A stretch of 32,000 nt of DNA, from assembly GCA_942493095.1 (NCBI GenBank), contig OW818675.1, positions 1,320,001 to 1,352,000 on the forward strand, in the 5' to 3' direction. The DNA is from Candidatus Electronema halotolerans. Lineage in GTDB: Bacteria > Desulfobacterota > Desulfobulbia > Desulfobulbales > Desulfobulbaceae. The notes beneath the pieces were generated by a model that worked only from the letters and a program-made list of their open reading frames with translations, did not search any database and had not been told where the DNA came from. A program made the position numbers and the translations under genes. Below are positions 1 to 32,000 of this stretch, piece by piece. Each line of letters opens with the position of its first letter. Within the stretch, counting starts at the first letter, position 1.

Positions 1-104
1 AAGCCGCCTTTGTCCTGCATGAGAACATACGAAGAGCAACCTGCGGCTGAATCAAGGGCTGGCCGTCTGCCGCCCGGCAAGCCGCGTGTCACAAAGGAGA
101 ATTC

Positions 105-1193
105 ATGAAGACAAACACCCTGCGGAAACCGCTGCTCTGGACAACAGGCATTCTTGCTTTTCTGCTGGTCATGCTTGCCATCAAGATCGCCAATCCAGAA
201 GCGACCTTGTTGGGGTCAATCGGCCTGATCCTTCTGACAGTGCTGCGCAGTCTGCAATGGCTGCTCGCCCTGTCTCTGGGCGTGCTGTTCTGTCTGATCT
301 TTCTTTTTGCAGTCTTTTTTGGCGCAGTTGGATTGGCAAGCAAAAAGGAGGCGGCCCGCATGTACGGAGAGCTGCTCAAGACTGTGGGCGGCTGGTGGCA
401 GCCTGCGCTGAACTGGCTGCCGCAGTGCGACTGCAAGAACCAGCCTCCTGTTGTCAGCTTTGAGCCGGTGCGCCAAGAAGTGCAGACGGATATCAAGGCC
501 ATCCAAGATCAGCTTCATGCCACCAAAGACCTGCTCTCCGCCAAAGTGGAGCGGCTGTCCGAGCGGATTGACACGCTGGAGGAAATGACCGCCAGCATGG
601 CTGACAGCGGCCAAGTTGAGAGCCTGCGGCAGGAGGTCAGCGGGGCGATGGACTCCTTGGCCGGAATCCAGAGCGCGGTGGACGGCATGAAGACCTGCGT
701 GGAGCAGACTGCCGCCCAGTTGAGCGAAGTCACACCGGAGAAAGTGCTCGGCGATCTGCCGGAGCGGCTGCGGACGCTGGAGGAACGGCCCCAGCAGGTG
801 CTCGACATTGCGCCGTTAGAAAAGGACATTGCCGTCATGCAGGAAGAGCTGGCCTCAGTCCGGGAAAAGGCGGACAAGGCGCTGTCCTCTGCCGCCGCAC
901 TGCCAGAGCCAAAAACAGAAGAAGCAGCTTCTGCCGCTCCGGTTCAGCAGGAGGATGAGGAACTGCCTGATCAGGCAGGCACTGGCGAGCATCGGATATT
1001 CAGCTACTTTGATGACCCTGCTGACAAGGTCAAGGTGGCGGAAATGGTTGATGCGGCTTTGGATAAGAACATGAATTACAAGCAGGTGATTGATGCGGTG
1101 GTCAAAGGGCTGGGTCCGAAAAAGGGCAAGATCATCAGCTCGCACCCCTCACTGATCAAAGATTACATCCGCAGCTGCCGCAGCACTGATTGA
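105..1193 (+). CDS. hypothetical membrane-anchored coiled-coil protein
   Basis: ATG at 105 is preceded by AAGGAG (94-99). The first ~90 aa contain three hydrophobic helices, followed by a long acidic, heptad-like region. No family recognised by eye. Confidence 0.6.
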   Translation: MKTNTLRKPLLWTTGILAFLLVMLAIKIANPEATLLGSIGLILLTVLRSLQWLLALSLGVLFCLIFLFAVFFGAVGLASKKEAARMYGELLKTVGGWWQPALNWLPQCDCKNQPPVVSFEPVRQEVQTDIKAIQDQLHATKDLLSAKVERLSERIDTLEEMTASMADSGQVESLRQEVSGAMDSLAGIQSAVDGMKTCVEQTAAQLSEVTPEKVLGDLPERLRTLEERPQQVLDIAPLEKDIAVMQEELASVREKADKALSSAAALPEPKTEEAASAAPVQQEDEELPDQAGTGEHRIFSYFDDPADKVKVAEMVDAALDKNMNYKQVIDAVVKGLGPKKGKIISSHPSLIKDYIRSCRSTD

Positions 1194-1238
1194 TTTTTGT
1201 AAGGGCGAAAGTAACTACTCAGGCATCCGCCAAGCCTC

Positions 1239-2747
1239 TTGACAAAATCAACAGGTAAAGATTATGCTGCCGTTATGAATTTCAGTGTTCCTAGTGAAAA
1301 AGAAGTCCGTGCTGCATACGCAGAAGGCGAAGAAGCGGTCGTCGCCCTGTTTAGCAGTATAACTGCGCAGGTTGAAAACCTCGCCGCTCAGTCAGCCAAG
1401 CAGTCCGAGATATTGAAGGATTTGCAGGCCCGGCTGTCGAAAAACAGTCGGAACAGCGGGAAACCGCCTTCGAGCGATGGATACGGTAAAGCGAAGCGAA
1501 CGGAAAGTCTGAGAGAGTCCGGCAGGAAGCCGAACGGCGGCCAGCCAGGTCATCAAGGGCATACTCTTGAGCGGTCTGCGGCACCGGATTCTACGGAGAG
1601 GTATAAACCCGAGGAATGCGCGGCTTGCAAAATGTCGCTTGCGGATGTCGTCGCTGTCGGAGAGGAGGAACGGCAGGTTTATGATATTCCGGCGATTCGG
1701 ATTGAAGTGACCTCGCATCGAGCGGAAATAAAAATCTGTCCCGGCTGCGGCACGGAAAACAGAGGCAAATTCCCGGAAAACGTCGGACAGGGCATCCGTT
1801 ACGGCACGGGGGTGAAAACTTGGGCGGCATATTTCGCGAACCAGCATCATATTCCGCTTGAACGGGCTGCGCAGATTATCGAAGACCTGACCGGGCATTC
1901 CGTCTCCGAGGGTTCGCTGCTGAAGGCATCGGAAGAGCTTTGCGGATGCGTGCGTCCTTCAACGGAAGCAGTCGAAAAACTGCTCATGAATACCGATGTG
2001 TTACATGCCGATGAAAGCGGAGTCCGCGTGAAAGGGAAGCTGCACTGGCTGCATGTCGCTTCGACGAACTGCCTCACCCATTATTCGGTGCATGAAAAAC
2101 GGGGAAAAGAGGCGATGGACGCAGCGGGAATCCTTGGAAAGTTCACAGGAACAGCGACGCATGATCATTGGAAATCGTACTTCAGCTATGAAAACTGCGG
2201 TCATGCGCTGTGCAATGCGCATCATCTCCGGGAACTCAAGTTCATAGAAAAACAGTATGGACAAGTTTGGGCCGGCGAGATGGCCGAGCTGTTGCTTGAA
2301 ATAAAAGGCGCGGCTGAAAAGCTGAAGCCGGATCGGGACGGCTTCGCGCCGGAGAAGATCGAAGAATTTGAGCGGCGGTATGATGAAATCGTCCGACGGG
2401 GTTTTGCCGACAATCCGTTCACTCCGCCTAAGGAGAAAAAACGAGGACGGGCGAAGAAGACTCCGCCGCTCAATTTGCTGACACGGATGCGTGATTACAG
2501 GGCGGAGACCCTCGCATTCATGTATGATTTCCGGGTTCCGTTCGACAACAACGCGGCGGAAAGAGATGTGCGGATGATCAAGGTCAAGCAGAAGGTTTCC
2601 GGCTGCTTCCGAACACTTGAGGGAGCAGAACGATTCGCCTGTATCCGGGGATATATCTCCACGGTCCGTAAAAATTCAAGAAACATTTTTGAAGCGATCA
2701 AAGATGCTTTCCTTGGAAGTCCTTTTATCCCCGATGCCGCAGTATAA
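1239..2747 (+). CDS. IS66 family transposase (TnpC-type)
   Basis: Motifs characteristic of IS66 transposases: GKPPSSDG, CPGCG zinc-finger, LHADESG, LHWLHV, HDHWKSY, CNAHHLREL, DNNAAERDVRMIKVKQKVSGCFRT. The track start at 1239 is TTG; the first ATG is at 1275. Confidence 0.92.
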   Translation: MTKSTGKDYAAVMNFSVPSEKEVRAAYAEGEEAVVALFSSITAQVENLAAQSAKQSEILKDLQARLSKNSRNSGKPPSSDGYGKAKRTESLRESGRKPNGGQPGHQGHTLERSAAPDSTERYKPEECAACKMSLADVVAVGEEERQVYDIPAIRIEVTSHRAEIKICPGCGTENRGKFPENVGQGIRYGTGVKTWAAYFANQHHIPLERAAQIIEDLTGHSVSEGSLLKASEELCGCVRPSTEAVEKLLMNTDVLHADESGVRVKGKLHWLHVASTNCLTHYSVHEKRGKEAMDAAGILGKFTGTATHDHWKSYFSYENCGHALCNAHHLRELKFIEKQYGQVWAGEMAELLLEIKGAAEKLKPDRDGFAPEKIEEFERRYDEIVRRGFADNPFTPPKEKKRGRAKKTPPLNLLTRMRDYRAETLAFMYDFRVPFDNNAAERDVRMIKVKQKVSGCFRTLEGAERFACIRGYISTVRKNSRNIFEAIKDAFLGSPFIPDAAV

Positions 2748-2756
2748 AAAACGAGT

Positions 2757-2793
2757 AAGGCCGTCTTCAGCACTTCTGAAAACGGCCTTTTTT
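2757..2793 (+). terminator. rho-independent terminator inside IS66 right arm
   Basis: AAGGCCGT (2757-2764) pairs with ACGGCCTT (2782-2789) and is followed by a T-run, 10 nt after the transposase stop. Confidence 0.7.
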
Positions 2794-2843
2794 GTCAGGC
2801 TGAGTAGTTACGGGCGAAAAATTTTTCGCCCTTACAGCAGATG

Positions 2844-4703
2844 TCACATTGCCAGCCGCTCCAATATCCGGTAGTTTCTGCTGACCATCTGCTGCGGGTC
2901 AACGAGCAGCCCGGCTTGAATCATGGCGTTGTCGTAAATCTGCTCGGCCAGATCCTTGGCAAAATCCTGATCTGTGGCCCGGAGATCAGCCACCTTTCTG
3001 ATCAGCGGATTGGCCGGGTTGATCTCCATGTCCTTCTTGTTGGCCATCGTCATCGGATTGTCATTGCCCCGGCCCTGCGAAGCGAGAATCCGCTCCATAG
3101 TCGAGGTCATGTAGCCGTCCGCATTGACAATCATGGCCGGGCTGTCCACCAGCCGGGTCGAGGGCTTGACCTCCTTGACCTTCTCGCCCAGCACCTCCTT
3201 CATCCACTTGCAGAGCGAAGTCTGCACCGCATCGGCAAGCTGCTCCTTGACCTCCTCTTTCTCAGTTGATTCCGGCAGACGCAAGTCGGCCCGGTCAGCA
3301 GAGACCAGCTTCTTCTCGTCAAAGGCCCCGATATGCGAGAGGACAAAATCATCAATCGGCTCCAGCGTGTAGAGAATCTCAATGCCGCGCTTTTTGAACA
3401 TCTCAATGTATGGGCCGCCCTCAATCGAAGCCCGGCTTGGCCCGCTGATGTAGTAAATCTCCTTCTGCCCCTCCTTCATCCGGCTGACATAGTCGGCCAG
3501 CGAGGTCATCTCCCCCGCCTCGGTGGCCGAGGACTCAAAGCGGAGCAGCTTGCTGATCTCCTCCTGATATTCAAAGTCCGTGGTCACGCCTTCCTTGATG
3601 AAAATGCCGAAGGTCTTCCAGAAGGTCGCGTACTGCTCCTTCTCGTTCCGTGCCTCCTCGTCTAAGAATTTGAGGAAACGTTTGGTGATCACCCGGCGGA
3701 TTTTGGCGACAAGGGCGTTGTCCTGAAGCGACTGGCGGGAGATGTTGAGCGGCAGATCTTCGGAATCCACCACGCCTTTGAGGAAGCGCAGCCATTCCGG
3801 CAGGATGCTCTTGCTGTGCTGATCAATCAGGACCCGGCGGCAGTGCAGGTTCACGCCCGGATCCATCCGGCCCAGGCCGATGGATTCAAAATTGTCCTTG
3901 GGCACAAAGAGCAGGGCGTTGATGGCCAGCGGCGTGTCCACCGAGAAATGGAACCGCCACATCGGCTCGTCATAGCCAGCGCCAATGAATTTGTAGAACT
4001 CGGTGTACTCCTCGTCCTTGATCTCGTTCTTGGAGCGCAGCCAGATCGCCTCAACCGTGTTGATTTTCTTGCCCTCCACCTTAACCGGGAAGGGAACAAA
4101 GGCCGAATACTGCTTGATGATCCGCTCAATGGTGAATTTCTGAGCGTATTCTTCGGCATCGTCCTTCAGCTCCATGATGATCTTAGTGCCGCGATGCAGG
4201 CCGTCACAGGGCGTGATGCTGTAGGTGCCGTTGCCGTCGGAGAACCATTCGCTGCCTTGGCTGCCGTCCCAGGAGCGGGTCTGCACCTTGACGGTCTTGG
4301 CTGCCATGAAGGCTGAGTAGAAGCCCACGCCAAACTTGCCGATCAGACTGACATCCTTTTTCGCCGCCTCAGCCAGCTCGTCCAAGAATTTGCCTGAACC
4401 GGAATGGGCAATGGTGCCGAGGTTGGCTTCCAGCTCTTCCGCAGTCATGCCGATGCCAGTGTCGGTGATGGTCAGAATGTGCTTTTTGTCATTGCAGTCA
4501 ATGCTGATTTCCAGCGGCACGTGCCCGTCAAACTCCGGCTTCTCGGTCAACGAAATGTGGCGGAACTTCTCCAGCGCGTCGGCAGCGTTGGAGACCAATT
4601 CGCGGACAAAGATGTCCCGCTCGGTGTAGAGCGAATTGATCACAATATCGAGAACTTTTCTGGTCTCGGCCTGAAATTCCTTAGTCTGAGCCTGGGCGGT
4701 CAT
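2844..4703 (-). CDS. htpG: molecular chaperone HtpG (Hsp90 family)
   Basis: N-terminus MTAQAQTKEFQAETRKVLDIVINSLYTERDIFVRELVSNAADALEK, GxxGxG-type ATP lid (IGKFGVGFYSAFM), and full-length Hsp90 architecture. The track ORF extends to 4814, but the conserved N-terminus begins at the ATG at 4703 (Met38 of the track ORF). Confidence 0.95.
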   Translation of the reverse strand: MTAQAQTKEFQAETRKVLDIVINSLYTERDIFVRELVSNAADALEKFRHISLTEKPEFDGHVPLEISIDCNDKKHILTITDTGIGMTAEELEANLGTIAHSGSGKFLDELAEAAKKDVSLIGKFGVGFYSAFMAAKTVKVQTRSWDGSQGSEWFSDGNGTYSITPCDGLHRGTKIIMELKDDAEEYAQKFTIERIIKQYSAFVPFPVKVEGKKINTVEAIWLRSKNEIKDEEYTEFYKFIGAGYDEPMWRFHFSVDTPLAINALLFVPKDNFESIGLGRMDPGVNLHCRRVLIDQHSKSILPEWLRFLKGVVDSEDLPLNISRQSLQDNALVAKIRRVITKRFLKFLDEEARNEKEQYATFWKTFGIFIKEGVTTDFEYQEEISKLLRFESSATEAGEMTSLADYVSRMKEGQKEIYYISGPSRASIEGGPYIEMFKKRGIEILYTLEPIDDFVLSHIGAFDEKKLVSADRADLRLPESTEKEEVKEQLADAVQTSLCKWMKEVLGEKVKEVKPSTRLVDSPAMIVNADGYMTSTMERILASQGRGNDNPMTMANKKDMEINPANPLIRKVADLRATDQDFAKDLAEQIYDNAMIQAGLLVDPQQMVSRNYRILERLAM

Positions 4704-4908
4704 AATCAGTATCCTTTGGCGATTATCTTTTTTTGGGTTTGCATCTGCTTGCTGACAGGAGACAATTCTGCCCTGCAACAGCCGGAACAGTAAGCACGAT
4801 TGCCCGTCTGTCAAGGCTGGGCCGAGAACCGCTGGCTGCTCTGCAAATGCTGCCCGCGTTGACAGTCCCGAATCAGTTCCGTGGAAAGGGCCTGCGGCAG
4901 GAGGCCAG

Positions 4909-5352
4909 TCAGTGTCCGGCAGTCAGCAGGCCGCTGGCCGCCAAAAGCAGAATCAGGATTTCGGCAATCGACATGAGCAGATAGGCTTTGTCCTTTTTTT
5001 TCCAAAATACCGGCACCATCGCCAGATAACAGAGGATCGAGGCTCCTGAGAGAATTGCGATGGGCAGAAAGTTCAGGAAATCGCCTTTGCTGATCAGCTG
5101 TAGCCAAGTCCAGCCGACCACGGCCTTATCCATCTGGAGAAAATCGCGGTTCACTGCCGCCACATAGTCGGCTGCCGGGAGCGTCCAATAGCGGGCAAGC
5201 TGATCCACCGGCACGACTGGGTCAAGAATGCCGAAGAGATAGAGCAAAAAACTGATCACCAGCAGCACCAGTCCGACCAGCATTCCTTTCTCCAGCCAGG
5301 CAGCATATATCATCTGCTCTTCCGGGGGAGCGGGAAAGTTTTTGGTTGCCAT
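4909..5352 (-). CDS. small integral membrane protein, DUF1634-like (TauE partner)
   Basis: 147 aa with ~4 hydrophobic helices, 11 nt downstream of a TauE/SafE permease on the same strand. This pairing is typical for DUF1634 proteins. The family call rests on context and size only. Confidence 0.6.
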   Translation of the reverse strand: MATKNFPAPPEEQMIYAAWLEKGMLVGLVLLVISFLLYLFGILDPVVPVDQLARYWTLPAADYVAAVNRDFLQMDKAVVGWTWLQLISKGDFLNFLPIAILSGASILCYLAMVPVFWKKKDKAYLLMSIAEILILLLAASGLLTAGH

Positions 5353-5363
5353 TTCCTTCTCCC

Positions 5364-6320
5364 TTACAAGAGGGTTACAGCCATCAGGCCGTCAAAAAGC
5401 GCTTTGCCGCCCGCAAAGGCGAGCACAACTATGACCGTGCGGCGGATGAAGGAGGGCTTGGCCTTTTTCAGTATCCGCACCCCGACAAAGGAGCCGAGCA
5501 TGATGCCGATCAGCGACGGGGCGACCAGCATCGGAATCACAGCCCCGTTATTCAGATAAACCCAGGCCGCAGAGGTGTCAGTGATGGAAAGCAGGAATTT
5601 GCTGGTGGCCACGCTGACCTTGAGCGGCGCGCCCATCATCAGGTTCAGGATGGGCACATTGGCCCAGCCCGCGCCAAGGCCGAACATGCCTGCCATGATG
5701 CCGACAACAATGAAGGTCAGCAGGCTGGGAATGGTGCGGTGAATCTGCCAGTCCACCACGCTCCTGTCTGGCAGCTGGCAGATGCCGCAGATGCCCAGCG
5801 CGGTGGACAGGGCATCTGGCTTGGGCACTTCCGGGAAGGTGGATTTCTTGGCCGTGAGCATGATGCCGACAATGCCGAGGATGGTGATGCCGAGCAGGAT
5901 TTTGATGACAAAGGCGGGCAGGGCCAGGCCAAACATTGCGCCGAGGATGGCGCAGGCTGAAGTGACCAAGGCCACTGGCATGGCGAGCCGGAGGCTGGCA
6001 AGATTGGCTTGGAGCAGACTCGGCCCGGCAGCCAATGATCCAGAGAGGGCGACCAGCAGGCCCGCGCTGCGGACAAAATCAATATGAAAGGGAAAAAAGC
6101 AGCCGATGATCGGCACATAGAGGACTCCGCCGCCAATGCCGCCTGGCACGGCAATGACTCCCATGAGGAACGTGGCGAGCAGCAGCAGCAGCGGCCAGAC
6201 CCACCAGGCTGTGCTGTCCATTGGTTCGGTTGTCAGACACGAGGTGGAAGCCCACACCATGCTTGGAATCAGTGTCAGCAGGGCCGCTGACAGGATAACC
6301 TTCCATTTGCCCGCCTTCAT
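5364..6320 (-). CDS. TauE/SafE family (DUF81) anion/sulfite exporter permease
   Basis: Polytopic membrane protein with two internally repeated halves and G-rich helices (PGGIGGGVLYVPI ... GLGAGWANVPILN) typical of TauE/SafE. The likely start is MKAGKWK at 6320 with GGGAGGAG upstream; the track ORF extends to 6443. Confidence 0.8.
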   Translation of the reverse strand: MKAGKWKVILSAALLTLIPSMVWASTSCLTTEPMDSTAWWVWPLLLLLATFLMGVIAVPGGIGGGVLYVPIIGCFFPFHIDFVRSAGLLVALSGSLAAGPSLLQANLASLRLAMPVALVTSACAILGAMFGLALPAFVIKILLGITILGIVGIMLTAKKSTFPEVPKPDALSTALGICGICQLPDRSVVDWQIHRTIPSLLTFIVVGIMAGMFGLGAGWANVPILNLMMGAPLKVSVATSKFLLSITDTSAAWVYLNNGAVIPMLVAPSLIGIMLGSFVGVRILKKAKPSFIRRTVIVVLAFAGGKALFDGLMAVTLL

Positions 6321-6601
6321 TTTGCTCCTCCCTTTTTTTGCATTGAAACGGTGCTGAAAACACCAGAAAAAAGAAGGCTGAAAACAGCAGAACAGCAGAA
6401 CATGCGCAGGCATGTCAGTCTGCCATCCGTTGCTGCAACGCAATATTCAGCTTCTCATTTAAGAATAGCGGAGGGAACGGCAGAAGTGAAGGTGAAAACA
6501 GAAGACGTGCCGCGCACAATCAGTGGGGCAGGTGGGAATGTCTGGGCCTTCAGGCCCCTTTTCCAGCAGTTGACAAAGATGGAGCCTTGCGCTCCGCCTT
6601 C

Positions 6602-6815
6602 TTATTCTTTGACCACAGTCACGGTTTCCGCCTTGCCCCGCGCCCGGTACTCAGGCCGGTACATAGTCTCAACCTCTGAGGGCGGCAGGGCGTAGCTGCC
6701 TAGTGTGACCGCCAAGCTGGGCCTTTGCCAAGGGCGGGTCGATCTTGTCAAAGCGGGTTAACGGGCATCCTCATGCCGGGCTTGGCCAGCACCCAGTGCG
6801 CGTAAGCCAGCATTA
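6602..6815 (-). pseudogene. decayed, internally deleted remnant of an alpha-2-macroglobulin paralogue (3' end)
   Basis: 6602..6712 aligns by eye (~85-bp core with 6 mismatches) to the last ~110 nt of the intact A2M gene (15569..15680). The minus-strand reading is ...ALPPSEVETMYRPEYRARGKAETVTVVKE* versus ...ALPPSEVEAMYRPEYRARGKAGIVTVDKK*. 6713..6815 aligns with indels to 16603..16728. About 0.9 kb of intervening gene and everything upstream are missing. Confidence 0.75.
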
Positions 6816-6892
6816 CATCTCAAGTCCTTCTTTCTCAATGCTCTTTCTGGCAGAAGCAATTGCCTGTCTTAAAACAGAATACAAGAAACAGT

Positions 6893-8125
6893 TCAATCGT
6901 CTGCTGCATCAGCCAAGGCAAAGGAAATGCAGTCCTCCTGATGCAGGCGGGCGATCAGCTCCAGTCCCTGTTCACCGAACCTGTCCCGCAGCTCGGCCAA
7001 GGTGCTTTGCCCGTCCAAAGCATCCAGCACCGGCTTGGCAGTGAAATCAACTGGCACCGACCAATTATAGCGCATGACCAGATAGCCGAAGGATTCCTCT
7101 CTGAGGCGGAACTCGGCAACAGGCCGCCACGTTGGATCAAGCTGGATTGCTGGCGCATTCTCCTGAATCGGCCCGGTCATCAGCGGATCCTGCCCAAGAC
7201 CCAGTTCCAAGGCGAATGAGCGGTCGCCGCCCCGGCAGCGGGAAACAGCCGGGCATTGCAGGCAGGCCGGAGCAATGTGCTGGCGGTACTGCTGCGCCTG
7301 TTCAGACTGCCAGATTTCCGTGATGGGCTGCTCGAAGATGTTGCCGAACACCGTGCCGGTCAGGTTGTCCGGGCGGACAAGTCCTTGTGGCGAGATGGCG
7401 CAGTGTTCGATTCCGGCATTGGAACCCTCAGTGGAATTGGGGACAAAGCATTTGGGCACACAGTTGCCAATTCGGCAGGCCGTGCCCTCAGTGTGCAGCC
7501 GCTCAATCAGCAGCACCGCCTCCCGGAATTGCTCCACAGCAGGCTGGAGGGGATGCGCACCAGTGAGGAAACGGTTGAACACCGCATACCCGGCCCCCAG
7601 CTCCTGCGAGAGCCGGATAATCTCCTCAATCTGCGGACAGCTCTCTCGCGTCAGCACCGTGTTGGTGAAAACCTCAATGCCTGCCTCGGCAGCGCGCCGG
7701 ATATTGGCGCAGGTCTGGGCAAAGGCATCTGCATTGACCAAGGCGTTATGGGCCGCAGCAGTGCTTCCGTGCAGGCTGATGAGCAGGCCCAGACTGTTTT
7801 TCAAGCTGCGGCAGGTGGTAATGACAGCAGCAGGCACAGGCCAGCGGCCATTGCTGAACAGGACATGCGGAATGCCGAGCGTGTCAATATAGGAAATAAT
7901 TTGATGAAATTTCGGGTGCAGGGTGGGTTCGCCGCCGGTCAGACGGATCAGTTCAGCGTATTTTCTGGGATTTTCCGGCGGGGCGATGCGGTCGAAGAGG
8001 TCGCGCCAGTTGGTCAGGGTCTGCTGACGCTGCTGGCCCCAGACATTGGCGCAGCCTGAGCAGAAGTTGTTGCAGGCGTAGGTGAGTTCAACAGCATAAG
8101 AGAGCGGGGCTGAGGGGAAGAGCAT
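6893..8125 (-). CDS. radical SAM / SPASM-twitch domain peptide maturase with C-terminal PqqD-like (RRE) domain
   Basis: CNNFCSGC (Cx3Cx2C) at aa 18-25 and GGEPTLHP. Cys-rich auxiliary-cluster region CRIGNCVPKCF...CAISPQGLVRPDN...CLQCPAVSRC. The last ~90 aa (FGYLVMRYNWSVPVDFTAKPVLDALDGQSTLAELRDRFGEQGLELIARLHQ) resemble PqqD/RiPP recognition elements. Confidence 0.85.
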   Translation of the reverse strand: MLFPSAPLSYAVELTYACNNFCSGCANVWGQQRQQTLTNWRDLFDRIAPPENPRKYAELIRLTGGEPTLHPKFHQIISYIDTLGIPHVLFSNGRWPVPAAVITTCRSLKNSLGLLISLHGSTAAAHNALVNADAFAQTCANIRRAAEAGIEVFTNTVLTRESCPQIEEIIRLSQELGAGYAVFNRFLTGAHPLQPAVEQFREAVLLIERLHTEGTACRIGNCVPKCFVPNSTEGSNAGIEHCAISPQGLVRPDNLTGTVFGNIFEQPITEIWQSEQAQQYRQHIAPACLQCPAVSRCRGGDRSFALELGLGQDPLMTGPIQENAPAIQLDPTWRPVAEFRLREESFGYLVMRYNWSVPVDFTAKPVLDALDGQSTLAELRDRFGEQGLELIARLHQEDCISFALADAADD

Positions 8126-8128
8126 GAA

Positions 8129-8287
8129 TCAATTGCTGCCCAGCGCATAGAGGCCCTTTTTTCTCTTCTGCGCTTTCAAGACCGAGCGGTCGGCGGTTTT
8201 GCTCAGGACAACACGCACCGGGCAAGGAGCCGTCTGAGCAGCACCGTAATAGTCATGCAGGCAGCTTGCAGGCTTTGTCTTTTTCAT
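8129..8287 (-). CDS. small peptide B (52 aa), candidate RiPP precursor
   Basis: Hand translation: MKKTKPASCLHDYYGAAQTAPCPVRVVLSKTADRSVLKAQKRKKGLYALGSN*. The stop lies 3 nt before the radical SAM ATG. It is paralogous to peptide A (shared MK, YY, V[LV]L[ST], basic tract, [FY]ALGS[HN] end). The shared Ala and Leu codons differ synonymously (gcg/gcc, ctg/ttg). Too short for the ORF track. The SD is weak and distant (GGGAG 16 nt upstream). Confidence 0.5.
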   Translation of the reverse strand: MKKTKPASCLHDYYGAAQTAPCPVRVVLSKTADRSVLKAQKRKKGLYALGSN

Positions 8288-8311
8288 GCGGATCACTTCT
8301 CTGCTCCCGTA

Positions 8312-8482
8312 TCAGTGGCTGCCCAAGGCGAAGATATTTTTTCGATCTTTGCCGGATGCGTTTTTCTGTGCAGGCGCGTCACCATTGCTGGTCAGAAGAA
8401 CTTTTGTCCGGGACTGCTGGCGTTCCGGCAGGTCGTAATAGGACAGAGAAAATTGCGGCGGTGTTGTGGTATTATTTTTCAT
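8312..8482 (-). CDS. small peptide A (56 aa), candidate RiPP precursor
   Basis: Hand translation: MKNNTTTPPQFSLSYYDLPERQQSRTKVLLTSNGDAPAQKNASGKDRKNIFALGSH*. Its ATG overlaps the stop of the upstream 1463-aa gene (ATGAAAAATAA, 8472-8482). Paralogous to peptide B. Not in the ORF track. Confidence 0.5.
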   Translation of the reverse strand: MKNNTTTPPQFSLSYYDLPERQQSRTKVLLTSNGDAPAQKNASGKDRKNIFALGSH

Positions 8483-11400
8483 GTTGCAAGATCAAGCTCC
8501 TCAGGCGGATGAGCTGGAGGATGCTGTCGAGTTCTTCTTTTTTCTTCTGCAAGTGCTCACCATCCTGCCAGAGATGGCGGAAAATATCATGCAGAATGTC
8601 AAGAGATTCGCTGTCAGGGATCATTTCTATTCTGCGGCGCAGAACCCGCAGACCTGCTTCAAAGCTCAGGGAGTTATAGCCCGCCTTATAATTGCAGGCT
8701 TCAATATATTTTCGGAACATCTGCACAAGGTCTTTGCGTTCAACTGTTCTTCGTTCTCTGAATTTATACGAGGAAGAATCGTCGTCATTGCCAAATTTTT
8801 CCTCCATGCAGTAGCATTGACTGAAGAGAATATCTCCTTGAGTGATGCGGAACCGGGCGGCAACCCAATGATATTTATATCCCTCAACACTTATTTTCCC
8901 TTCTAACTTCTGCTCATACTTCTTAAAGTCATCTCTGTAATCATCTTTATCATATAGTCCAGAAAAATAAAGTGCATTCAAATAGCTTTGTTTTGCATCA
9001 TCAAGACGAAAATCTTTTCCACTTCTTTTGGATGTTTCAATACATTTTTTCAGGTAATCAAATGCCTCGGGAAATTTTTCCTGCATAATCATTAGTTCAC
9101 CTAGCTGAAAATAGACTTCAGGAAGTTTTTCGTGAATAATATTTTTTTCGGCACTATACTCTTCCAAGTTACCTTTTCCTGTTTTAAAAAAACGATACGC
9201 TTTTTCGAGATCACCTTGAAATTGTTTTTCAAATTTGTTTCGAGCTGCTTCCAGCTCATCAGCGACACTGTCCTCCAGCAGATTGATAAATTCACCTCGC
9301 CGGATATAATATTCACCCTCAATAATATCTGTCTGACCAGACAGTCCTTTTTTCAACCACGGGCTGGACATTTTTTCTATGAGTTTCCGAGCACGCTCAA
9401 ACGCCTGTCTCGCGTGGTGAAAATCTCCCATAAGACGATAGAGACGGCTCTGGCGATTCAACAGCAGGACAAGCTGCTCCAGATACTTTTCTTTATCCTC
9501 AGAATTTCCTGTGAAATGGAATTGTATCCAATAAAGTTCAGTCAGGCATTTATTCACCAGCACTCCTTTCCAATATGCTCCTGTATCCTCGCTTTCTTTA
9601 AGCTCCTCTTCAAGCTTTTTCAGTTCCTTAGGCTGAATTGCTTCTTGTTCCAGCAAACGGGCATATTCGAATATCCAGCTAAAATCCTTTATCTTACTTT
9701 TCCCTCTTGATTTTATTTCTTCCAAATTATCAAGCGTAAATGAAAAAGGCAGTTTCTCGCTCTGCTTTTTCTTGTATTGATCATTCGTAAGAGATGACAG
9801 AGGGGGATAATCACGCCGATTCGTCAGCCTGACTAAGCTTCTTAGGCGATTATAGATGACCAGCAGCATGAGATAATATTCATCTTGATTGAACTTCTTC
9901 TTCAAATTTGCTGCTTCAATATAACTGTCAAATGCTTCTTGCAACTGTTTAATGCCTGATGAAAAGTTACCTGACTTTAAAACCTCAACAGCTTCGTCAA
10001 ACTCCATATCACCAAGAATCAATTTATAACGACCAAATAAGTCAGGGAATTTTTTTAAATCAGGATGTTTTTTTATTTTATCTTTATATTCATTCCACTT
10101 TTTTATATTTTTCTTCTTCCGGTCTAATGGTAGATCATCTTCAGAGTAATTTCCAAAATAATATAAAACAAGAATACTTTCGAGGGTATCAAGAACACGA
10201 TATGAAAAATTAACTTTTTTCGCAGAACGTAAAGCCTTATGGAATTTCATTATGGCAGATTTCCATTCGTTTTGGATGTGTTTTACAGACATCATCATAT
10301 ACAACTCACCCAAGCTGAAACAGGCATCTGCTAATTCCTTGTAAAAAGCTGGTTTCTCCTCAAGACGATCTATAGCTTTTTTTGCATGGTCGATATAGTC
10401 ATCTATCCGCTCTCTATCAGACTGCTCCACGGGTTCCAGCTCCTTTGCCCGGTAATACTCAAGCAGATGGACAAATTCCCTATCGCCATAAAATAGCTGG
10501 CAGAAATTACTGTACACTCGGCCACCTAAAAGCCGGTCCGGTATTTTTTGATAGATTTTTTTCGCTTCTTCAAGATAATGACGAGCATCTATGTTGCGCC
10601 CGGCAATGACTAAAACATGCCCTAACGTATTCAAAGAACGAAATATTTCTTTTCTATTTCTTGGAAGATTCTGCACAATGCTGTATGCTGTTTCCGCATA
10701 TCGTATCGCTTGAAAAAATTTTCCTGTATAACGATAGAGTATGGCGAGATTGCCGAGCGCATATTGGATACACTGCTGCATATTTCGTTCTGTTCTCCTG
10801 TCTGCTCTCTGGCTCTGTGCTTTTTCCAGCCAATCCAGAAGTCCTTCCAAGGTTCTCTGCATCCATTGTTCTGCTTCAACAAAGTCGGCTTTTCTATATA
10901 AAGTGTATCCGATCCAGTTATTGGCAAGAAACAAATGAAAGAGAGAATCTTTATCATCATAATTAAAAAATATTTCACTGGACTCCTTTAAGAGATTGAT
11001 AGCGTCATTAAATTTTCCTGACTCAGAATAGGCAATTCCCTCCCACAGTTTAAATTTTCCGTAGAGTATAGAAAGTTCCTCTGAGCTGTCAGTAACCTGC
11101 TGTTTTTGTGCTGAATCTATTATACTCAACGCCCTTGAAAGATTCCTTTTATGGCCGTGGATATAATACTGCACCTCTCTTAAATTGAGTTCAAGTTCCC
11201 TGGGCAAAGACACGTCATATTCTGCGCAGTAACGTTCCGTTTCGCGTCCCAAAAGACCGGCGTAGGATGAGCGTCCGTCTTCCATTGCAGTGTCAAATTC
11301 TTCACAGAATCGCTGTACGCCTTGATCTGGATTTACCATAAAGGTATATTCAATCATCTCAGGCATATATACTTCACGCTTTTTTTGAGAGACATTCTTC

Positions 11401-12863
11401 GGAGAAAAATTATTATTGTAATAATCAACTAATTGCTCGGCAATTTCTGCGTGTTGCCCTGCAAGGTCTTCCCAATGCTTTTCAATCAGCTCGCGCATTT
11501 CATCGTGCAGCAGAATAATAATATCATCGTTTGCCTTGCCGGAAGGCTTGTATTTTATAAAAGAGAGCGGTCGCAGGACGTTCAAAATTTCCTGACATTC
11601 TTCCCGTGAATATTCAGTTAAATATTGCATGATATTCAAGGTCATCCTGCGATAACCGACAGCCATCCGGTAAACGAATATTCTCTCCCGATAATCGTAT
11701 TCAATCCGTCGCACAAGTGAACGCTCGAATGCTTCCTTCTGCAATTCTTCTTTAGTGAACTGCTGAATTTCTTTCAGCAGTTCAGCCGGTTCTCGCTTGC
11801 CGAAGCTGAACCAATCCATAAACAGTGCCAAGAGTATTGGACGGCGGCCTGCCAACTCAAATATTTGCTGTAGTTCCTCAGTATTCAAGCCCAGCGCGTC
11901 GAGCAGTTCCTCCTTATTATTGACAATTTTTTTATCCTCTAGCAATTGCCAAACATCTTCCCCCAACTCCTGCCGGTCATCATCAGAAATTTCAAACATC
12001 CATATACCGACCCGTCCGTCGGGCAAAGCGTATAGAACCGGCTTTAACAAATGTTTGGCCTGTGAATAATTTAGGAAACGCTCATATTCCAGCGGGGAAA
12101 ATGCAGCAATTTGCAGGCATTCAACGAGAAACTTTTCAGCCTCTTCATCAGAAAATAGCGAAAGATTTTTTTCTGTAACATACTCTTTTGCAGCATCAGT
12201 AAGGGGAAAGCGACCTGAAACAACAAGCCGTGTGTTGCCGGAATGCAAGAGCGGAAAAAAATCTTGTTCCAGCCAGAGGGACAACTCTATTGATTCAACT
12301 TTCTTTTTTTCTTTGTCATCATGCCGAATTACACCAATGCGCTGAATAACCTCGTAAGTGTCAAAAAATAAAACGATTATTTTATCGTTCTGTTCTTTCT
12401 CCTCAGCAACTTTCCTATACTCTTCCTGAAAAGCATCTACTATGCGAGGAAGCAAATATTCAGGCTCGCTGGTATCCTTTGTCTGATGGTATTCTTCAAG
12501 CAACTTCGTTGTTTTTAAAAAAGATGCGCTGCCAAGAATATTGATAATCTGAGTTATAATCCCGTTTCTTGAACGGCTTTCTGTCTGATAAAAGTCAATC
12601 AGCTCACCGGTTATAACCTTTTCCCTGTGCTGAGTGCGGCATTGCTTCAGCATTTGCCGCAGAAGTTGTGTTTTGCCAACGCCTCCGTCGCCATCCGTAT
12701 GAATATTCAGAATAAAAGAGTTTCGATGAGAAAGAAATTCCTCAAACTGCTTCAACTCATTCTGTCGACCAACAAATATAGATGACTTTACTGAAGGCAG
12801 GTCTTTATCTTGTCGCTGCAAATCATTAGGAGTCATACTGTTGCCTCTTTCTTTTTTATTCAT
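8472..12863 (-). CDS. STAND-type P-loop NTPase with extensive TPR repeat array
   Basis: Walker A GDGGVGKTQL and Walker B IIVLFFDTYE in the N-terminal ~300 aa. The remaining >1000 aa contain many 34-aa TPR-like repeats (A/Y/L-rich helical pairs, e.g. ALGNLAILYRYTGKFFQAIRYAETAYSI). The start overlaps the stop of the upstream gene by 8 nt. Confidence 0.85.
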   Translation of the reverse strand: MNKKERGNSMTPNDLQRQDKDLPSVKSSIFVGRQNELKQFEEFLSHRNSFILNIHTDGDGGVGKTQLLRQMLKQCRTQHREKVITGELIDFYQTESRSRNGIITQIINILGSASFLKTTKLLEEYHQTKDTSEPEYLLPRIVDAFQEEYRKVAEEKEQNDKIIVLFFDTYEVIQRIGVIRHDDKEKKKVESIELSLWLEQDFFPLLHSGNTRLVVSGRFPLTDAAKEYVTEKNLSLFSDEEAEKFLVECLQIAAFSPLEYERFLNYSQAKHLLKPVLYALPDGRVGIWMFEISDDDRQELGEDVWQLLEDKKIVNNKEELLDALGLNTEELQQIFELAGRRPILLALFMDWFSFGKREPAELLKEIQQFTKEELQKEAFERSLVRRIEYDYRERIFVYRMAVGYRRMTLNIMQYLTEYSREECQEILNVLRPLSFIKYKPSGKANDDIIILLHDEMRELIEKHWEDLAGQHAEIAEQLVDYYNNNFSPKNVSQKKREVYMPEMIEYTFMVNPDQGVQRFCEEFDTAMEDGRSSYAGLLGRETERYCAEYDVSLPRELELNLREVQYYIHGHKRNLSRALSIIDSAQKQQVTDSSEELSILYGKFKLWEGIAYSESGKFNDAINLLKESSEIFFNYDDKDSLFHLFLANNWIGYTLYRKADFVEAEQWMQRTLEGLLDWLEKAQSQRADRRTERNMQQCIQYALGNLAILYRYTGKFFQAIRYAETAYSIVQNLPRNRKEIFRSLNTLGHVLVIAGRNIDARHYLEEAKKIYQKIPDRLLGGRVYSNFCQLFYGDREFVHLLEYYRAKELEPVEQSDRERIDDYIDHAKKAIDRLEEKPAFYKELADACFSLGELYMMMSVKHIQNEWKSAIMKFHKALRSAKKVNFSYRVLDTLESILVLYYFGNYSEDDLPLDRKKKNIKKWNEYKDKIKKHPDLKKFPDLFGRYKLILGDMEFDEAVEVLKSGNFSSGIKQLQEAFDSYIEAANLKKKFNQDEYYLMLLVIYNRLRSLVRLTNRRDYPPLSSLTNDQYKKKQSEKLPFSFTLDNLEEIKSRGKSKIKDFSWIFEYARLLEQEAIQPKELKKLEEELKESEDTGAYWKGVLVNKCLTELYWIQFHFTGNSEDKEKYLEQLVLLLNRQSRLYRLMGDFHHARQAFERARKLIEKMSSPWLKKGLSGQTDIIEGEYYIRRGEFINLLEDSVADELEAARNKFEKQFQGDLEKAYRFFKTGKGNLEEYSAEKNIIHEKLPEVYFQLGELMIMQEKFPEAFDYLKKCIETSKRSGKDFRLDDAKQSYLNALYFSGLYDKDDYRDDFKKYEQKLEGKISVEGYKYHWVAARFRITQGDILFSQCYCMEEKFGNDDDSSSYKFRERRTVERKDLVQMFRKYIEACNYKAGYNSLSFEAGLRVLRRRIEMIPDSESLDILHDIFRHLWQDGEHLQKKKEELDSILQLIRLRSLILQHEK

Positions 12864-14904
12864 CCAAGTACTTTAACAATTCTGACATATCAAGCATGTC
12901 GTTTATTTTTTTGTCATTACGTAACGCATTCACTAAATTAAAAAAATTTTCTTTAACCAGTGGATAAGTCGAGTATTTATTCAATATTATTTCAATTTCT
13001 TGGGCTGCATCTTTCCCTTCAGCTTTTGCTAAAAAAATCGTATGGTAAAATCGTTCTAAAACATTTTTTATCAGATCTAAATATCCTTCACTATCTTTTA
13101 CCCAAATATCGTACTTTTCAACTAAAACTTTTTGTATTTTTATGAAGTCATTTTTTTTATTTACCATGAAATGACGAATAAAAATATTATGGACTCTATC
13201 TTCTACGTTAAGGCATCCAAGATACATATTGACAAATATGTCTGTCTTTTTTTGAAACTCATTAATAATTTTTTCAAAATAAGTAATTTTTTTATTTTTA
13301 AAATTATCTTGGAAAGAATGGGAAAGAATAACTTTTAACACACCAGGTTCAATATATCGAAGCAAAGACAGATAAGGAAGGATTGTTTCTACTGACGGAG
13401 CATCTTGATCTAATTCAATTTTTCCAATTCTCTCTTTAAACACCTTGTCAATTAATATTTGAAGACAATCCTTGCAAAATTCTTCCTCATTTTTATTTTC
13501 AAATGGCAATGGACATCTAAATATATTGATAAAAACACAAAGGCATTCTTTAATAAGAGAAGGATAGCCTAAAGTTAGTTGATAAATTCTTTTCGAAATT
13601 CTTTCTTTATTCTTGCTATCAAATGACAACCTGTTGTAATCCAAGAAAAATTGAACAAGTTTTTTAATATCCTTTTCATTTAAACAATTTAACTGATTAT
13701 ATTCAATATTTTTTCTTATATTTTCATTTCTCCAATGTCTTTTTTTTTGGCCAGCAAAAACAAGAATAAAATTTTCTTTATGGAGCAAGGGTGCGAATAG
13801 TTGATCCTCCAGTTCATGAATTATATATTGGTCAGCATAATCAATATTGTCAAAACATATAACTATTTTACATGACAACGGGAGTTCGTTGAGACAATCT
13901 TTAAAAGATTCAATTAAGTAACTTTCATCATTCTCTCCTTCATTCTGTTTATATTTTTTTATTTCTTTCTTAAAGGAATCGAAGAAAATTCGATTTTCTT
14001 CCTTTTTGGTGAGAGAAAAGGCTATTTTTTCCAACACAGGATAAACATTGTAAGAAGAACGAGACAGTTCATACCCTTTAAAATCTATGTAACCGATCAA
14101 ATATCTTTCTTTTTCGACTGAAACTATGTAAAGAAAATACTGCAAAAGCCACGTTTTTCCAATTCCTTCATTTCCTGTGTATTCAAAAAGACATGTCTTT
14201 GATTTATATTCAGCAATAATATTGATTAAAGATATTTTTTCCTTCTCTCTATCAACAAACAAGTATAATAATTCTGAATCACAACAAGATGGCATTTCCT
14301 TTTTCTTTACAATTTTATATAATCCGTCCCAATGCTCCGCAACCCGATACAGCGGCATTGCCAATACTGTATCACGCTCTGCATTTTTTACTTTGTCGGG
14401 GTCAGTTGCTTGGGTCTGGATGGCAACTGCTGCTTGGAGATCAACACTAACAACAGCACTTCCACTATATCCTCCTTCACCTGTCTGCTTACTGTCAAGT
14501 TTCAAAAGATAGTCTTTGTTACAGTTGTAAACACCAATAAATGGGCCTTTTCCAGATGACATCTCGACAAGACTTTTGCCATAACCATAAAGTAAAAACT
14601 CCCCTTGTACGAATTTTGGAAGTTGTATATCGAGAGGATAACGATCTTCAATTTCAGTTTCTAACTGAAGTACTGCAAAATCAATCCTCTTTTCCTCATC
14701 ATATTTCCATGCAATTTTACGTGCTGTAAGGGAATGAGTATCTCCTGAAAATTTCACTTCAACAGTTTCAGGTGGGTTTGATTTTCCCAGCACATGACCA
14801 GCTGTAAGCAGATGTCCTCTATTGCTGATCAACCAAGCCGTGCCCTTGATTTTTTGCTCAATCAAAACGGCACAAGTCGCCTGCATAATTTTTTCATCGC
14901 GCAT
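12856..14904 (-). CDS. trypsin-like serine protease domain fused to P-loop (STAND/AAA-type) NTPase
   Basis: N-terminal catalytic triad context: LLTAGHVL (His), IDFAVLQL (Asp), GEGGYSGSAVV (Ser). Then Walker A GNEGIGKTWLL and Walker B KIVICFDNIDYAD, followed by an all-helical C-terminal region. Very AT-rich coding sequence. Confidence 0.85.
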   Translation of the reverse strand: MRDEKIMQATCAVLIEQKIKGTAWLISNRGHLLTAGHVLGKSNPPETVEVKFSGDTHSLTARKIAWKYDEEKRIDFAVLQLETEIEDRYPLDIQLPKFVQGEFLLYGYGKSLVEMSSGKGPFIGVYNCNKDYLLKLDSKQTGEGGYSGSAVVSVDLQAAVAIQTQATDPDKVKNAERDTVLAMPLYRVAEHWDGLYKIVKKKEMPSCCDSELLYLFVDREKEKISLINIIAEYKSKTCLFEYTGNEGIGKTWLLQYFLYIVSVEKERYLIGYIDFKGYELSRSSYNVYPVLEKIAFSLTKKEENRIFFDSFKKEIKKYKQNEGENDESYLIESFKDCLNELPLSCKIVICFDNIDYADQYIIHELEDQLFAPLLHKENFILVFAGQKKRHWRNENIRKNIEYNQLNCLNEKDIKKLVQFFLDYNRLSFDSKNKERISKRIYQLTLGYPSLIKECLCVFINIFRCPLPFENKNEEEFCKDCLQILIDKVFKERIGKIELDQDAPSVETILPYLSLLRYIEPGVLKVILSHSFQDNFKNKKITYFEKIINEFQKKTDIFVNMYLGCLNVEDRVHNIFIRHFMVNKKNDFIKIQKVLVEKYDIWVKDSEGYLDLIKNVLERFYHTIFLAKAEGKDAAQEIEIILNKYSTYPLVKENFFNLVNALRNDKKINDMLDMSELLKYLDE

Positions 14905-14925
14905 AATTCAAAATCCAGCAAGTTA

Positions 14926-15270
14926 TCACTCACCATCACCCTGCCAAGTCAACTTAACTTTTAACCCGGAATCCGCTTTTGCACCAAAAACAACCCACGC
15001 TTTAGCTTCAGCAGAAAATCCCATTGAAAATTCTACCTCCATTTGCTGCGCATGAGCTGTTTTGCGGATACTGTCAAATTCCTGCCCTAAATCCTCCGCA
15101 ATATTTTTAATCGCAGCTTTTGCTTTTCTATATACATCCTTGATGTCATCTTCAATGCCTGTATTGACAAGAGCAGGCCCATCGTTTTCGGAATTGAGCA
15201 CCTCTACCTCGTTATCCATTGCTTGAATCAGCACCTGCGTATTTCCGATGGTTTCCTGTATAGCCTTCAT
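14926..15270 (-). CDS. small Trypco2-like (trypsin-co-occurring domain) protein
   Basis: 114 aa from MKAIQETIG, with GGGAGG 8 nt upstream (the track ORF starts 9 codons earlier). The C-terminal beta-rich segment MEVEFSMGFSAEAKAWVVFGAKADSGLKVKLTWQG resembles, from memory, the small proteins found next to trypsin-STAND genes (Trypco domains of Kaur, Burroughs, Iyer and Aravind 2020). It sits 21 nt upstream of the protease gene. Confidence 0.55.
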   Translation of the reverse strand: MKAIQETIGNTQVLIQAMDNEVEVLNSENDGPALVNTGIEDDIKDVYRKAKAAIKNIAEDLGQEFDSIRKTAHAQQMEVEFSMGFSAEAKAWVVFGAKADSGLKVKLTWQGDGE

Positions 15271-15516
15271 AATCAAGCCTCCCTTGGTTTGTCTCAAAAA
15301 AACACATTAACCCAAACTGTTACGCTGCTCCCATGCAACTGCCTGCGAATTATCCAAACTACCACACAACCAGCAATCCTTCAATCACTTTCTCGCTCAG
15401 TGCTGTTACAACCTGTTTCCCAAACACGGCAAGTCAGTTTCTTTCCGCTCAACATGAATCTGCTGCTGAAGCGGCAAATATCCCGCTTTTCAGCCAGCGG
15501 GCCGGAAGAGTGGCAC

Positions 15517-15561
15517 CCCCTTCGGTGCTGCTGAATTACGAAATCAGCAGCACCGAAGGGG
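15517..15561 (-). terminator. 18-bp perfect stem-loop immediately downstream of the A2M stop (no U-tract)
   Basis: CCCCTTCGGTGCTGCTGA (15517-15534), 9-nt loop, TCAGCAGCACCGAAGGGG (15544-15561), 7 nt from the A2M stop codon. It lacks a T-run on the minus strand, so intrinsic-terminator function is uncertain. Confidence 0.45.
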
Positions 15562-15568
15562 CAGAACC

Positions 15569-18500
15569 TCATTTCTTGTCAACAGTTACAATCCCTGCCT
15601 TGCCCCGCGCCCGGTACTCAGGACGGTACATAGCCTCAACCTCTGACGGCGGCAGGGCATAGCTGCCTGGCGTGACCGCCCGCACCAAATAGGCAAAGCT
15701 GAAGGGCCGCACTGGATTGTTGCGTGTCAAGGGCTTGAGCTGCTCTGTGTCAAAGGCAACCACAAAGCGGTCGTCCCGCGCATCCGTGTAGCGGAAGGAA
15801 CTGAGTTCGGGCAGCCAGTCAAAGGCCTCGGCATCTTTGCCGCTCACCGCCTTTTCGATTTCAAAGCCCGCAGGCAGCAGATCAATCAGCAGGGCGTGAT
15901 AATTGCCGCCCTCTTTGGCCTCGCCTTCAACCAGCACCACAGCCAGCTCGCTTTGCGGCACCTTGTCCAAGGCCAGCGGCTCGCCTGCACTGCTGTACCA
16001 AGTCCGTTGGATTGTGAAGCCATTTTCCATTGGCGGCGGCTCGTTGGTCGGCGCGCCCTGCACGGTGAGCACTGCCCAGACTGCGACCTGTCCCTTGTTG
16101 CGCAAGGTCACGGGCTGATCAAGCAACGTGTCTCCGCTGCGGCTGAGGGAGAAGAAAGAGGATTCTTTTTTCTCTGTTACCGCTGGAGCAGCTTCCTCTT
16201 TTGGCGTGTCACTCCCCAAATTCATGGCGGAAAGAAAACGGCCCAAAAGCGAAGGACTCTCCGCCTCTGGTTTATTCTCCTGCGGTGCCGGGCTGGCCTC
16301 GGTGATTTCCAAATCCAAGGGCTGGCCCTTGTCCAAGGTCAGAGCGGCCATGATCAGAGCGGCCTGCTCCTGAGTGGAGAAATACTTGCGCTTGGAAAGT
16401 TGGCCGGTCAGTTCCTGCCACGCCGAAGCCGGATCAACCTGCGTCAGGCCGGTCTCGTCGAGCACACTGATGATTGCAGCCAGATCACGCAGGCGGGAGC
16501 CGTAGCTCCACCATGAGGCAGCCTCTGTGTCTGCCGAGCGCAGAGCTGCTTGCAAGCCTTTCATTGCCCGTTCCTGATCGCCAAGCAAAGCCAAGGTGCC
16601 AGCAAGCTGGGCTTGCGCCAGCGGCGAGCTAATTTTGTCAAAGCGGGTGTCAAAGAGATAGCGGGCATCCTCATGCCGAGCTTGGCCAGCACGGGCCAGC
16701 ACCCAATGCGCGTAGGCCAGTGCCTCAAGATGTTTGTCCTTCCTGTCGCTGTGCTTGACCTCGTCTGTCAGCCAGTCCAAACCTTTTTTGTAGAAATAGT
16801 CTGGCACGGCAAAGCCTTTTTCCCGCGCTCGGCCAAGAAAGTCCATAGCATAAGCCGAAAGCCACGGCTCTTCGTCATCGCTGTCTGACCAGAGACCAAA
16901 GCTGCCCTCGCCGCGCTGCTTCTGCAAAATCAGGTCAATAGCCGCCTGCACCCGGTCAGGCAGATTTTTGTCCGCTGGATAGGCAAAGCGTTCGGCAAGC
17001 TGATTGGCGTAGAGCAGAGGCATGGCCCGGCTGGTGAGCTGCTCCAAGCAGCCGTGCGGGTAGCGGTCCAGCTCGCCGAGTAGCCCGGCCACATCAACAT
17101 TGGGCGCGCTGGAAATGCTGAGATCAACCTTGGCTGTGGCCGGATGCAGACCACTCAGGGTCTCCTTGTTCAGGGTGAGGACTGCGCCCGGCTCAATTTT
17201 GCTGTAGGTGCGGGTTAAGGTCGGCAGATATTTGCCGCGCACATTGAGATCAAAGTCGCCTGCATAACTGTAGCCTTGCGGGCCGTTGACGAGCAGATGC
17301 AGCTTGCCGCTGCCAATGCCGGAAGCAGTCACTGGAAAGCTGAGGCTCTGCCGCCTGCCCTGCTCAAGCTGGACAACTGCCGCGCTTTGCTCCGGGCCAA
17401 GCAGCGTTACCGCGCCTTCAGCCCGCCATGATGCCTGATACTGACCTGCCGGGCCGTCAATGTTTTCGATCAACACCTGAATGCTGGACTGGTCGCCGTC
17501 TGCCAGATAGCGCGGCAGAGACGGGGAGATGACCACTGGATCATTGACCCGCATGGCTTGACTGGCCGCGCCGGTCTTTTCCTTTGACCAGGCCACGGCC
17601 ATCAGGCGCAGCTTACCGTTAAAGTCCGGGATGTCTAACGGCACCGTGACTGTGCCGTCATCGCCTGCCCTGACCACGCCGGAGAAGAGGGAAACCACCT
17701 TCACATTGGACTGCGGCGCACCGCGCAGACCATCTTCGCCAGCACCGCTGCGCAGAGTGAGCGGCTTGCTGTTTGGCGGAATGATGAGCTGGCCGTACAT
17801 GTCGCGGATGTCAAGACCGAGCTGCTGCTTGCCAAAGAACCAGTCAATCGGATTTGGCGAGACAAACTGGGTCAGCTGCAAAACTCCTTCATCCACAGCG
17901 GCCAAGGTCAGATGGATTTCGCTGCCTGCCTCTGCCCCCTTGACTGCAACCGGCACTGGCAAGACCTGCCGGGGCCGGGTCTGCTCCGGCGCATTGACGG
18001 TCAGTTCCAACCGCTGCGGAGCCGGATCAACTGGCAGCCAGATCAGGCCCACAGCCCGGTCTGCGCCCTTCTGCTGCCCCTTGCCGGGCCGATAGACCGT
18101 GACCAAGGCATAGACACCCGCGCCCCAGCCGTCCTCAACCGGAATCTCAATGGTCTGCTCCTTGCCGCTCAAGGCGAAGTTGCGCAGCCCGTTCACTGTG
18201 GTGTTGGCCAAGACCAGACTGGCTTGCCCCGGATACGGCGAGGTCAAGGTCAGTTTGGCAATGTCGCCGACCTTGTAACTCTGCCGGTCAAGCACCACTT
18301 TGACCGAATCCGGGGTGTCGCTCTCGCCGACAAGTTGCTCGCCCGCAGTGAAGTGCAGGCTGGTGAGCAGGATATTGTCCTTGTTCAACAGCTCCAGCCG
18401 GTATCTGCCCCAGTCCGTCGCAACGGCCAGCGGCACTGGCCCGGCCTTATCCCAAGCAAGCTGGCCGCGCTGCGCCTCCTGATCAAGAACGATCTCCTCA

Positions 18501-20992
18501 TAGCCCCATTCACCATTCTTGATGAACCACTGATAATCAATATCCTCGCGCACCAGCCGCCAGTGCATTTCGCCTTTCTCCTGCGGTTGGCCCTGCTCGT
18601 TCAGGGCAATGATTGCAAATTTAGCCTCACTTTGCTCAGGGATCTGCAAATCAGCAAAGTCTGGCTTGAGGCCCAGATATTCCTTGAGATGACGAACAGG
18701 CACACTGGTGGTTGCGGTCACGGCCCTGCCGTCAATATCCAAAACATCAGCCCGCACCACAGCCTTGAGTGGCTGAAGGGTGTTGAGCGGCTGGCCAGCC
18801 AAAGTCAGGGGCAGGATGCCGTGTCCTTTTGCATCGGTACTGATGTCCGGCAGCTCAATCGCAGCCAGACCCGGTTCCTCCTTGTCTCTGCCAAAATAAA
18901 AATCAGCAAAATCGGCAAAAGGATGGGGTTCATAGTGCAGCTCCATATTGGCTTTGACACTCAAATCCGAGCCGGGCGAGCCGTAGTAGTAATCCGCCTG
19001 CACCTCGGCTTCAGCCTTGCCTGTCGCACTGAGAATGCCTTGCGGCTCCAGCCGCACTTCCAAGCGCGGCGGCTTGAAGGATTTGACCTCAAAGCTCGTC
19101 TGTCCGACCGGCTTGGCTTCCACATCCGCATACAGGGCGGCAGTCCAGTTGCCGGAGCGGGCAGAATTGGCCAGATTTATGGTGTCTGCATAGCCGCCCG
19201 CAGAGTCAGGCTGAAGCAGCCGTTCAAGTAGCACCTTGCCGTCCGGGCCGCTGACCCGCAGGGTCATGGGTGGGCAGGCAGCATAACGGGCAATGCGGTC
19301 GCGGACAATCGCGGTCAGATGCACGCTCTCGCCGGGCCGGTAGATGCCGCGCTCCGTATAGAGATAGGCATCAAGAGGGCCTGGCGCAGTTCTACCGCTC
19401 ACACCCCGGTCACTGAGATCAAAGGGAGCCTGTTCGAGTTGGAGAAAGGTGAAGCCGTGCTTGCTGTCCAGAGCCATGAGATGCACAGCCGCTTGGCCGC
19501 CTTTACCTTTGAGCAGGCCAGGGGCAAAACGGACTATGCCCTGCTCATCCGTGCTCAGATTAGCCAACGGCGTATTGTTCTTCGCGTACAGGCCGATCTC
19601 CAACCCGGTAATGGGCAGAGCGGTCTCCAAGCTGCGGGCCGCCACGGTAAGACCGTCGCTGCCCTGATAGGTGGTCAGGCCAATGTCTGTGACCACAATC
19701 CATTGGCTGGCTTGATCTTCCCAGCGGCGTTCGTCTTCGTCGCCATCCTTGCTCTGCTCGGCAGACAGCACGTACAAACCCGGCGCAACAGCCAAGACAT
19801 CCTGCGGCAGCACCACATTGCTGGTCATGATCTTGTCCTGCGCCGGACTGGGAATTTCCGTTCTGCCCTGCCAGACCTCCTCGCCGACCGTCTCCTGAAT
19901 TTGGTCGAGCTGATACCCGCTCAGTTTGCGGCGAAAGTTGTTTTGGACAAACTCGCCCAGGATGTTGCGCTCATGAATGCGGAAGAGCTGGAGCTTGACC
20001 TTCTCGACATTCACCGAGTTCAGGCCAATGCCCCGGCTGCTGCGGTCAGCCAGAATGTAGTCACTTTGATTAAACCAGAGCGCGGGCGGGCGATGGCCGG
20101 TTGTAACGGTCAGGGTCACAGTCTCCGGCAGGGTGCGATTCTCCACCTTCATGCCGCTGCGCACGGTCACTTTATAGGAAGTGCCCCAGTCAGCCCCGCT
20201 GATGCAAAGCTGTCTATATCTGACTGAAAAATCAGCATTGACAGCCGGGCTGATCTGAATGTAGTCGCCGTAATGAAAGCTGTCCGGCTTGGGCAGCTCC
20301 TCATTGAAGCGCAGACAGAGCTTGGGCAGACTGCTGTCATTGTCTGTCGAGGTGCTCTGCACCTTCAAGGCATTCTCGGCAAGCTGCTTCCGCCGCAGCT
20401 CGGCCAGCCGCCTCTCCCGCTCTTCTTTCTGCCGTTTTTTCTCAGCAGTCAGCTCCTCTTTCTGCTGCTGCCGCAGACTGTCCGCCTTGCCGCTGTCATC
20501 GCCCAATTCCGCCAGCTGCTCATACACAGCGATGGCGGCAGGAGTCCAGTTGTCCTGCACTGTGGTGCGTTTTTCCAAGGCTTTGCCGAGCAGGGCAAGG
20601 GCCTGCTTTTGCATGTCTGGAACATCTGCGGCCTGCCACGCCAGCCAGCTACTCCAGCTCGCCTTTGGCCATTCCCCGTCGCAGGCAGCCGCTTTGGCAA
20701 AGGAGAGCCAGAAGGCTGCGTCTGTATTTTCTCCCAGCAAGACGGCCTGTTTGTGCAAGGTCATGGCTGTATAGCATTGATCCGCAGCGGTCATGATTGC
20801 CGCCGCTTGCATGAGGATGGCGGCCTGTTCCGATTCAGGCGGGGATGTGCCGGAACGGGCGTATTCAACAGCAAATTTTTTGCTTTCCTGCTTTATGTCC
20901 TGAAGGCTGTGGTCCGCCGCAGCGGCCAGTGTGGACAAGGAGCAAAAGCAGAGCAGGAGGAAGACAGCGGCGGTGCGGATGACTGATTTCAT
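15569..20992 (-). CDS. bacterial alpha-2-macroglobulin family protein (thioester-containing, 1807 aa)
   Basis: N-terminal signal peptide (AAVFLLLCFCSLSTLAAAAD), a long array of MG-type beta domains, and the thioester motif YPHGCLEQ (CLEQ encoded at 17039-17050). Size and C-terminal receptor-binding-like domain are as in YfhM/ECAM-type proteins. Confidence 0.9.
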   Translation of the reverse strand: MKSVIRTAAVFLLLCFCSLSTLAAAADHSLQDIKQESKKFAVEYARSGTSPPESEQAAILMQAAAIMTAADQCYTAMTLHKQAVLLGENTDAAFWLSFAKAAACDGEWPKASWSSWLAWQAADVPDMQKQALALLGKALEKRTTVQDNWTPAAIAVYEQLAELGDDSGKADSLRQQQKEELTAEKKRQKEERERRLAELRRKQLAENALKVQSTSTDNDSSLPKLCLRFNEELPKPDSFHYGDYIQISPAVNADFSVRYRQLCISGADWGTSYKVTVRSGMKVENRTLPETVTLTVTTGHRPPALWFNQSDYILADRSSRGIGLNSVNVEKVKLQLFRIHERNILGEFVQNNFRRKLSGYQLDQIQETVGEEVWQGRTEIPSPAQDKIMTSNVVLPQDVLAVAPGLYVLSAEQSKDGDEDERRWEDQASQWIVVTDIGLTTYQGSDGLTVAARSLETALPITGLEIGLYAKNNTPLANLSTDEQGIVRFAPGLLKGKGGQAAVHLMALDSKHGFTFLQLEQAPFDLSDRGVSGRTAPGPLDAYLYTERGIYRPGESVHLTAIVRDRIARYAACPPMTLRVSGPDGKVLLERLLQPDSAGGYADTINLANSARSGNWTAALYADVEAKPVGQTSFEVKSFKPPRLEVRLEPQGILSATGKAEAEVQADYYYGSPGSDLSVKANMELHYEPHPFADFADFYFGRDKEEPGLAAIELPDISTDAKGHGILPLTLAGQPLNTLQPLKAVVRADVLDIDGRAVTATTSVPVRHLKEYLGLKPDFADLQIPEQSEAKFAIIALNEQGQPQEKGEMHWRLVREDIDYQWFIKNGEWGYEEIVLDQEAQRGQLAWDKAGPVPLAVATDWGRYRLELLNKDNILLTSLHFTAGEQLVGESDTPDSVKVVLDRQSYKVGDIAKLTLTSPYPGQASLVLANTTVNGLRNFALSGKEQTIEIPVEDGWGAGVYALVTVYRPGKGQQKGADRAVGLIWLPVDPAPQRLELTVNAPEQTRPRQVLPVPVAVKGAEAGSEIHLTLAAVDEGVLQLTQFVSPNPIDWFFGKQQLGLDIRDMYGQLIIPPNSKPLTLRSGAGEDGLRGAPQSNVKVVSLFSGVVRAGDDGTVTVPLDIPDFNGKLRLMAVAWSKEKTGAASQAMRVNDPVVISPSLPRYLADGDQSSIQVLIENIDGPAGQYQASWRAEGAVTLLGPEQSAAVVQLEQGRRQSLSFPVTASGIGSGKLHLLVNGPQGYSYAGDFDLNVRGKYLPTLTRTYSKIEPGAVLTLNKETLSGLHPATAKVDLSISSAPNVDVAGLLGELDRYPHGCLEQLTSRAMPLLYANQLAERFAYPADKNLPDRVQAAIDLILQKQRGEGSFGLWSDSDDEEPWLSAYAMDFLGRAREKGFAVPDYFYKKGLDWLTDEVKHSDRKDKHLEALAYAHWVLARAGQARHEDARYLFDTRFDKISSPLAQAQLAGTLALLGDQERAMKGLQAALRSADTEAASWWSYGSRLRDLAAIISVLDETGLTQVDPASAWQELTGQLSKRKYFSTQEQAALIMAALTLDKGQPLDLEITEASPAPQENKPEAESPSLLGRFLSAMNLGSDTPKEEAAPAVTEKKESSFFSLSRSGDTLLDQPVTLRNKGQVAVWAVLTVQGAPTNEPPPMENGFTIQRTWYSSAGEPLALDKVPQSELAVVLVEGEAKEGGNYHALLIDLLPAGFEIEKAVSGKDAEAFDWLPELSSFRYTDARDDRFVVAFDTEQLKPLTRNNPVRPFSFAYLVRAVTPGSYALPPSEVEAMYRPEYRARGKAGIVTVDKK

Positions 20993-21061
20993 GGTGTTTA
21001 TGAATGACTGATAGATAATGAAAAGGCATGGAAGACAGGAGGAAAACCGTGGGCTGCAAAG

Positions 21062-21115
21062 GCCTCACAGCACGCACTGCCGTCACCGTGTTGCTCGGCC
21101 CGCTCTCACCTGCTT
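21062..21115. repeat. direct repeat copy 1 (FN3-tail derived), flanking the OLD-like cassette
   Basis: GCCTCACAGCAC[GCAC]TGCCGTCACCGTGTTGCTCGGCCCGCTCTCACCTGCTT is identical to 22816..22865 except for a 4-bp GCAC duplication. Confidence 0.85.
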
Positions 21116-21126
21116 GCCAAGTTTTG

Positions 21127-22710
21127 CTATTTCCGCCAGCGACTGACCGCCAGCTCCAGTTTTTGAAGAAAAACTTTCAGCTCAGGAGAAGCATTGAGCT
21201 GGAGCAGCTTGCGTACAACCAAACGCAAAAAGTCTTCCTCTTGATATTGAAACTCGCGGGCCAAGTCATACATCATATTTTTATAGATGTTGCCGGGCTT
21301 GTCCGCAGCATTGCTGTATGCCTGCTGAATTTTTTGCATTGTGGTTACAATCAGCTCACCCGCCTCGCTGCGTTCCATAAGTTCGCCGACTTGCTGCTTG
21401 TTTGCTTCCAGAGCTTTCCAGAGAAATGGTTCCGGGCCAGATTCACCGGGGAGAAAAAGCGGCTCAATCAGAAACCCGCCGAATTCCTTTGCCTCCGCCC
21501 GCAGCGTCCCGTCTAAATTACGGGCATCGCCATCCAAGACAAAAAGAGTGCTGTCCAACTGCCCAACTTTGCCGAAGGCGCGGACATGTTCGGCAAACTG
21601 ATTTTTCCCAGTATCAGTTCCAATCAATATATCGTTGGTATGCAAGCCAAGTTTTGGCATCAGCACATCCATGCAGCCATGCAGCACGGCTTTGGCTTCC
21701 GAGTCCTCACAAATAATGCTGAGTTTGTTCAATGCCTGACCGTACAGCACACGTTGCAGCACATCTTGATAGGCAGGCTTGAGCACAACATTCCGATAAT
21801 CACTGCTGCGCTCCAAAAAAATGCGGGCCTCTCTGGGAACAGATTCCAGCACTGCCGGACTGTGGGATGTGACCACGATCTGCAAATCGTTGCGCAAGGC
21901 CAGCCGTTGCAGCTCAAGCATGAGCTGCTGCTGCGTGTAAGGATGCAGGCCAGCCTCCACTTCGTCAATCAGCACCAAGGTGTTTTGAAGATTCGAGAGC
22001 TGCATGGAAAGCCGCAAGATAGTCCGCTCGCCTGATGACATGTGAAACTCGGAATAGCGTCCGCTGGCATCCGACCGTTCCGCCACCAGCAGGTCGCGTC
22101 CTCCAGAAATTATTTTGTTCATCCGCACATATTTAAAAGGCAGCACATTTTGGGCAAAGGCTATCAGGTCTGCGGTCACCTCCTGAATTTTTTCATATCT
22201 GGCACCTATGTTCAATACACTCCGCACTTCGCCGGGATTGGAGAGATTGGCCAATGTGCGCACAATCACTTCGCGTTGAGGCTGACGGACTCCCTTTTTC
22301 CCCTGAAAATTTGGATTCCATCCCTTTGTCAGCCGCCGCCAAGTCATTGGCAGCGGTCCCGAAGGAGTGTTGAACAGGTAGCTGATTTCAGCTTTAGTTA
22401 TTTGGTCGTCCAAGTCTTCCCCGCCATCTGTCCTCCTGTTTCTGAAGTTGGGAAAAAGCGTGGCAGGCTTAAAATCACGCAACCCGGAACCGGGCACATC
22501 ATACGCGCAGGCCAAAGCCATCAGCACGGTCGTCTTGCCACAGGCATTTGGTCCTGCCAAGACAGCAACCGGATAATTGAACTCAATGATCAAGTCTTCA
22601 ATACCGCGCAAATTTTTAATCCGAACCTGCCGGAGCATATCCTGCTGCGGATTTCTTTTTCCTCTCAACTGATCCCAAATCTGCTCTAAATTACGCTGCA
22701 AGGAAGACAT
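21127..22710 (-). CDS. OLD-family / PARIS-like ABC-type ATPase fused to a Toprim-like nuclease domain
   Basis: Walker A AGPNACGKTT, ABC signature-like MSSGERTILRL, Walker B LVLIDEVEAGLHP, and a His-loop region VTSHSP. The C-terminal region has Toprim-like acidic motifs: IICEDSEAK (Glu) and LFVLDGDARN (DxD). Confidence 0.65.
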   Translation of the reverse strand: MSSLQRNLEQIWDQLRGKRNPQQDMLRQVRIKNLRGIEDLIIEFNYPVAVLAGPNACGKTTVLMALACAYDVPGSGLRDFKPATLFPNFRNRRTDGGEDLDDQITKAEISYLFNTPSGPLPMTWRRLTKGWNPNFQGKKGVRQPQREVIVRTLANLSNPGEVRSVLNIGARYEKIQEVTADLIAFAQNVLPFKYVRMNKIISGGRDLLVAERSDASGRYSEFHMSSGERTILRLSMQLSNLQNTLVLIDEVEAGLHPYTQQQLMLELQRLALRNDLQIVVTSHSPAVLESVPREARIFLERSSDYRNVVLKPAYQDVLQRVLYGQALNKLSIICEDSEAKAVLHGCMDVLMPKLGLHTNDILIGTDTGKNQFAEHVRAFGKVGQLDSTLFVLDGDARNLDGTLRAEAKEFGGFLIEPLFLPGESGPEPFLWKALEANKQQVGELMERSEAGELIVTTMQKIQQAYSNAADKPGNIYKNMMYDLAREFQYQEEDFLRLVVRKLLQLNASPELKVFLQKLELAVSRWRK

Positions 22711-22745
22711 GATGGCTTTTTTCTGTCGTTTTATATTTTTCCTGC

Positions 22746-22751
22746 ATTATA
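22746..22751 (-). promoter_or_regulatory. candidate -10 box for the OLD-like gene
   Basis: The minus strand reads a perfect TATAAT 36-41 nt upstream of the ATG at 22710. No good -35 is present (CTTCCC at 17-nt spacing). Confidence 0.3.
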
Positions 22752-22776
22752 CAAAATCCGCAATTATGGGGAAGAG

Positions 22777-22810
22777 AAAAAAAAAGCAGGGCCTCGTGCA
22801 AAATCCTGCT
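22777..22810 (-). terminator. rho-independent terminator after the FN3-tail ORF
   Basis: The minus strand reads AGCAGG-14 nt loop-CCTGCT followed by T9, 9 nt after the stop at 22819. Confidence 0.6.
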
Positions 22811-22815
22811 CAACT

Positions 22816-22865
22816 GCCTCACAGCACTGCCGTCACCGTGTTGCTCGGCCCGCTCTCACCTGCTT
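22816..22865. repeat. direct repeat copy 2 (3' end of FN3-tail ORF)
   Basis: Matches 21062..21115. Here it encodes ...NKAGESGPSNTVTAVL* in frame. Confidence 0.85.
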
Positions 22866-23103
22866 TGTTGACCGCGATGACCCGATATTTCCACTCCTTG
22901 CCGTGCTCCTGATTGTTCAGGGTGATCTCTGTTGCCAAGGCGGTGGGAACGCGGAGGTCAAAATTTCCTGAATAGCTGCGGCGCGGATTGATGCCTTTCT
23001 CCTTGCAGACCTCCAAGAACACAGCAAGCGACTTGCGGAATTCCGCCCGCAGCTCGTCAGGCGTGCGGCCAGAACCGTCATGATATTCATGGTTCCACTC
23101 CAT
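22819..23103 (-). pseudogene. chimeric remnant: N-terminally truncated HicB-like antitoxin fused to a fibronectin type III C-terminal fragment
   Basis: aa 15-55 (DELRAEFRKSLAVFLEVCKEKGINPRRSYSGNFDLRVPTAL) resemble the central part of HicB-family antitoxins (...YSGKFNLRI...). The last ~25 aa (KYRVIAVNKAGESGPSNTVTAVL) are a typical FN3 G-strand ending. No hicA, no HicB N-terminal domain and no RHH tail are present. Confidence 0.45.
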
Positions 23104-23311
23104 GCTGTTTCAGCCAGTTGCGTATGCGCTTCCGCAGCATGACAAACAACTGGCTTGATTGCAAGCAGAAAAAGCGCGGTTTTCACCTGCCTGCGCCCTT
23201 TGTCTGCGAATGACGCTTGATAGGCGGGTATTTCTTTGGTATAGGCTGCAAGGTGAAAACTGTTGCGCAGCAAGGCTGCTGGGAAACTTTTGCGGAAAAG
23301 GATGAGAAAGC

Positions 23312-25189
23312 ATGGCATCACGTGATTTAGAGATTATCAAGAAAATAGAAAAAGAACTGAATCAGAATCTGCGCAGAGTTGATAAACTTGGATCAAAACG
23401 CTTCTGTTATATTGCTGATGAGCAGGATCAAGTCACCGTCCTGCGGTTAAGTGAAGCTGGTCTCGCCAATTCTAATATATATTTTCATCTCTTTAAAGAG
23501 CTTACTAATCTTAAAACATTCGATCTAAGCTTTAATCAAATCAATGATATTTCCTTTCTCAAAGACATGAGCTATCTTCAGACGCTCAATTTAAGTCTCA
23601 ATCAGATCAGTGATGTCTCCTCTCTGAAAGAACTCTATCATCTTAAAACTCTTAATTTAAGTTCAAATCAAATTAGCGATATTTCATTTCTCAAAGATAT
23701 TGTCCATCTTCAGTGGCTAAATTTAAGTTTTAATAAGATCAAAGATATTTCATTTCTCAAAAATCTTATCCAACTTCAGACACTCAATTTATGGAATAAT
23801 CAGATCATCCGCTTGCCGGAATGGATTACAGAGTTGTTCCCTGAGATTGTCTGTTCTGATTATTTTGAAGTTTACAAAATCAACGTCGGTAATAATCCCC
23901 TGACCCATCCGCCGCCAGAAATCATCAACCAAGGCCGCGAAGCCATCCGCGCCTATTTCCGCTCCTTTGAAAAAAGCGAAGCTGTCAAATTGCACGAATC
24001 CAAAGTGCTGCTGGTTGGCGACGGCAAGGCCGGAAAAACCTCGCTGCTCAAACAGTTCCAAGGACTGGACTTTGATGAGCATGAATCCCAAACCCACGGC
24101 ATAAATGTCCAGCCGCTTTCAGGCAGTGAGATAGCAGGTTTTGCCAATCCTGACCAAGACTGCCGCCTCCATTTCTGGGATTTCGGCGGGCAGGAAATCA
24201 TGCACGCCTTGCACCGCTTCTTCATGAGCAACCGCTCGCTGTACATCCTTGTCTTGGACAGCCGCGACGACACTGGCAGATGCTGCTGGCGTTGGCTCCG
24301 GCACATTGAGAAGTACGGCGGCCAGTCGCCGCTCATCGTGGCCATGAACAAGATTGATGCCAACCCGTCCTTCAATCTCGAACAGAAGAGCATCAATGTC
24401 CGTTTCTCTCAGATCGAAAACCGCTTCTTCCGCATCTCTTGCAAAAATAAGGACGGCCTGCCGGAATTAGTGCGCAGCATGGCCGCATCTGTGCCGAAAA
24501 CTCCGCTGTACGGCTTTGAAATCAGCAAAGCATGGCTGGAAATCAGGAAACAGCTCGAAGCGGCAACCGGCGCGCAGAACTATATCAGCCAGGAGCAGTT
24601 CATTGCCATCTGCAAAGAACACGGGGTTGAGGACGAGACAAGCCGAATCACCCTCCTCAAGCTGTTCAATGACTTGGGTACCTTGCTCTTTTTCGAGCAG
24701 ATAAAACTGGCTGACATTTATGTCCTTGATCCGCACTGGGTGACGGTCGGGGTCTATAAAATCATCAACTCAGCCCGAACCAAGGACGGAATCCTGCACG
24801 AGGAGGATTTGGATTTCATCCTCAAGCAGGAGGATATCCGCTGCGATGAATATGACCCGGCCAAAGAGAAATGCTTTACCTACACCGTCCAAGAGCAGGC
24901 ATATCTTGTCCGCATCATGGAGGAGTTTGAGCTGTGCTACCGCTATGACAAGCATCAGCATATTCTGCCCAATCAGCTTCCCAAGGAGCCGGAACAGGAA
25001 CCAAAGCTGACAGGTGAACATCTGCTCGGCTTTGTCATGGAATATGACTATCTGCCTTCTTCGTTCTTTTCCCGCCTCATGGTCCGCTTGAAGGAAGATA
25101 TTCCAGACCGGCGGCGGCAGTGGCGGTACGGGATGTATCTCGAAAACAAGCAATTCGGCGTGGAAGCAATTATAGCGGTTTCGTATTGA
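23312..25189 (+). pseudogene. Roco-family protein (LRR - Roc GTPase - COR), 5' part, interrupted by IS630 element at 25172/25173
   Basis: Six to seven ~22-aa LRRs (LxxLNLSxNQIsDISFLKxL). Roc G-domain motifs: G1 GDGKAGKTS, G3 WDFGGQE, G4 NKID. COR-like region follows. The reading frame runs into the IS and stops after 6 IS-derived codons. Confidence 0.85.
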
Positions 25190-26217
25190 ACAGATATCAA
25201 ACCCAGCAATGACGGAAAAACGATTTGATTGATTTTGACTTAACCGTTTTCAGAGATATATCATAAGCTTCCATCAGCTCACGCTCTGTTCTCGGCTTCA
25301 ATTTTCTTATAGTGTTTTTCATTACTGACCAGCAGTATTCAATAGGGTTCAGTTCAGGACGATAAGGAGGGAGGAAAATGATCTTCGCTCCTGTACTTCT
25401 GATCAAAGCGAGAGCTTCTTTGTTTTTATGAGGACTGGCATTGTCAAGAACGACTGTCTTGCTGCTGTCAAGATATTTCAAAAGATAATTTTTTATATAG
25501 AAATAAAAGACATCTCCTGTCATGGTGCCTTTAAATTTCATGCACTTCAATATTTTTCCAAACTTTACAGCTCCTATCATGCTTATTCTTTTCCCTTTAC
25601 CTGAAGGTCTTTTTGAAAAAGCTCTTGTTCCTTTTCTTGATCTTGCAAATTTTCTCGACATGTTCAAACAGCATCCTGTCTCATCAATAAAGATGAAATT
25701 CTTTTTGTCAGCCTCGAGCAGGCCTGCAAGGTAATTAACTGTCTTTGCTATATTTTCCTCTTTATACGCCGCCGGATCGCGGAAAGTTTTTTTTTCCGGC
25801 TGATTTTCAGTCTGGCGAGAGTTTCGCACAGCGTGGAAGGTGCTATTTTTAAATTGAATTTCTCGTATAAGCGATCACACATCTCTTCAAGCGTAAGATC
25901 GTTCTCGTCATCAATCATGCTGGTCAGAAAAGGCATATGAACTTCCTTGATTTTCGGAGGATTTCCGCCTTTATGAGGCTTCGGCTCAAGCGTCCCCTCA
26001 GTCTTCCATCTTTTTACAAGACTTTGAACAAATTTATAGGAAACGTCAAGCAAATCTGCAGTTCTTCTCAATGATTTCTGTTTTTCATAAACAGACAAGA
26101 CTTTCTTTCTGAAATCAATAGAATAAATCATGGCAGACCTCCGTGTGTAAAAAAATGGAAAAAACAGACAAGTCAAGTTTAATCTTTTTCTGATAACCAT
26201 ACAACCTGAAACCGCTA
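25173..26217 (-). mobile_element. IS630/Tc1-mariner family insertion sequence
   Basis: Imperfect terminal inverted repeats both start TAGCGGTTTC (25173-25182; reverse complement of 26208-26217). Flanked by a TA duplication (25171-25172 and 26218-26219), the hallmark IS630 target. Encodes an HTH plus DDE transposase in two overlapping frames. Confidence 0.9.
25197..26131 (-). CDS. IS630 family transposase (two frames joined by a putative -1 frameshift at the A9 run)
   Basis: ORFa starts MIYSIDFRKK at 26131 (GGAGG upstream) and contains the HTH region. ORFb has DDE motifs IFIDETG, VVLDNASPHK and PPYRPELNPIEYCWS. ORFb is in the -1 frame relative to ORFa. They overlap around CGG AAA AAA AAA C (T-run 25787-25795 on the plus strand). 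A slip gives ...LKISRKKK-KTFRDPAAYKEE... Confidence 0.85.
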
Positions 26218-26219
26218 TA

Positions 26220-27001
26220 TCAGGATGCAGGAGCAGGCAAACAGGATTACAATCAGCATTCAAGGCGGGCTGCACAGCAAAAGGCAGTATCTGGCTGTGA
26301 TCCGAGACGCTATTTCAAGACTTGGCTTTCAGGAGCTGAAACCGAAAGAGCTGGTTGAATTGCCCGGACATCCTGATACATTTGTAGAGTATGAAGAGCT
26401 GCTCGGTTATAAGCGGGCCGGAAGAGATGAATATTTTCACGGGAGATTAGGGAAGGCTTTCTCTGTCTCTGAACTGTTGGATAGTGTTGTCAGTAAGGAA
26501 GAACGAATAAAGGAAGGGAGAAATGTTATGAGTGTATCATTTAACAATATTGGCAATCCGCAGGTGCATCAGAATGTGCATCAAACCAACACGCAGACGA
26601 ACAGCCAGCAGCAGTCTGTTGATTTGCTCAATCAACTCAGAGAAGCGCACGGGCTGTTCCGCAATCTGAAAGAAGATATCCTTGCAGAGGCGGATATTGA
26701 AATCGAGGATGAAAAGGAAAAGAAACGGGTTCAGAATGAGCTGGACAAGGCGGAAAAGGCCCTGACTGAGGCGGAAAGCGCGGCTGAACAGGGAAAGGAA
26801 CTGGATGCTGCGACAAAAAGCCGCTTGGAGGAATTCTTCACCAGCCTTGCCGACAAAAGCTCCCGCCTCGGCAAAGCCTTGGAATTTGTTGATCAAGGAA
26901 CAAGAAAGATGCAGGAACTGGCCCGGACGTATAACAAGGTTGCGGCAAACATCGGCCTGCCTGCTGTGCCGCCGCTCCTGCTGGGGCAGGAGAAGGAATG
27001 A
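26220..27001 (+). pseudogene. Roco-family protein, 3' part (COR C-terminal segment plus Q/N-rich and coiled-coil tail)
   Basis: Removing 25173..26219 (the IS plus one TA) joins ...GVEAII to RMQEQANRITISIQGGLH... in frame. The ITISIQGG...LAVIRDAISRL segment looks like COR-B. Confidence 0.8.
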
Positions 27002-27058
27002 GACAAACGCTGACAGCCTGAACAGGCACGATTCAGATAGAAATTCAACTGTCCAGAA

Positions 27059-27205
27059 TCAGTCTTCATCATGGTCGTTTTCTTGGGCAGAGAAAATGGT
27101 GACTCCCGTAAGCACGGCAATCATCAGGGCACCAAAAAATACGGTCAAGGCAATGAAAGAGGAACAGGTGCAGTTTATTCCAGTCAAAAGAAACTGATGC
27201 GTCAT
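27059..27205 (-). CDS. possible small single-pass membrane protein (48 aa)
   Basis: MTHQFLLTGINCTCSSFIALTVFFGALMIAVLTGVTIFSAQENDHDED has one clear hydrophobic helix and an acidic tail. The SD is weak. No homology recognised. Confidence 0.25.
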   Translation of the reverse strand: MTHQFLLTGINCTCSSFIALTVFFGALMIAVLTGVTIFSAQENDHDED

Positions 27206-27431
27206 ATTTGCAGATTTTCCTCGTGAGTGTCCAGAAGCAACTTCTGTGCTCACAAGAGAAGCAAATAGCATACCAGCTTGGCTTGTCTTGAAATTTTGTC
27301 TTGTTTTCCTTGCCCTGATGGACATTCAGCCTGCTTCGCCTGACTGGAGGCAGCATCTTGTTCATCCTCCTGCTGGGCACTTTTTTCTCTTCTGCCGAAC
27401 AGATGGGTATCTTTTATCCAGCTGCCGCCCC

Positions 27432-27827
27432 TTATCTTCCGGCAGTTTTTGGACTGAAGGTGATGACATCATCTTTATTCGGTCTCGCTGAGATGGCATA
27501 GAGCCGGATTGCGCTGACCGCTGTTTTATCCTGCCGCCCTGCCCCGCCGTAGAGAACAATGCTGTTGAAATCCGGGGCAAGGCGCAGGAGAGCGGCGGCA
27601 AGGTCTGTCTCGGCGAAATCAGCGGAAACCGCATTGTCCGCCCTGCCCTCCAGCGTGATCTCAGCCCCGGTCTGGTCAGCGATTTGCTGGAGAATCTGCT
27701 TCAGCGGCAGGTTGCGCGCCTGCACAGTCAGCAGACCATCCTTAAAAGCCACCATTTCAGCACTTAGAGCAGGTGCGGCGGCAAGAAGCAGCAGCACCGC
27801 CATGCTGATTTTTTTTCTCTTTCGCAT
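27432..27827 (-). CDS. secreted hypothetical protein with STN-like (secretin/TonB short N-terminal-like) segment
   Basis: Signal peptide MRKRKKISMAVLLLLAAAPALSA. The segment LTVQARNLPLKQILQQIADQTGAEITLEG resembles STN/FecR-C type beta-alpha-beta modules. It lies 76 nt downstream of nrdJ on the same strand. Confidence 0.55.
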   Translation of the reverse strand: MRKRKKISMAVLLLLAAAPALSAEMVAFKDGLLTVQARNLPLKQILQQIADQTGAEITLEGRADNAVSADFAETDLAAALLRLAPDFNSIVLYGGAGRQDKTAVSAIRLYAISARPNKDDVITFSPKTAGR

Positions 27828-27903
27828 TCTTCTCTCTGGCAGTCATTGCAGCGGACAGCGACACGGAAGCTGCTCTGCGCCGCTGTCCGTGAAGATGATT
27901 CCG

Positions 27904-30900
27904 CTACGAGCAGCGCGAATAGCCGCAGTCGCGGCAAACCTCGCAGCCTTCGGTATAGACCAAGGTGCCGCAGCATTCCGGGCAGGAGGAGGTGAAGCCC
28001 TTCTGGGTTCCGGCCATGAACGATTTCAGCAGCCTGCCAAGCTGGGCAGGCAGATCGAGTCTATGGCCGCTGGAGCGGTCGAGCTGGCGGATGATCTCCT
28101 CCATCGGAATCTGATAGCGCAGGGCCAAGGAGACCAAGCGGCAGGTGGTGGTCCACATGGTGGATTTATCCTTCAAATCCAGCCGATTGTCAAAAGGAAA
28201 CTTGGCAAAGACCTCCATCGGGTTTTCCTTCTCGTCAAAGCAGACAATCAGATAAATCGAATTGCCGTCCGCATCCTTGAGTCGGTAGCGTTTCGCGTCA
28301 AGGACATCAGGCAGCTCTTTCTTCTGTAGCTCGCCTTGGCTGGAAACTGTGGCCGTCTTTTTGGCGGCAGAAGCGACAGTGCTGAGAACTTGGCCATCTC
28401 GCGAGCCGTCCCGATAGACTGTCAGACCCTTGCAGCCCAGCTCAAAACCGAGCTGATAAGAGAGGCGCACATCCTCTTTGGTGGCGGTCGAGGGCAGGTT
28501 GATGGTCTTGCTGATTGAGGAATCCACGCCATTTGTCTGGAGTGTTCCCTGCATTTTAATATGCTCTTCAGGAGCAATATCTTGAGCAGCCCGGAATATG
28601 CGCTGCCATTTCTCCGGGATTTCCGCCTGACCGAGCACCGTGCCGCACTGGGCCACCTTCCGCATCAGCTCTTCAGAGAAGAAGCCTTCCCGCTTGGCCA
28701 CACTCTCAAAATGTTTGTTGATCATCAGGAATCGGTCGTTGTCCATGACGTTTTTTTCTGTCACCACGGAGAAATACGGCTCGCAGCCAGAGGCGCAGTC
28801 GGCAATCATCGAGACCGTGCCAGTCGGCTGAATTGAAGTCAGAGCCGCGTTGCGCCGGGCCGTGTAATGGTTGTGCTGCGCATCCCAAGCCGGGAACGGC
28901 CCTTTCAGCTCGGCCAAGGCAATGGAGGCGGTTTCAGCCTCGTCACGGATGAAGCGCATGACCTTGGCGGCAGCGCAGCGGCCCTCCTCGTCGCCGTAGG
29001 ACAGCTCCTGCTGGATGAGCATATCGTGCAGGCCCATGATGCCAAGACCAATCTTGCGGGTCTTGCAGGTCATCTCGGCAATTTCCGGGATTGGGAAACG
29101 GTTGCAGTCAATGACGTTGTCCAAAAAGCGCACTGCTGTCCGCACGGTCTGGCTGAGGCGCGGGTAATCCACCGCCCCATCCTTGACGTACTGGCCCAGA
29201 TTTATTGAACCTAAATTGCACGATTCCATCGGAAGCAAAAATTGCTCGCCGCACTGAGGTGTGTTTATATAAAAATAACAACACGTTTCGTTGATTTTGC
29301 CAGAAAAGTGCCCGATGTAAAAGTTGTGAAATTCGTCAACCGTGCCGTTGTACACATCCTCAACTCCGTCGCGCTCAACCGAGACCACCCGATGGTTGAA
29401 GGTTTGAGCAGATTCCTTCAAGGCCTTAAAGGTCGGGAAACCGAATTTTGTCCCCAATCGCTTTGAAACGCCTTGATCTGCACAACGATTCTCCCAGTCT
29501 GTTTTCCACGGAGTTTGCCCCTGTTCAAATTGCAGATCAAGAAAACACTTCACCTGCTGCCGTTTAGTTTCTTCCGCTTTGGCAGCATACGTTGAATGGA
29601 TGCTTGCTGTAATTTTTTCCCGCATTGAGTGACTGCTGTTATGCCAAACAAAATAGCAGGGCTTGGAACAGAAAGATTGTTCACGTCTGCTCCAAGATAC
29701 GGCGTATAAATTGCCGCAATGTTCACAGCGGCGTTCAACCATGACACTGTTGCCGTCCAGAAAACAGCGCAAGTCAGTCATGGCTTGACATTCTGCCAGC
29801 TTTTGCTGCGCACGCTGTTGTATGTACTCTAATAAATTATCTTTATTGGCAGCAATGCCTTCTTTTACCAGAGCGGCATGGCGGGCACGATATGCTTCAT
29901 CTTGGAAGCGGAGTTTTGTTGTCGCACCAATCCGTTTTTTCGTTTCTTTGCTTCGCTTTGCCCCAACATGATGCTTGAGGCGGAGTTCCTGCTGCTTGAC
30001 CGGATCGTTCATCCAGTTCTTTTCCGGAAATCGCCGCATCGGATTGTTGTCTCCCTTACGGTCTTCCGCATGCAGCCTGTTGTGTGCAGCTTGACTCATC
30101 ACTTCAAGATTTGCTGGATCGTTGTTCAATCCATTGTAATCACAATGATGAACTACTTCGTTTTGCCCCAAATTCCTGCCAGTCTGTTGTCGATGGTGGA
30201 AATTGGCTATCAGTCGATGTTCAATTTGCCATTTTGGTTTATCTGTTGTAGATAACCAACGATAATATTGAGAAGAATTTTTCTTGAACTGAGCTTCACG
30301 TCTGGTCATCAGGCTCAGACTATCACCATGCAGCAGGTCTTTTGCCTCTTTGACACTGCCGTCAGAAAGCACGAAACGATGATTTTCCGTCACTCTCACG
30401 CTGTTGCCATCATCAAGGGTGACTTTCACAAGCTGTTTGCCATACCCGGTGATGCGTGGATTGCGCATCATCCGCACTGAAGCACCGCCTTTGCTGTTGC
30501 GGCAGAAGACTGGCACATCCTTTCCCTCTTCAGCAAGTTCACGGATGCTTACTGCTCCTCGGCCATCAGCTACGGCAACAAGTGTTTCACCGGCCAGACA
30601 AGGATTCGTGGCCTCAAATTCGCCAAGTTGCGGCGTGGCATTCGCCCGATTGGCCGCGTCTATGAACAGAACACCTGGCTCGCCGTTGTGCCATGCCAGA
30701 TCAACAATCTTGTCAAAAACCTTGGCTGCGTTCATCCGGCAGACTGTTTTGCGGTTGGAAGGGTCAATCAGATCGTATTCCTGATTGTTTCTCGCCGCTT
30801 CCATGAACTTGTCCGTGACTGCCACAGAGAAGTTGAAATTGGTGAACTTGCTCTGATCCTGCTTGGCCGTGATGAAGTCCATGATGTCAGGATGATCGAC

Positions 30901-31464
30901 CCGCAGGATGCCCATGTTGGCCCCGCGCCGCTTGCCGCCCTGTTTGATGGTCTCTGTGGCTGCGTCAAAGACCGCCGCAAAACTGAGCGGCCCGGAAGCC
31001 ACGCCTTGCGTCGAGCGCACTGCTGAATTTTTCGGACGCAGCCGGGAGAAGGAATAGCCAGTGCCGCCGCCGGTCTTATGCACCAGCGCGCCATGATGGA
31101 TGGAGGTGAAGATGCCGTCCATCGAATCCTCGACCGGCAGGACAAAGCAGGCCGAGAGCTGGCCAAGATCAGTGCCCGCGTTCATCAGGCAGGGCGAGTT
31201 GGGGAGAAAATCAAGATGATAGATCATGCGGAAGAACTGCTCGCGCAGCGTCTCGTAGTCTTCCATGCCGCTGTCCACACCCGCGACCGCATCCGCCACC
31301 CGGCGGCAGAGCGATTCCCAGTTTTCCAGCACATTGCCCTGTCCATCCTTGAGGTAGTAGCGGCGGCTCAGTACGGTCTCAGCGGTCTCTGTCAGGAGCT
31401 GTCTGGCAATGCTCCTTGTCATGTCTTTCCCCATTTTTTTCCCTTTTTGAGCTGTGATCAACAA
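27904..31464 (-). CDS. nrdJ: adenosylcobalamin-dependent (class II) ribonucleotide reductase, intein-containing
   Basis: N-terminus ...ETVLSRRYYLKD, PNSPCLMNAG, SACFVLPVEDSM, and the catalytic loop ATNP-C...CGEQFLLPMESCNLGSINL split by a 449-aa insert. C-terminal Cys-rich zinc ribbon CPECCGTLVYTEGCEVCRDCGY. The true start is more likely Met11 (31434) or Met15 (31422) than 31464. Confidence 0.92.
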   Translation of the reverse strand: MLITAQKGKKMGKDMTRSIARQLLTETAETVLSRRYYLKDGQGNVLENWESLCRRVADAVAGVDSGMEDYETLREQFFRMIYHLDFLPNSPCLMNAGTDLGQLSACFVLPVEDSMDGIFTSIHHGALVHKTGGGTGYSFSRLRPKNSAVRSTQGVASGPLSFAAVFDAATETIKQGGKRRGANMGILRVDHPDIMDFITAKQDQSKFTNFNFSVAVTDKFMEAARNNQEYDLIDPSNRKTVCRMNAAKVFDKIVDLAWHNGEPGVLFIDAANRANATPQLGEFEATNPCLAGETLVAVADGRGAVSIRELAEEGKDVPVFCRNSKGGASVRMMRNPRITGYGKQLVKVTLDDGNSVRVTENHRFVLSDGSVKEAKDLLHGDSLSLMTRREAQFKKNSSQYYRWLSTTDKPKWQIEHRLIANFHHRQQTGRNLGQNEVVHHCDYNGLNNDPANLEVMSQAAHNRLHAEDRKGDNNPMRRFPEKNWMNDPVKQQELRLKHHVGAKRSKETKKRIGATTKLRFQDEAYRARHAALVKEGIAANKDNLLEYIQQRAQQKLAECQAMTDLRCFLDGNSVMVERRCEHCGNLYAVSWSRREQSFCSKPCYFVWHNSSHSMREKITASIHSTYAAKAEETKRQQVKCFLDLQFEQGQTPWKTDWENRCADQGVSKRLGTKFGFPTFKALKESAQTFNHRVVSVERDGVEDVYNGTVDEFHNFYIGHFSGKINETCCYFYINTPQCGEQFLLPMESCNLGSINLGQYVKDGAVDYPRLSQTVRTAVRFLDNVIDCNRFPIPEIAEMTCKTRKIGLGIMGLHDMLIQQELSYGDEEGRCAAAKVMRFIRDEAETASIALAELKGPFPAWDAQHNHYTARRNAALTSIQPTGTVSMIADCASGCEPYFSVVTEKNVMDNDRFLMINKHFESVAKREGFFSEELMRKVAQCGTVLGQAEIPEKWQRIFRAAQDIAPEEHIKMQGTLQTNGVDSSISKTINLPSTATKEDVRLSYQLGFELGCKGLTVYRDGSRDGQVLSTVASAAKKTATVSSQGELQKKELPDVLDAKRYRLKDADGNSIYLIVCFDEKENPMEVFAKFPFDNRLDLKDKSTMWTTTCRLVSLALRYQIPMEEIIRQLDRSSGHRLDLPAQLGRLLKSFMAGTQKGFTSSCPECCGTLVYTEGCEVCRDCGYSRCS
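29254..30600 (-). mobile_element. intein (449 aa) with HNH-type endonuclease module inserted at the RNR catalytic Cys
   Basis: Begins CLAGETLVAV (block A) and has TENH (block B). HNH motif VVHHCDYNGLNNDPANLEVMSQAAHNRLH (about 30070-30153). CxxC...FCSxxC zinc-finger-like segment. Block F-like VYNGTVDEFHNFYIG. Followed by extein CGEQ. A sampled 60-nt line inside is 45% GC versus 62% in the flanking extein (hand counts at 29581 and 28981). Confidence 0.8.
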
Positions 31465-31741
31465 TTGGCTTCAGCGATTGTCCGGCTTGGCGGAACAATG
31501 AAGGCGGGCCTCTTTTCAGAGAAGTGTGGAATCCTTATAACCCAATATGTTGTACTTGCTCAAGCGAAAAATATGCTACCGGTTGTATTTTTTGCTTTCC
31601 AACAAGAAAACGCCTTTTTTCGCGCCGTTCAGAAAACCCGGCCTTTGTCAATCGTGTTTGAGGGCGAAAAATGCCGTTCTGAGCAAAATAGCCTGCCTGC
31701 AGAAAAGCGGGCCGAAATGGCGCGGCAGGGCAAAAATGCTG

Positions 31742-31770
31742 TTGACAGGCAGCCTTCTCTATGAAATGAT
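31742..31770 (+). promoter_or_regulatory. candidate sigma70-type promoter for the downstream zinc-ribbon ORF
   Basis: TTGACA (31742-31747), 17-nt spacer, AATGAT (31765-31770), about 100 nt upstream of the ATG at 31873. Confidence 0.3.
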
Positions 31771-31872
31771 GGCAGAGAGAAGGTTGCGATTTTTCCACCG
31801 CACAGCCTGCCGCTGCTGAAAAGGCGGGCAGGTTGTTCGTTTCTGCTGAATTTTTTCTGTCAGGCTGAAATC

Positions 31873-32000
31873 ATGCGTTGTCCCAAATGCAACTACATCT
31901 CCTTTGACGAGATGGAGATATGCGGCGGCTGCAAAAAAAATATTTCCAAGTATTCAAAGGTGCTGCATGGAGTGATCTTCAAAGCGGAAACACCTGATTT
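31873..32000 (+). CDS. zinc-ribbon domain protein, 5' partial (runs off window)
   Basis: Hand translation MRCPKCNYISFDEMEICGGCKKNISKYSKVLHGVIFKAETPD... with a CxxC-x12-CxxC motif. Open to the window end. Confidence 0.4.
   Translation, partial: MRCPKCNYISFDEMEICGGCKKNISKYSKVLHGVIFKAETPD

Follow-up and report, generated by a model that had tools for sequence, protein, structure and literature searches.

Modules in which an FxSxx peptide and a radical-SAM (rSAM)-SPASM enzyme are tied to an AP-ATPase-TPR protein were described by Kaur, Burroughs, Iyer and Aravind (2020, eLife; PMC7159879, section 24). These actinobacterial FxSxx-COOH modules, which occur in VMAP-ternary systems and as stand-alone units, are the closest relatives of the locus analysed here. 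Like it, they comprise a short precursor whose extreme C-terminal motif is conserved, an rSAM-SPASM enzyme and a STAND (AP-ATPase) protein that carries C-terminal TPRs and is obligatorily linked; TIR effectors in some relatives and a bias towards multicellular bacteria are further shared traits. The present family differs in lacking the vWA-MoxR pair and the zincin metallopeptidase, in a peptide that ends in [FY]ALGS[HN] instead of FxSxx, in the C-terminal RRE of its rSAM enzyme, in the presence of two NTPases and in its distribution, namely, Desulfobulbaceae, Chloroflexi and others. When tested for Fxs membership the family fell outside these systems, and its rSAM lies outside the FxsB family. 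It also combines the peptide module with a Trypco-trypsin pair, whereas for the VMAP systems a legend in that paper (PMC7159879) gives the two as mutually exclusive. The sequence-only reading of this DNA had known of no described system that couples STAND genes to an rSAM-modified peptide; the FxSxx systems are such a precedent (PMC7159879). Many filamentous bacteria show this coupling; a related form from actinobacteria is the only one described earlier.

The second group of relatives consists of Pepco-protease modules. The name Pepco covers both Trypco1 and Trypco2; this toxin forms pores when activated by an adjacent sensor-fused protease, and the characterised example comprises two genes and senses phage portal protein (Evans et al., bioRxiv 10.1101/2025.11.14.688446). 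The present locus resembles such modules on STAND sensors such as Avs4 in two respects: a Trypco gene directly precedes that of a trypsin-like protease whose triad is intact, and this protease is fused to a P-loop sensor ATPase. It differs from the characterised example in the second STAND-TPR protein, the peptides and the rSAM enzyme, and the long charged tail that is removed from the C-terminus of characterised Pepco is absent from its Trypco1. A trypsin-like protease at the N-terminus of a STAND protein is also shared with AVAST type 1 (Avs1b protease-STAND). The Avs1b model matches weakly over the first 107 positions (29.7 bits, where the cut-off is 1500), the rest being unrelated; PADLOC gave no match to AVAST type 1, and no PADLOC model covers the STAND genes or Trypco1.

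In the window (the whole stretch of 32,000 nucleotides that was analysed), six close-packed minus-strand genes occupy positions 6893-15270, as judged from the open reading frames, their translations and the junctions. The operon joins an NLR-like cell-death module, here two STAND ATPases, a trypsin-like protease and a Trypco1/Pepco partner, to two short peptides and an rSAM enzyme. Reading the junctions directly reproduced exactly all five spacings given earlier for this tight unit: a 21-nt gap between the Trypco and protease-NTPase genes, an 8-nt overlap between the protease-NTPase and NTPase-TPR genes, an 11-nt overlap between the NTPase-TPR and peptide A genes, a 24-nt gap between peptides A and B, and a 3-nt gap between peptide B and rSAM. 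No terminator-like sites were seen between the operon genes on the minus strand, and the operon leader and promoter region (15271..15517, minus strand) matches that of a homologous locus, L086, up to ~15405. The six genes very probably constitute one functional unit on an inserted island, belonging to an unnamed, widespread family of STAND-NTPase conflict systems whose predicted role is immunity or programmed cell death.

The first gene (14926..15270, minus strand) encodes a small protein of 114 aa that matches Trypco1 (= Pepco; PF19493, E 4e-12) and, above cut-off, the NCBIfam CU044_2847 family. It had been called Trypco2-like; the Pfam and NCBIfam profile search returned no Trypco2 match for it, and the assignment is corrected to Trypco1. 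The start and RBS were read from the sequence: translation is placed at the ATG at 15270, with AAGGGAGG before it, whereas the longest open reading frame begins with a TTG at 15297. The protein is 83% identical to its L086 counterpart. The second gene (12856..14904, minus strand) encodes a trypsin-like protease (Trypsin_2, E 4e-8, above the gathering score) fused to NTPase-1. The protease domain (residues 1-200; 14305-14904) contains the triad H37, D75 and S147, which is retained in 97-100% of 68 homologues, and the intact triad predicts an active trypsin-like enzyme. NTPase-1 occupies residues 213-682 (12859-14268) and carries the Walker A motif GNEGIGKT at 14152-14175; its homologues in L084, L085, L083, L005 and L098 are free-standing proteins of ~505 aa. 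Against its L086 counterpart the protease-NTPase reaches only 42% identity (dS 1.3).

The third gene (8472..12863, minus strand) encodes a STAND-type P-loop NTPase of 1463 aa with a long C-terminal TPR array, according to Pfam and motif mapping. Walker A (GDGGVGKT) maps to 12669-12692 and Walker B to 12351-12380. TPR_12 scores 76.9 bits, its strongest block covering 10545-10760. The C-terminal end is among the better-conserved stretches of the protein, although this conservation is modest. In both NTPases the Walker A and B motifs are clear and the P-loop families AAA_22, AAA_16 and NPHP3_N give weak matches below the gathering score (AAA_16 in STAND-TPR, 28 bits). Profile searches thus backed the trypsin, P-loop/TPR and rSAM/SPASM assignments, the P-loop matches being sub-threshold. 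The TPR region has weak partial matches to the NCBIfam models for the 'FxSxx-COOH system TPR protein' (FxSxx_TPR, NF040586), 'HaaT' and AfsR, and relatives match TPR_MalT. These matches would suit an ordinary RiPP cluster in which the NTPase-TPR proteins serve as regulators or scaffolds, similar to LAL/MalT/AfsR or to the HaaT of cyclophane clusters. We consider this quite improbable, given that every NCBIfam match is far under its cut-off, that Pfam profile searches detected no DNA-binding domain in either NTPase, that the variable partners (Trypco1/2, trypsin, TIR, CHAT and EAD1/7/8) are hallmarks of conflict systems and that the locus is mosaic and mobile.

The last gene (6893..8125, minus strand) encodes the radical-SAM/SPASM peptide maturase of 410 aa (Radical_SAM 46.3 bits, SPASM 35.5 bits), which meets the cut-off of none of the NCBIfam equivalogs. 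The CX3CX2C cluster motif (C18, C22 and C25; 8051..8074) is invariant in 85 homologues, and the SPASM auxiliary-cluster region (residues 239-297; 7235..7411) contains the invariant C288, C291 and C297. Comparison with L086 (dN 0.03, dS 0.52) indicates strong purifying selection. In the AF2 model (pLDDT 93.9), the nearest PDB structures are SuiB, SkfB, PqqE and anSME. The closest solved folds, SuiB/streptide, SkfB and PqqE, share 15-21% identity with the enzyme and have in common with it the CX3CX2C and SPASM clusters, a PqqD-like element and an adjacent short precursor. In SuiB the RRE sits at the N-terminus, and PqqE relies on PqqD, a separate protein, whereas the window enzyme carries the element at the C-terminus. 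This RRE-like, PqqD-fold domain (residues 334-403; 6917..7126) is conserved across the family and is predicted by AF2 as four strands followed by two or three helices, depending on the model. The best Foldseek matches are RRE domains, namely, PbtF 8t19 (TM 0.65/0.67), TruD, PqqD 5sxy, ThcOx, McbB, LynD and lasso B1, with weak E-values of 0.02-0.3. The PqqD-type recognition element proposed earlier is thus upheld by predicted structure, but not by sequence methods, in which PqqD/RRE matches were not significant (5sxy, E 0.36).

Precursor peptide A (8312..8482, minus strand) comprises 56 aa and ends in KDRKNIFALGSH-COOH, its start overlapping the STAND-TPR stop by 11 nt. Peptide B (8129..8287, minus strand) comprises 52 aa and ends in KRKKGLYALGSN-COOH; it starts at an ATG, the longest open reading frame beginning with a GTG at 8296. 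Orthologues of both peptides occur in L001, L002, L003, L086 and L098, those of peptide B in the same position, and single peptides related to peptide A occur in L084, L085, L083, L097 and L005. The translational coupling of STAND-TPR stop and peptide start is kept in the window, L001, L084, L085 and L086. Leaders (motifs [LF]S[FY]Y and K[VI]xL), C-terminal cores ([IL][FY]AL[G/x]S[HN]-COOH, the last 6-8 residues) and a dibasic site just upstream of the core are conserved among homologous loci. The L005 core lacks an aromatic residue, and those of Chloroflexi relatives are Cys-rich, so that a different chemistry, and perhaps another role, may apply there. Peptide A is 96% identical to its L086 counterpart with a dS of only 0.05. 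Conservation within the operon is highest for the peptides and rSAM, which are under strong purifying selection, whereas the NTPases are mosaic and divergent.

The rSAM enzyme most likely modifies peptides A and B. Elsewhere, Trypsin_2, Radical_SAM and SPASM domains are fused in proteins that adjoin Trypco1, with rSAM at the usual sensor position, and such fusions could mean that the enzyme acts on Trypco1 or a STAND protein, or is itself a redox or peptide sensor. This reading is very improbable: the fused rSAM domains are only 25% identical to the window enzyme, the window family carries the RRE-like domain, and in most loci the enzyme gene is directly preceded by precursor-like open reading frames with a conserved leader and core.

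Homologous loci were compared among cable bacteria, Desulfobacterales, Cloacimonetes, Anaerolineae and Cytophagia, with a focus on well-sampled loci. In nearly all of the latter the STAND-TPR gene lies immediately upstream of rSAM (at least 14 loci by phmmer; L004 and L008 show none there), and short precursor-like open reading frames stand between the two in most loci. The order STAND-TPR, peptide and rSAM recurs with varying effectors in L001, L002, L005, L007, L010, L015, L035, L083-L085 and L096-L098. The complete six-gene order was found in another genomic setting in L086/L087, one metagenomic locus assembled from two samples, and in L098 the arrangement is split, with Trypco1, trypsin and NTPase-1 each encoded by a gene of its own. 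The rSAM-peptide pair therefore does co-occur with STAND-TPR genes in many genomes and with Trypco/trypsin genes repeatedly, which excludes the first of the refuting results named in the earlier reading, a lack of any such co-occurrence. The invariant core consists of NTPase-1, STAND-TPR, one to three peptides and rSAM/SPASM with the C-terminal RRE-like domain. The death-effector module, which across loci is trypsin with Trypco1 or Trypco2, TIR, CHAT or EAD (EAD1/7/8), is exchangeable and is represented here by the trypsin-like protease-NTPase-1 fusion and Trypco1. Many host taxa are filamentous or multicellular, including cable bacteria, Anaerolineae and UASB270.

We propose the following mechanism. 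The RRE would bind the conserved leader, and rSAM would install a predicted cross-link in the last 6-8 peptide residues. The modified C-terminus, possibly after release of the core at the dibasic site, would remain intracellular, where STAND-TPR would bind it as its dedicated ligand or as a licensing factor. An infection-linked change, sensed by variable parts of both NTPases or acting via peptide supply, would drive NTPase oligomerisation; the protease would then cleave Trypco1/Pepco, thereby opening a membrane pore and killing the cell, and such death in a filament would limit spread. This account as a whole, an immune unit with the peptide as STAND-TPR ligand and a protease-triggered Trypco1 pore, is the best explanation and is held with moderate confidence. 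The ligand role taken singly is tentative, the peptide-TPR interaction being suggested by gene arrangement and conservation. The modified peptide could instead be an output of the system, acting as a toxin or an antibiotic, or else being exported to serve as an alarm or kin signal between the cells of a filament. The short C-terminal core behind a dibasic site recalls other rSAM-modified heptapeptide antibiotics, e.g. darobactin, and the filamentous habit of many hosts would suit a signal; section 24 of Kaur et al. (2020; PMC7159879) also speaks for this role. It nevertheless seems unlikely, since neither an exporter nor an immunity gene nor a dedicated leader peptidase was found within the repeat-bounded island, separate exchangeable death effectors (trypsin/Trypco, TIR and CHAT) are already present, and the peptides and rSAM are conserved rather than diversifying.

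The operon is enclosed by two copies of the 3' end of an alpha-2-macroglobulin (a2M) gene, which identifies it as an inserted island of ~8.9 kb (~6714-15568). The rSAM-side copy is a relic with its own stop (6602..6713, minus strand), encoding ...AVTLGSYALPPSEVETMYRPEYRARGKAETVTVVKE*, and the Trypco-side copy is the 3' end of the intact gene (15569..15682, minus strand). The two form a direct repeat in which 95 of 114 nt are identical, with an 84-nt core at 93% identity. Just past the relic stop codon lies a terminator-like hairpin (6581..6595, minus strand; GGAGCGCAAGGCTCC and then a T-rich tail), probably the original a2M terminator; immediately 3' of the intact a2M stop codon is a perfect 16-bp inverted repeat without a T-run (15518..15560, minus strand). 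No integrase was found inside the island. GC content is 0.48-0.59 up to ~8700 and 0.31-0.45 beyond, and GC3 falls from 0.70 in rSAM through 0.40 in STAND-TPR to 0.26 in the protease-NTPase gene; both profiles confirm the composition junction noted within the TPR gene. This sharp step had prompted the alternative that an AT-rich foreign STAND/trypsin block landed by chance beside a resident rSAM-peptide cluster. That alternative is rejected as scarcely credible, because the step between an AT-rich STAND half and a GC-rich rSAM half is repeated in L001, L002 and L005, the same neighbours recur across phyla, and the a2M repeats enclose rSAM, peptides and STAND genes jointly. Elsewhere in the window, an ABC/OLD-type ATPase gene at 21127-22710 is a defence-type neighbour (PADLOC candidate HEC-04, E 4e-37).

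Six consecutive minus-strand genes were confirmed from the ORF table, translations and junction sequences: a Trypco gene (14926-15270), a protease-NTPase gene (12856-14904), an NTPase-TPR gene, here termed STAND-TPR (8472-12863), two peptide genes, A (8312-8482) and B (8129-8287), and a radical SAM (rSAM) gene (6893-8125). The spacings claimed in the sequence-only reading, namely, +21, -8, -11, +24 and +3 nt, were reproduced, and no terminator-like sites were found between the operon genes on the minus strand. A leader of approximately 250 nt lies 5' of the first gene, and a perfect 16-bp hairpin follows the stop codon of the neighbouring alpha-2-macroglobulin (a2M) gene upstream of this leader.

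The small first gene had been read as Trypco2; Pfam and NCBIfam searches instead identified Trypco1, also called Pepco (PF19493, E 4e-12; score 47 bits, cut-off 24.6). The gene beginning 21 nt downstream encodes a 682-aa protein in which the proposed trypsin domain was recovered by Pfam (Trypsin_2, E 4e-8); its catalytic triad H37/D75/S147 is present and is kept in 97-100% of 68 homologues. This trypsin-like protease is joined in one polypeptide to a P-loop NTPase, for which the Pfam and NCBIfam matches are weak. For the 1463-aa STAND-TPR protein, the TPR part of the earlier assignment stood (TPR_12, 76.9 bits), and the P-loop profiles (AAA_16 and NB-ARC) matched weakly. Walker A and Walker B motifs are clear in both NTPases, and these motifs and the sub-threshold profiles are the basis of the P-loop assignment of both. 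A role of the NTPase-TPR proteins as LAL/MalT/AfsR regulators was rejected, as no DNA-binding domain was detected. The Avs1b model of AVAST type 1 matched the first 110 residues of the protease-NTPase only, at 29.7 bits against an equivalog cut-off of 1500, and PADLOC gave no match, so the protein was not assigned to AVAST type 1. PADLOC has no models covering the STAND genes or Trypco1, and only generic viperin-type matches were obtained for the rSAM protein.

In the Pepco study of Evans et al. (bioRxiv 10.1101/2025.11.14.688446), the neighbouring sensor-fused trypsin-like protease cleaves Pepco to yield a lethal pore; according to this sole source, removal of the tail by proteolysis turns a pre-formed barrel into the pore. 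The window module resembles this arrangement in that Trypco1 is encoded beside a trypsin-like protease, and in that a protease with an intact triad is fused to a sensor-type P-loop NTPase. By homology, the protease-NTPase and Trypco1 would act together as a death effector. However, the characterised Pepco carries a long C-terminal tail, which the window Trypco1 lacks, and the cleavage site is therefore uncertain.

The 410-aa rSAM protein contains Radical_SAM and SPASM domains, each above the Pfam cut-off, in agreement with the original assignment. Its cysteines C18, C22 and C25 (CX3CX2C) and C288, C291 and C297 (SPASM) are invariant in 85 sequences. No NCBIfam model reached its cut-off (the top score was 73 bits where 500 are required), and neither the FxsB model nor any model of the triceptide type (XyeB/HaaB/FxsB) occurred among the 25 best NCBIfam matches. 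In the AF2 model (pLDDT 93.9), the fold is similar to those of anSME and of three RiPP maturases, SuiB, SkfB and PqqE. A separate domain is predicted for residues 334-403, in which helices come after four strands (pLDDT 79.6 when modelled alone). A PqqD-like element had been proposed here. Sequence profiles did not bear this out, with nothing significant for the C-terminal domain in PDB and Pfam (PqqD, E 0.36), whereas the predicted fold resembles RiPP recognition elements (RREs). The best PDB neighbours of the domain are almost all RREs (PbtF RRE, TruD, PqqD, ThcOx, McbB, LynD and lasso B1), with TM-scores of 0.55-0.67 and weak E-values of 0.02-0.3 (PbtF 8t19, TM 0.65; also 5sxy, 4bs9 and 6jx3). 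On the basis of these models, the rSAM protein likely carries a C-terminal RRE.

Peptides A and B matched nothing in Pfam or NCBIfam, and peptide A had two matches only in the protein database because such ORFs are rarely called. The two ORFs lie directly upstream of rSAM, with orthologues or paralogues in the same position in more than 10 loci. The window peptides end in IFALGSH and LYALGSN, with F/Y at position -6 and S at position -2. A conserved pair ending in KNIFALGSH and KGLYALGSN characterises the cable-bacterium clade and is present in the window and in the homologous loci L001, L002, L003, L086 and L098. In more distant relatives a single peptide occurs, with the end VFALTSH, LFALESH, VFALSSSG, LYALDSNT or SILKSH. 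An aromatic-X-X motif, as in the cores of triceptides (three-residue cyclophane RiPPs), occurs as [FY]-A-L in most cores and is missing from SILKSH, the core of L005, and from the Cys-rich cores of Chloroflexi. The peptides of the cable-bacterium, Desulfobacterales and related loci have in common a motif in the leader, [LF]S[FY]Y ... K[VI]xL, and a di- or tribasic site on the N-terminal side of the core and close to it. The relatives from Chloroflexi and Gemmatimonadaceae (L006, L008-L013 and L016) have Cys-rich ends (DSECEV, DCACT, DCACE, CNCACK and QDCAACN) instead of [FY]ALGS[HN]; it seems likely that these cores undergo a different cross-link chemistry within the same type of system. Wherever checked (the window, L001, L084, L085 and L086), the peptide start codon overlaps the STAND-TPR stop codon.

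A total of 399 rSAM homologues were retrieved at E<=1e-20, and the closest rSAM is 92% identical. The named ones belong mostly to Candidatus Electrothrix (cable bacteria), with others from Desulfobacterales and Cloacimonetes, and a genome scan added UASB270, many Anaerolineae, one Gemmatimonadaceae and one Cytophagia. Gene context was compared in a sample of about twenty loci, which is no census, and most relatives are metagenome-assembled. Where the upstream sequence was long enough, nearly all loci have a homologue of the window P-loop/TPR protein directly 5' of rSAM (exceptions, L004 and L008), and most have a short ORF between the two genes. The sequence-only reading had made co-occurrence of the rSAM-peptide pair with STAND genes in other genomes its main test, and this recurring order bears it out. 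STAND-TPR in turn usually follows a gene for a second NTPase (approximately 505 aa), which is a homologue of the NTPase part (residues 213-682) of the window protease-NTPase. The effector differs among loci. L002 (E. aestuarii) has Trypco2 and a 386-aa protein, and its first NTPase is an NB-ARC fused to STAND-TPR; L098 has Trypco1, a separate trypsin gene and a separate NTPase-1. The effector upstream of STAND-TPR is TIR in L085 and L035, CHAT in L007, and an EAD1-, EAD7- or EAD8-NTPase in L015, L010 and L097, respectively. Exactly the six genes of the window operon are found in L086 and L087, a single metagenomic locus in two assemblies, in a different setting, with prmC upstream and a gene for a FAD-binding protein downstream.

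The sequence-only reading knew of no described precedent for the coupling of STAND/trypsin and rSAM-peptide genes. Section 24 of Kaur et al. 2020 (PMC7159879) describes an FxSxx-type peptide, an rSAM-SPASM protein and an AP-ATPase-TPR as obligatorily linked in conflict systems, so the coupling principle is not new. The window system shares with this Fxs system a linked STAND protein with C-terminal TPRs, although the FxSxx_TPR model of NCBIfam matched the window TPR protein only partially (36 bits; cut-off 300). In most of the traits that define Fxs, the window system departs from it. The window peptides and their relatives (FALTSH, FALESH, FALSSSG and SILKSH) do not fit the FxSxx-COOH end, the rSAM protein falls outside the FxsB family, neither the six genes nor the remainder of the island encode a zincin-like metallopeptidase of the kind that frees the C-terminal peptide in Fxs, and Pfam scans of the operon genes and the large flanking ORFs of the window revealed no MoxR or vWA domains, so that the vWA-MoxR pairing of VMAP ternary conflict systems is missing. 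The window system further differs from Fxs in its two NTPases, its putative C-terminal RRE and its host phyla. In VMAP systems, according to a figure legend in the same paper, Trypco-trypsin and the peptide-modification module are mutually exclusive, whereas the window system unites them. A literature search of limited coverage returned no earlier description of rSAM with STAND beyond Kaur et al. 2020, and two recent surveys of STAND and protease effectors that mention Trypco do not mention coupling to rSAM or RiPPs.

A relic copy of the last 36 a2M codons and the stop codon (6602-6713) is situated beyond the rSAM side of the operon and repeats the original a2M 3' end (15569-15682). Of 114 nt, 95 are identical in the two copies, identity reaches 93% over an 84-nt core, and a separate hairpin follows each copy. 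Only the six operon genes occupy the 8.9 kb between the copies; the six genes therefore lie in an 8.9-kb insertion in the a2M 3' end. As the duplication encloses all six genes, the STAND and rSAM-peptide halves arrived as one. The composition step noted earlier was confirmed: GC3 is 0.70 for rSAM but declines to 0.40 for STAND-TPR and to 0.26 for the protease-NTPase gene. Such a step would suit the alternative first considered, a chance juxtaposition in which an AT-rich foreign block landed beside a resident RiPP cluster. The GC step is also seen in L001, L002 and L005 and is thus a family property and not a recent accident in the window; together with the a2M repeats and the recurring neighbours, it led us to reject this explanation.

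The locus is also mosaic and mobile. Against L001, nucleotide identity is 83% but falls to 66-68% at a point within the TPR gene (around 9050-9380). Protein identity between the window and L086 is 83% for Trypco1, 78% for STAND-TPR, 96% for peptide A, 92% for peptide B and 92% for rSAM, and only 42% for the protease-NTPase. The dS of the protease-NTPase gene (compared with L086:1706-3739) is 1.3, but its neighbours lie at 0.4-0.6 and peptide A at 0.05. This contrast points to replacement of this single gene by recombination inside the operon, and not to fast evolution only. No integrase is present in the island, and Rfam and tRNA scans of the whole window found nothing, so the island is not tRNA-associated. 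A search for the empty site, with the a2M C-terminus against metagenome contigs, recovered only 56-57% relatives without the window's flanks. Among the other loci, flanking repeats were found in L005 only (Ca. Electrothrix laxa), where a 173-nt direct repeat with 90% identity (L005:2057-2229 and 11578-11750) flanks its version of the system; the repeat-bearing gene is not a recombinase. A 45-nt stretch upstream of the window operon (15461-15505) is 89% identical to one downstream of rSAM in L086 (L086:9984-10028), and this displacement could reflect a repeat element common to both or an intermediate in circular form.

Bacteria, plants and animals all rely on receptors of the STAND/NLR type for immunity, and the on/off control of these receptors is known for few. 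In this family, a peptide that is probably modified post-translationally is an invariant component tied to such receptors across several phyla, whatever the death effector. We favour, as an inference, a role of the modified peptide as an intracellular ligand or licensing factor acting on STAND-TPR, because the peptide and rSAM are invariant while effectors are swapped, because they are conserved more strongly than the other genes of the locus and do not diversify, and because translation of the peptide genes is coupled to that of the TPR gene. Two further points in favour of this role are that the functional part ends in a free C-terminus and that no exporter genes were found in the island. 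TPR clamps and RRNPP receptors bind ligands of the free C-terminus type. A more specific scheme, which we consider possible but rather doubtful, is that the rSAM cross-linked C-terminus of a ribosomally made peptide acts as a dedicated ligand produced by the cell itself, in the manner of a peptide 'second messenger' or licensing factor, for a bacterial NLR-like STAND-TPR receptor, gating a protease-to-pore death cascade in multicellular filamentous bacteria, with the loss or change of a short-lived peptide during infection as the trigger. The reading of Kaur et al., in which the peptide is a toxin or a signal, is a live rival; the peptide role in the related Fxs systems has been a guess since 2020. 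The ligand role and its rival can be addressed by reconstitution, since the operon is compact, with six genes, its two peptides are nearly identical in several genomes, and its one effector pair has a described biochemistry. The system would further bring a new rSAM chemistry to the RiPPs and exemplify defence islands borne by cable bacteria.

Several further features were observed in the window. A DUF1664-like gene (105-1193) has 83% nucleotide identity to a gene flanking the L001 system, and the two systems are sited differently. An IS66-family transposase is encoded at 1239-2747 (plus strand). Just past a2M, a defence-type ABC/OLD-type ATPase (AAA_21/AAA_15; 21127-22710, minus strand) matches the PADLOC candidate HEC-04 at E 4e-37. 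An LRR-Roc-COR GTPase (23312-25189, plus strand) lies in a patch of low, uneven GC (0.36-0.55), and the ribonucleotide reductase large subunit (27904-31464, minus strand) has its barrel domain interrupted by an intein splicing domain.

Other observations concern the homologous loci. RelA/SpoT-domain genes lie directly downstream of rSAM in L084 (11301-12428) and L085 (11249-12337 and 15376-16467), and may link the system to alarmone signalling. Located 5-8 kb downstream of rSAM in L004 (bacterium UASB270), at 15491-18508, are another homologue of NTPase-1, TPR ORFs in fragments and an ORF of 58 aa with the end HKKNIFMLESHG; these could represent a copy of the system that has decayed or been rearranged. 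Two-gene modules of Trypco1 and a Trypsin_2/Radical_SAM/SPASM fusion (proteins P0155, P0156, P0161 and P0187) were found in the JGI metagenome loci L088-L090 (e.g. L088:7643-10073). The fused rSAM domain, 25% identical to the window rSAM, occupies the usual sensor place of Pepco-linked proteases.

Follow-up and report, generated by a model that had tools for sequence, protein, structure and literature searches.

What do the two short open reading frames between a TPR-protein gene and a radical SAM enzyme gene of Candidatus Electronema halotolerans encode, and what would the neighboring enzyme do with their products? The question arises from a 32,000-nt stretch of contig OW818675.1 (assembly GCA_942493095.1, positions 1,320,001 to 1,352,000), here called the window, in which a pair of tandem peptides, A and B, was originally predicted from the letters and an ORF list. 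The evidence presented below makes it probable, in our judgement, that A and B constitute a new module of RiPP-like peptides tied to a conflict system of the NLR-like kind, and from it we infer both the chemistry of the module and the role of its peptides.

Two paralogous peptide genes under purifying selection

The gap holding the peptide genes measures 346 nt from the stop codon of the STAND-TPR gene (8472) to the start codon of the radical SAM (rSAM) gene (8125), close to the 350 nt first estimated, and the coordinates and translations of A and B (Table 1) are identical to the earlier ones, letter for letter. The genes are tightly packed: the last 11 nt of the TPR gene are shared with the start of A, 24 nt separate A from B, and the stop codon of B lies 3 nt before the rSAM ATG. 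The putative ribosome-binding sites are weak (GGAG, 14 nt upstream of the start codon of A, and AGAGAAG, 8 nt upstream of that of B). A GTG at 8296, three codons upstream of the B ATG, is an alternative start for B, but it is unsupported because B orthologues all begin M[KRE]K.

Table 1. Features of the peptide operon (positions within the window).
Feature	Positions	Strand	Sequence	Remark
Trypco1/Pepco small protein, 123 aa	14926..15297	minus		Pfam Trypco1 PF19493, 47 bits (cutoff 24.6)
Trypsin-like serine protease fused to second STAND-type P-loop NTPase, 682 aa	12856..14904	minus		Trypsin_2
STAND (NLR-like) P-loop ATPase with long TPR array, 1463 aa	8472..12863	minus		AAA_16, NB-ARC, TPR_12
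Peptide A, 56 aa, ATG start	8312..8482	minus	MKNNTTTPPQFSLSYYDLPERQQSRTKVLLTSNGDAPAQKNASGKDRKNIFALGSH	From ORF list; precursor-type, ancestral F-A-L-x-S-H kind
Leader motif of A, residues 11-16	8435..8452	minus	FSLSYY	Putative recognition sequence for the RRE-like domain
Proposed core of A, last 8 codons	8315..8338	minus	NIFALGSH	Proposed from tail conservation
Peptide B, 52 aa from ATG	8129..8287	minus	MKKTKPASCLHDYYGAAQTAPCPVRVVLSKTADRSVLKAQKRKKGLYALGSN	From ORF list; paralogue of A
Leader motif of B, residues 9-14	8246..8263	minus	CLHDYY	Y-L-x-x-Y-Y kept in all B orthologues
Proposed core of B, last 8 codons	8132..8155	minus	GLYALGSN	Nearly invariant in B orthologues
Radical SAM/SPASM peptide maturase, 410 aa	6893..8125	minus		Pfam Radical_SAM and SPASM
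RRE-like (PqqD-fold) C-terminal domain of maturase, residues ~334-403	6917..7126	minus		From predicted structure

A and B are real paralogous coding genes under purifying selection. Their paralogy is supported by BLASTP of A against B (E = 8e-5, a single comparison), and the synonymous codon differences reported between the shared tails are borne out by the letters (ttc gcc ttg ggc agc cac in A; tat gcg ctg ggc agc aat in B). Intact ORFs of both peptides are kept in cable bacteria (Ca. Electrothrix and Desulfobulbus sp. US4), and dN/dS across orthologues is below 1 (0.16–0.33 for A and 0.12–0.47 for B), in line with the selection on the protein that had been argued from the codons; dS is 0.5–1.6, with synonymous divergence saturating. 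The weak ribosome-binding sites might be taken to mean that the region is instead a non-coding structured leader or spacer with accidental ORFs. However, an Rfam scan of positions 7900–8700 gave no match, so the structured-RNA idea was dropped, and the start/stop overlaps are typical of translational coupling. Since ORFs with invariant C-termini are conserved in more than 40 sequence clusters and dN/dS is low, the non-coding reading is effectively refuted.

A profile of the A/B pair and its orthologues retrieved 46 protein clusters from 5.8 billion sequences, with E-values down to 6e-21. An index-free HMM search of 1.84 billion representatives returned 25 matches at E <= 1e-3, 19 of them short peptides of the A/B family; the remaining six are long proteins (445–1229 aa) that matched in multiple stretches and were taken as spurious. 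A third protein-database search with a broad peptide alignment added only five new peptides, and a metagenome scan with the rSAM alignment found few close relatives, with only loci L081 and L082 at at least 50% identity. Orthologues of peptide A are present in L161, L162, L163 and L171 as well as in many database clusters. B was found alongside A only in Electrothrix and Desulfobulbus sp. US4 loci, and L082 carries a single B-like peptide without A. Beyond cable bacteria, the wider family extends to other Desulfobacterota, a KSB3 bacterium and a Cloacimonetes MAG. The description of the peptides as unannotated needs qualifying, as some GenBank Electrothrix genomes call the genes “hypothetical protein” (for example Q3M24_13740 and Q3M24_13745 of Ca. 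E. aestuarii), although without a family name or function. That they belong to no named RiPP family does hold: neither peptide matched a Pfam, NCBIfam or PADLOC model (for NCBIfam, no family at E <= 1), and no paper with the tail motif was found in a full-text literature search, which turned up a single unrelated article. Literature searches on cable bacteria with radical SAM and RiPP, and on radical SAM with STAND NTPases, returned nothing on this peptide system.

The middle of the peptides is a variable linker; the tail is invariant within the A and B families. Orthologues of A end in K[NG]IFALGSH and those of B in KG[LIM]YALGSN, both almost without variation, and the proposed A core is constant in all listed A-type sequences but one (P0166, GIFALGSH). 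A conserved basic pair precedes the core, [RQK]K in A and KK or RK in B. In the wider family the tail reads [FY]-[AGTM]-L-x-S-[HNSG]. Its first three positions, [FY]-[AGTM]-L, are found in all main-family members and are absent at the corresponding position in the L003 and L099 subfamilies, and distant relatives keep L-x-S but not the aromatic residue (TSILKSH, LIRLRSD). The YY motif singled out in the original prediction is indeed present and conserved, but it belongs to an N-terminal leader motif, [FYL]-x-L-x-[YF]-[YF], which aligns across subfamilies with unrelated C-terminal cores (FALGSH, YGLSSS, FALESSA, TSILKSH, FLIRLRSD, CDCAC.. and QCNCACK). Because the motif persists in distant loci with unrelated cores, YY was assigned to the leader, and judging from these alignments it is probably not a modification site. 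Both peptides have the bipartite leader/core organization of generic rSAM/SPASM RiPP precursors and lie directly upstream of the rSAM gene in the same orientation, as such precursors do next to their maturases. The same peptide-then-rSAM order is found in L161–L164, L166, L168 and L171.

The radical SAM/SPASM enzyme and its RRE-like domain

The adjacent enzyme scores above the Pfam cutoffs for Radical_SAM (46.3 bits) and SPASM (35.5 bits) and has the CxxxCxxC motif and SPASM/twitch region of generic RiPP maturases. The motif is formed by C18, C22 and C25, and the SPASM region holds seven cysteines (C217, C222, C226, C242, C288, C291 and C297); C18/C22/C25 and C226/C242/C288/C291/C297 are invariant in 27 rSAM homologues. 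The fourth Cys of the SPASM CX2CX5CX3C motif is replaced by Asp at position 301, which makes for an atypical set of auxiliary clusters and for uncertain analogies to particular enzymes. No NCBIfam equivalog matched at its cutoff, the best being AhbD (73 bits) and MftC (71 bits). Sequence matches in the PDB were PqqE (85.6 bits) and SkfB, and the best Foldseek neighbors of the AF2 model (pLDDT 92) were SuiB, SkfB, PqqE and anSME. The core aligned with the nearest solved structures at E-values of 1.7e-15 to 1e-11, with an identity of only 14–21%.

Following this core, the model has a C-terminal domain (pLDDT 83) laid out as four strands, two helices and one strand, and this predicted fold resembles RiPP recognition elements. 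When the isolated domain was used as the Foldseek query, almost all matches were RREs, at modest E-values (7e-3 to 0.3): TruD, the PbtF RRE, McbB, PqqD, ThcOx, LynD, lasso B1, SuiB, CteB and MccB. The superposition on the PbtF RRE has a TM score of 0.66–0.68 and an rmsd of 2.7. At the sequence level, no PqqD match was obtained for this domain with Pfam (one sequence plus 17 homologues) or with a PDB profile search. With a modeled domain of this kind on the adjacent rSAM/SPASM enzyme, A and B are very probably its substrates, as had been entertained from the start.

The earlier view that thioether chemistry is unlikely stands. Peptide A is free of Cys, and the Cys residues of B, which lie in its leader, give way in orthologues to N, S, T, Y or R, which together make sactipeptide- or ranthipeptide-type products unlikely for the A/B clade. 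Distant Chloroflexi homologues have Cys-rich tails, and sactipeptide or ranthipeptide chemistry may apply there.

A peptide module in a STAND/TPR operon

The peptide and rSAM genes close a six-gene operon in the order Trypco1/Pepco, trypsin-like protease-NTPase, STAND-TPR ATPase, A, B, rSAM. The gene upstream of A had been labeled simply a TPR gene. The TPR array is there (TPR_12, 76.9 bits), but the label missed a STAND (NLR-like) ATPase module, seen as AAA_16 (28 bits, below the 32.6 cutoff), a weak NB-ARC match and a Walker A motif, GDGGVGKT, in the translation. In the L161 orthologue NB-ARC scores 39.7 bits against a cutoff of 23.5. The protein thus combines a P-loop module with a repeat array, as do STAND NTPases with a TPR sensor. 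Homologues lie directly upstream of peptide and rSAM genes in 21 loci (tblastn), the upstream ORF is AAA_16 plus TPR in all nine distant loci tested, and the order STAND-TPR then rSAM is kept into Chloroflexota, Bacteroidota and other phyla. Start and stop codons of the peptide and TPR genes overlap by 4–26 nt in the window and in L161, L163, L166, L168, L170, L171, L002 and L167. The peptide genes are translationally coupled to the STAND-TPR gene, and B is translationally coupled to the rSAM gene. In locus L165 there are two TPR genes, and a separate peptide gene follows each of them.

Further upstream, the 682-aa protein matches Trypsin_2 (34.6 bits, cutoff 27.6), has an N-terminus resembling the Avs1b protease, and shows His, Asp and Ser motifs (TAGHV, DFAV and GYSGS); its NTPase part, with weak AAA_22 and NPHP3_N matches, is a separate protein of ~505 aa in L163, L166 and L168. 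The Trypco1 gene lies 21 nt upstream of the protease gene. A small Trypco protein together with a trypsin-like protease and an NTPase is the composition of a Pepco/Trypco module, and proteolytic activation of the small protein is putative here. In STAND defense systems, Pepco/Trypco has been shown experimentally to be a protease-activated pore (bioRxiv 10.1101/2025.11.14.688446). By analogy, the Trypco1/Pepco protein of the window is a predicted protease-activated pore-forming death effector. The partner effector differs by locus: Trypsin_2 is found in L163 and L171, TIR_2 in L168, and RelA_SpoT downstream in L166 and L168. PADLOC gave no match for the STAND, protease or Trypco proteins, and the rSAM enzyme matched only its pVip models, weakly and via the common rSAM core. 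Because a Trypco1/Pepco and trypsin-like protease death-effector module is present, the operon looks like a conflict or immune system rather than a conventional cluster for a secreted natural product. What lies downstream of the rSAM gene is different in every locus, with no conserved exporter or leader peptidase. In the window, a TauE-family (TauE/SafE) permease is encoded 449 nt downstream.

Taken together, we propose that A and B would be translated precursor peptides of a RiPP-like family with three parts each: an N-terminal leader, in which the motif [FY]-x-L-S-[YF]-Y is joined by a beta-strand-like segment, [VI]-[KR]-[VI]-x-L; a basic tract with KK or RK at its end; and an almost invariant C-terminal tail of 7–8 residues, [ILV]-[FY]-A-L-x-S-[HN]-COOH. 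The leader would dock on the C-terminal RRE-like domain of the adjacent enzyme, which would then take a hydrogen atom from the tail. The likeliest product would be an intramolecular crosslink within aromatic-A-L-x-S, either a C-C bond of the cyclophane type or a C-O bond via Ser. The peptide module may be an accessory of the two-NTPase STAND/TPR (NLR-like) conflict system rather than a free-standing antibiotic cluster, with the trypsin-like protease and the pore-forming Trypco1/Pepco effector as the presumed output in the window. From this arrangement we infer that the modified peptide acts on the STAND protein, most likely within the cell or the filament, where the TPR array of the coupled receptor would read it as a ligand or signal; alternatively, it could serve as an amplifying toxin. 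A bolder version, which we put forward tentatively and rate well below even chances, is that the STAND receptor is regulated by its own attached, radical-SAM-crosslinked peptide. Its TPR array would read the modified C-terminal octapeptide, either as a “modified-self” ligand holding the receptor in readiness or as a diffusible alarm that travels from cell to cell along a multicellular filament, and the readout would be the protease and Pepco pore here and TIR or RelA-SpoT effectors elsewhere.

Other readings of the operon deserve weighing. A and B could be precursors of a conventional secreted RiPP, matured by the rSAM enzyme into two exported peptides that serve as a bacteriocin, two-component antimicrobial or quorum signal, with the STAND-TPR protein merely regulating or scaffolding biosynthesis. 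This is rather unlikely. Precursors beside an rSAM/SPASM enzyme with an RRE-like domain are the standard RiPP layout, two paralogous precursors occur in two-component systems, and TPR proteins regulate or scaffold biosynthesis in some cyclophane clusters (FxsT, HaaT). The best NCBIfam matches of the TPR protein do come from RiPP systems (FxSxx_TPR, 36 bits; HaaT, 18 bits), but they fall far below the cutoffs, and Pfam finds no HTH or other DNA-binding domain in the protein. The TauE permease makes export possible in the window; as a dedicated exporter it was rejected, given its distance and its absence from every other locus examined, and no ABC transporter, C39 peptidase or other exporter is conserved. 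Moreover, the cores are nearly invariant rather than diversifying, and the operon contains a Pepco and protease death module whose effectors are swapped between loci. The protease itself suggests a different role for the peptides, that of pro-effectors: once the STAND sensor is activated, the protease would cut after KK or RK, and the toxin set free would be either the (modified) tail of 7–8 residues or the basic N-terminal portion, by analogy with protease-activated Pepco, gasdermin and MBL effectors. In nearly every family member a conserved dibasic site does immediately precede the invariant tail, the operon itself encodes a trypsin-like protease, and modules of this kind are known to activate small effectors by site-specific proteolysis (bioRxiv 10.1101/2025.11.14.688446). 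Nevertheless, this is unlikely. The one characterized case cleaves after Ile, not after a basic residue (bioRxiv 10.1101/2025.11.14.688446), and A and B, besides being hydrophilic, would make very short toxins. Trypco1/Pepco is the expected substrate of the protease, and many peptide/TPR/rSAM loci are without a trypsin-like domain in the region read (TIR, unknown 236–240-aa proteins or RelA_SpoT being found instead). For these last two reasons the protease is also only a minor candidate for a leader peptidase.

It is very unlikely that the peptides are small unmodified partners of the STAND-TPR protein, acting as inhibitors or adaptors via their free C-terminus while the rSAM enzyme acts elsewhere. 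TPR domains do commonly bind C-terminal peptides, as in Hsp70/90 EEVD and PEX5-PTS1 recognition. Where the genes are separated, the peptide gene stays with the TPR gene and not with the rSAM gene (L002, L167 and the first pair in L165). TPR and peptide genes also occur with no rSAM gene in ~9 kb downstream in L169 and in the ~1.1 kb of downstream sequence available in L170, and at such loci the peptide may work unmodified. On the other hand, these genomes may supply the enzyme in trans, as in L165. The rSAM enzyme carries a domain of a predicted peptide-recognition type, the conserved neighborhood offers it no other candidate substrate, the leader motif co-occurs with it across phyla while the cores change, and B is coupled to its gene. 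The reading we prefer remains that of a modified peptide attached to a conflict system. With it comes a compact and conserved precursor family that had gone unnamed, [FY]-A-L-x-S-[HN]-COOH, together with its rSAM/SPASM enzyme, and the Cys-free chemistry expected of the pair makes it a direct target for enzyme discovery. Peptide and enzyme are physically tied to NLR-like STAND/TPR ATPases across at least five phyla, and in the window the peptide-linked ATPase sits with a predicted protease-activated pore effector. To our knowledge, there is one comparable peptide/rSAM/ATPase association, the FxSxx-COOH systems, predicted only by computation. With six genes and two 8-residue cores, this is a small system in which to test radical-SAM-modified peptides as ligands or signals of immune-type receptors. 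Should the STAND receptor read its own modified peptide, RiPP chemistry would join immune or cell-death signaling instead of antibiotic production, and the long-uncharacterized FxSxx-type “peptide-processing” modules would gain a testable function. Multicellular filaments are formed by several of the host lineages, cable bacteria among them, and the system may bear on the coordination of cell death in such organisms.

Relation to known peptide-modifying and conflict systems

Mycofactocin shares with A and B a C-terminal core and an rSAM/SPASM maturase with detectable similarity, MftC. However, the tail here is GSH or GSN with no C-terminal Val-Tyr, and the RRE-like domain is fused to the enzyme and not separate. 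The mycofactocin-like modification once suggested for the C-terminal region fails as an explanation: MftC matches with 71 bits, far below its cutoff of 265, and the neighboring genes scanned include no MftB, D, E or F. The nearest enzyme-core structures and sequences belong to the streptide (SuiA/SuiB), PQQ (PqqA/PqqE/PqqD), sporulation killing factor (SkfA/SkfB) and anaerobic sulfatase maturase (anSME) systems. The substrates of all four enzymes are peptides or proteins, SuiB and PqqE form C-C crosslinks, and anSME takes Ser or Cys at one position. The last has a parallel in the apparent Ser/Cys equivalence between cable-bacterial F-A-L-G-S and Chloroflexi F-F-V-Q-C and L-S-L-D-C. These systems differ in their unrelated substrates and in having no linkage to STAND NTPases, and the window enzyme differs in the Asp that stands for the fourth SPASM Cys.

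Triceptides resemble the A/B system in having an aromatic-X-X triplet ([FY]-A-L here) in a conserved core and an rSAM/SPASM maturase, some cyclophane clusters include TPR proteins (the HaaT model), and the Cys-free peptide argues for C-C over thioether chemistry. In contrast to the N-terminal RREs of SuiB and CteB, the RRE-like domain is C-terminal in the window enzyme, and a single motif at the extreme C-terminus takes the place of repeated motifs. No cyclophane synthase model (XyeB, GrrM, FxsB, HaaB and similar) was among the reported NCBIfam matches of the rSAM protein. The triceptide-like crosslink once suggested on [FY]-A-L may occur, but the case for it is weakened by a maturase outside the known cyclophane synthase families and by the loss of the aromatic residue in the L003 and L099 subfamilies. 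The upstream genes, in turn, resemble Avs-type modules with Pepco and a protease in that the Trypco1 gene immediately precedes a gene for a trypsin-like protease joined to a STAND-type NTPase, an arrangement found by experiment to yield protease-activated pores (bioRxiv 10.1101/2025.11.14.688446). Described Pepco modules are without an rSAM enzyme and without a small modified peptide (bioRxiv 10.1101/2025.11.14.688446). The window protease-NTPase also differs in lacking sensor repeats and in being followed by a second, TPR-bearing STAND protein, and no Avs model was matched above threshold by the operon proteins.

The closest known analogue is the FxSxx-COOH peptide/rSAM/AP-ATPase-TPR system, of which the A/B system is nevertheless not a member. 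That system consists of an FxsA peptide, the radical SAM/SPASM enzyme FxsB and the AP-ATPase/TPR protein FxsT, as captured in Haft's NCBIfam models. Kaur, Burroughs, Iyer and Aravind (2020) described FxSxx-COOH/rSAM-SPASM/AP-ATPase-TPR modules in conflict systems and predicted the peptide to be a toxin or signal (PMC7159879). Each component differs here. The tail is [FY]-A-L-x-S-[HN]-COOH instead of the F-x-S-x-x-COOH of FxsA, and FxsB is not among the 25 best NCBIfam matches of the window rSAM, all of which are below cutoff. The 1463-aa STAND-TPR protein is analogous in architecture to FxsT, but FxSxx_TPR (NF040586), its best NCBIfam match, reaches only 36.4 bits against a cutoff of 300 and covers only the TPR repeats. 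In the operon genes scanned there is no zincin-like metallopeptidase of the kind described by Kaur et al. (2020) as releasing the C-terminal peptide, the only peptidase being trypsin-like, and no vWA-MoxR (VMAP) core was seen. The hosts of A and B are also different, being Desulfobacterota and other non-actinobacterial phyla. What the two systems share is a small, rapidly diverging peptide whose motif, with an aromatic residue and a Ser, sits at the free C-terminus; an adjoining rSAM/SPASM enzyme with obligatory linkage to a STAND/AP-ATPase bearing C-terminal TPRs; and a place, probable for A and B, in NTP-dependent conflict systems of the kind enriched in multicellular bacteria and equipped with trypsin/Trypco-type effectors.

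The peptide genes and their operon

Peptides A and B lie between the STAND-TPR gene, which encodes an NLR-like P-loop ATPase with a TPR array, and the gene for the radical SAM/SPASM enzyme (rSAM). Their coordinates and translations match the original prediction exactly (Table). The two are paralogous as claimed (BLASTP E = 8e-5 in a single comparison), and the Ala-Leu codons that they share do differ synonymously (A, gcc ttg; B, gcg ctg). Searching 5.8 billion sequences with a profile made from A, B and their first orthologues returned 46 protein clusters, with E as low as 6e-21. None of these is named; all are 'hypothetical proteins' of Ca. Electrothrix, of Desulfobulbus sp. US4 or of related metagenomes. 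The mid-portion of both peptides is freely variable. A-type sequences end in ..KNIFALGSH in nearly every case (one database sequence, P0166, has ..KGIFALGSH) and B-type sequences in ..KG[LIM]YALGS[NH] without exception. Both peptides are present together in the window and in the fetched loci L161, L162, L163/L164, L171 and L001. At dS values of 0.5-1.6, the Nei-Gojobori dN/dS ranges were 0.16-0.33 (A) and 0.12-0.47 (B), orthologous spacers are free of stops or frameshifts that would interrupt either ORF, and no Rfam family matched the peptide region. The conserved clusters and tails, the co-occurrence of A and B, the low dN/dS and the lack of an Rfam match together indicate that the ORFs are under purifying selection and are almost certainly real coding genes.

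Features of the operon and of the surrounding window
Feature	Position	Strand	Description
IS66 transposase	1239-2747	plus	
rSAM	6893-8125	minus	410 aa; Radical_SAM and SPASM domains
Peptide B	8129-8287	minus	52 aa, ORF translation
Peptide A	8312-8482	minus	56 aa, ORF translation
STAND P-loop and TPR protein	8472-12863	minus	1463 aa; upstream of A
Trypsin-like protease fused to P-loop NTPase	after Trypco1	minus	682 aa; His, Asp and Ser motifs visible
Trypco1	operon head, from 15297	minus	123 aa; PF19493 47 bits (cutoff 24.6)
Bacterial alpha-2-macroglobulin	15569-20992	minus	1807 aa; bMG3, bMG5, bMG6, bMG10 and A2M bait-region domains
AAA_21/AAA_15 (AbiEii/OLD-like) ATPase	21127-22710	minus	adjoins STAND operon
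HicB-family antitoxin	22819-23103	minus	adjoins STAND operon
LRR-Roc-COR GTPase gene	23312-27001		apparently split by insertion sequence
625-aa Roc-COR ORF	23312-25189	plus	ends inside COR-B (profile positions 3-50)
DDE_3 transposase	25197-25829	minus	opposite strand to Roc-COR ORFs
258-aa Roc-COR ORF	26225-27001	plus	resumes COR-B (profile positions 54-144)
Ribonucleotide reductase large subunit	27904-31464	minus	intein splicing domain in barrel domain; C-terminal TSCPD domain

Reading downwards from 15297, the operon order is Trypco1, protease-NTPase, STAND-TPR, A, B and rSAM. The first two genes are separated by 21 nt, the protease-NTPase and STAND-TPR genes overlap by 8 nt, and the start of A overlaps the STAND-TPR stop by 11 nt; 24 nt then separate A from B, and 3 nt separate the B stop codon from the rSAM ATG. 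A TauE-family permease follows the rSAM gene across a 449-nt gap, and no TauE gene was found near other members of the system in the compared loci. Kaur et al. (2020, PMC7159879) described Trypco1/2 (= Pepco) as the companion of trypsin-like peptidases in the NTP-dependent conflict systems that multicellular bacteria carry. Later work (bioRxiv 10.1101/2025.11.14.688446) showed Pepco to form a beta-barrel pore, which is switched on when a trypsin-like protease fused to a STAND protein cleaves it C-terminally. In its effector half, the operon is a bona fide Trypco1/Pepco-protease module. Immediately upstream of it on the same strand is the alpha-2-macroglobulin gene, which encodes a protease inhibitor. 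The AAA_21/AAA_15 ATPase, HicB and IS66 genes together suggest a mobile or defence-island-like neighbourhood.

Synteny of the STAND-TPR, peptide and rSAM genes

By tblastn, 21 fetched loci carry a STAND-TPR homologue immediately 5' of the peptide and rSAM genes. In all nine of the distant loci tested, which come from Chloroflexota and other phyla, the large ORF ending just 5' of the rSAM gene encodes AAA_16 and TPR domains. The STAND-TPR gene is in most cases preceded by the gene for a second, NACHT-like NTPase (about 505 aa). The gene preceding this NTPase is variable: L163 and L171 have Trypsin_2 there, L168 has TIR_2 together with an unknown protein of 240 aa, L166 has an unknown protein of 236 aa, and in the window the trypsin is fused. 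Such swapping of effectors between loci is typical of conflict/immune systems. In L166 and L168 the gene directly after the rSAM encodes a RelA_SpoT protein, and it is possible that RelA_SpoT and TIR_2 are alternative effectors of the same system. These two loci come from one metagenome; their RelA_SpoT-family (alarmone-synthetase-like) genes are at 8301-9428 in L166 and at 8249-9337 and 12376-13467 in L168, where the TIR_2 protein (1-136) heads one operon.

The peptide is tied more tightly to the STAND-TPR gene than to the rSAM gene. Nine loci show an overlap of 4-26 nt between the peptide start and the TPR stop. L002 and L167 keep the peptide beside the TPR gene, with the rSAM elsewhere in the cluster; in L169 the TPR and peptide genes have no rSAM within about 9 kb of downstream sequence, and for L170, which has the same pair, the contig offers only some 1.1 kb of such sequence. 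L165 (Desulfobacterales HSG2) carries a single rSAM and two successive STAND-TPR genes, both with a 3' peptide of their own (2637-2855 and 6790-6990, ending in ..KAFALSSS and ..KVFALSSSG). In the Desulfobacteraceae MAG pair, the peptide (L169 5534-5701, L170 6744-6911) is followed by a Zn_ribbon_8 protein. The usual overlap is broken in L162 (Ca. Electrothrix aestuarii CP159373), where about 1.1 kb (6489-7629) separates the TPR gene from peptide A. This insert holds an ORF of 229 aa together with a related fragment of 65 aa (..PYTVKDY[FL]REVTL..) and looks like a mobile element.

The radical SAM enzyme and the leader and tail of its candidate substrates

The nearest solved relatives of the rSAM by sequence are PqqE and SkfB, and its AF2 model (27 homologues, pLDDT 92) returned SuiB, SkfB, PqqE and anSME as top Foldseek matches at 14-21% identity. 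Eight Cys are invariant among homologues (C18, C22, C25, C226, C242, C288, C291 and C297), with Asp in place of the fourth Cys of the CX2CX5CX3C motif. A separate domain (four strands, two helices, one strand) spans residues of about 334-403. A model of this domain by itself (pLDDT 83) matched almost only RiPP recognition elements (RREs) in Foldseek, at modest E-values of 7e-3 to 0.3: TruD, the PbtF RRE (TM 0.66-0.68), McbB, PqqD, ThcOx, LynD, lasso B1 proteins, SuiB, CteB and MccB. Sequence searches of the domain for PqqD gave no match. The models point to a peptide maturase with a fused C-terminal domain that we provisionally regard as RRE-like. Just past the last SPASM Cys, residues 301-307 of the enzyme (D-R-S-F-A-L-E-L-G) resemble the substrate tail F-A-L-G-S; this is probably a coincidence, and could instead be an auto-inhibitory pseudo-substrate.

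Additional peptides were collected from an index-free HMM search of 1.84 billion representatives, from loci with rSAM orthologues and from a small-ORF HMM scan of the fetched loci. They occur, among other hosts, in further Desulfobacterota, in the KSB3 bacterium UASB270 and in a MAG of Cloacimonetes, and their tails are VFALTSH, LFALESH, IFMLESHG, VFALSSSG, AFTLGSH, IYGLSSS, IFALESSA, IFALDSH and IFALNSH. The consensus runs from M-K-x(6-10) through [FY]-x-L-[SA]-[FY]-[YF] and x(8-10)-[VI]-[KR]-[VI]-x-L to a basic tract ending in KK, and closes with x-[ILV]-[FY]-[AGTM]-L-x-S-[HNSG](G/A)-COOH. Upstream of distant rSAM orthologues (35-50% identity), peptides have the same N-terminal motif (FRLSYF, FRLEYFP, LRLQFFP, MRLDFFP, LRLSFF) and other tails, among them ..TSILKSH and ..FL[IV]RLRSD as well as ..CDCAC[LT]G[RQ]K, ..QCNCACK, ..DNDCACE, ..NSADACR and ..DSECEV. 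A constant N-terminal motif with differing tails is the signature of a leader that a conserved enzyme domain recognises, attached to a core that changes with the lineage. The YY motif of the original prediction, kept where the tails differ, therefore belongs to the leader.

Cys-rich tails precede the rSAM orthologues of L008, L009, L015, L088, L090, L092, L094, L103 and L107, in Chloroflexota and other distant hosts; these peptides (one ending in ..CDCACTGQK) share the leader motif and look like a sister precursor family in which thioether chemistry is plausible. In the alignment F-A-L-G-S falls opposite F-F-V-Q-C, F-Y-V-Q-C, L-S-L-D-C and I-S-V-G-C, a weak hint that the invariant Ser may be positionally equivalent to the Cys of the Chloroflexi peptides.

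Proposed chemistry and role, and comparison with known systems

Context supports the reading of A and B as RiPP precursors well, and they are probably substrates of the rSAM. The leader, with its [FY]xLS[YF]Y motif and a beta-strand-like stretch, [VI]K[VI]xL, would bind the RRE-like domain, and the enzyme would then modify the invariant tail. A thioether was doubted from the start and is still doubtful, because A has no Cys and the Cys residues of B are not conserved. With F/Y, a small residue, L and S invariant, we favour a crosslink within the peptide, either C-C (from the aryl group to the C-beta of Leu or Ser) or C-O through the Ser, which in both cases would yield a small C-terminal macrocycle. 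Oxidation of the Ser and epimerisation are alternative modifications of the same tail, and triceptide-like chemistry via an Omega-X-X triplet is possible. The system is not a member of the sactipeptides, the ranthipeptides or a known triceptide family. The mycofactocin-like alternative fell away: the rSAM reached no NCBIfam cutoff (top scores AhbD, 73 bits, and MftC, 71 bits), and the system is not a mycofactocin.

The constant spacing between the motif and the free carboxylate, the invariant core, the coupling of the peptide gene to the TPR gene and the absence of a conserved exporter or leader peptidase among the loci all favour a partner inside the cell over secretion as an antibiotic. The obvious candidate would be the TPR array of the STAND protein, which would make the peptide a ligand or signal that governs the protease/Pepco output. 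That the product acts on or through this protein is a tentative proposal, to which we give somewhat less than even weight.

No PADLOC model matched, and a literature search found no publication on the peptide motif or this rSAM family. Membership of the FxSxx-COOH family (FxsA peptide, FxsB rSAM/SPASM and FxsT AP-ATPase-TPR) was rejected, as every family-defining feature tested fails: A and B did not match FxsA in NCBIfam, FxsB is not among the 25 best NCBIfam matches of the rSAM, the FxsT model scored 36 bits against the STAND-TPR protein (cutoff 300), and there is no metallopeptidase among the operon genes scanned. The key addition to the original prediction is that the peptides probably belong, as an accessory module, to an NLR-like STAND conflict system. 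This system is conserved across phyla; its architecture comes closest to the peptide/rSAM-SPASM/AP-ATPase-TPR arrangement of the FxSxx-COOH systems, but the peptide tails differ from theirs in motif spacing.

Follow-up and report, generated by a model that had tools for sequence, protein, structure and literature searches.

The question that arises from this locus is what has become of a ribonucleotide reductase (RNR) gene, nrdJ, in which an insert directly precedes the codon of the catalytic Cys and ends in Pro-Gln instead of the His-Asn that marks block G of class 1 inteins. In the window, by which we mean the whole stretch of 32,000 nucleotides of Candidatus Electronema halotolerans DNA that was analysed, this insert occupies positions 29254-30600 of the minus strand. 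From our point of view, it very probably represents a functional and recently mobile class 1 intein from a large family whose members insert directly ahead of the RNR thiyl-radical Cys. It belongs to a known kind, in which it is nothing out of the ordinary, and is neither broken nor new.

The host gene lies on the minus strand and likely starts with the ATG at 31434 (27904-31434), which gives a precursor of 1176 aa with which Ca. Electronema orthologues align end to end; a longer reading frame of 1186 aa opens with a TTG at 31464 (27904-31464, minus strand), the stop codon being located at 27904-27906. Pfam and NCBIfam profiles identify the product as a class II, adenosylcobalamin (B12)-dependent RNR, with a TIGR02504 score of 673.7 bits against a cut-off of 399.95 and an RNR barrel profile that spans the insert and is matched over its full length (1-523 of 523). 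In the alignment with NrdJ of T. maritima (1XJE/1XJK), the catalytic residues are conserved within LSAC(134)F, TNPC(322)GE and EAC(333)NLGS, and the catalytic set is present, namely the thiyl Cys of NPCGE, the redox Cys pair, the Asn and the Glu. The N-extein (30601-31434, minus strand) ends in …GEFEATNP and aligns with the T. maritima enzyme up to …STNPC322, and the C-extein (27904-29253, minus strand) runs, as judged from profile matches and orthologue alignment, from CGEQFLLPMESCNLG… to a TSCPD domain and a Cys-rich tail. Its first residue, the +1 Cys (TGC, 29251-29253, minus strand), is the equivalent of T. maritima Cys322, i.e. the NrdJ thiyl-radical Cys, and would at the same time act as the splicing nucleophile. 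No second RNR is encoded within the 32-kb window, and Rfam, against which the entire window was compared to look for a B12 riboswitch or another RNA upstream of nrdJ, gave no match.

The insert of 449 aa (CLAGETLV…FYINTPQ; residues 289-737 of the 1186-aa reading frame) is in frame and splits nrdJ at ATNP|CGEQ, with the junctions EATNP|CLAGETLV on the N side and FYINTPQ|CGEQFLLPMESCNLG on the C side. An earlier note on this DNA had placed an intein at exactly these coordinates, interrupting ATNP|CGEQ at the catalytic Cys, and the coordinates hold to the nucleotide. The GC content is 47% in the intein versus 57% in the exteins. The N-terminal splicing lobe with blocks A and B (30280-30600, minus strand) is matched by TIGR01445 (intein_Nterm, E = 8.8e-9) and by the DnaB and DnaE inteins of the PDB. 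Both blocks, CLAGETLV and TENH, are intact, as the note had suggested: Cys1, the first intein residue (30598-30600), and the Thr and His of block B (TENH, 30379-30390) occur without exception in the 70 aligned inteins.

Between the splicing lobes, an endonuclease module extends over approximately 29400-30280. Its HNH nuclease core VHHCDYNGLNNDPANLEVMSQAAHNRLH (30070-30153, minus strand) matches PHROG HNH families with E-values of 3.8e-15 to 1e-5, and Pfam HNH_3 aligns with E = 1.2e-4 and 22.1 bits, which is below the cut-off of 24.8. Among the 70 aligned inteins, conservation is 90% or more in the HNH columns HH…D…NN…N…H…H, and a profile search of the insert for LAGLIDADG gave no match, in agreement with the earlier assignment to the HNH type. 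The CxxC…FCSxxC segment that had likewise been noticed corresponds to a four-Cys zinc-ribbon-like element CEHCGNLYAVSWSRREQSFCSKPC (29656-29727, minus strand), in which the four Cys are invariant or nearly so across the 70 inteins and which is modelled by AlphaFold2 (AF2) as β-hairpins with a pLDDT of 95-97. It is presumably the DNA-binding part of the endonuclease; a comparison of this region with Pfam, including the FCS- or TRASH-type fingers, retrieved no family even at E = 10.

The C-terminal splicing lobe (29254-29397, minus strand), delineated by alignment with the intein family and with DnaB-type inteins, consists of block F (NHRVVSVERDGVEDVYNGTVDEFHNF), a spacer and block G. In block F, position 4 is Asn and position 13 is His. 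The spacer forms a long β-hairpin in the AF2 model, NFYIGHFSGK / turn / ETCCYFYINTP (29257-29325, minus strand; strands 432-442 and 445-454, pLDDT 93-96), which exceeds that of DnaB-type inteins by about 13 residues and whose last strand extends up to Pro-2. The count of 22 residues after DEFHNFYIG given previously needs a correction, as 19 residues follow this motif and 22 follow HNF. The end itself (29254-29259, minus strand) is as described, with a penultimate Pro (CCT, 29257-29259) and a terminal Gln (CAG, 29254-29256), the latter being the residue that we propose to undergo cyclisation. The AF2 model of the intein, computed from an alignment (A3) made of search hits, predicts a HINT fold (pLDDT 88, pTM 0.73), and all 41 Foldseek matches with E <= 1e-3 are inteins or intein-like (BIL) domains; the target-normalised TM-scores reach up to about 0.78, with values of 0.5-0.63 for the best-ranked matches.

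Whether the unusual end reflects decay can be judged from the relatives of the intein. Clustered at 50% identity, the homologues with E <= 1e-3 fall into 1336 groups and those with E <= 1e-10 into 489, and in GTDB genomes all 69 complete related inteins are inserted at NP|C…|CGE. A census of 260 distinct homologous inteins at this insertion site, each with a unique junction, revealed the terminal residue to be Gln in 144 and Asn in 116, with no other residue observed, and the [Q/N]|C junction with its +1 Cys to be present in every one of them. The suggestion of a rare Gln-terminated intein is thus right with regard to the Gln and wrong with regard to its rarity. The penultimate position is the most variable of the block, with 17 different residues, among which L, R or K account for 196 of the 260 members, Pro for three and His for a single one. 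Asn at block F position 4 (249/260), His at position 13 (259/260) and a distance of 34-35 aa from block F to the end (210/260) are the norm; a short spacer and a …VHN end occur together in just one member, which is likewise alone in having Asp at F:4. In the window copy, the Gln end, the lack of His at -2 and the length of the F-G spacer are therefore traits of the whole family and not signs of decay. With respect to class membership, several F:4 residues are common among inteins, namely Asp, Cys and Trp (PMC4031507), so that Asn at this position is a variant rather than a disqualifier for class 1. A class 3 intein, which would have no N-terminal nucleophile, a Trp-Cys-Thr triplet and Cys at F:4, is at odds with Cys1 and the F:4 Asn.

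In a phylogeny of 70 inteins from which the junction residues had been left out, Gln and Asn have replaced each other at least 13 times, even though such a swap needs two nucleotide substitutions and the intermediates Lys and His were never seen at the terminal position. The closest relatives end in INNLQ|C or INVLQ|C, i.e. without the Thr of the window copy, and one relative from a cable bacterium in …NNLN|C. Pro-Gln ends arose independently in two further lineages (P0038 and the Taylorbacteria genome L070). At all 104 columns that are conserved to at least 85% in the family, including Cys1, TxxH, F:4 Asn, F:13 His, the terminal Gln and Cys+1, the window intein carries the consensus residue. 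Its dN/dS over the whole length against four cable-bacterium homologues is 0.08-0.11, values that are rough because dS is saturated. With the inteins of L006 and L009 it shares 65% identity, compared with just 41-58% for the exteins, a discrepancy that, at the sequence level, points to horizontal spread of the intein.

Further evidence comes from an intein-free allele that belongs to the same organism (P0223 of L081). It encodes 727 aa, which is the length predicted for precise excision, reads EATNPCGE at the site in question and is 98.9% identical to the predicted spliced product without a gap across this motif. The intein is absent from both L081 and L082, and 108 of the 119 closest orthologues are likewise intein-free and read TNPCGE without any insertion. 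Alignment with intein-free NrdJ, which the earlier note had named as the comparison that could overturn its boundaries, yields no extein boundaries that restore a canonical HN|C/S/T junction; together with the T. maritima alignment, the allele fixes NP|C…Q|C. Since Cys stands at both junctions, the boundary could formally be moved by one residue (NPC|L…QC|G), a shift that makes no chemical sense. A canonical HN|C hidden by a frameshift can also be dismissed, as translation of 29230-29345 in the two remaining frames leads to a stop codon or lacks His-Asn-Cys.

The two alleles differ at 47 nucleotides, all of which fall between -235 and +281 relative to the junction, i.e. within a tract of about 520 bp, and the remainder of the gene plus 566 bp upstream are 100% identical. 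Under uniform placement, the chance of finding all 47 differences inside the tract would be about 1e-34. The upstream half (30601-30835, minus strand) holds 18 of them and the downstream half (28972-29253, minus strand) the other 29, with the highest density at +9 to +30. The target sequence of the L081 allele is …TGTGGAGAGTTGCCGCTTTTGCCACTGGAGGCG…, and the usual target in cable bacteria is CGEQWLLPYESC. With the differences confined to the tract and the surroundings identical, this pattern shows a recent gain or loss of the intein by gene conversion; the tract of the window is merely 1-2% closer to Electronema alleles than that of the intein-free allele, which does not decide the direction. 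Given the complete identity of the alleles beyond the tract, the intein may have inserted only very recently, and the conservation of the exteins is consequently no proof of long-term splicing. A search for a phage vector in 50,697 phage records returned only distant intein matches with less than 40% identity.

Against this background, the other ways in which the Pro-Gln end could be read lose much of their appeal, and two of them, both raised in the earlier note, are not supported by the data. One holds that splicing occurs at Asn-4|Thr-3 (YIN|TPQC), with a canonical Asn, a Thr nucleophile and the residues TPQ left in the catalytic loop. The window does have an Asn followed by a Thr three residues upstream, and HMMER can align NTPQC with the STNPC of T. 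maritima NrdJ; residue -3 is, however, not a conserved nucleophile (N 126, T 71, S 29 and V 18 of the 260), Asn at -4 is found in 167 of the 260 inteins as opposed to the universal [Q/N]-Cys, and the closest relatives do without the Thr. In addition, neither the intein-free allele nor the 108 intein-free orthologues show an insertion, and the Asn and the Thr lie inside the last β-strand of the AF2 model, which leaves this reading with hardly any credibility. The second regards the insert as a splicing-dead remnant, in which the change from Leu to Pro at -2, together with Asn to Thr at -3, blocks C-terminal cleavage, so that nrdJ would be non-functional and another RNR would be used. The scarcity of Pro at -2 and an insertion that is possibly too recent for visible decay of the exteins would fit such a scenario. 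It is nevertheless very unlikely given that the 3.5-kb reading frame, the 104 conserved columns and the residues of the HNH and zinc-ribbon elements are all intact, that dN/dS is about 0.1, that Pro-Gln ends evolved independently in P0038 and L070 at a position that tolerates 17 residue types, and that the intein shows evidence of very recent mobility.

A third reading, which is compatible with a functional intein, is that splicing is slow or conditional and that NrdJ maturation thereby depends on redox state or temperature in the manner of a post-translational switch. The Gln-ended PolII inteins of Pyrococcus abyssi (Pab) and Methanoculleus marisnigri (Mma) splice slowly, and the Pab intein requires reduction of a disulfide between Cys1 and Cys+1 (PMC4031507, PMC8175363); the window copy possesses both of these Cys as well as a CC pair in the hairpin, and its Pro at -2 is rare. 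On the other hand, the RNR intein of Chilo iridescent virus (CIV) performs better with Gln than with Asn (PMC4031507), and the free interchange of Gln and Asn argues against any particular penalty for Gln among these inteins. Even within cable bacteria the hairpin Cys vary, L002 and L013 lacking them altogether, which led us to reject them as a conserved redox switch. All in all, we regard conditional splicing as improbable, if less so than the two preceding readings.

The site of insertion and the individual features of the functional intein have precedents. RNR inteins are most often inserted directly ahead of the thiyl Cys (PMC2677866), a position that probably corresponds to what InBase and Soucy et al. 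(PMC4071816) call the 'rir1-b' allele. Inteins at this site, in full-size and mini forms, are spread across bacteria and archaea and share with the window intein the host family, the NP|CGE insertion point and a catalytic +1 Cys (PMC2677866); they do not, however, form one single family, as unrelated lineages use the site. In cable-bacterium NrdJ alone, three lineages are found there, namely the HNH-containing, Gln/Asn-ended type of the window, a canonical …YVHN|C type whose host proteins carry a precomputed LAGLIDADG_3 (PF14528) match, and a Ser1 type ending in …ITGN|C. Since the site is common to unrelated lineages, a shared allele does not imply membership of the same intein family.

By sequence profile and fold, the closest solved structures are the Ssp and Npu DnaB and DnaE inteins (1MI8, 6FRG, 4O1R, 1ZDE), with which blocks A, B and F can be aligned; these differ from the window intein in their …VHN or …AN ends, an Asp at F:4, the lack of an HNH module and a shorter F-G turn (nine residues after HNF in Ssp DnaB compared with 22). 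The CIV RIR1 intein belongs to the LAGLIDADG type, its F-G spacer has the usual short length, and its host is a class I RNR of a eukaryotic virus, unlike the NrdJ of the window. Its splicing is more efficient when the terminal residue is Gln than when it is Asn (PMC4031507, citing Amitai et al. 2004), and together with the Pab and Mma PolII inteins this intein demonstrates that Gln-terminated inteins splice; splicing inteins without a penultimate His are documented as well (PMC4031507). The PolII inteins of P. abyssi, P. horikoshii and M. marisnigri resemble the window intein in belonging to class 1 and in having Cys1, Cys+1 and a final Gln, which cyclises to an aminoglutarimide, and their F:4 residue is not Asp (Ser in Pab PolII; PMC8175363, PMC4031507). 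They differ from it in that they reside in DNA polymerase II, are mini-inteins without an endonuclease, have kept the penultimate His and are slower with Gln than with Asn, and they are weak structural matches to the window model (Foldseek ranks 48 for 2LCJ and 36 for 5BKH). The split intein NrdJ-1 from ocean metagenomes (PDB 8UBS; Foldseek rank 21) likewise has a HINT fold and adjoins the catalytic Cys of NrdJ, but is inserted one residue further C-terminal (PMC2677866) and is naturally split with a free-standing endonuclease gene, as opposed to the nested HNH of the window intein.

For the functional intein, we infer the chemistry of the splicing steps and the activity of the nuclease as follows. 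Splicing would begin with an N-to-S acyl shift at Cys1, aided by Thr71 and His74 of block B, and would proceed by a trans-thioesterification that engages Cys+1, which later becomes the catalytic Cys. The terminal Gln449 would then cyclise, forming an aminoglutarimide as known for Gln-ended inteins (PMC8175363), and thereby set the intein free, and an S-to-N shift would restore the native …ATNP-CGEQ… loop. In the active-site variant of the family, with Asn instead of Asp at F:4, a hairpin that is about 13 residues longer and no penultimate His, Gln and Asn are interchangeable at the end. The HNH nuclease, the zinc ribbon and a helical region between the splicing lobes would mediate homing into intein-free nrdJ alleles, with co-conversion of approximately 250 bp of flank on each side. 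One could speculate further that the family, with at least 489 clusters at 50% identity, constitutes an undescribed mechanistic sub-type of class 1 inteins, in which F:4 Asn and the longer F-G β-hairpin replace F:4 Asp and the penultimate His, and in which glutarimide and succinimide form with equal efficiency. Such equal efficiency would account for the 13 or more Gln/Asn swaps; we nonetheless put this idea forward only tentatively and consider it rather doubtful. Literature searches yielded nothing for the family motif VYNGTVD and nothing relevant for the RNRs of cable bacteria.

Overall, these findings leave the current understanding of protein splicing unchanged. With regard to annotation, nrdJ of Ca. 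Electronema halotolerans should be treated as a functional, intein-containing gene and not as a pseudogene, with the catalytic loop of the mature enzyme unaltered. Gln-terminated inteins at the thiyl-Cys site of RNRs are no rarity; Gln is the majority state in a very large family that has an active-site variant of its own and that could provide numerous naturally occurring Gln/Asn pairs for work on the cyclisation step. Lastly, the strain-level pair of alleles with and without the intein, distinguished by a clean tract of about 520 bp, is a natural case of an intein that has moved recently in uncultured cable bacteria.

The 3.5-kb ORF at 27904-31464 on the minus strand (1186 aa, or 1176 aa from the likely ATG at 31434) is a class II, adenosylcobalamin-dependent ribonucleotide reductase by Pfam and NCBIfam, with a TIGR02504 (NrdJ) score of 673.7 bits (cut-off 399.95). 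The ORF covers the RNR barrel profile in full (1-523 of 523), its alignment being interrupted by a large gap, and between the barrel halves lie an intein splicing domain and an HNH_3 match. The intein (29254-30600, minus strand; 449 aa, residues 289-737 of the 1186-aa ORF) has the junctions EATNP|CLAGETLV… and …FYINTPQ|CGEQFLLPMESCNLG, which reproduces exactly the coordinates proposed in an earlier note. Alignment with the solved NrdJ of T. maritima (1XJE/1XJK) puts the insert directly before the equivalent of Cys322, the thiyl-radical residue, as that note had claimed, and the further catalytic residues LSAC134F, the Glu of CGE and EAC333NLGS are kept. The HNH type of its homing module likewise held, with matches to eight PHROG HNH families (best E = 3.8e-15), and so did the terminal Gln in place of His-Asn; the 22 residues said to follow the block-F-like motif are found when counting from HNF, but only 19 follow DEFHNFYIG. 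The GC content is 47% in the intein versus 57% in the exteins.

The question arises whether this end is peculiar to the window copy. With the intein as query, 82 relatives were found, and all those spanning the C-terminal junction have a long spacer after VYNGTVDEFHNF, end in …[YF][IV]N[NV][LR]Q|CGE or …N|CGE and include none with a penultimate His. Among 1.84 billion cluster representatives, a profile of the C-terminal region retrieved 1336 clusters at the E <= 1e-3 threshold and 489 at the stricter E <= 1e-10, and a survey of GTDB at one genome per species returned 80 loci, with the element at NP|C…|CGE in all 69 that hold a complete intein. Pooling of all sources yielded 260 distinct junction sequences, which terminate in Gln (144) or Asn (116) and never in another residue. 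The penultimate residue is Leu, Arg or Lys in 89, 69 and 38 junctions, respectively, and His in a single one; block F position 13 is His in 259, and position 4 is Asn in 249 (Thr in 8, Ser in 2, Asp in 1); the one Asp member is also alone in having a short spacer and in ending with …VLVHN|C. The distance from VYNGTV to the end is 34-35 residues in 210 junctions and 34 in the window copy. When 70 complete inteins were placed on a neighbour-joining tree from which the junction residues had been left out, parsimony called for no fewer than 13 switches between Gln and Asn, including some among Deinococcus species and some among Pyrinomonadaceae, and a cable-bacterium relative (P0274, Ca. Electrothrix sp. 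EH2) ends in …NNLN|C. Because of this census and these switches, we infer that Gln and Asn are functionally interchangeable as terminal residue, Gln being the commoner state. As such, the earlier idea of a rare Gln-terminated intein stands as to the Gln and falls as to the rarity, and the non-canonical end is a family trait. The -2 residue covaries with the terminal one, Gln ends favouring Leu (69/144) and Asn ends Lys or Arg (63/116). Terminal Lys or His occurs in 0/260 junctions, though both are single-step intermediates between Gln and Asn codons.

From the conserved residues and from what is known of other inteins, one can imagine that Cys1 would form a thioester, assisted by the block B Thr and His, that Cys+1 would attack it, that the terminal Gln would cyclise to an aminoglutarimide and thereby release the intein, and that the exteins would rearrange to a peptide bond, giving the product ATNP-CGEQ. 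This four-step route is the most likely one for the window intein. Gln-ended inteins use the aminoglutarimide mechanism (PMC4031507), and both the resulting product and the part played by the block F His have been described (PMC8175363). Splicing with Gln is slow in the Pab and Mma PolII inteins and better than with Asn in the CIV RNR intein, and the penultimate His is absent from many functional inteins (PMC4031507). By analogy with Pab PolII, it is possible that the window intein is slow or redox-gated; its extra hairpin Cys, however, are not conserved among cable bacteria. Splicing at N|T, which would leave TPQ in the active-site loop, is contradicted: family members vary at -3 and -4, [Q/N]|C is invariant, and an intein-free allele has no extra residues. 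Comparison with this orthologue, the test by which the earlier note expected its reading might fail, returned identical extein boundaries, and no other reading frame at the C-terminal end offers a canonical HN|C.

It could also be imagined that the insert is a dead remnant that no longer splices. Pro at -2 is indeed rare, being found in 3 of the 260 junctions (the window, P0038 and the Taylorbacteria genome L070), and the insertion may be too recent to show extein decay; no second RNR was found within the 32-kb window. However, in an alignment of 70 inteins, 104 columns are conserved to 85% or more in the other 69, and the copy carries the consensus residue at each of them; Cys1, Thr and His of the TENH motif, the VYNGTVD…H core, the residues of the HNH motif and all four Cys of the zinc ribbon are among these columns. 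Its junction aligns without gaps to those of its nearest relatives and differs solely at -3, where Thr replaces Asn or Val, and at -2, where Pro, one nucleotide away from CTT, replaces Leu. The whole intein has a dN/dS of 0.08-0.11 relative to four homologues from cable bacteria, with similar values in most of its parts including the endonuclease, and the exteins give 0.02-0.07; these values are rough since dS is saturated, and several pairs yielded none for the C-terminal lobe, for the short segment of the hairpin or for the exteins. An AlphaFold2 model (pLDDT 88, pTM 0.73; 64-row alignment) folds the extra spacer into a long β-hairpin (strands 432-442 and 445-454 in model residues, pLDDT 93-96), whose second strand reaches Pro-2, and the terminal Gln then sits where this strand ends, as it does in ordinary inteins. 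The top PDB matches in Foldseek are all inteins (Ssp/Npu DnaB, DnaE, RecA, PI-PfuI and the NrdJ-1 split intein), and at the sequence level the family profile aligns with DnaB and DnaE inteins, the Asn of the family falling opposite the F:4 Asp of DnaB. Since the window copy is thus intact, a dead remnant is unlikely.

The closest relatives are found in cable bacteria, namely Candidatus Electronema spp. and Ca. Electrothrix gigas (GTDB species scan). Identity to Electronema NrdJ is 86-96% in the exteins and 73-79% in the inteins, whereas towards MAGs of Actinomycetota and 'Deltaproteobacteria' the intein is 65% identical and the exteins 41-58%; as the intein is more alike than the exteins there, horizontal spread is indicated. 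Of the 119 closest NrdJ orthologues in a search with the predicted spliced product, 108 have no intein and read TNPCGE, 4 carry the window's intein type, 6 an unrelated intein ending in …YVHN|C, and the remaining one a third type that has Ser1 and ends in …ITGN|C. Because two further lineages occupy NP|C, three intein types compete for this site in one bacterial group. The seven hosts of the other types (P0225, P0259, P0266, P0270, P0277, P0284, P0287) are cable-bacterium-like, 77-94% identical to the spliced product, and all have a precomputed LAGLIDADG_3 (PF14528) match; the …YVHN|C type measures 373-375 aa. The NrdJ of L013 (Ca. Electrothrix gigas, QYLO01000006.1) holds a Gln-ended intein at NP|C and a second, unrelated large intein at KTGGG|TGYSF.

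The search with the spliced product ranked an intein-free NrdJ (P0223) above the protein encoded in the window itself (P0088, from a 3.2-Mb contig). P0223 is exactly 727 aa long, 98.9% identical and reads …EATNPCGE…; it is encoded on contig L081, with L082 as a second run. Compared with the window, the 566 bp 5' of nrdJ and nrdJ positions -834 to -236 and +282 to +1350 from the junction are 100% identical, and all 47 nucleotide differences fall within -235 to +281, densest at +9 to +30 (probability about 1e-34 under uniform placement). This tract bears the hallmark of gene conversion with the intein site at its centre, which could represent either homing with co-conversion of the flanks or, just as well, precise loss of the intein through recombination with a different allele. 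The target site of the intein-free allele is unusual, CGELPLLPLEAC (L081 nt 2339-2366, opposite window 29223-29250), this 28-nt stretch being too divergent from the window for blastn to align; other cable bacteria read CGEQ[WF]LLP[YM]ESC there. One could speculate that it is an endonuclease-resistant allele.

Elsewhere in the window, an IS630-family element (HTH ORF 25748-26275 and DDE_3 ORF 25197-25829, both minus strand) interrupts an LRR-Roc-COR GTPase gene (23312-27001), the upstream piece (23312-25189) stopping at COR-B profile position 50 and the downstream ORF (26225-27001) resuming at position 54. Together with an IS66-family transposase (1239-2747; DDE_Tnp_IS66, zf-IS66), it shows that this genome region is transposon-rich. 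An AAA_21/AAA_15 ATPase (21127-22710, minus) is a match to HEC-04, a candidate defence family in PADLOC (E = 3.8e-37), shows weaker matches to the AriA, PtuA and GajA ATPases, and may be part of a candidate anti-phage system. At 8472-14904 (minus), a STAND-like AAA_16 and TPR protein of 1463 aa shares 8 bp with the end of a 682-aa protein upstream that has a trypsin-like peptidase domain; neither has a PADLOC match, and the pair adjoins a bacterial alpha-2-macroglobulin (15569-20992, 1807 aa). A radical-SAM/SPASM protein (6893-8125, minus) weakly matches prokaryotic viperin models (pVip, E = 1.5e-11) and is not an NrdG-type activase by Pfam.

Overall, there is precedent for the insertion site, which directly N-terminal to the thiyl Cys is the most frequent one for RNR inteins (PMC2677866), for HNH inteins, for Gln ends and for a missing penultimate His. 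Since every element has precedent, the window copy belongs to a known kind of intein. The family-level combination of F:4 Asn, a long hairpin, the lack of a G:6 His and free exchange between Gln and Asn was not found in the searchable literature and may be undescribed. From our point of view, the window intein is a tidy, well-supported case that would not surprise a specialist.
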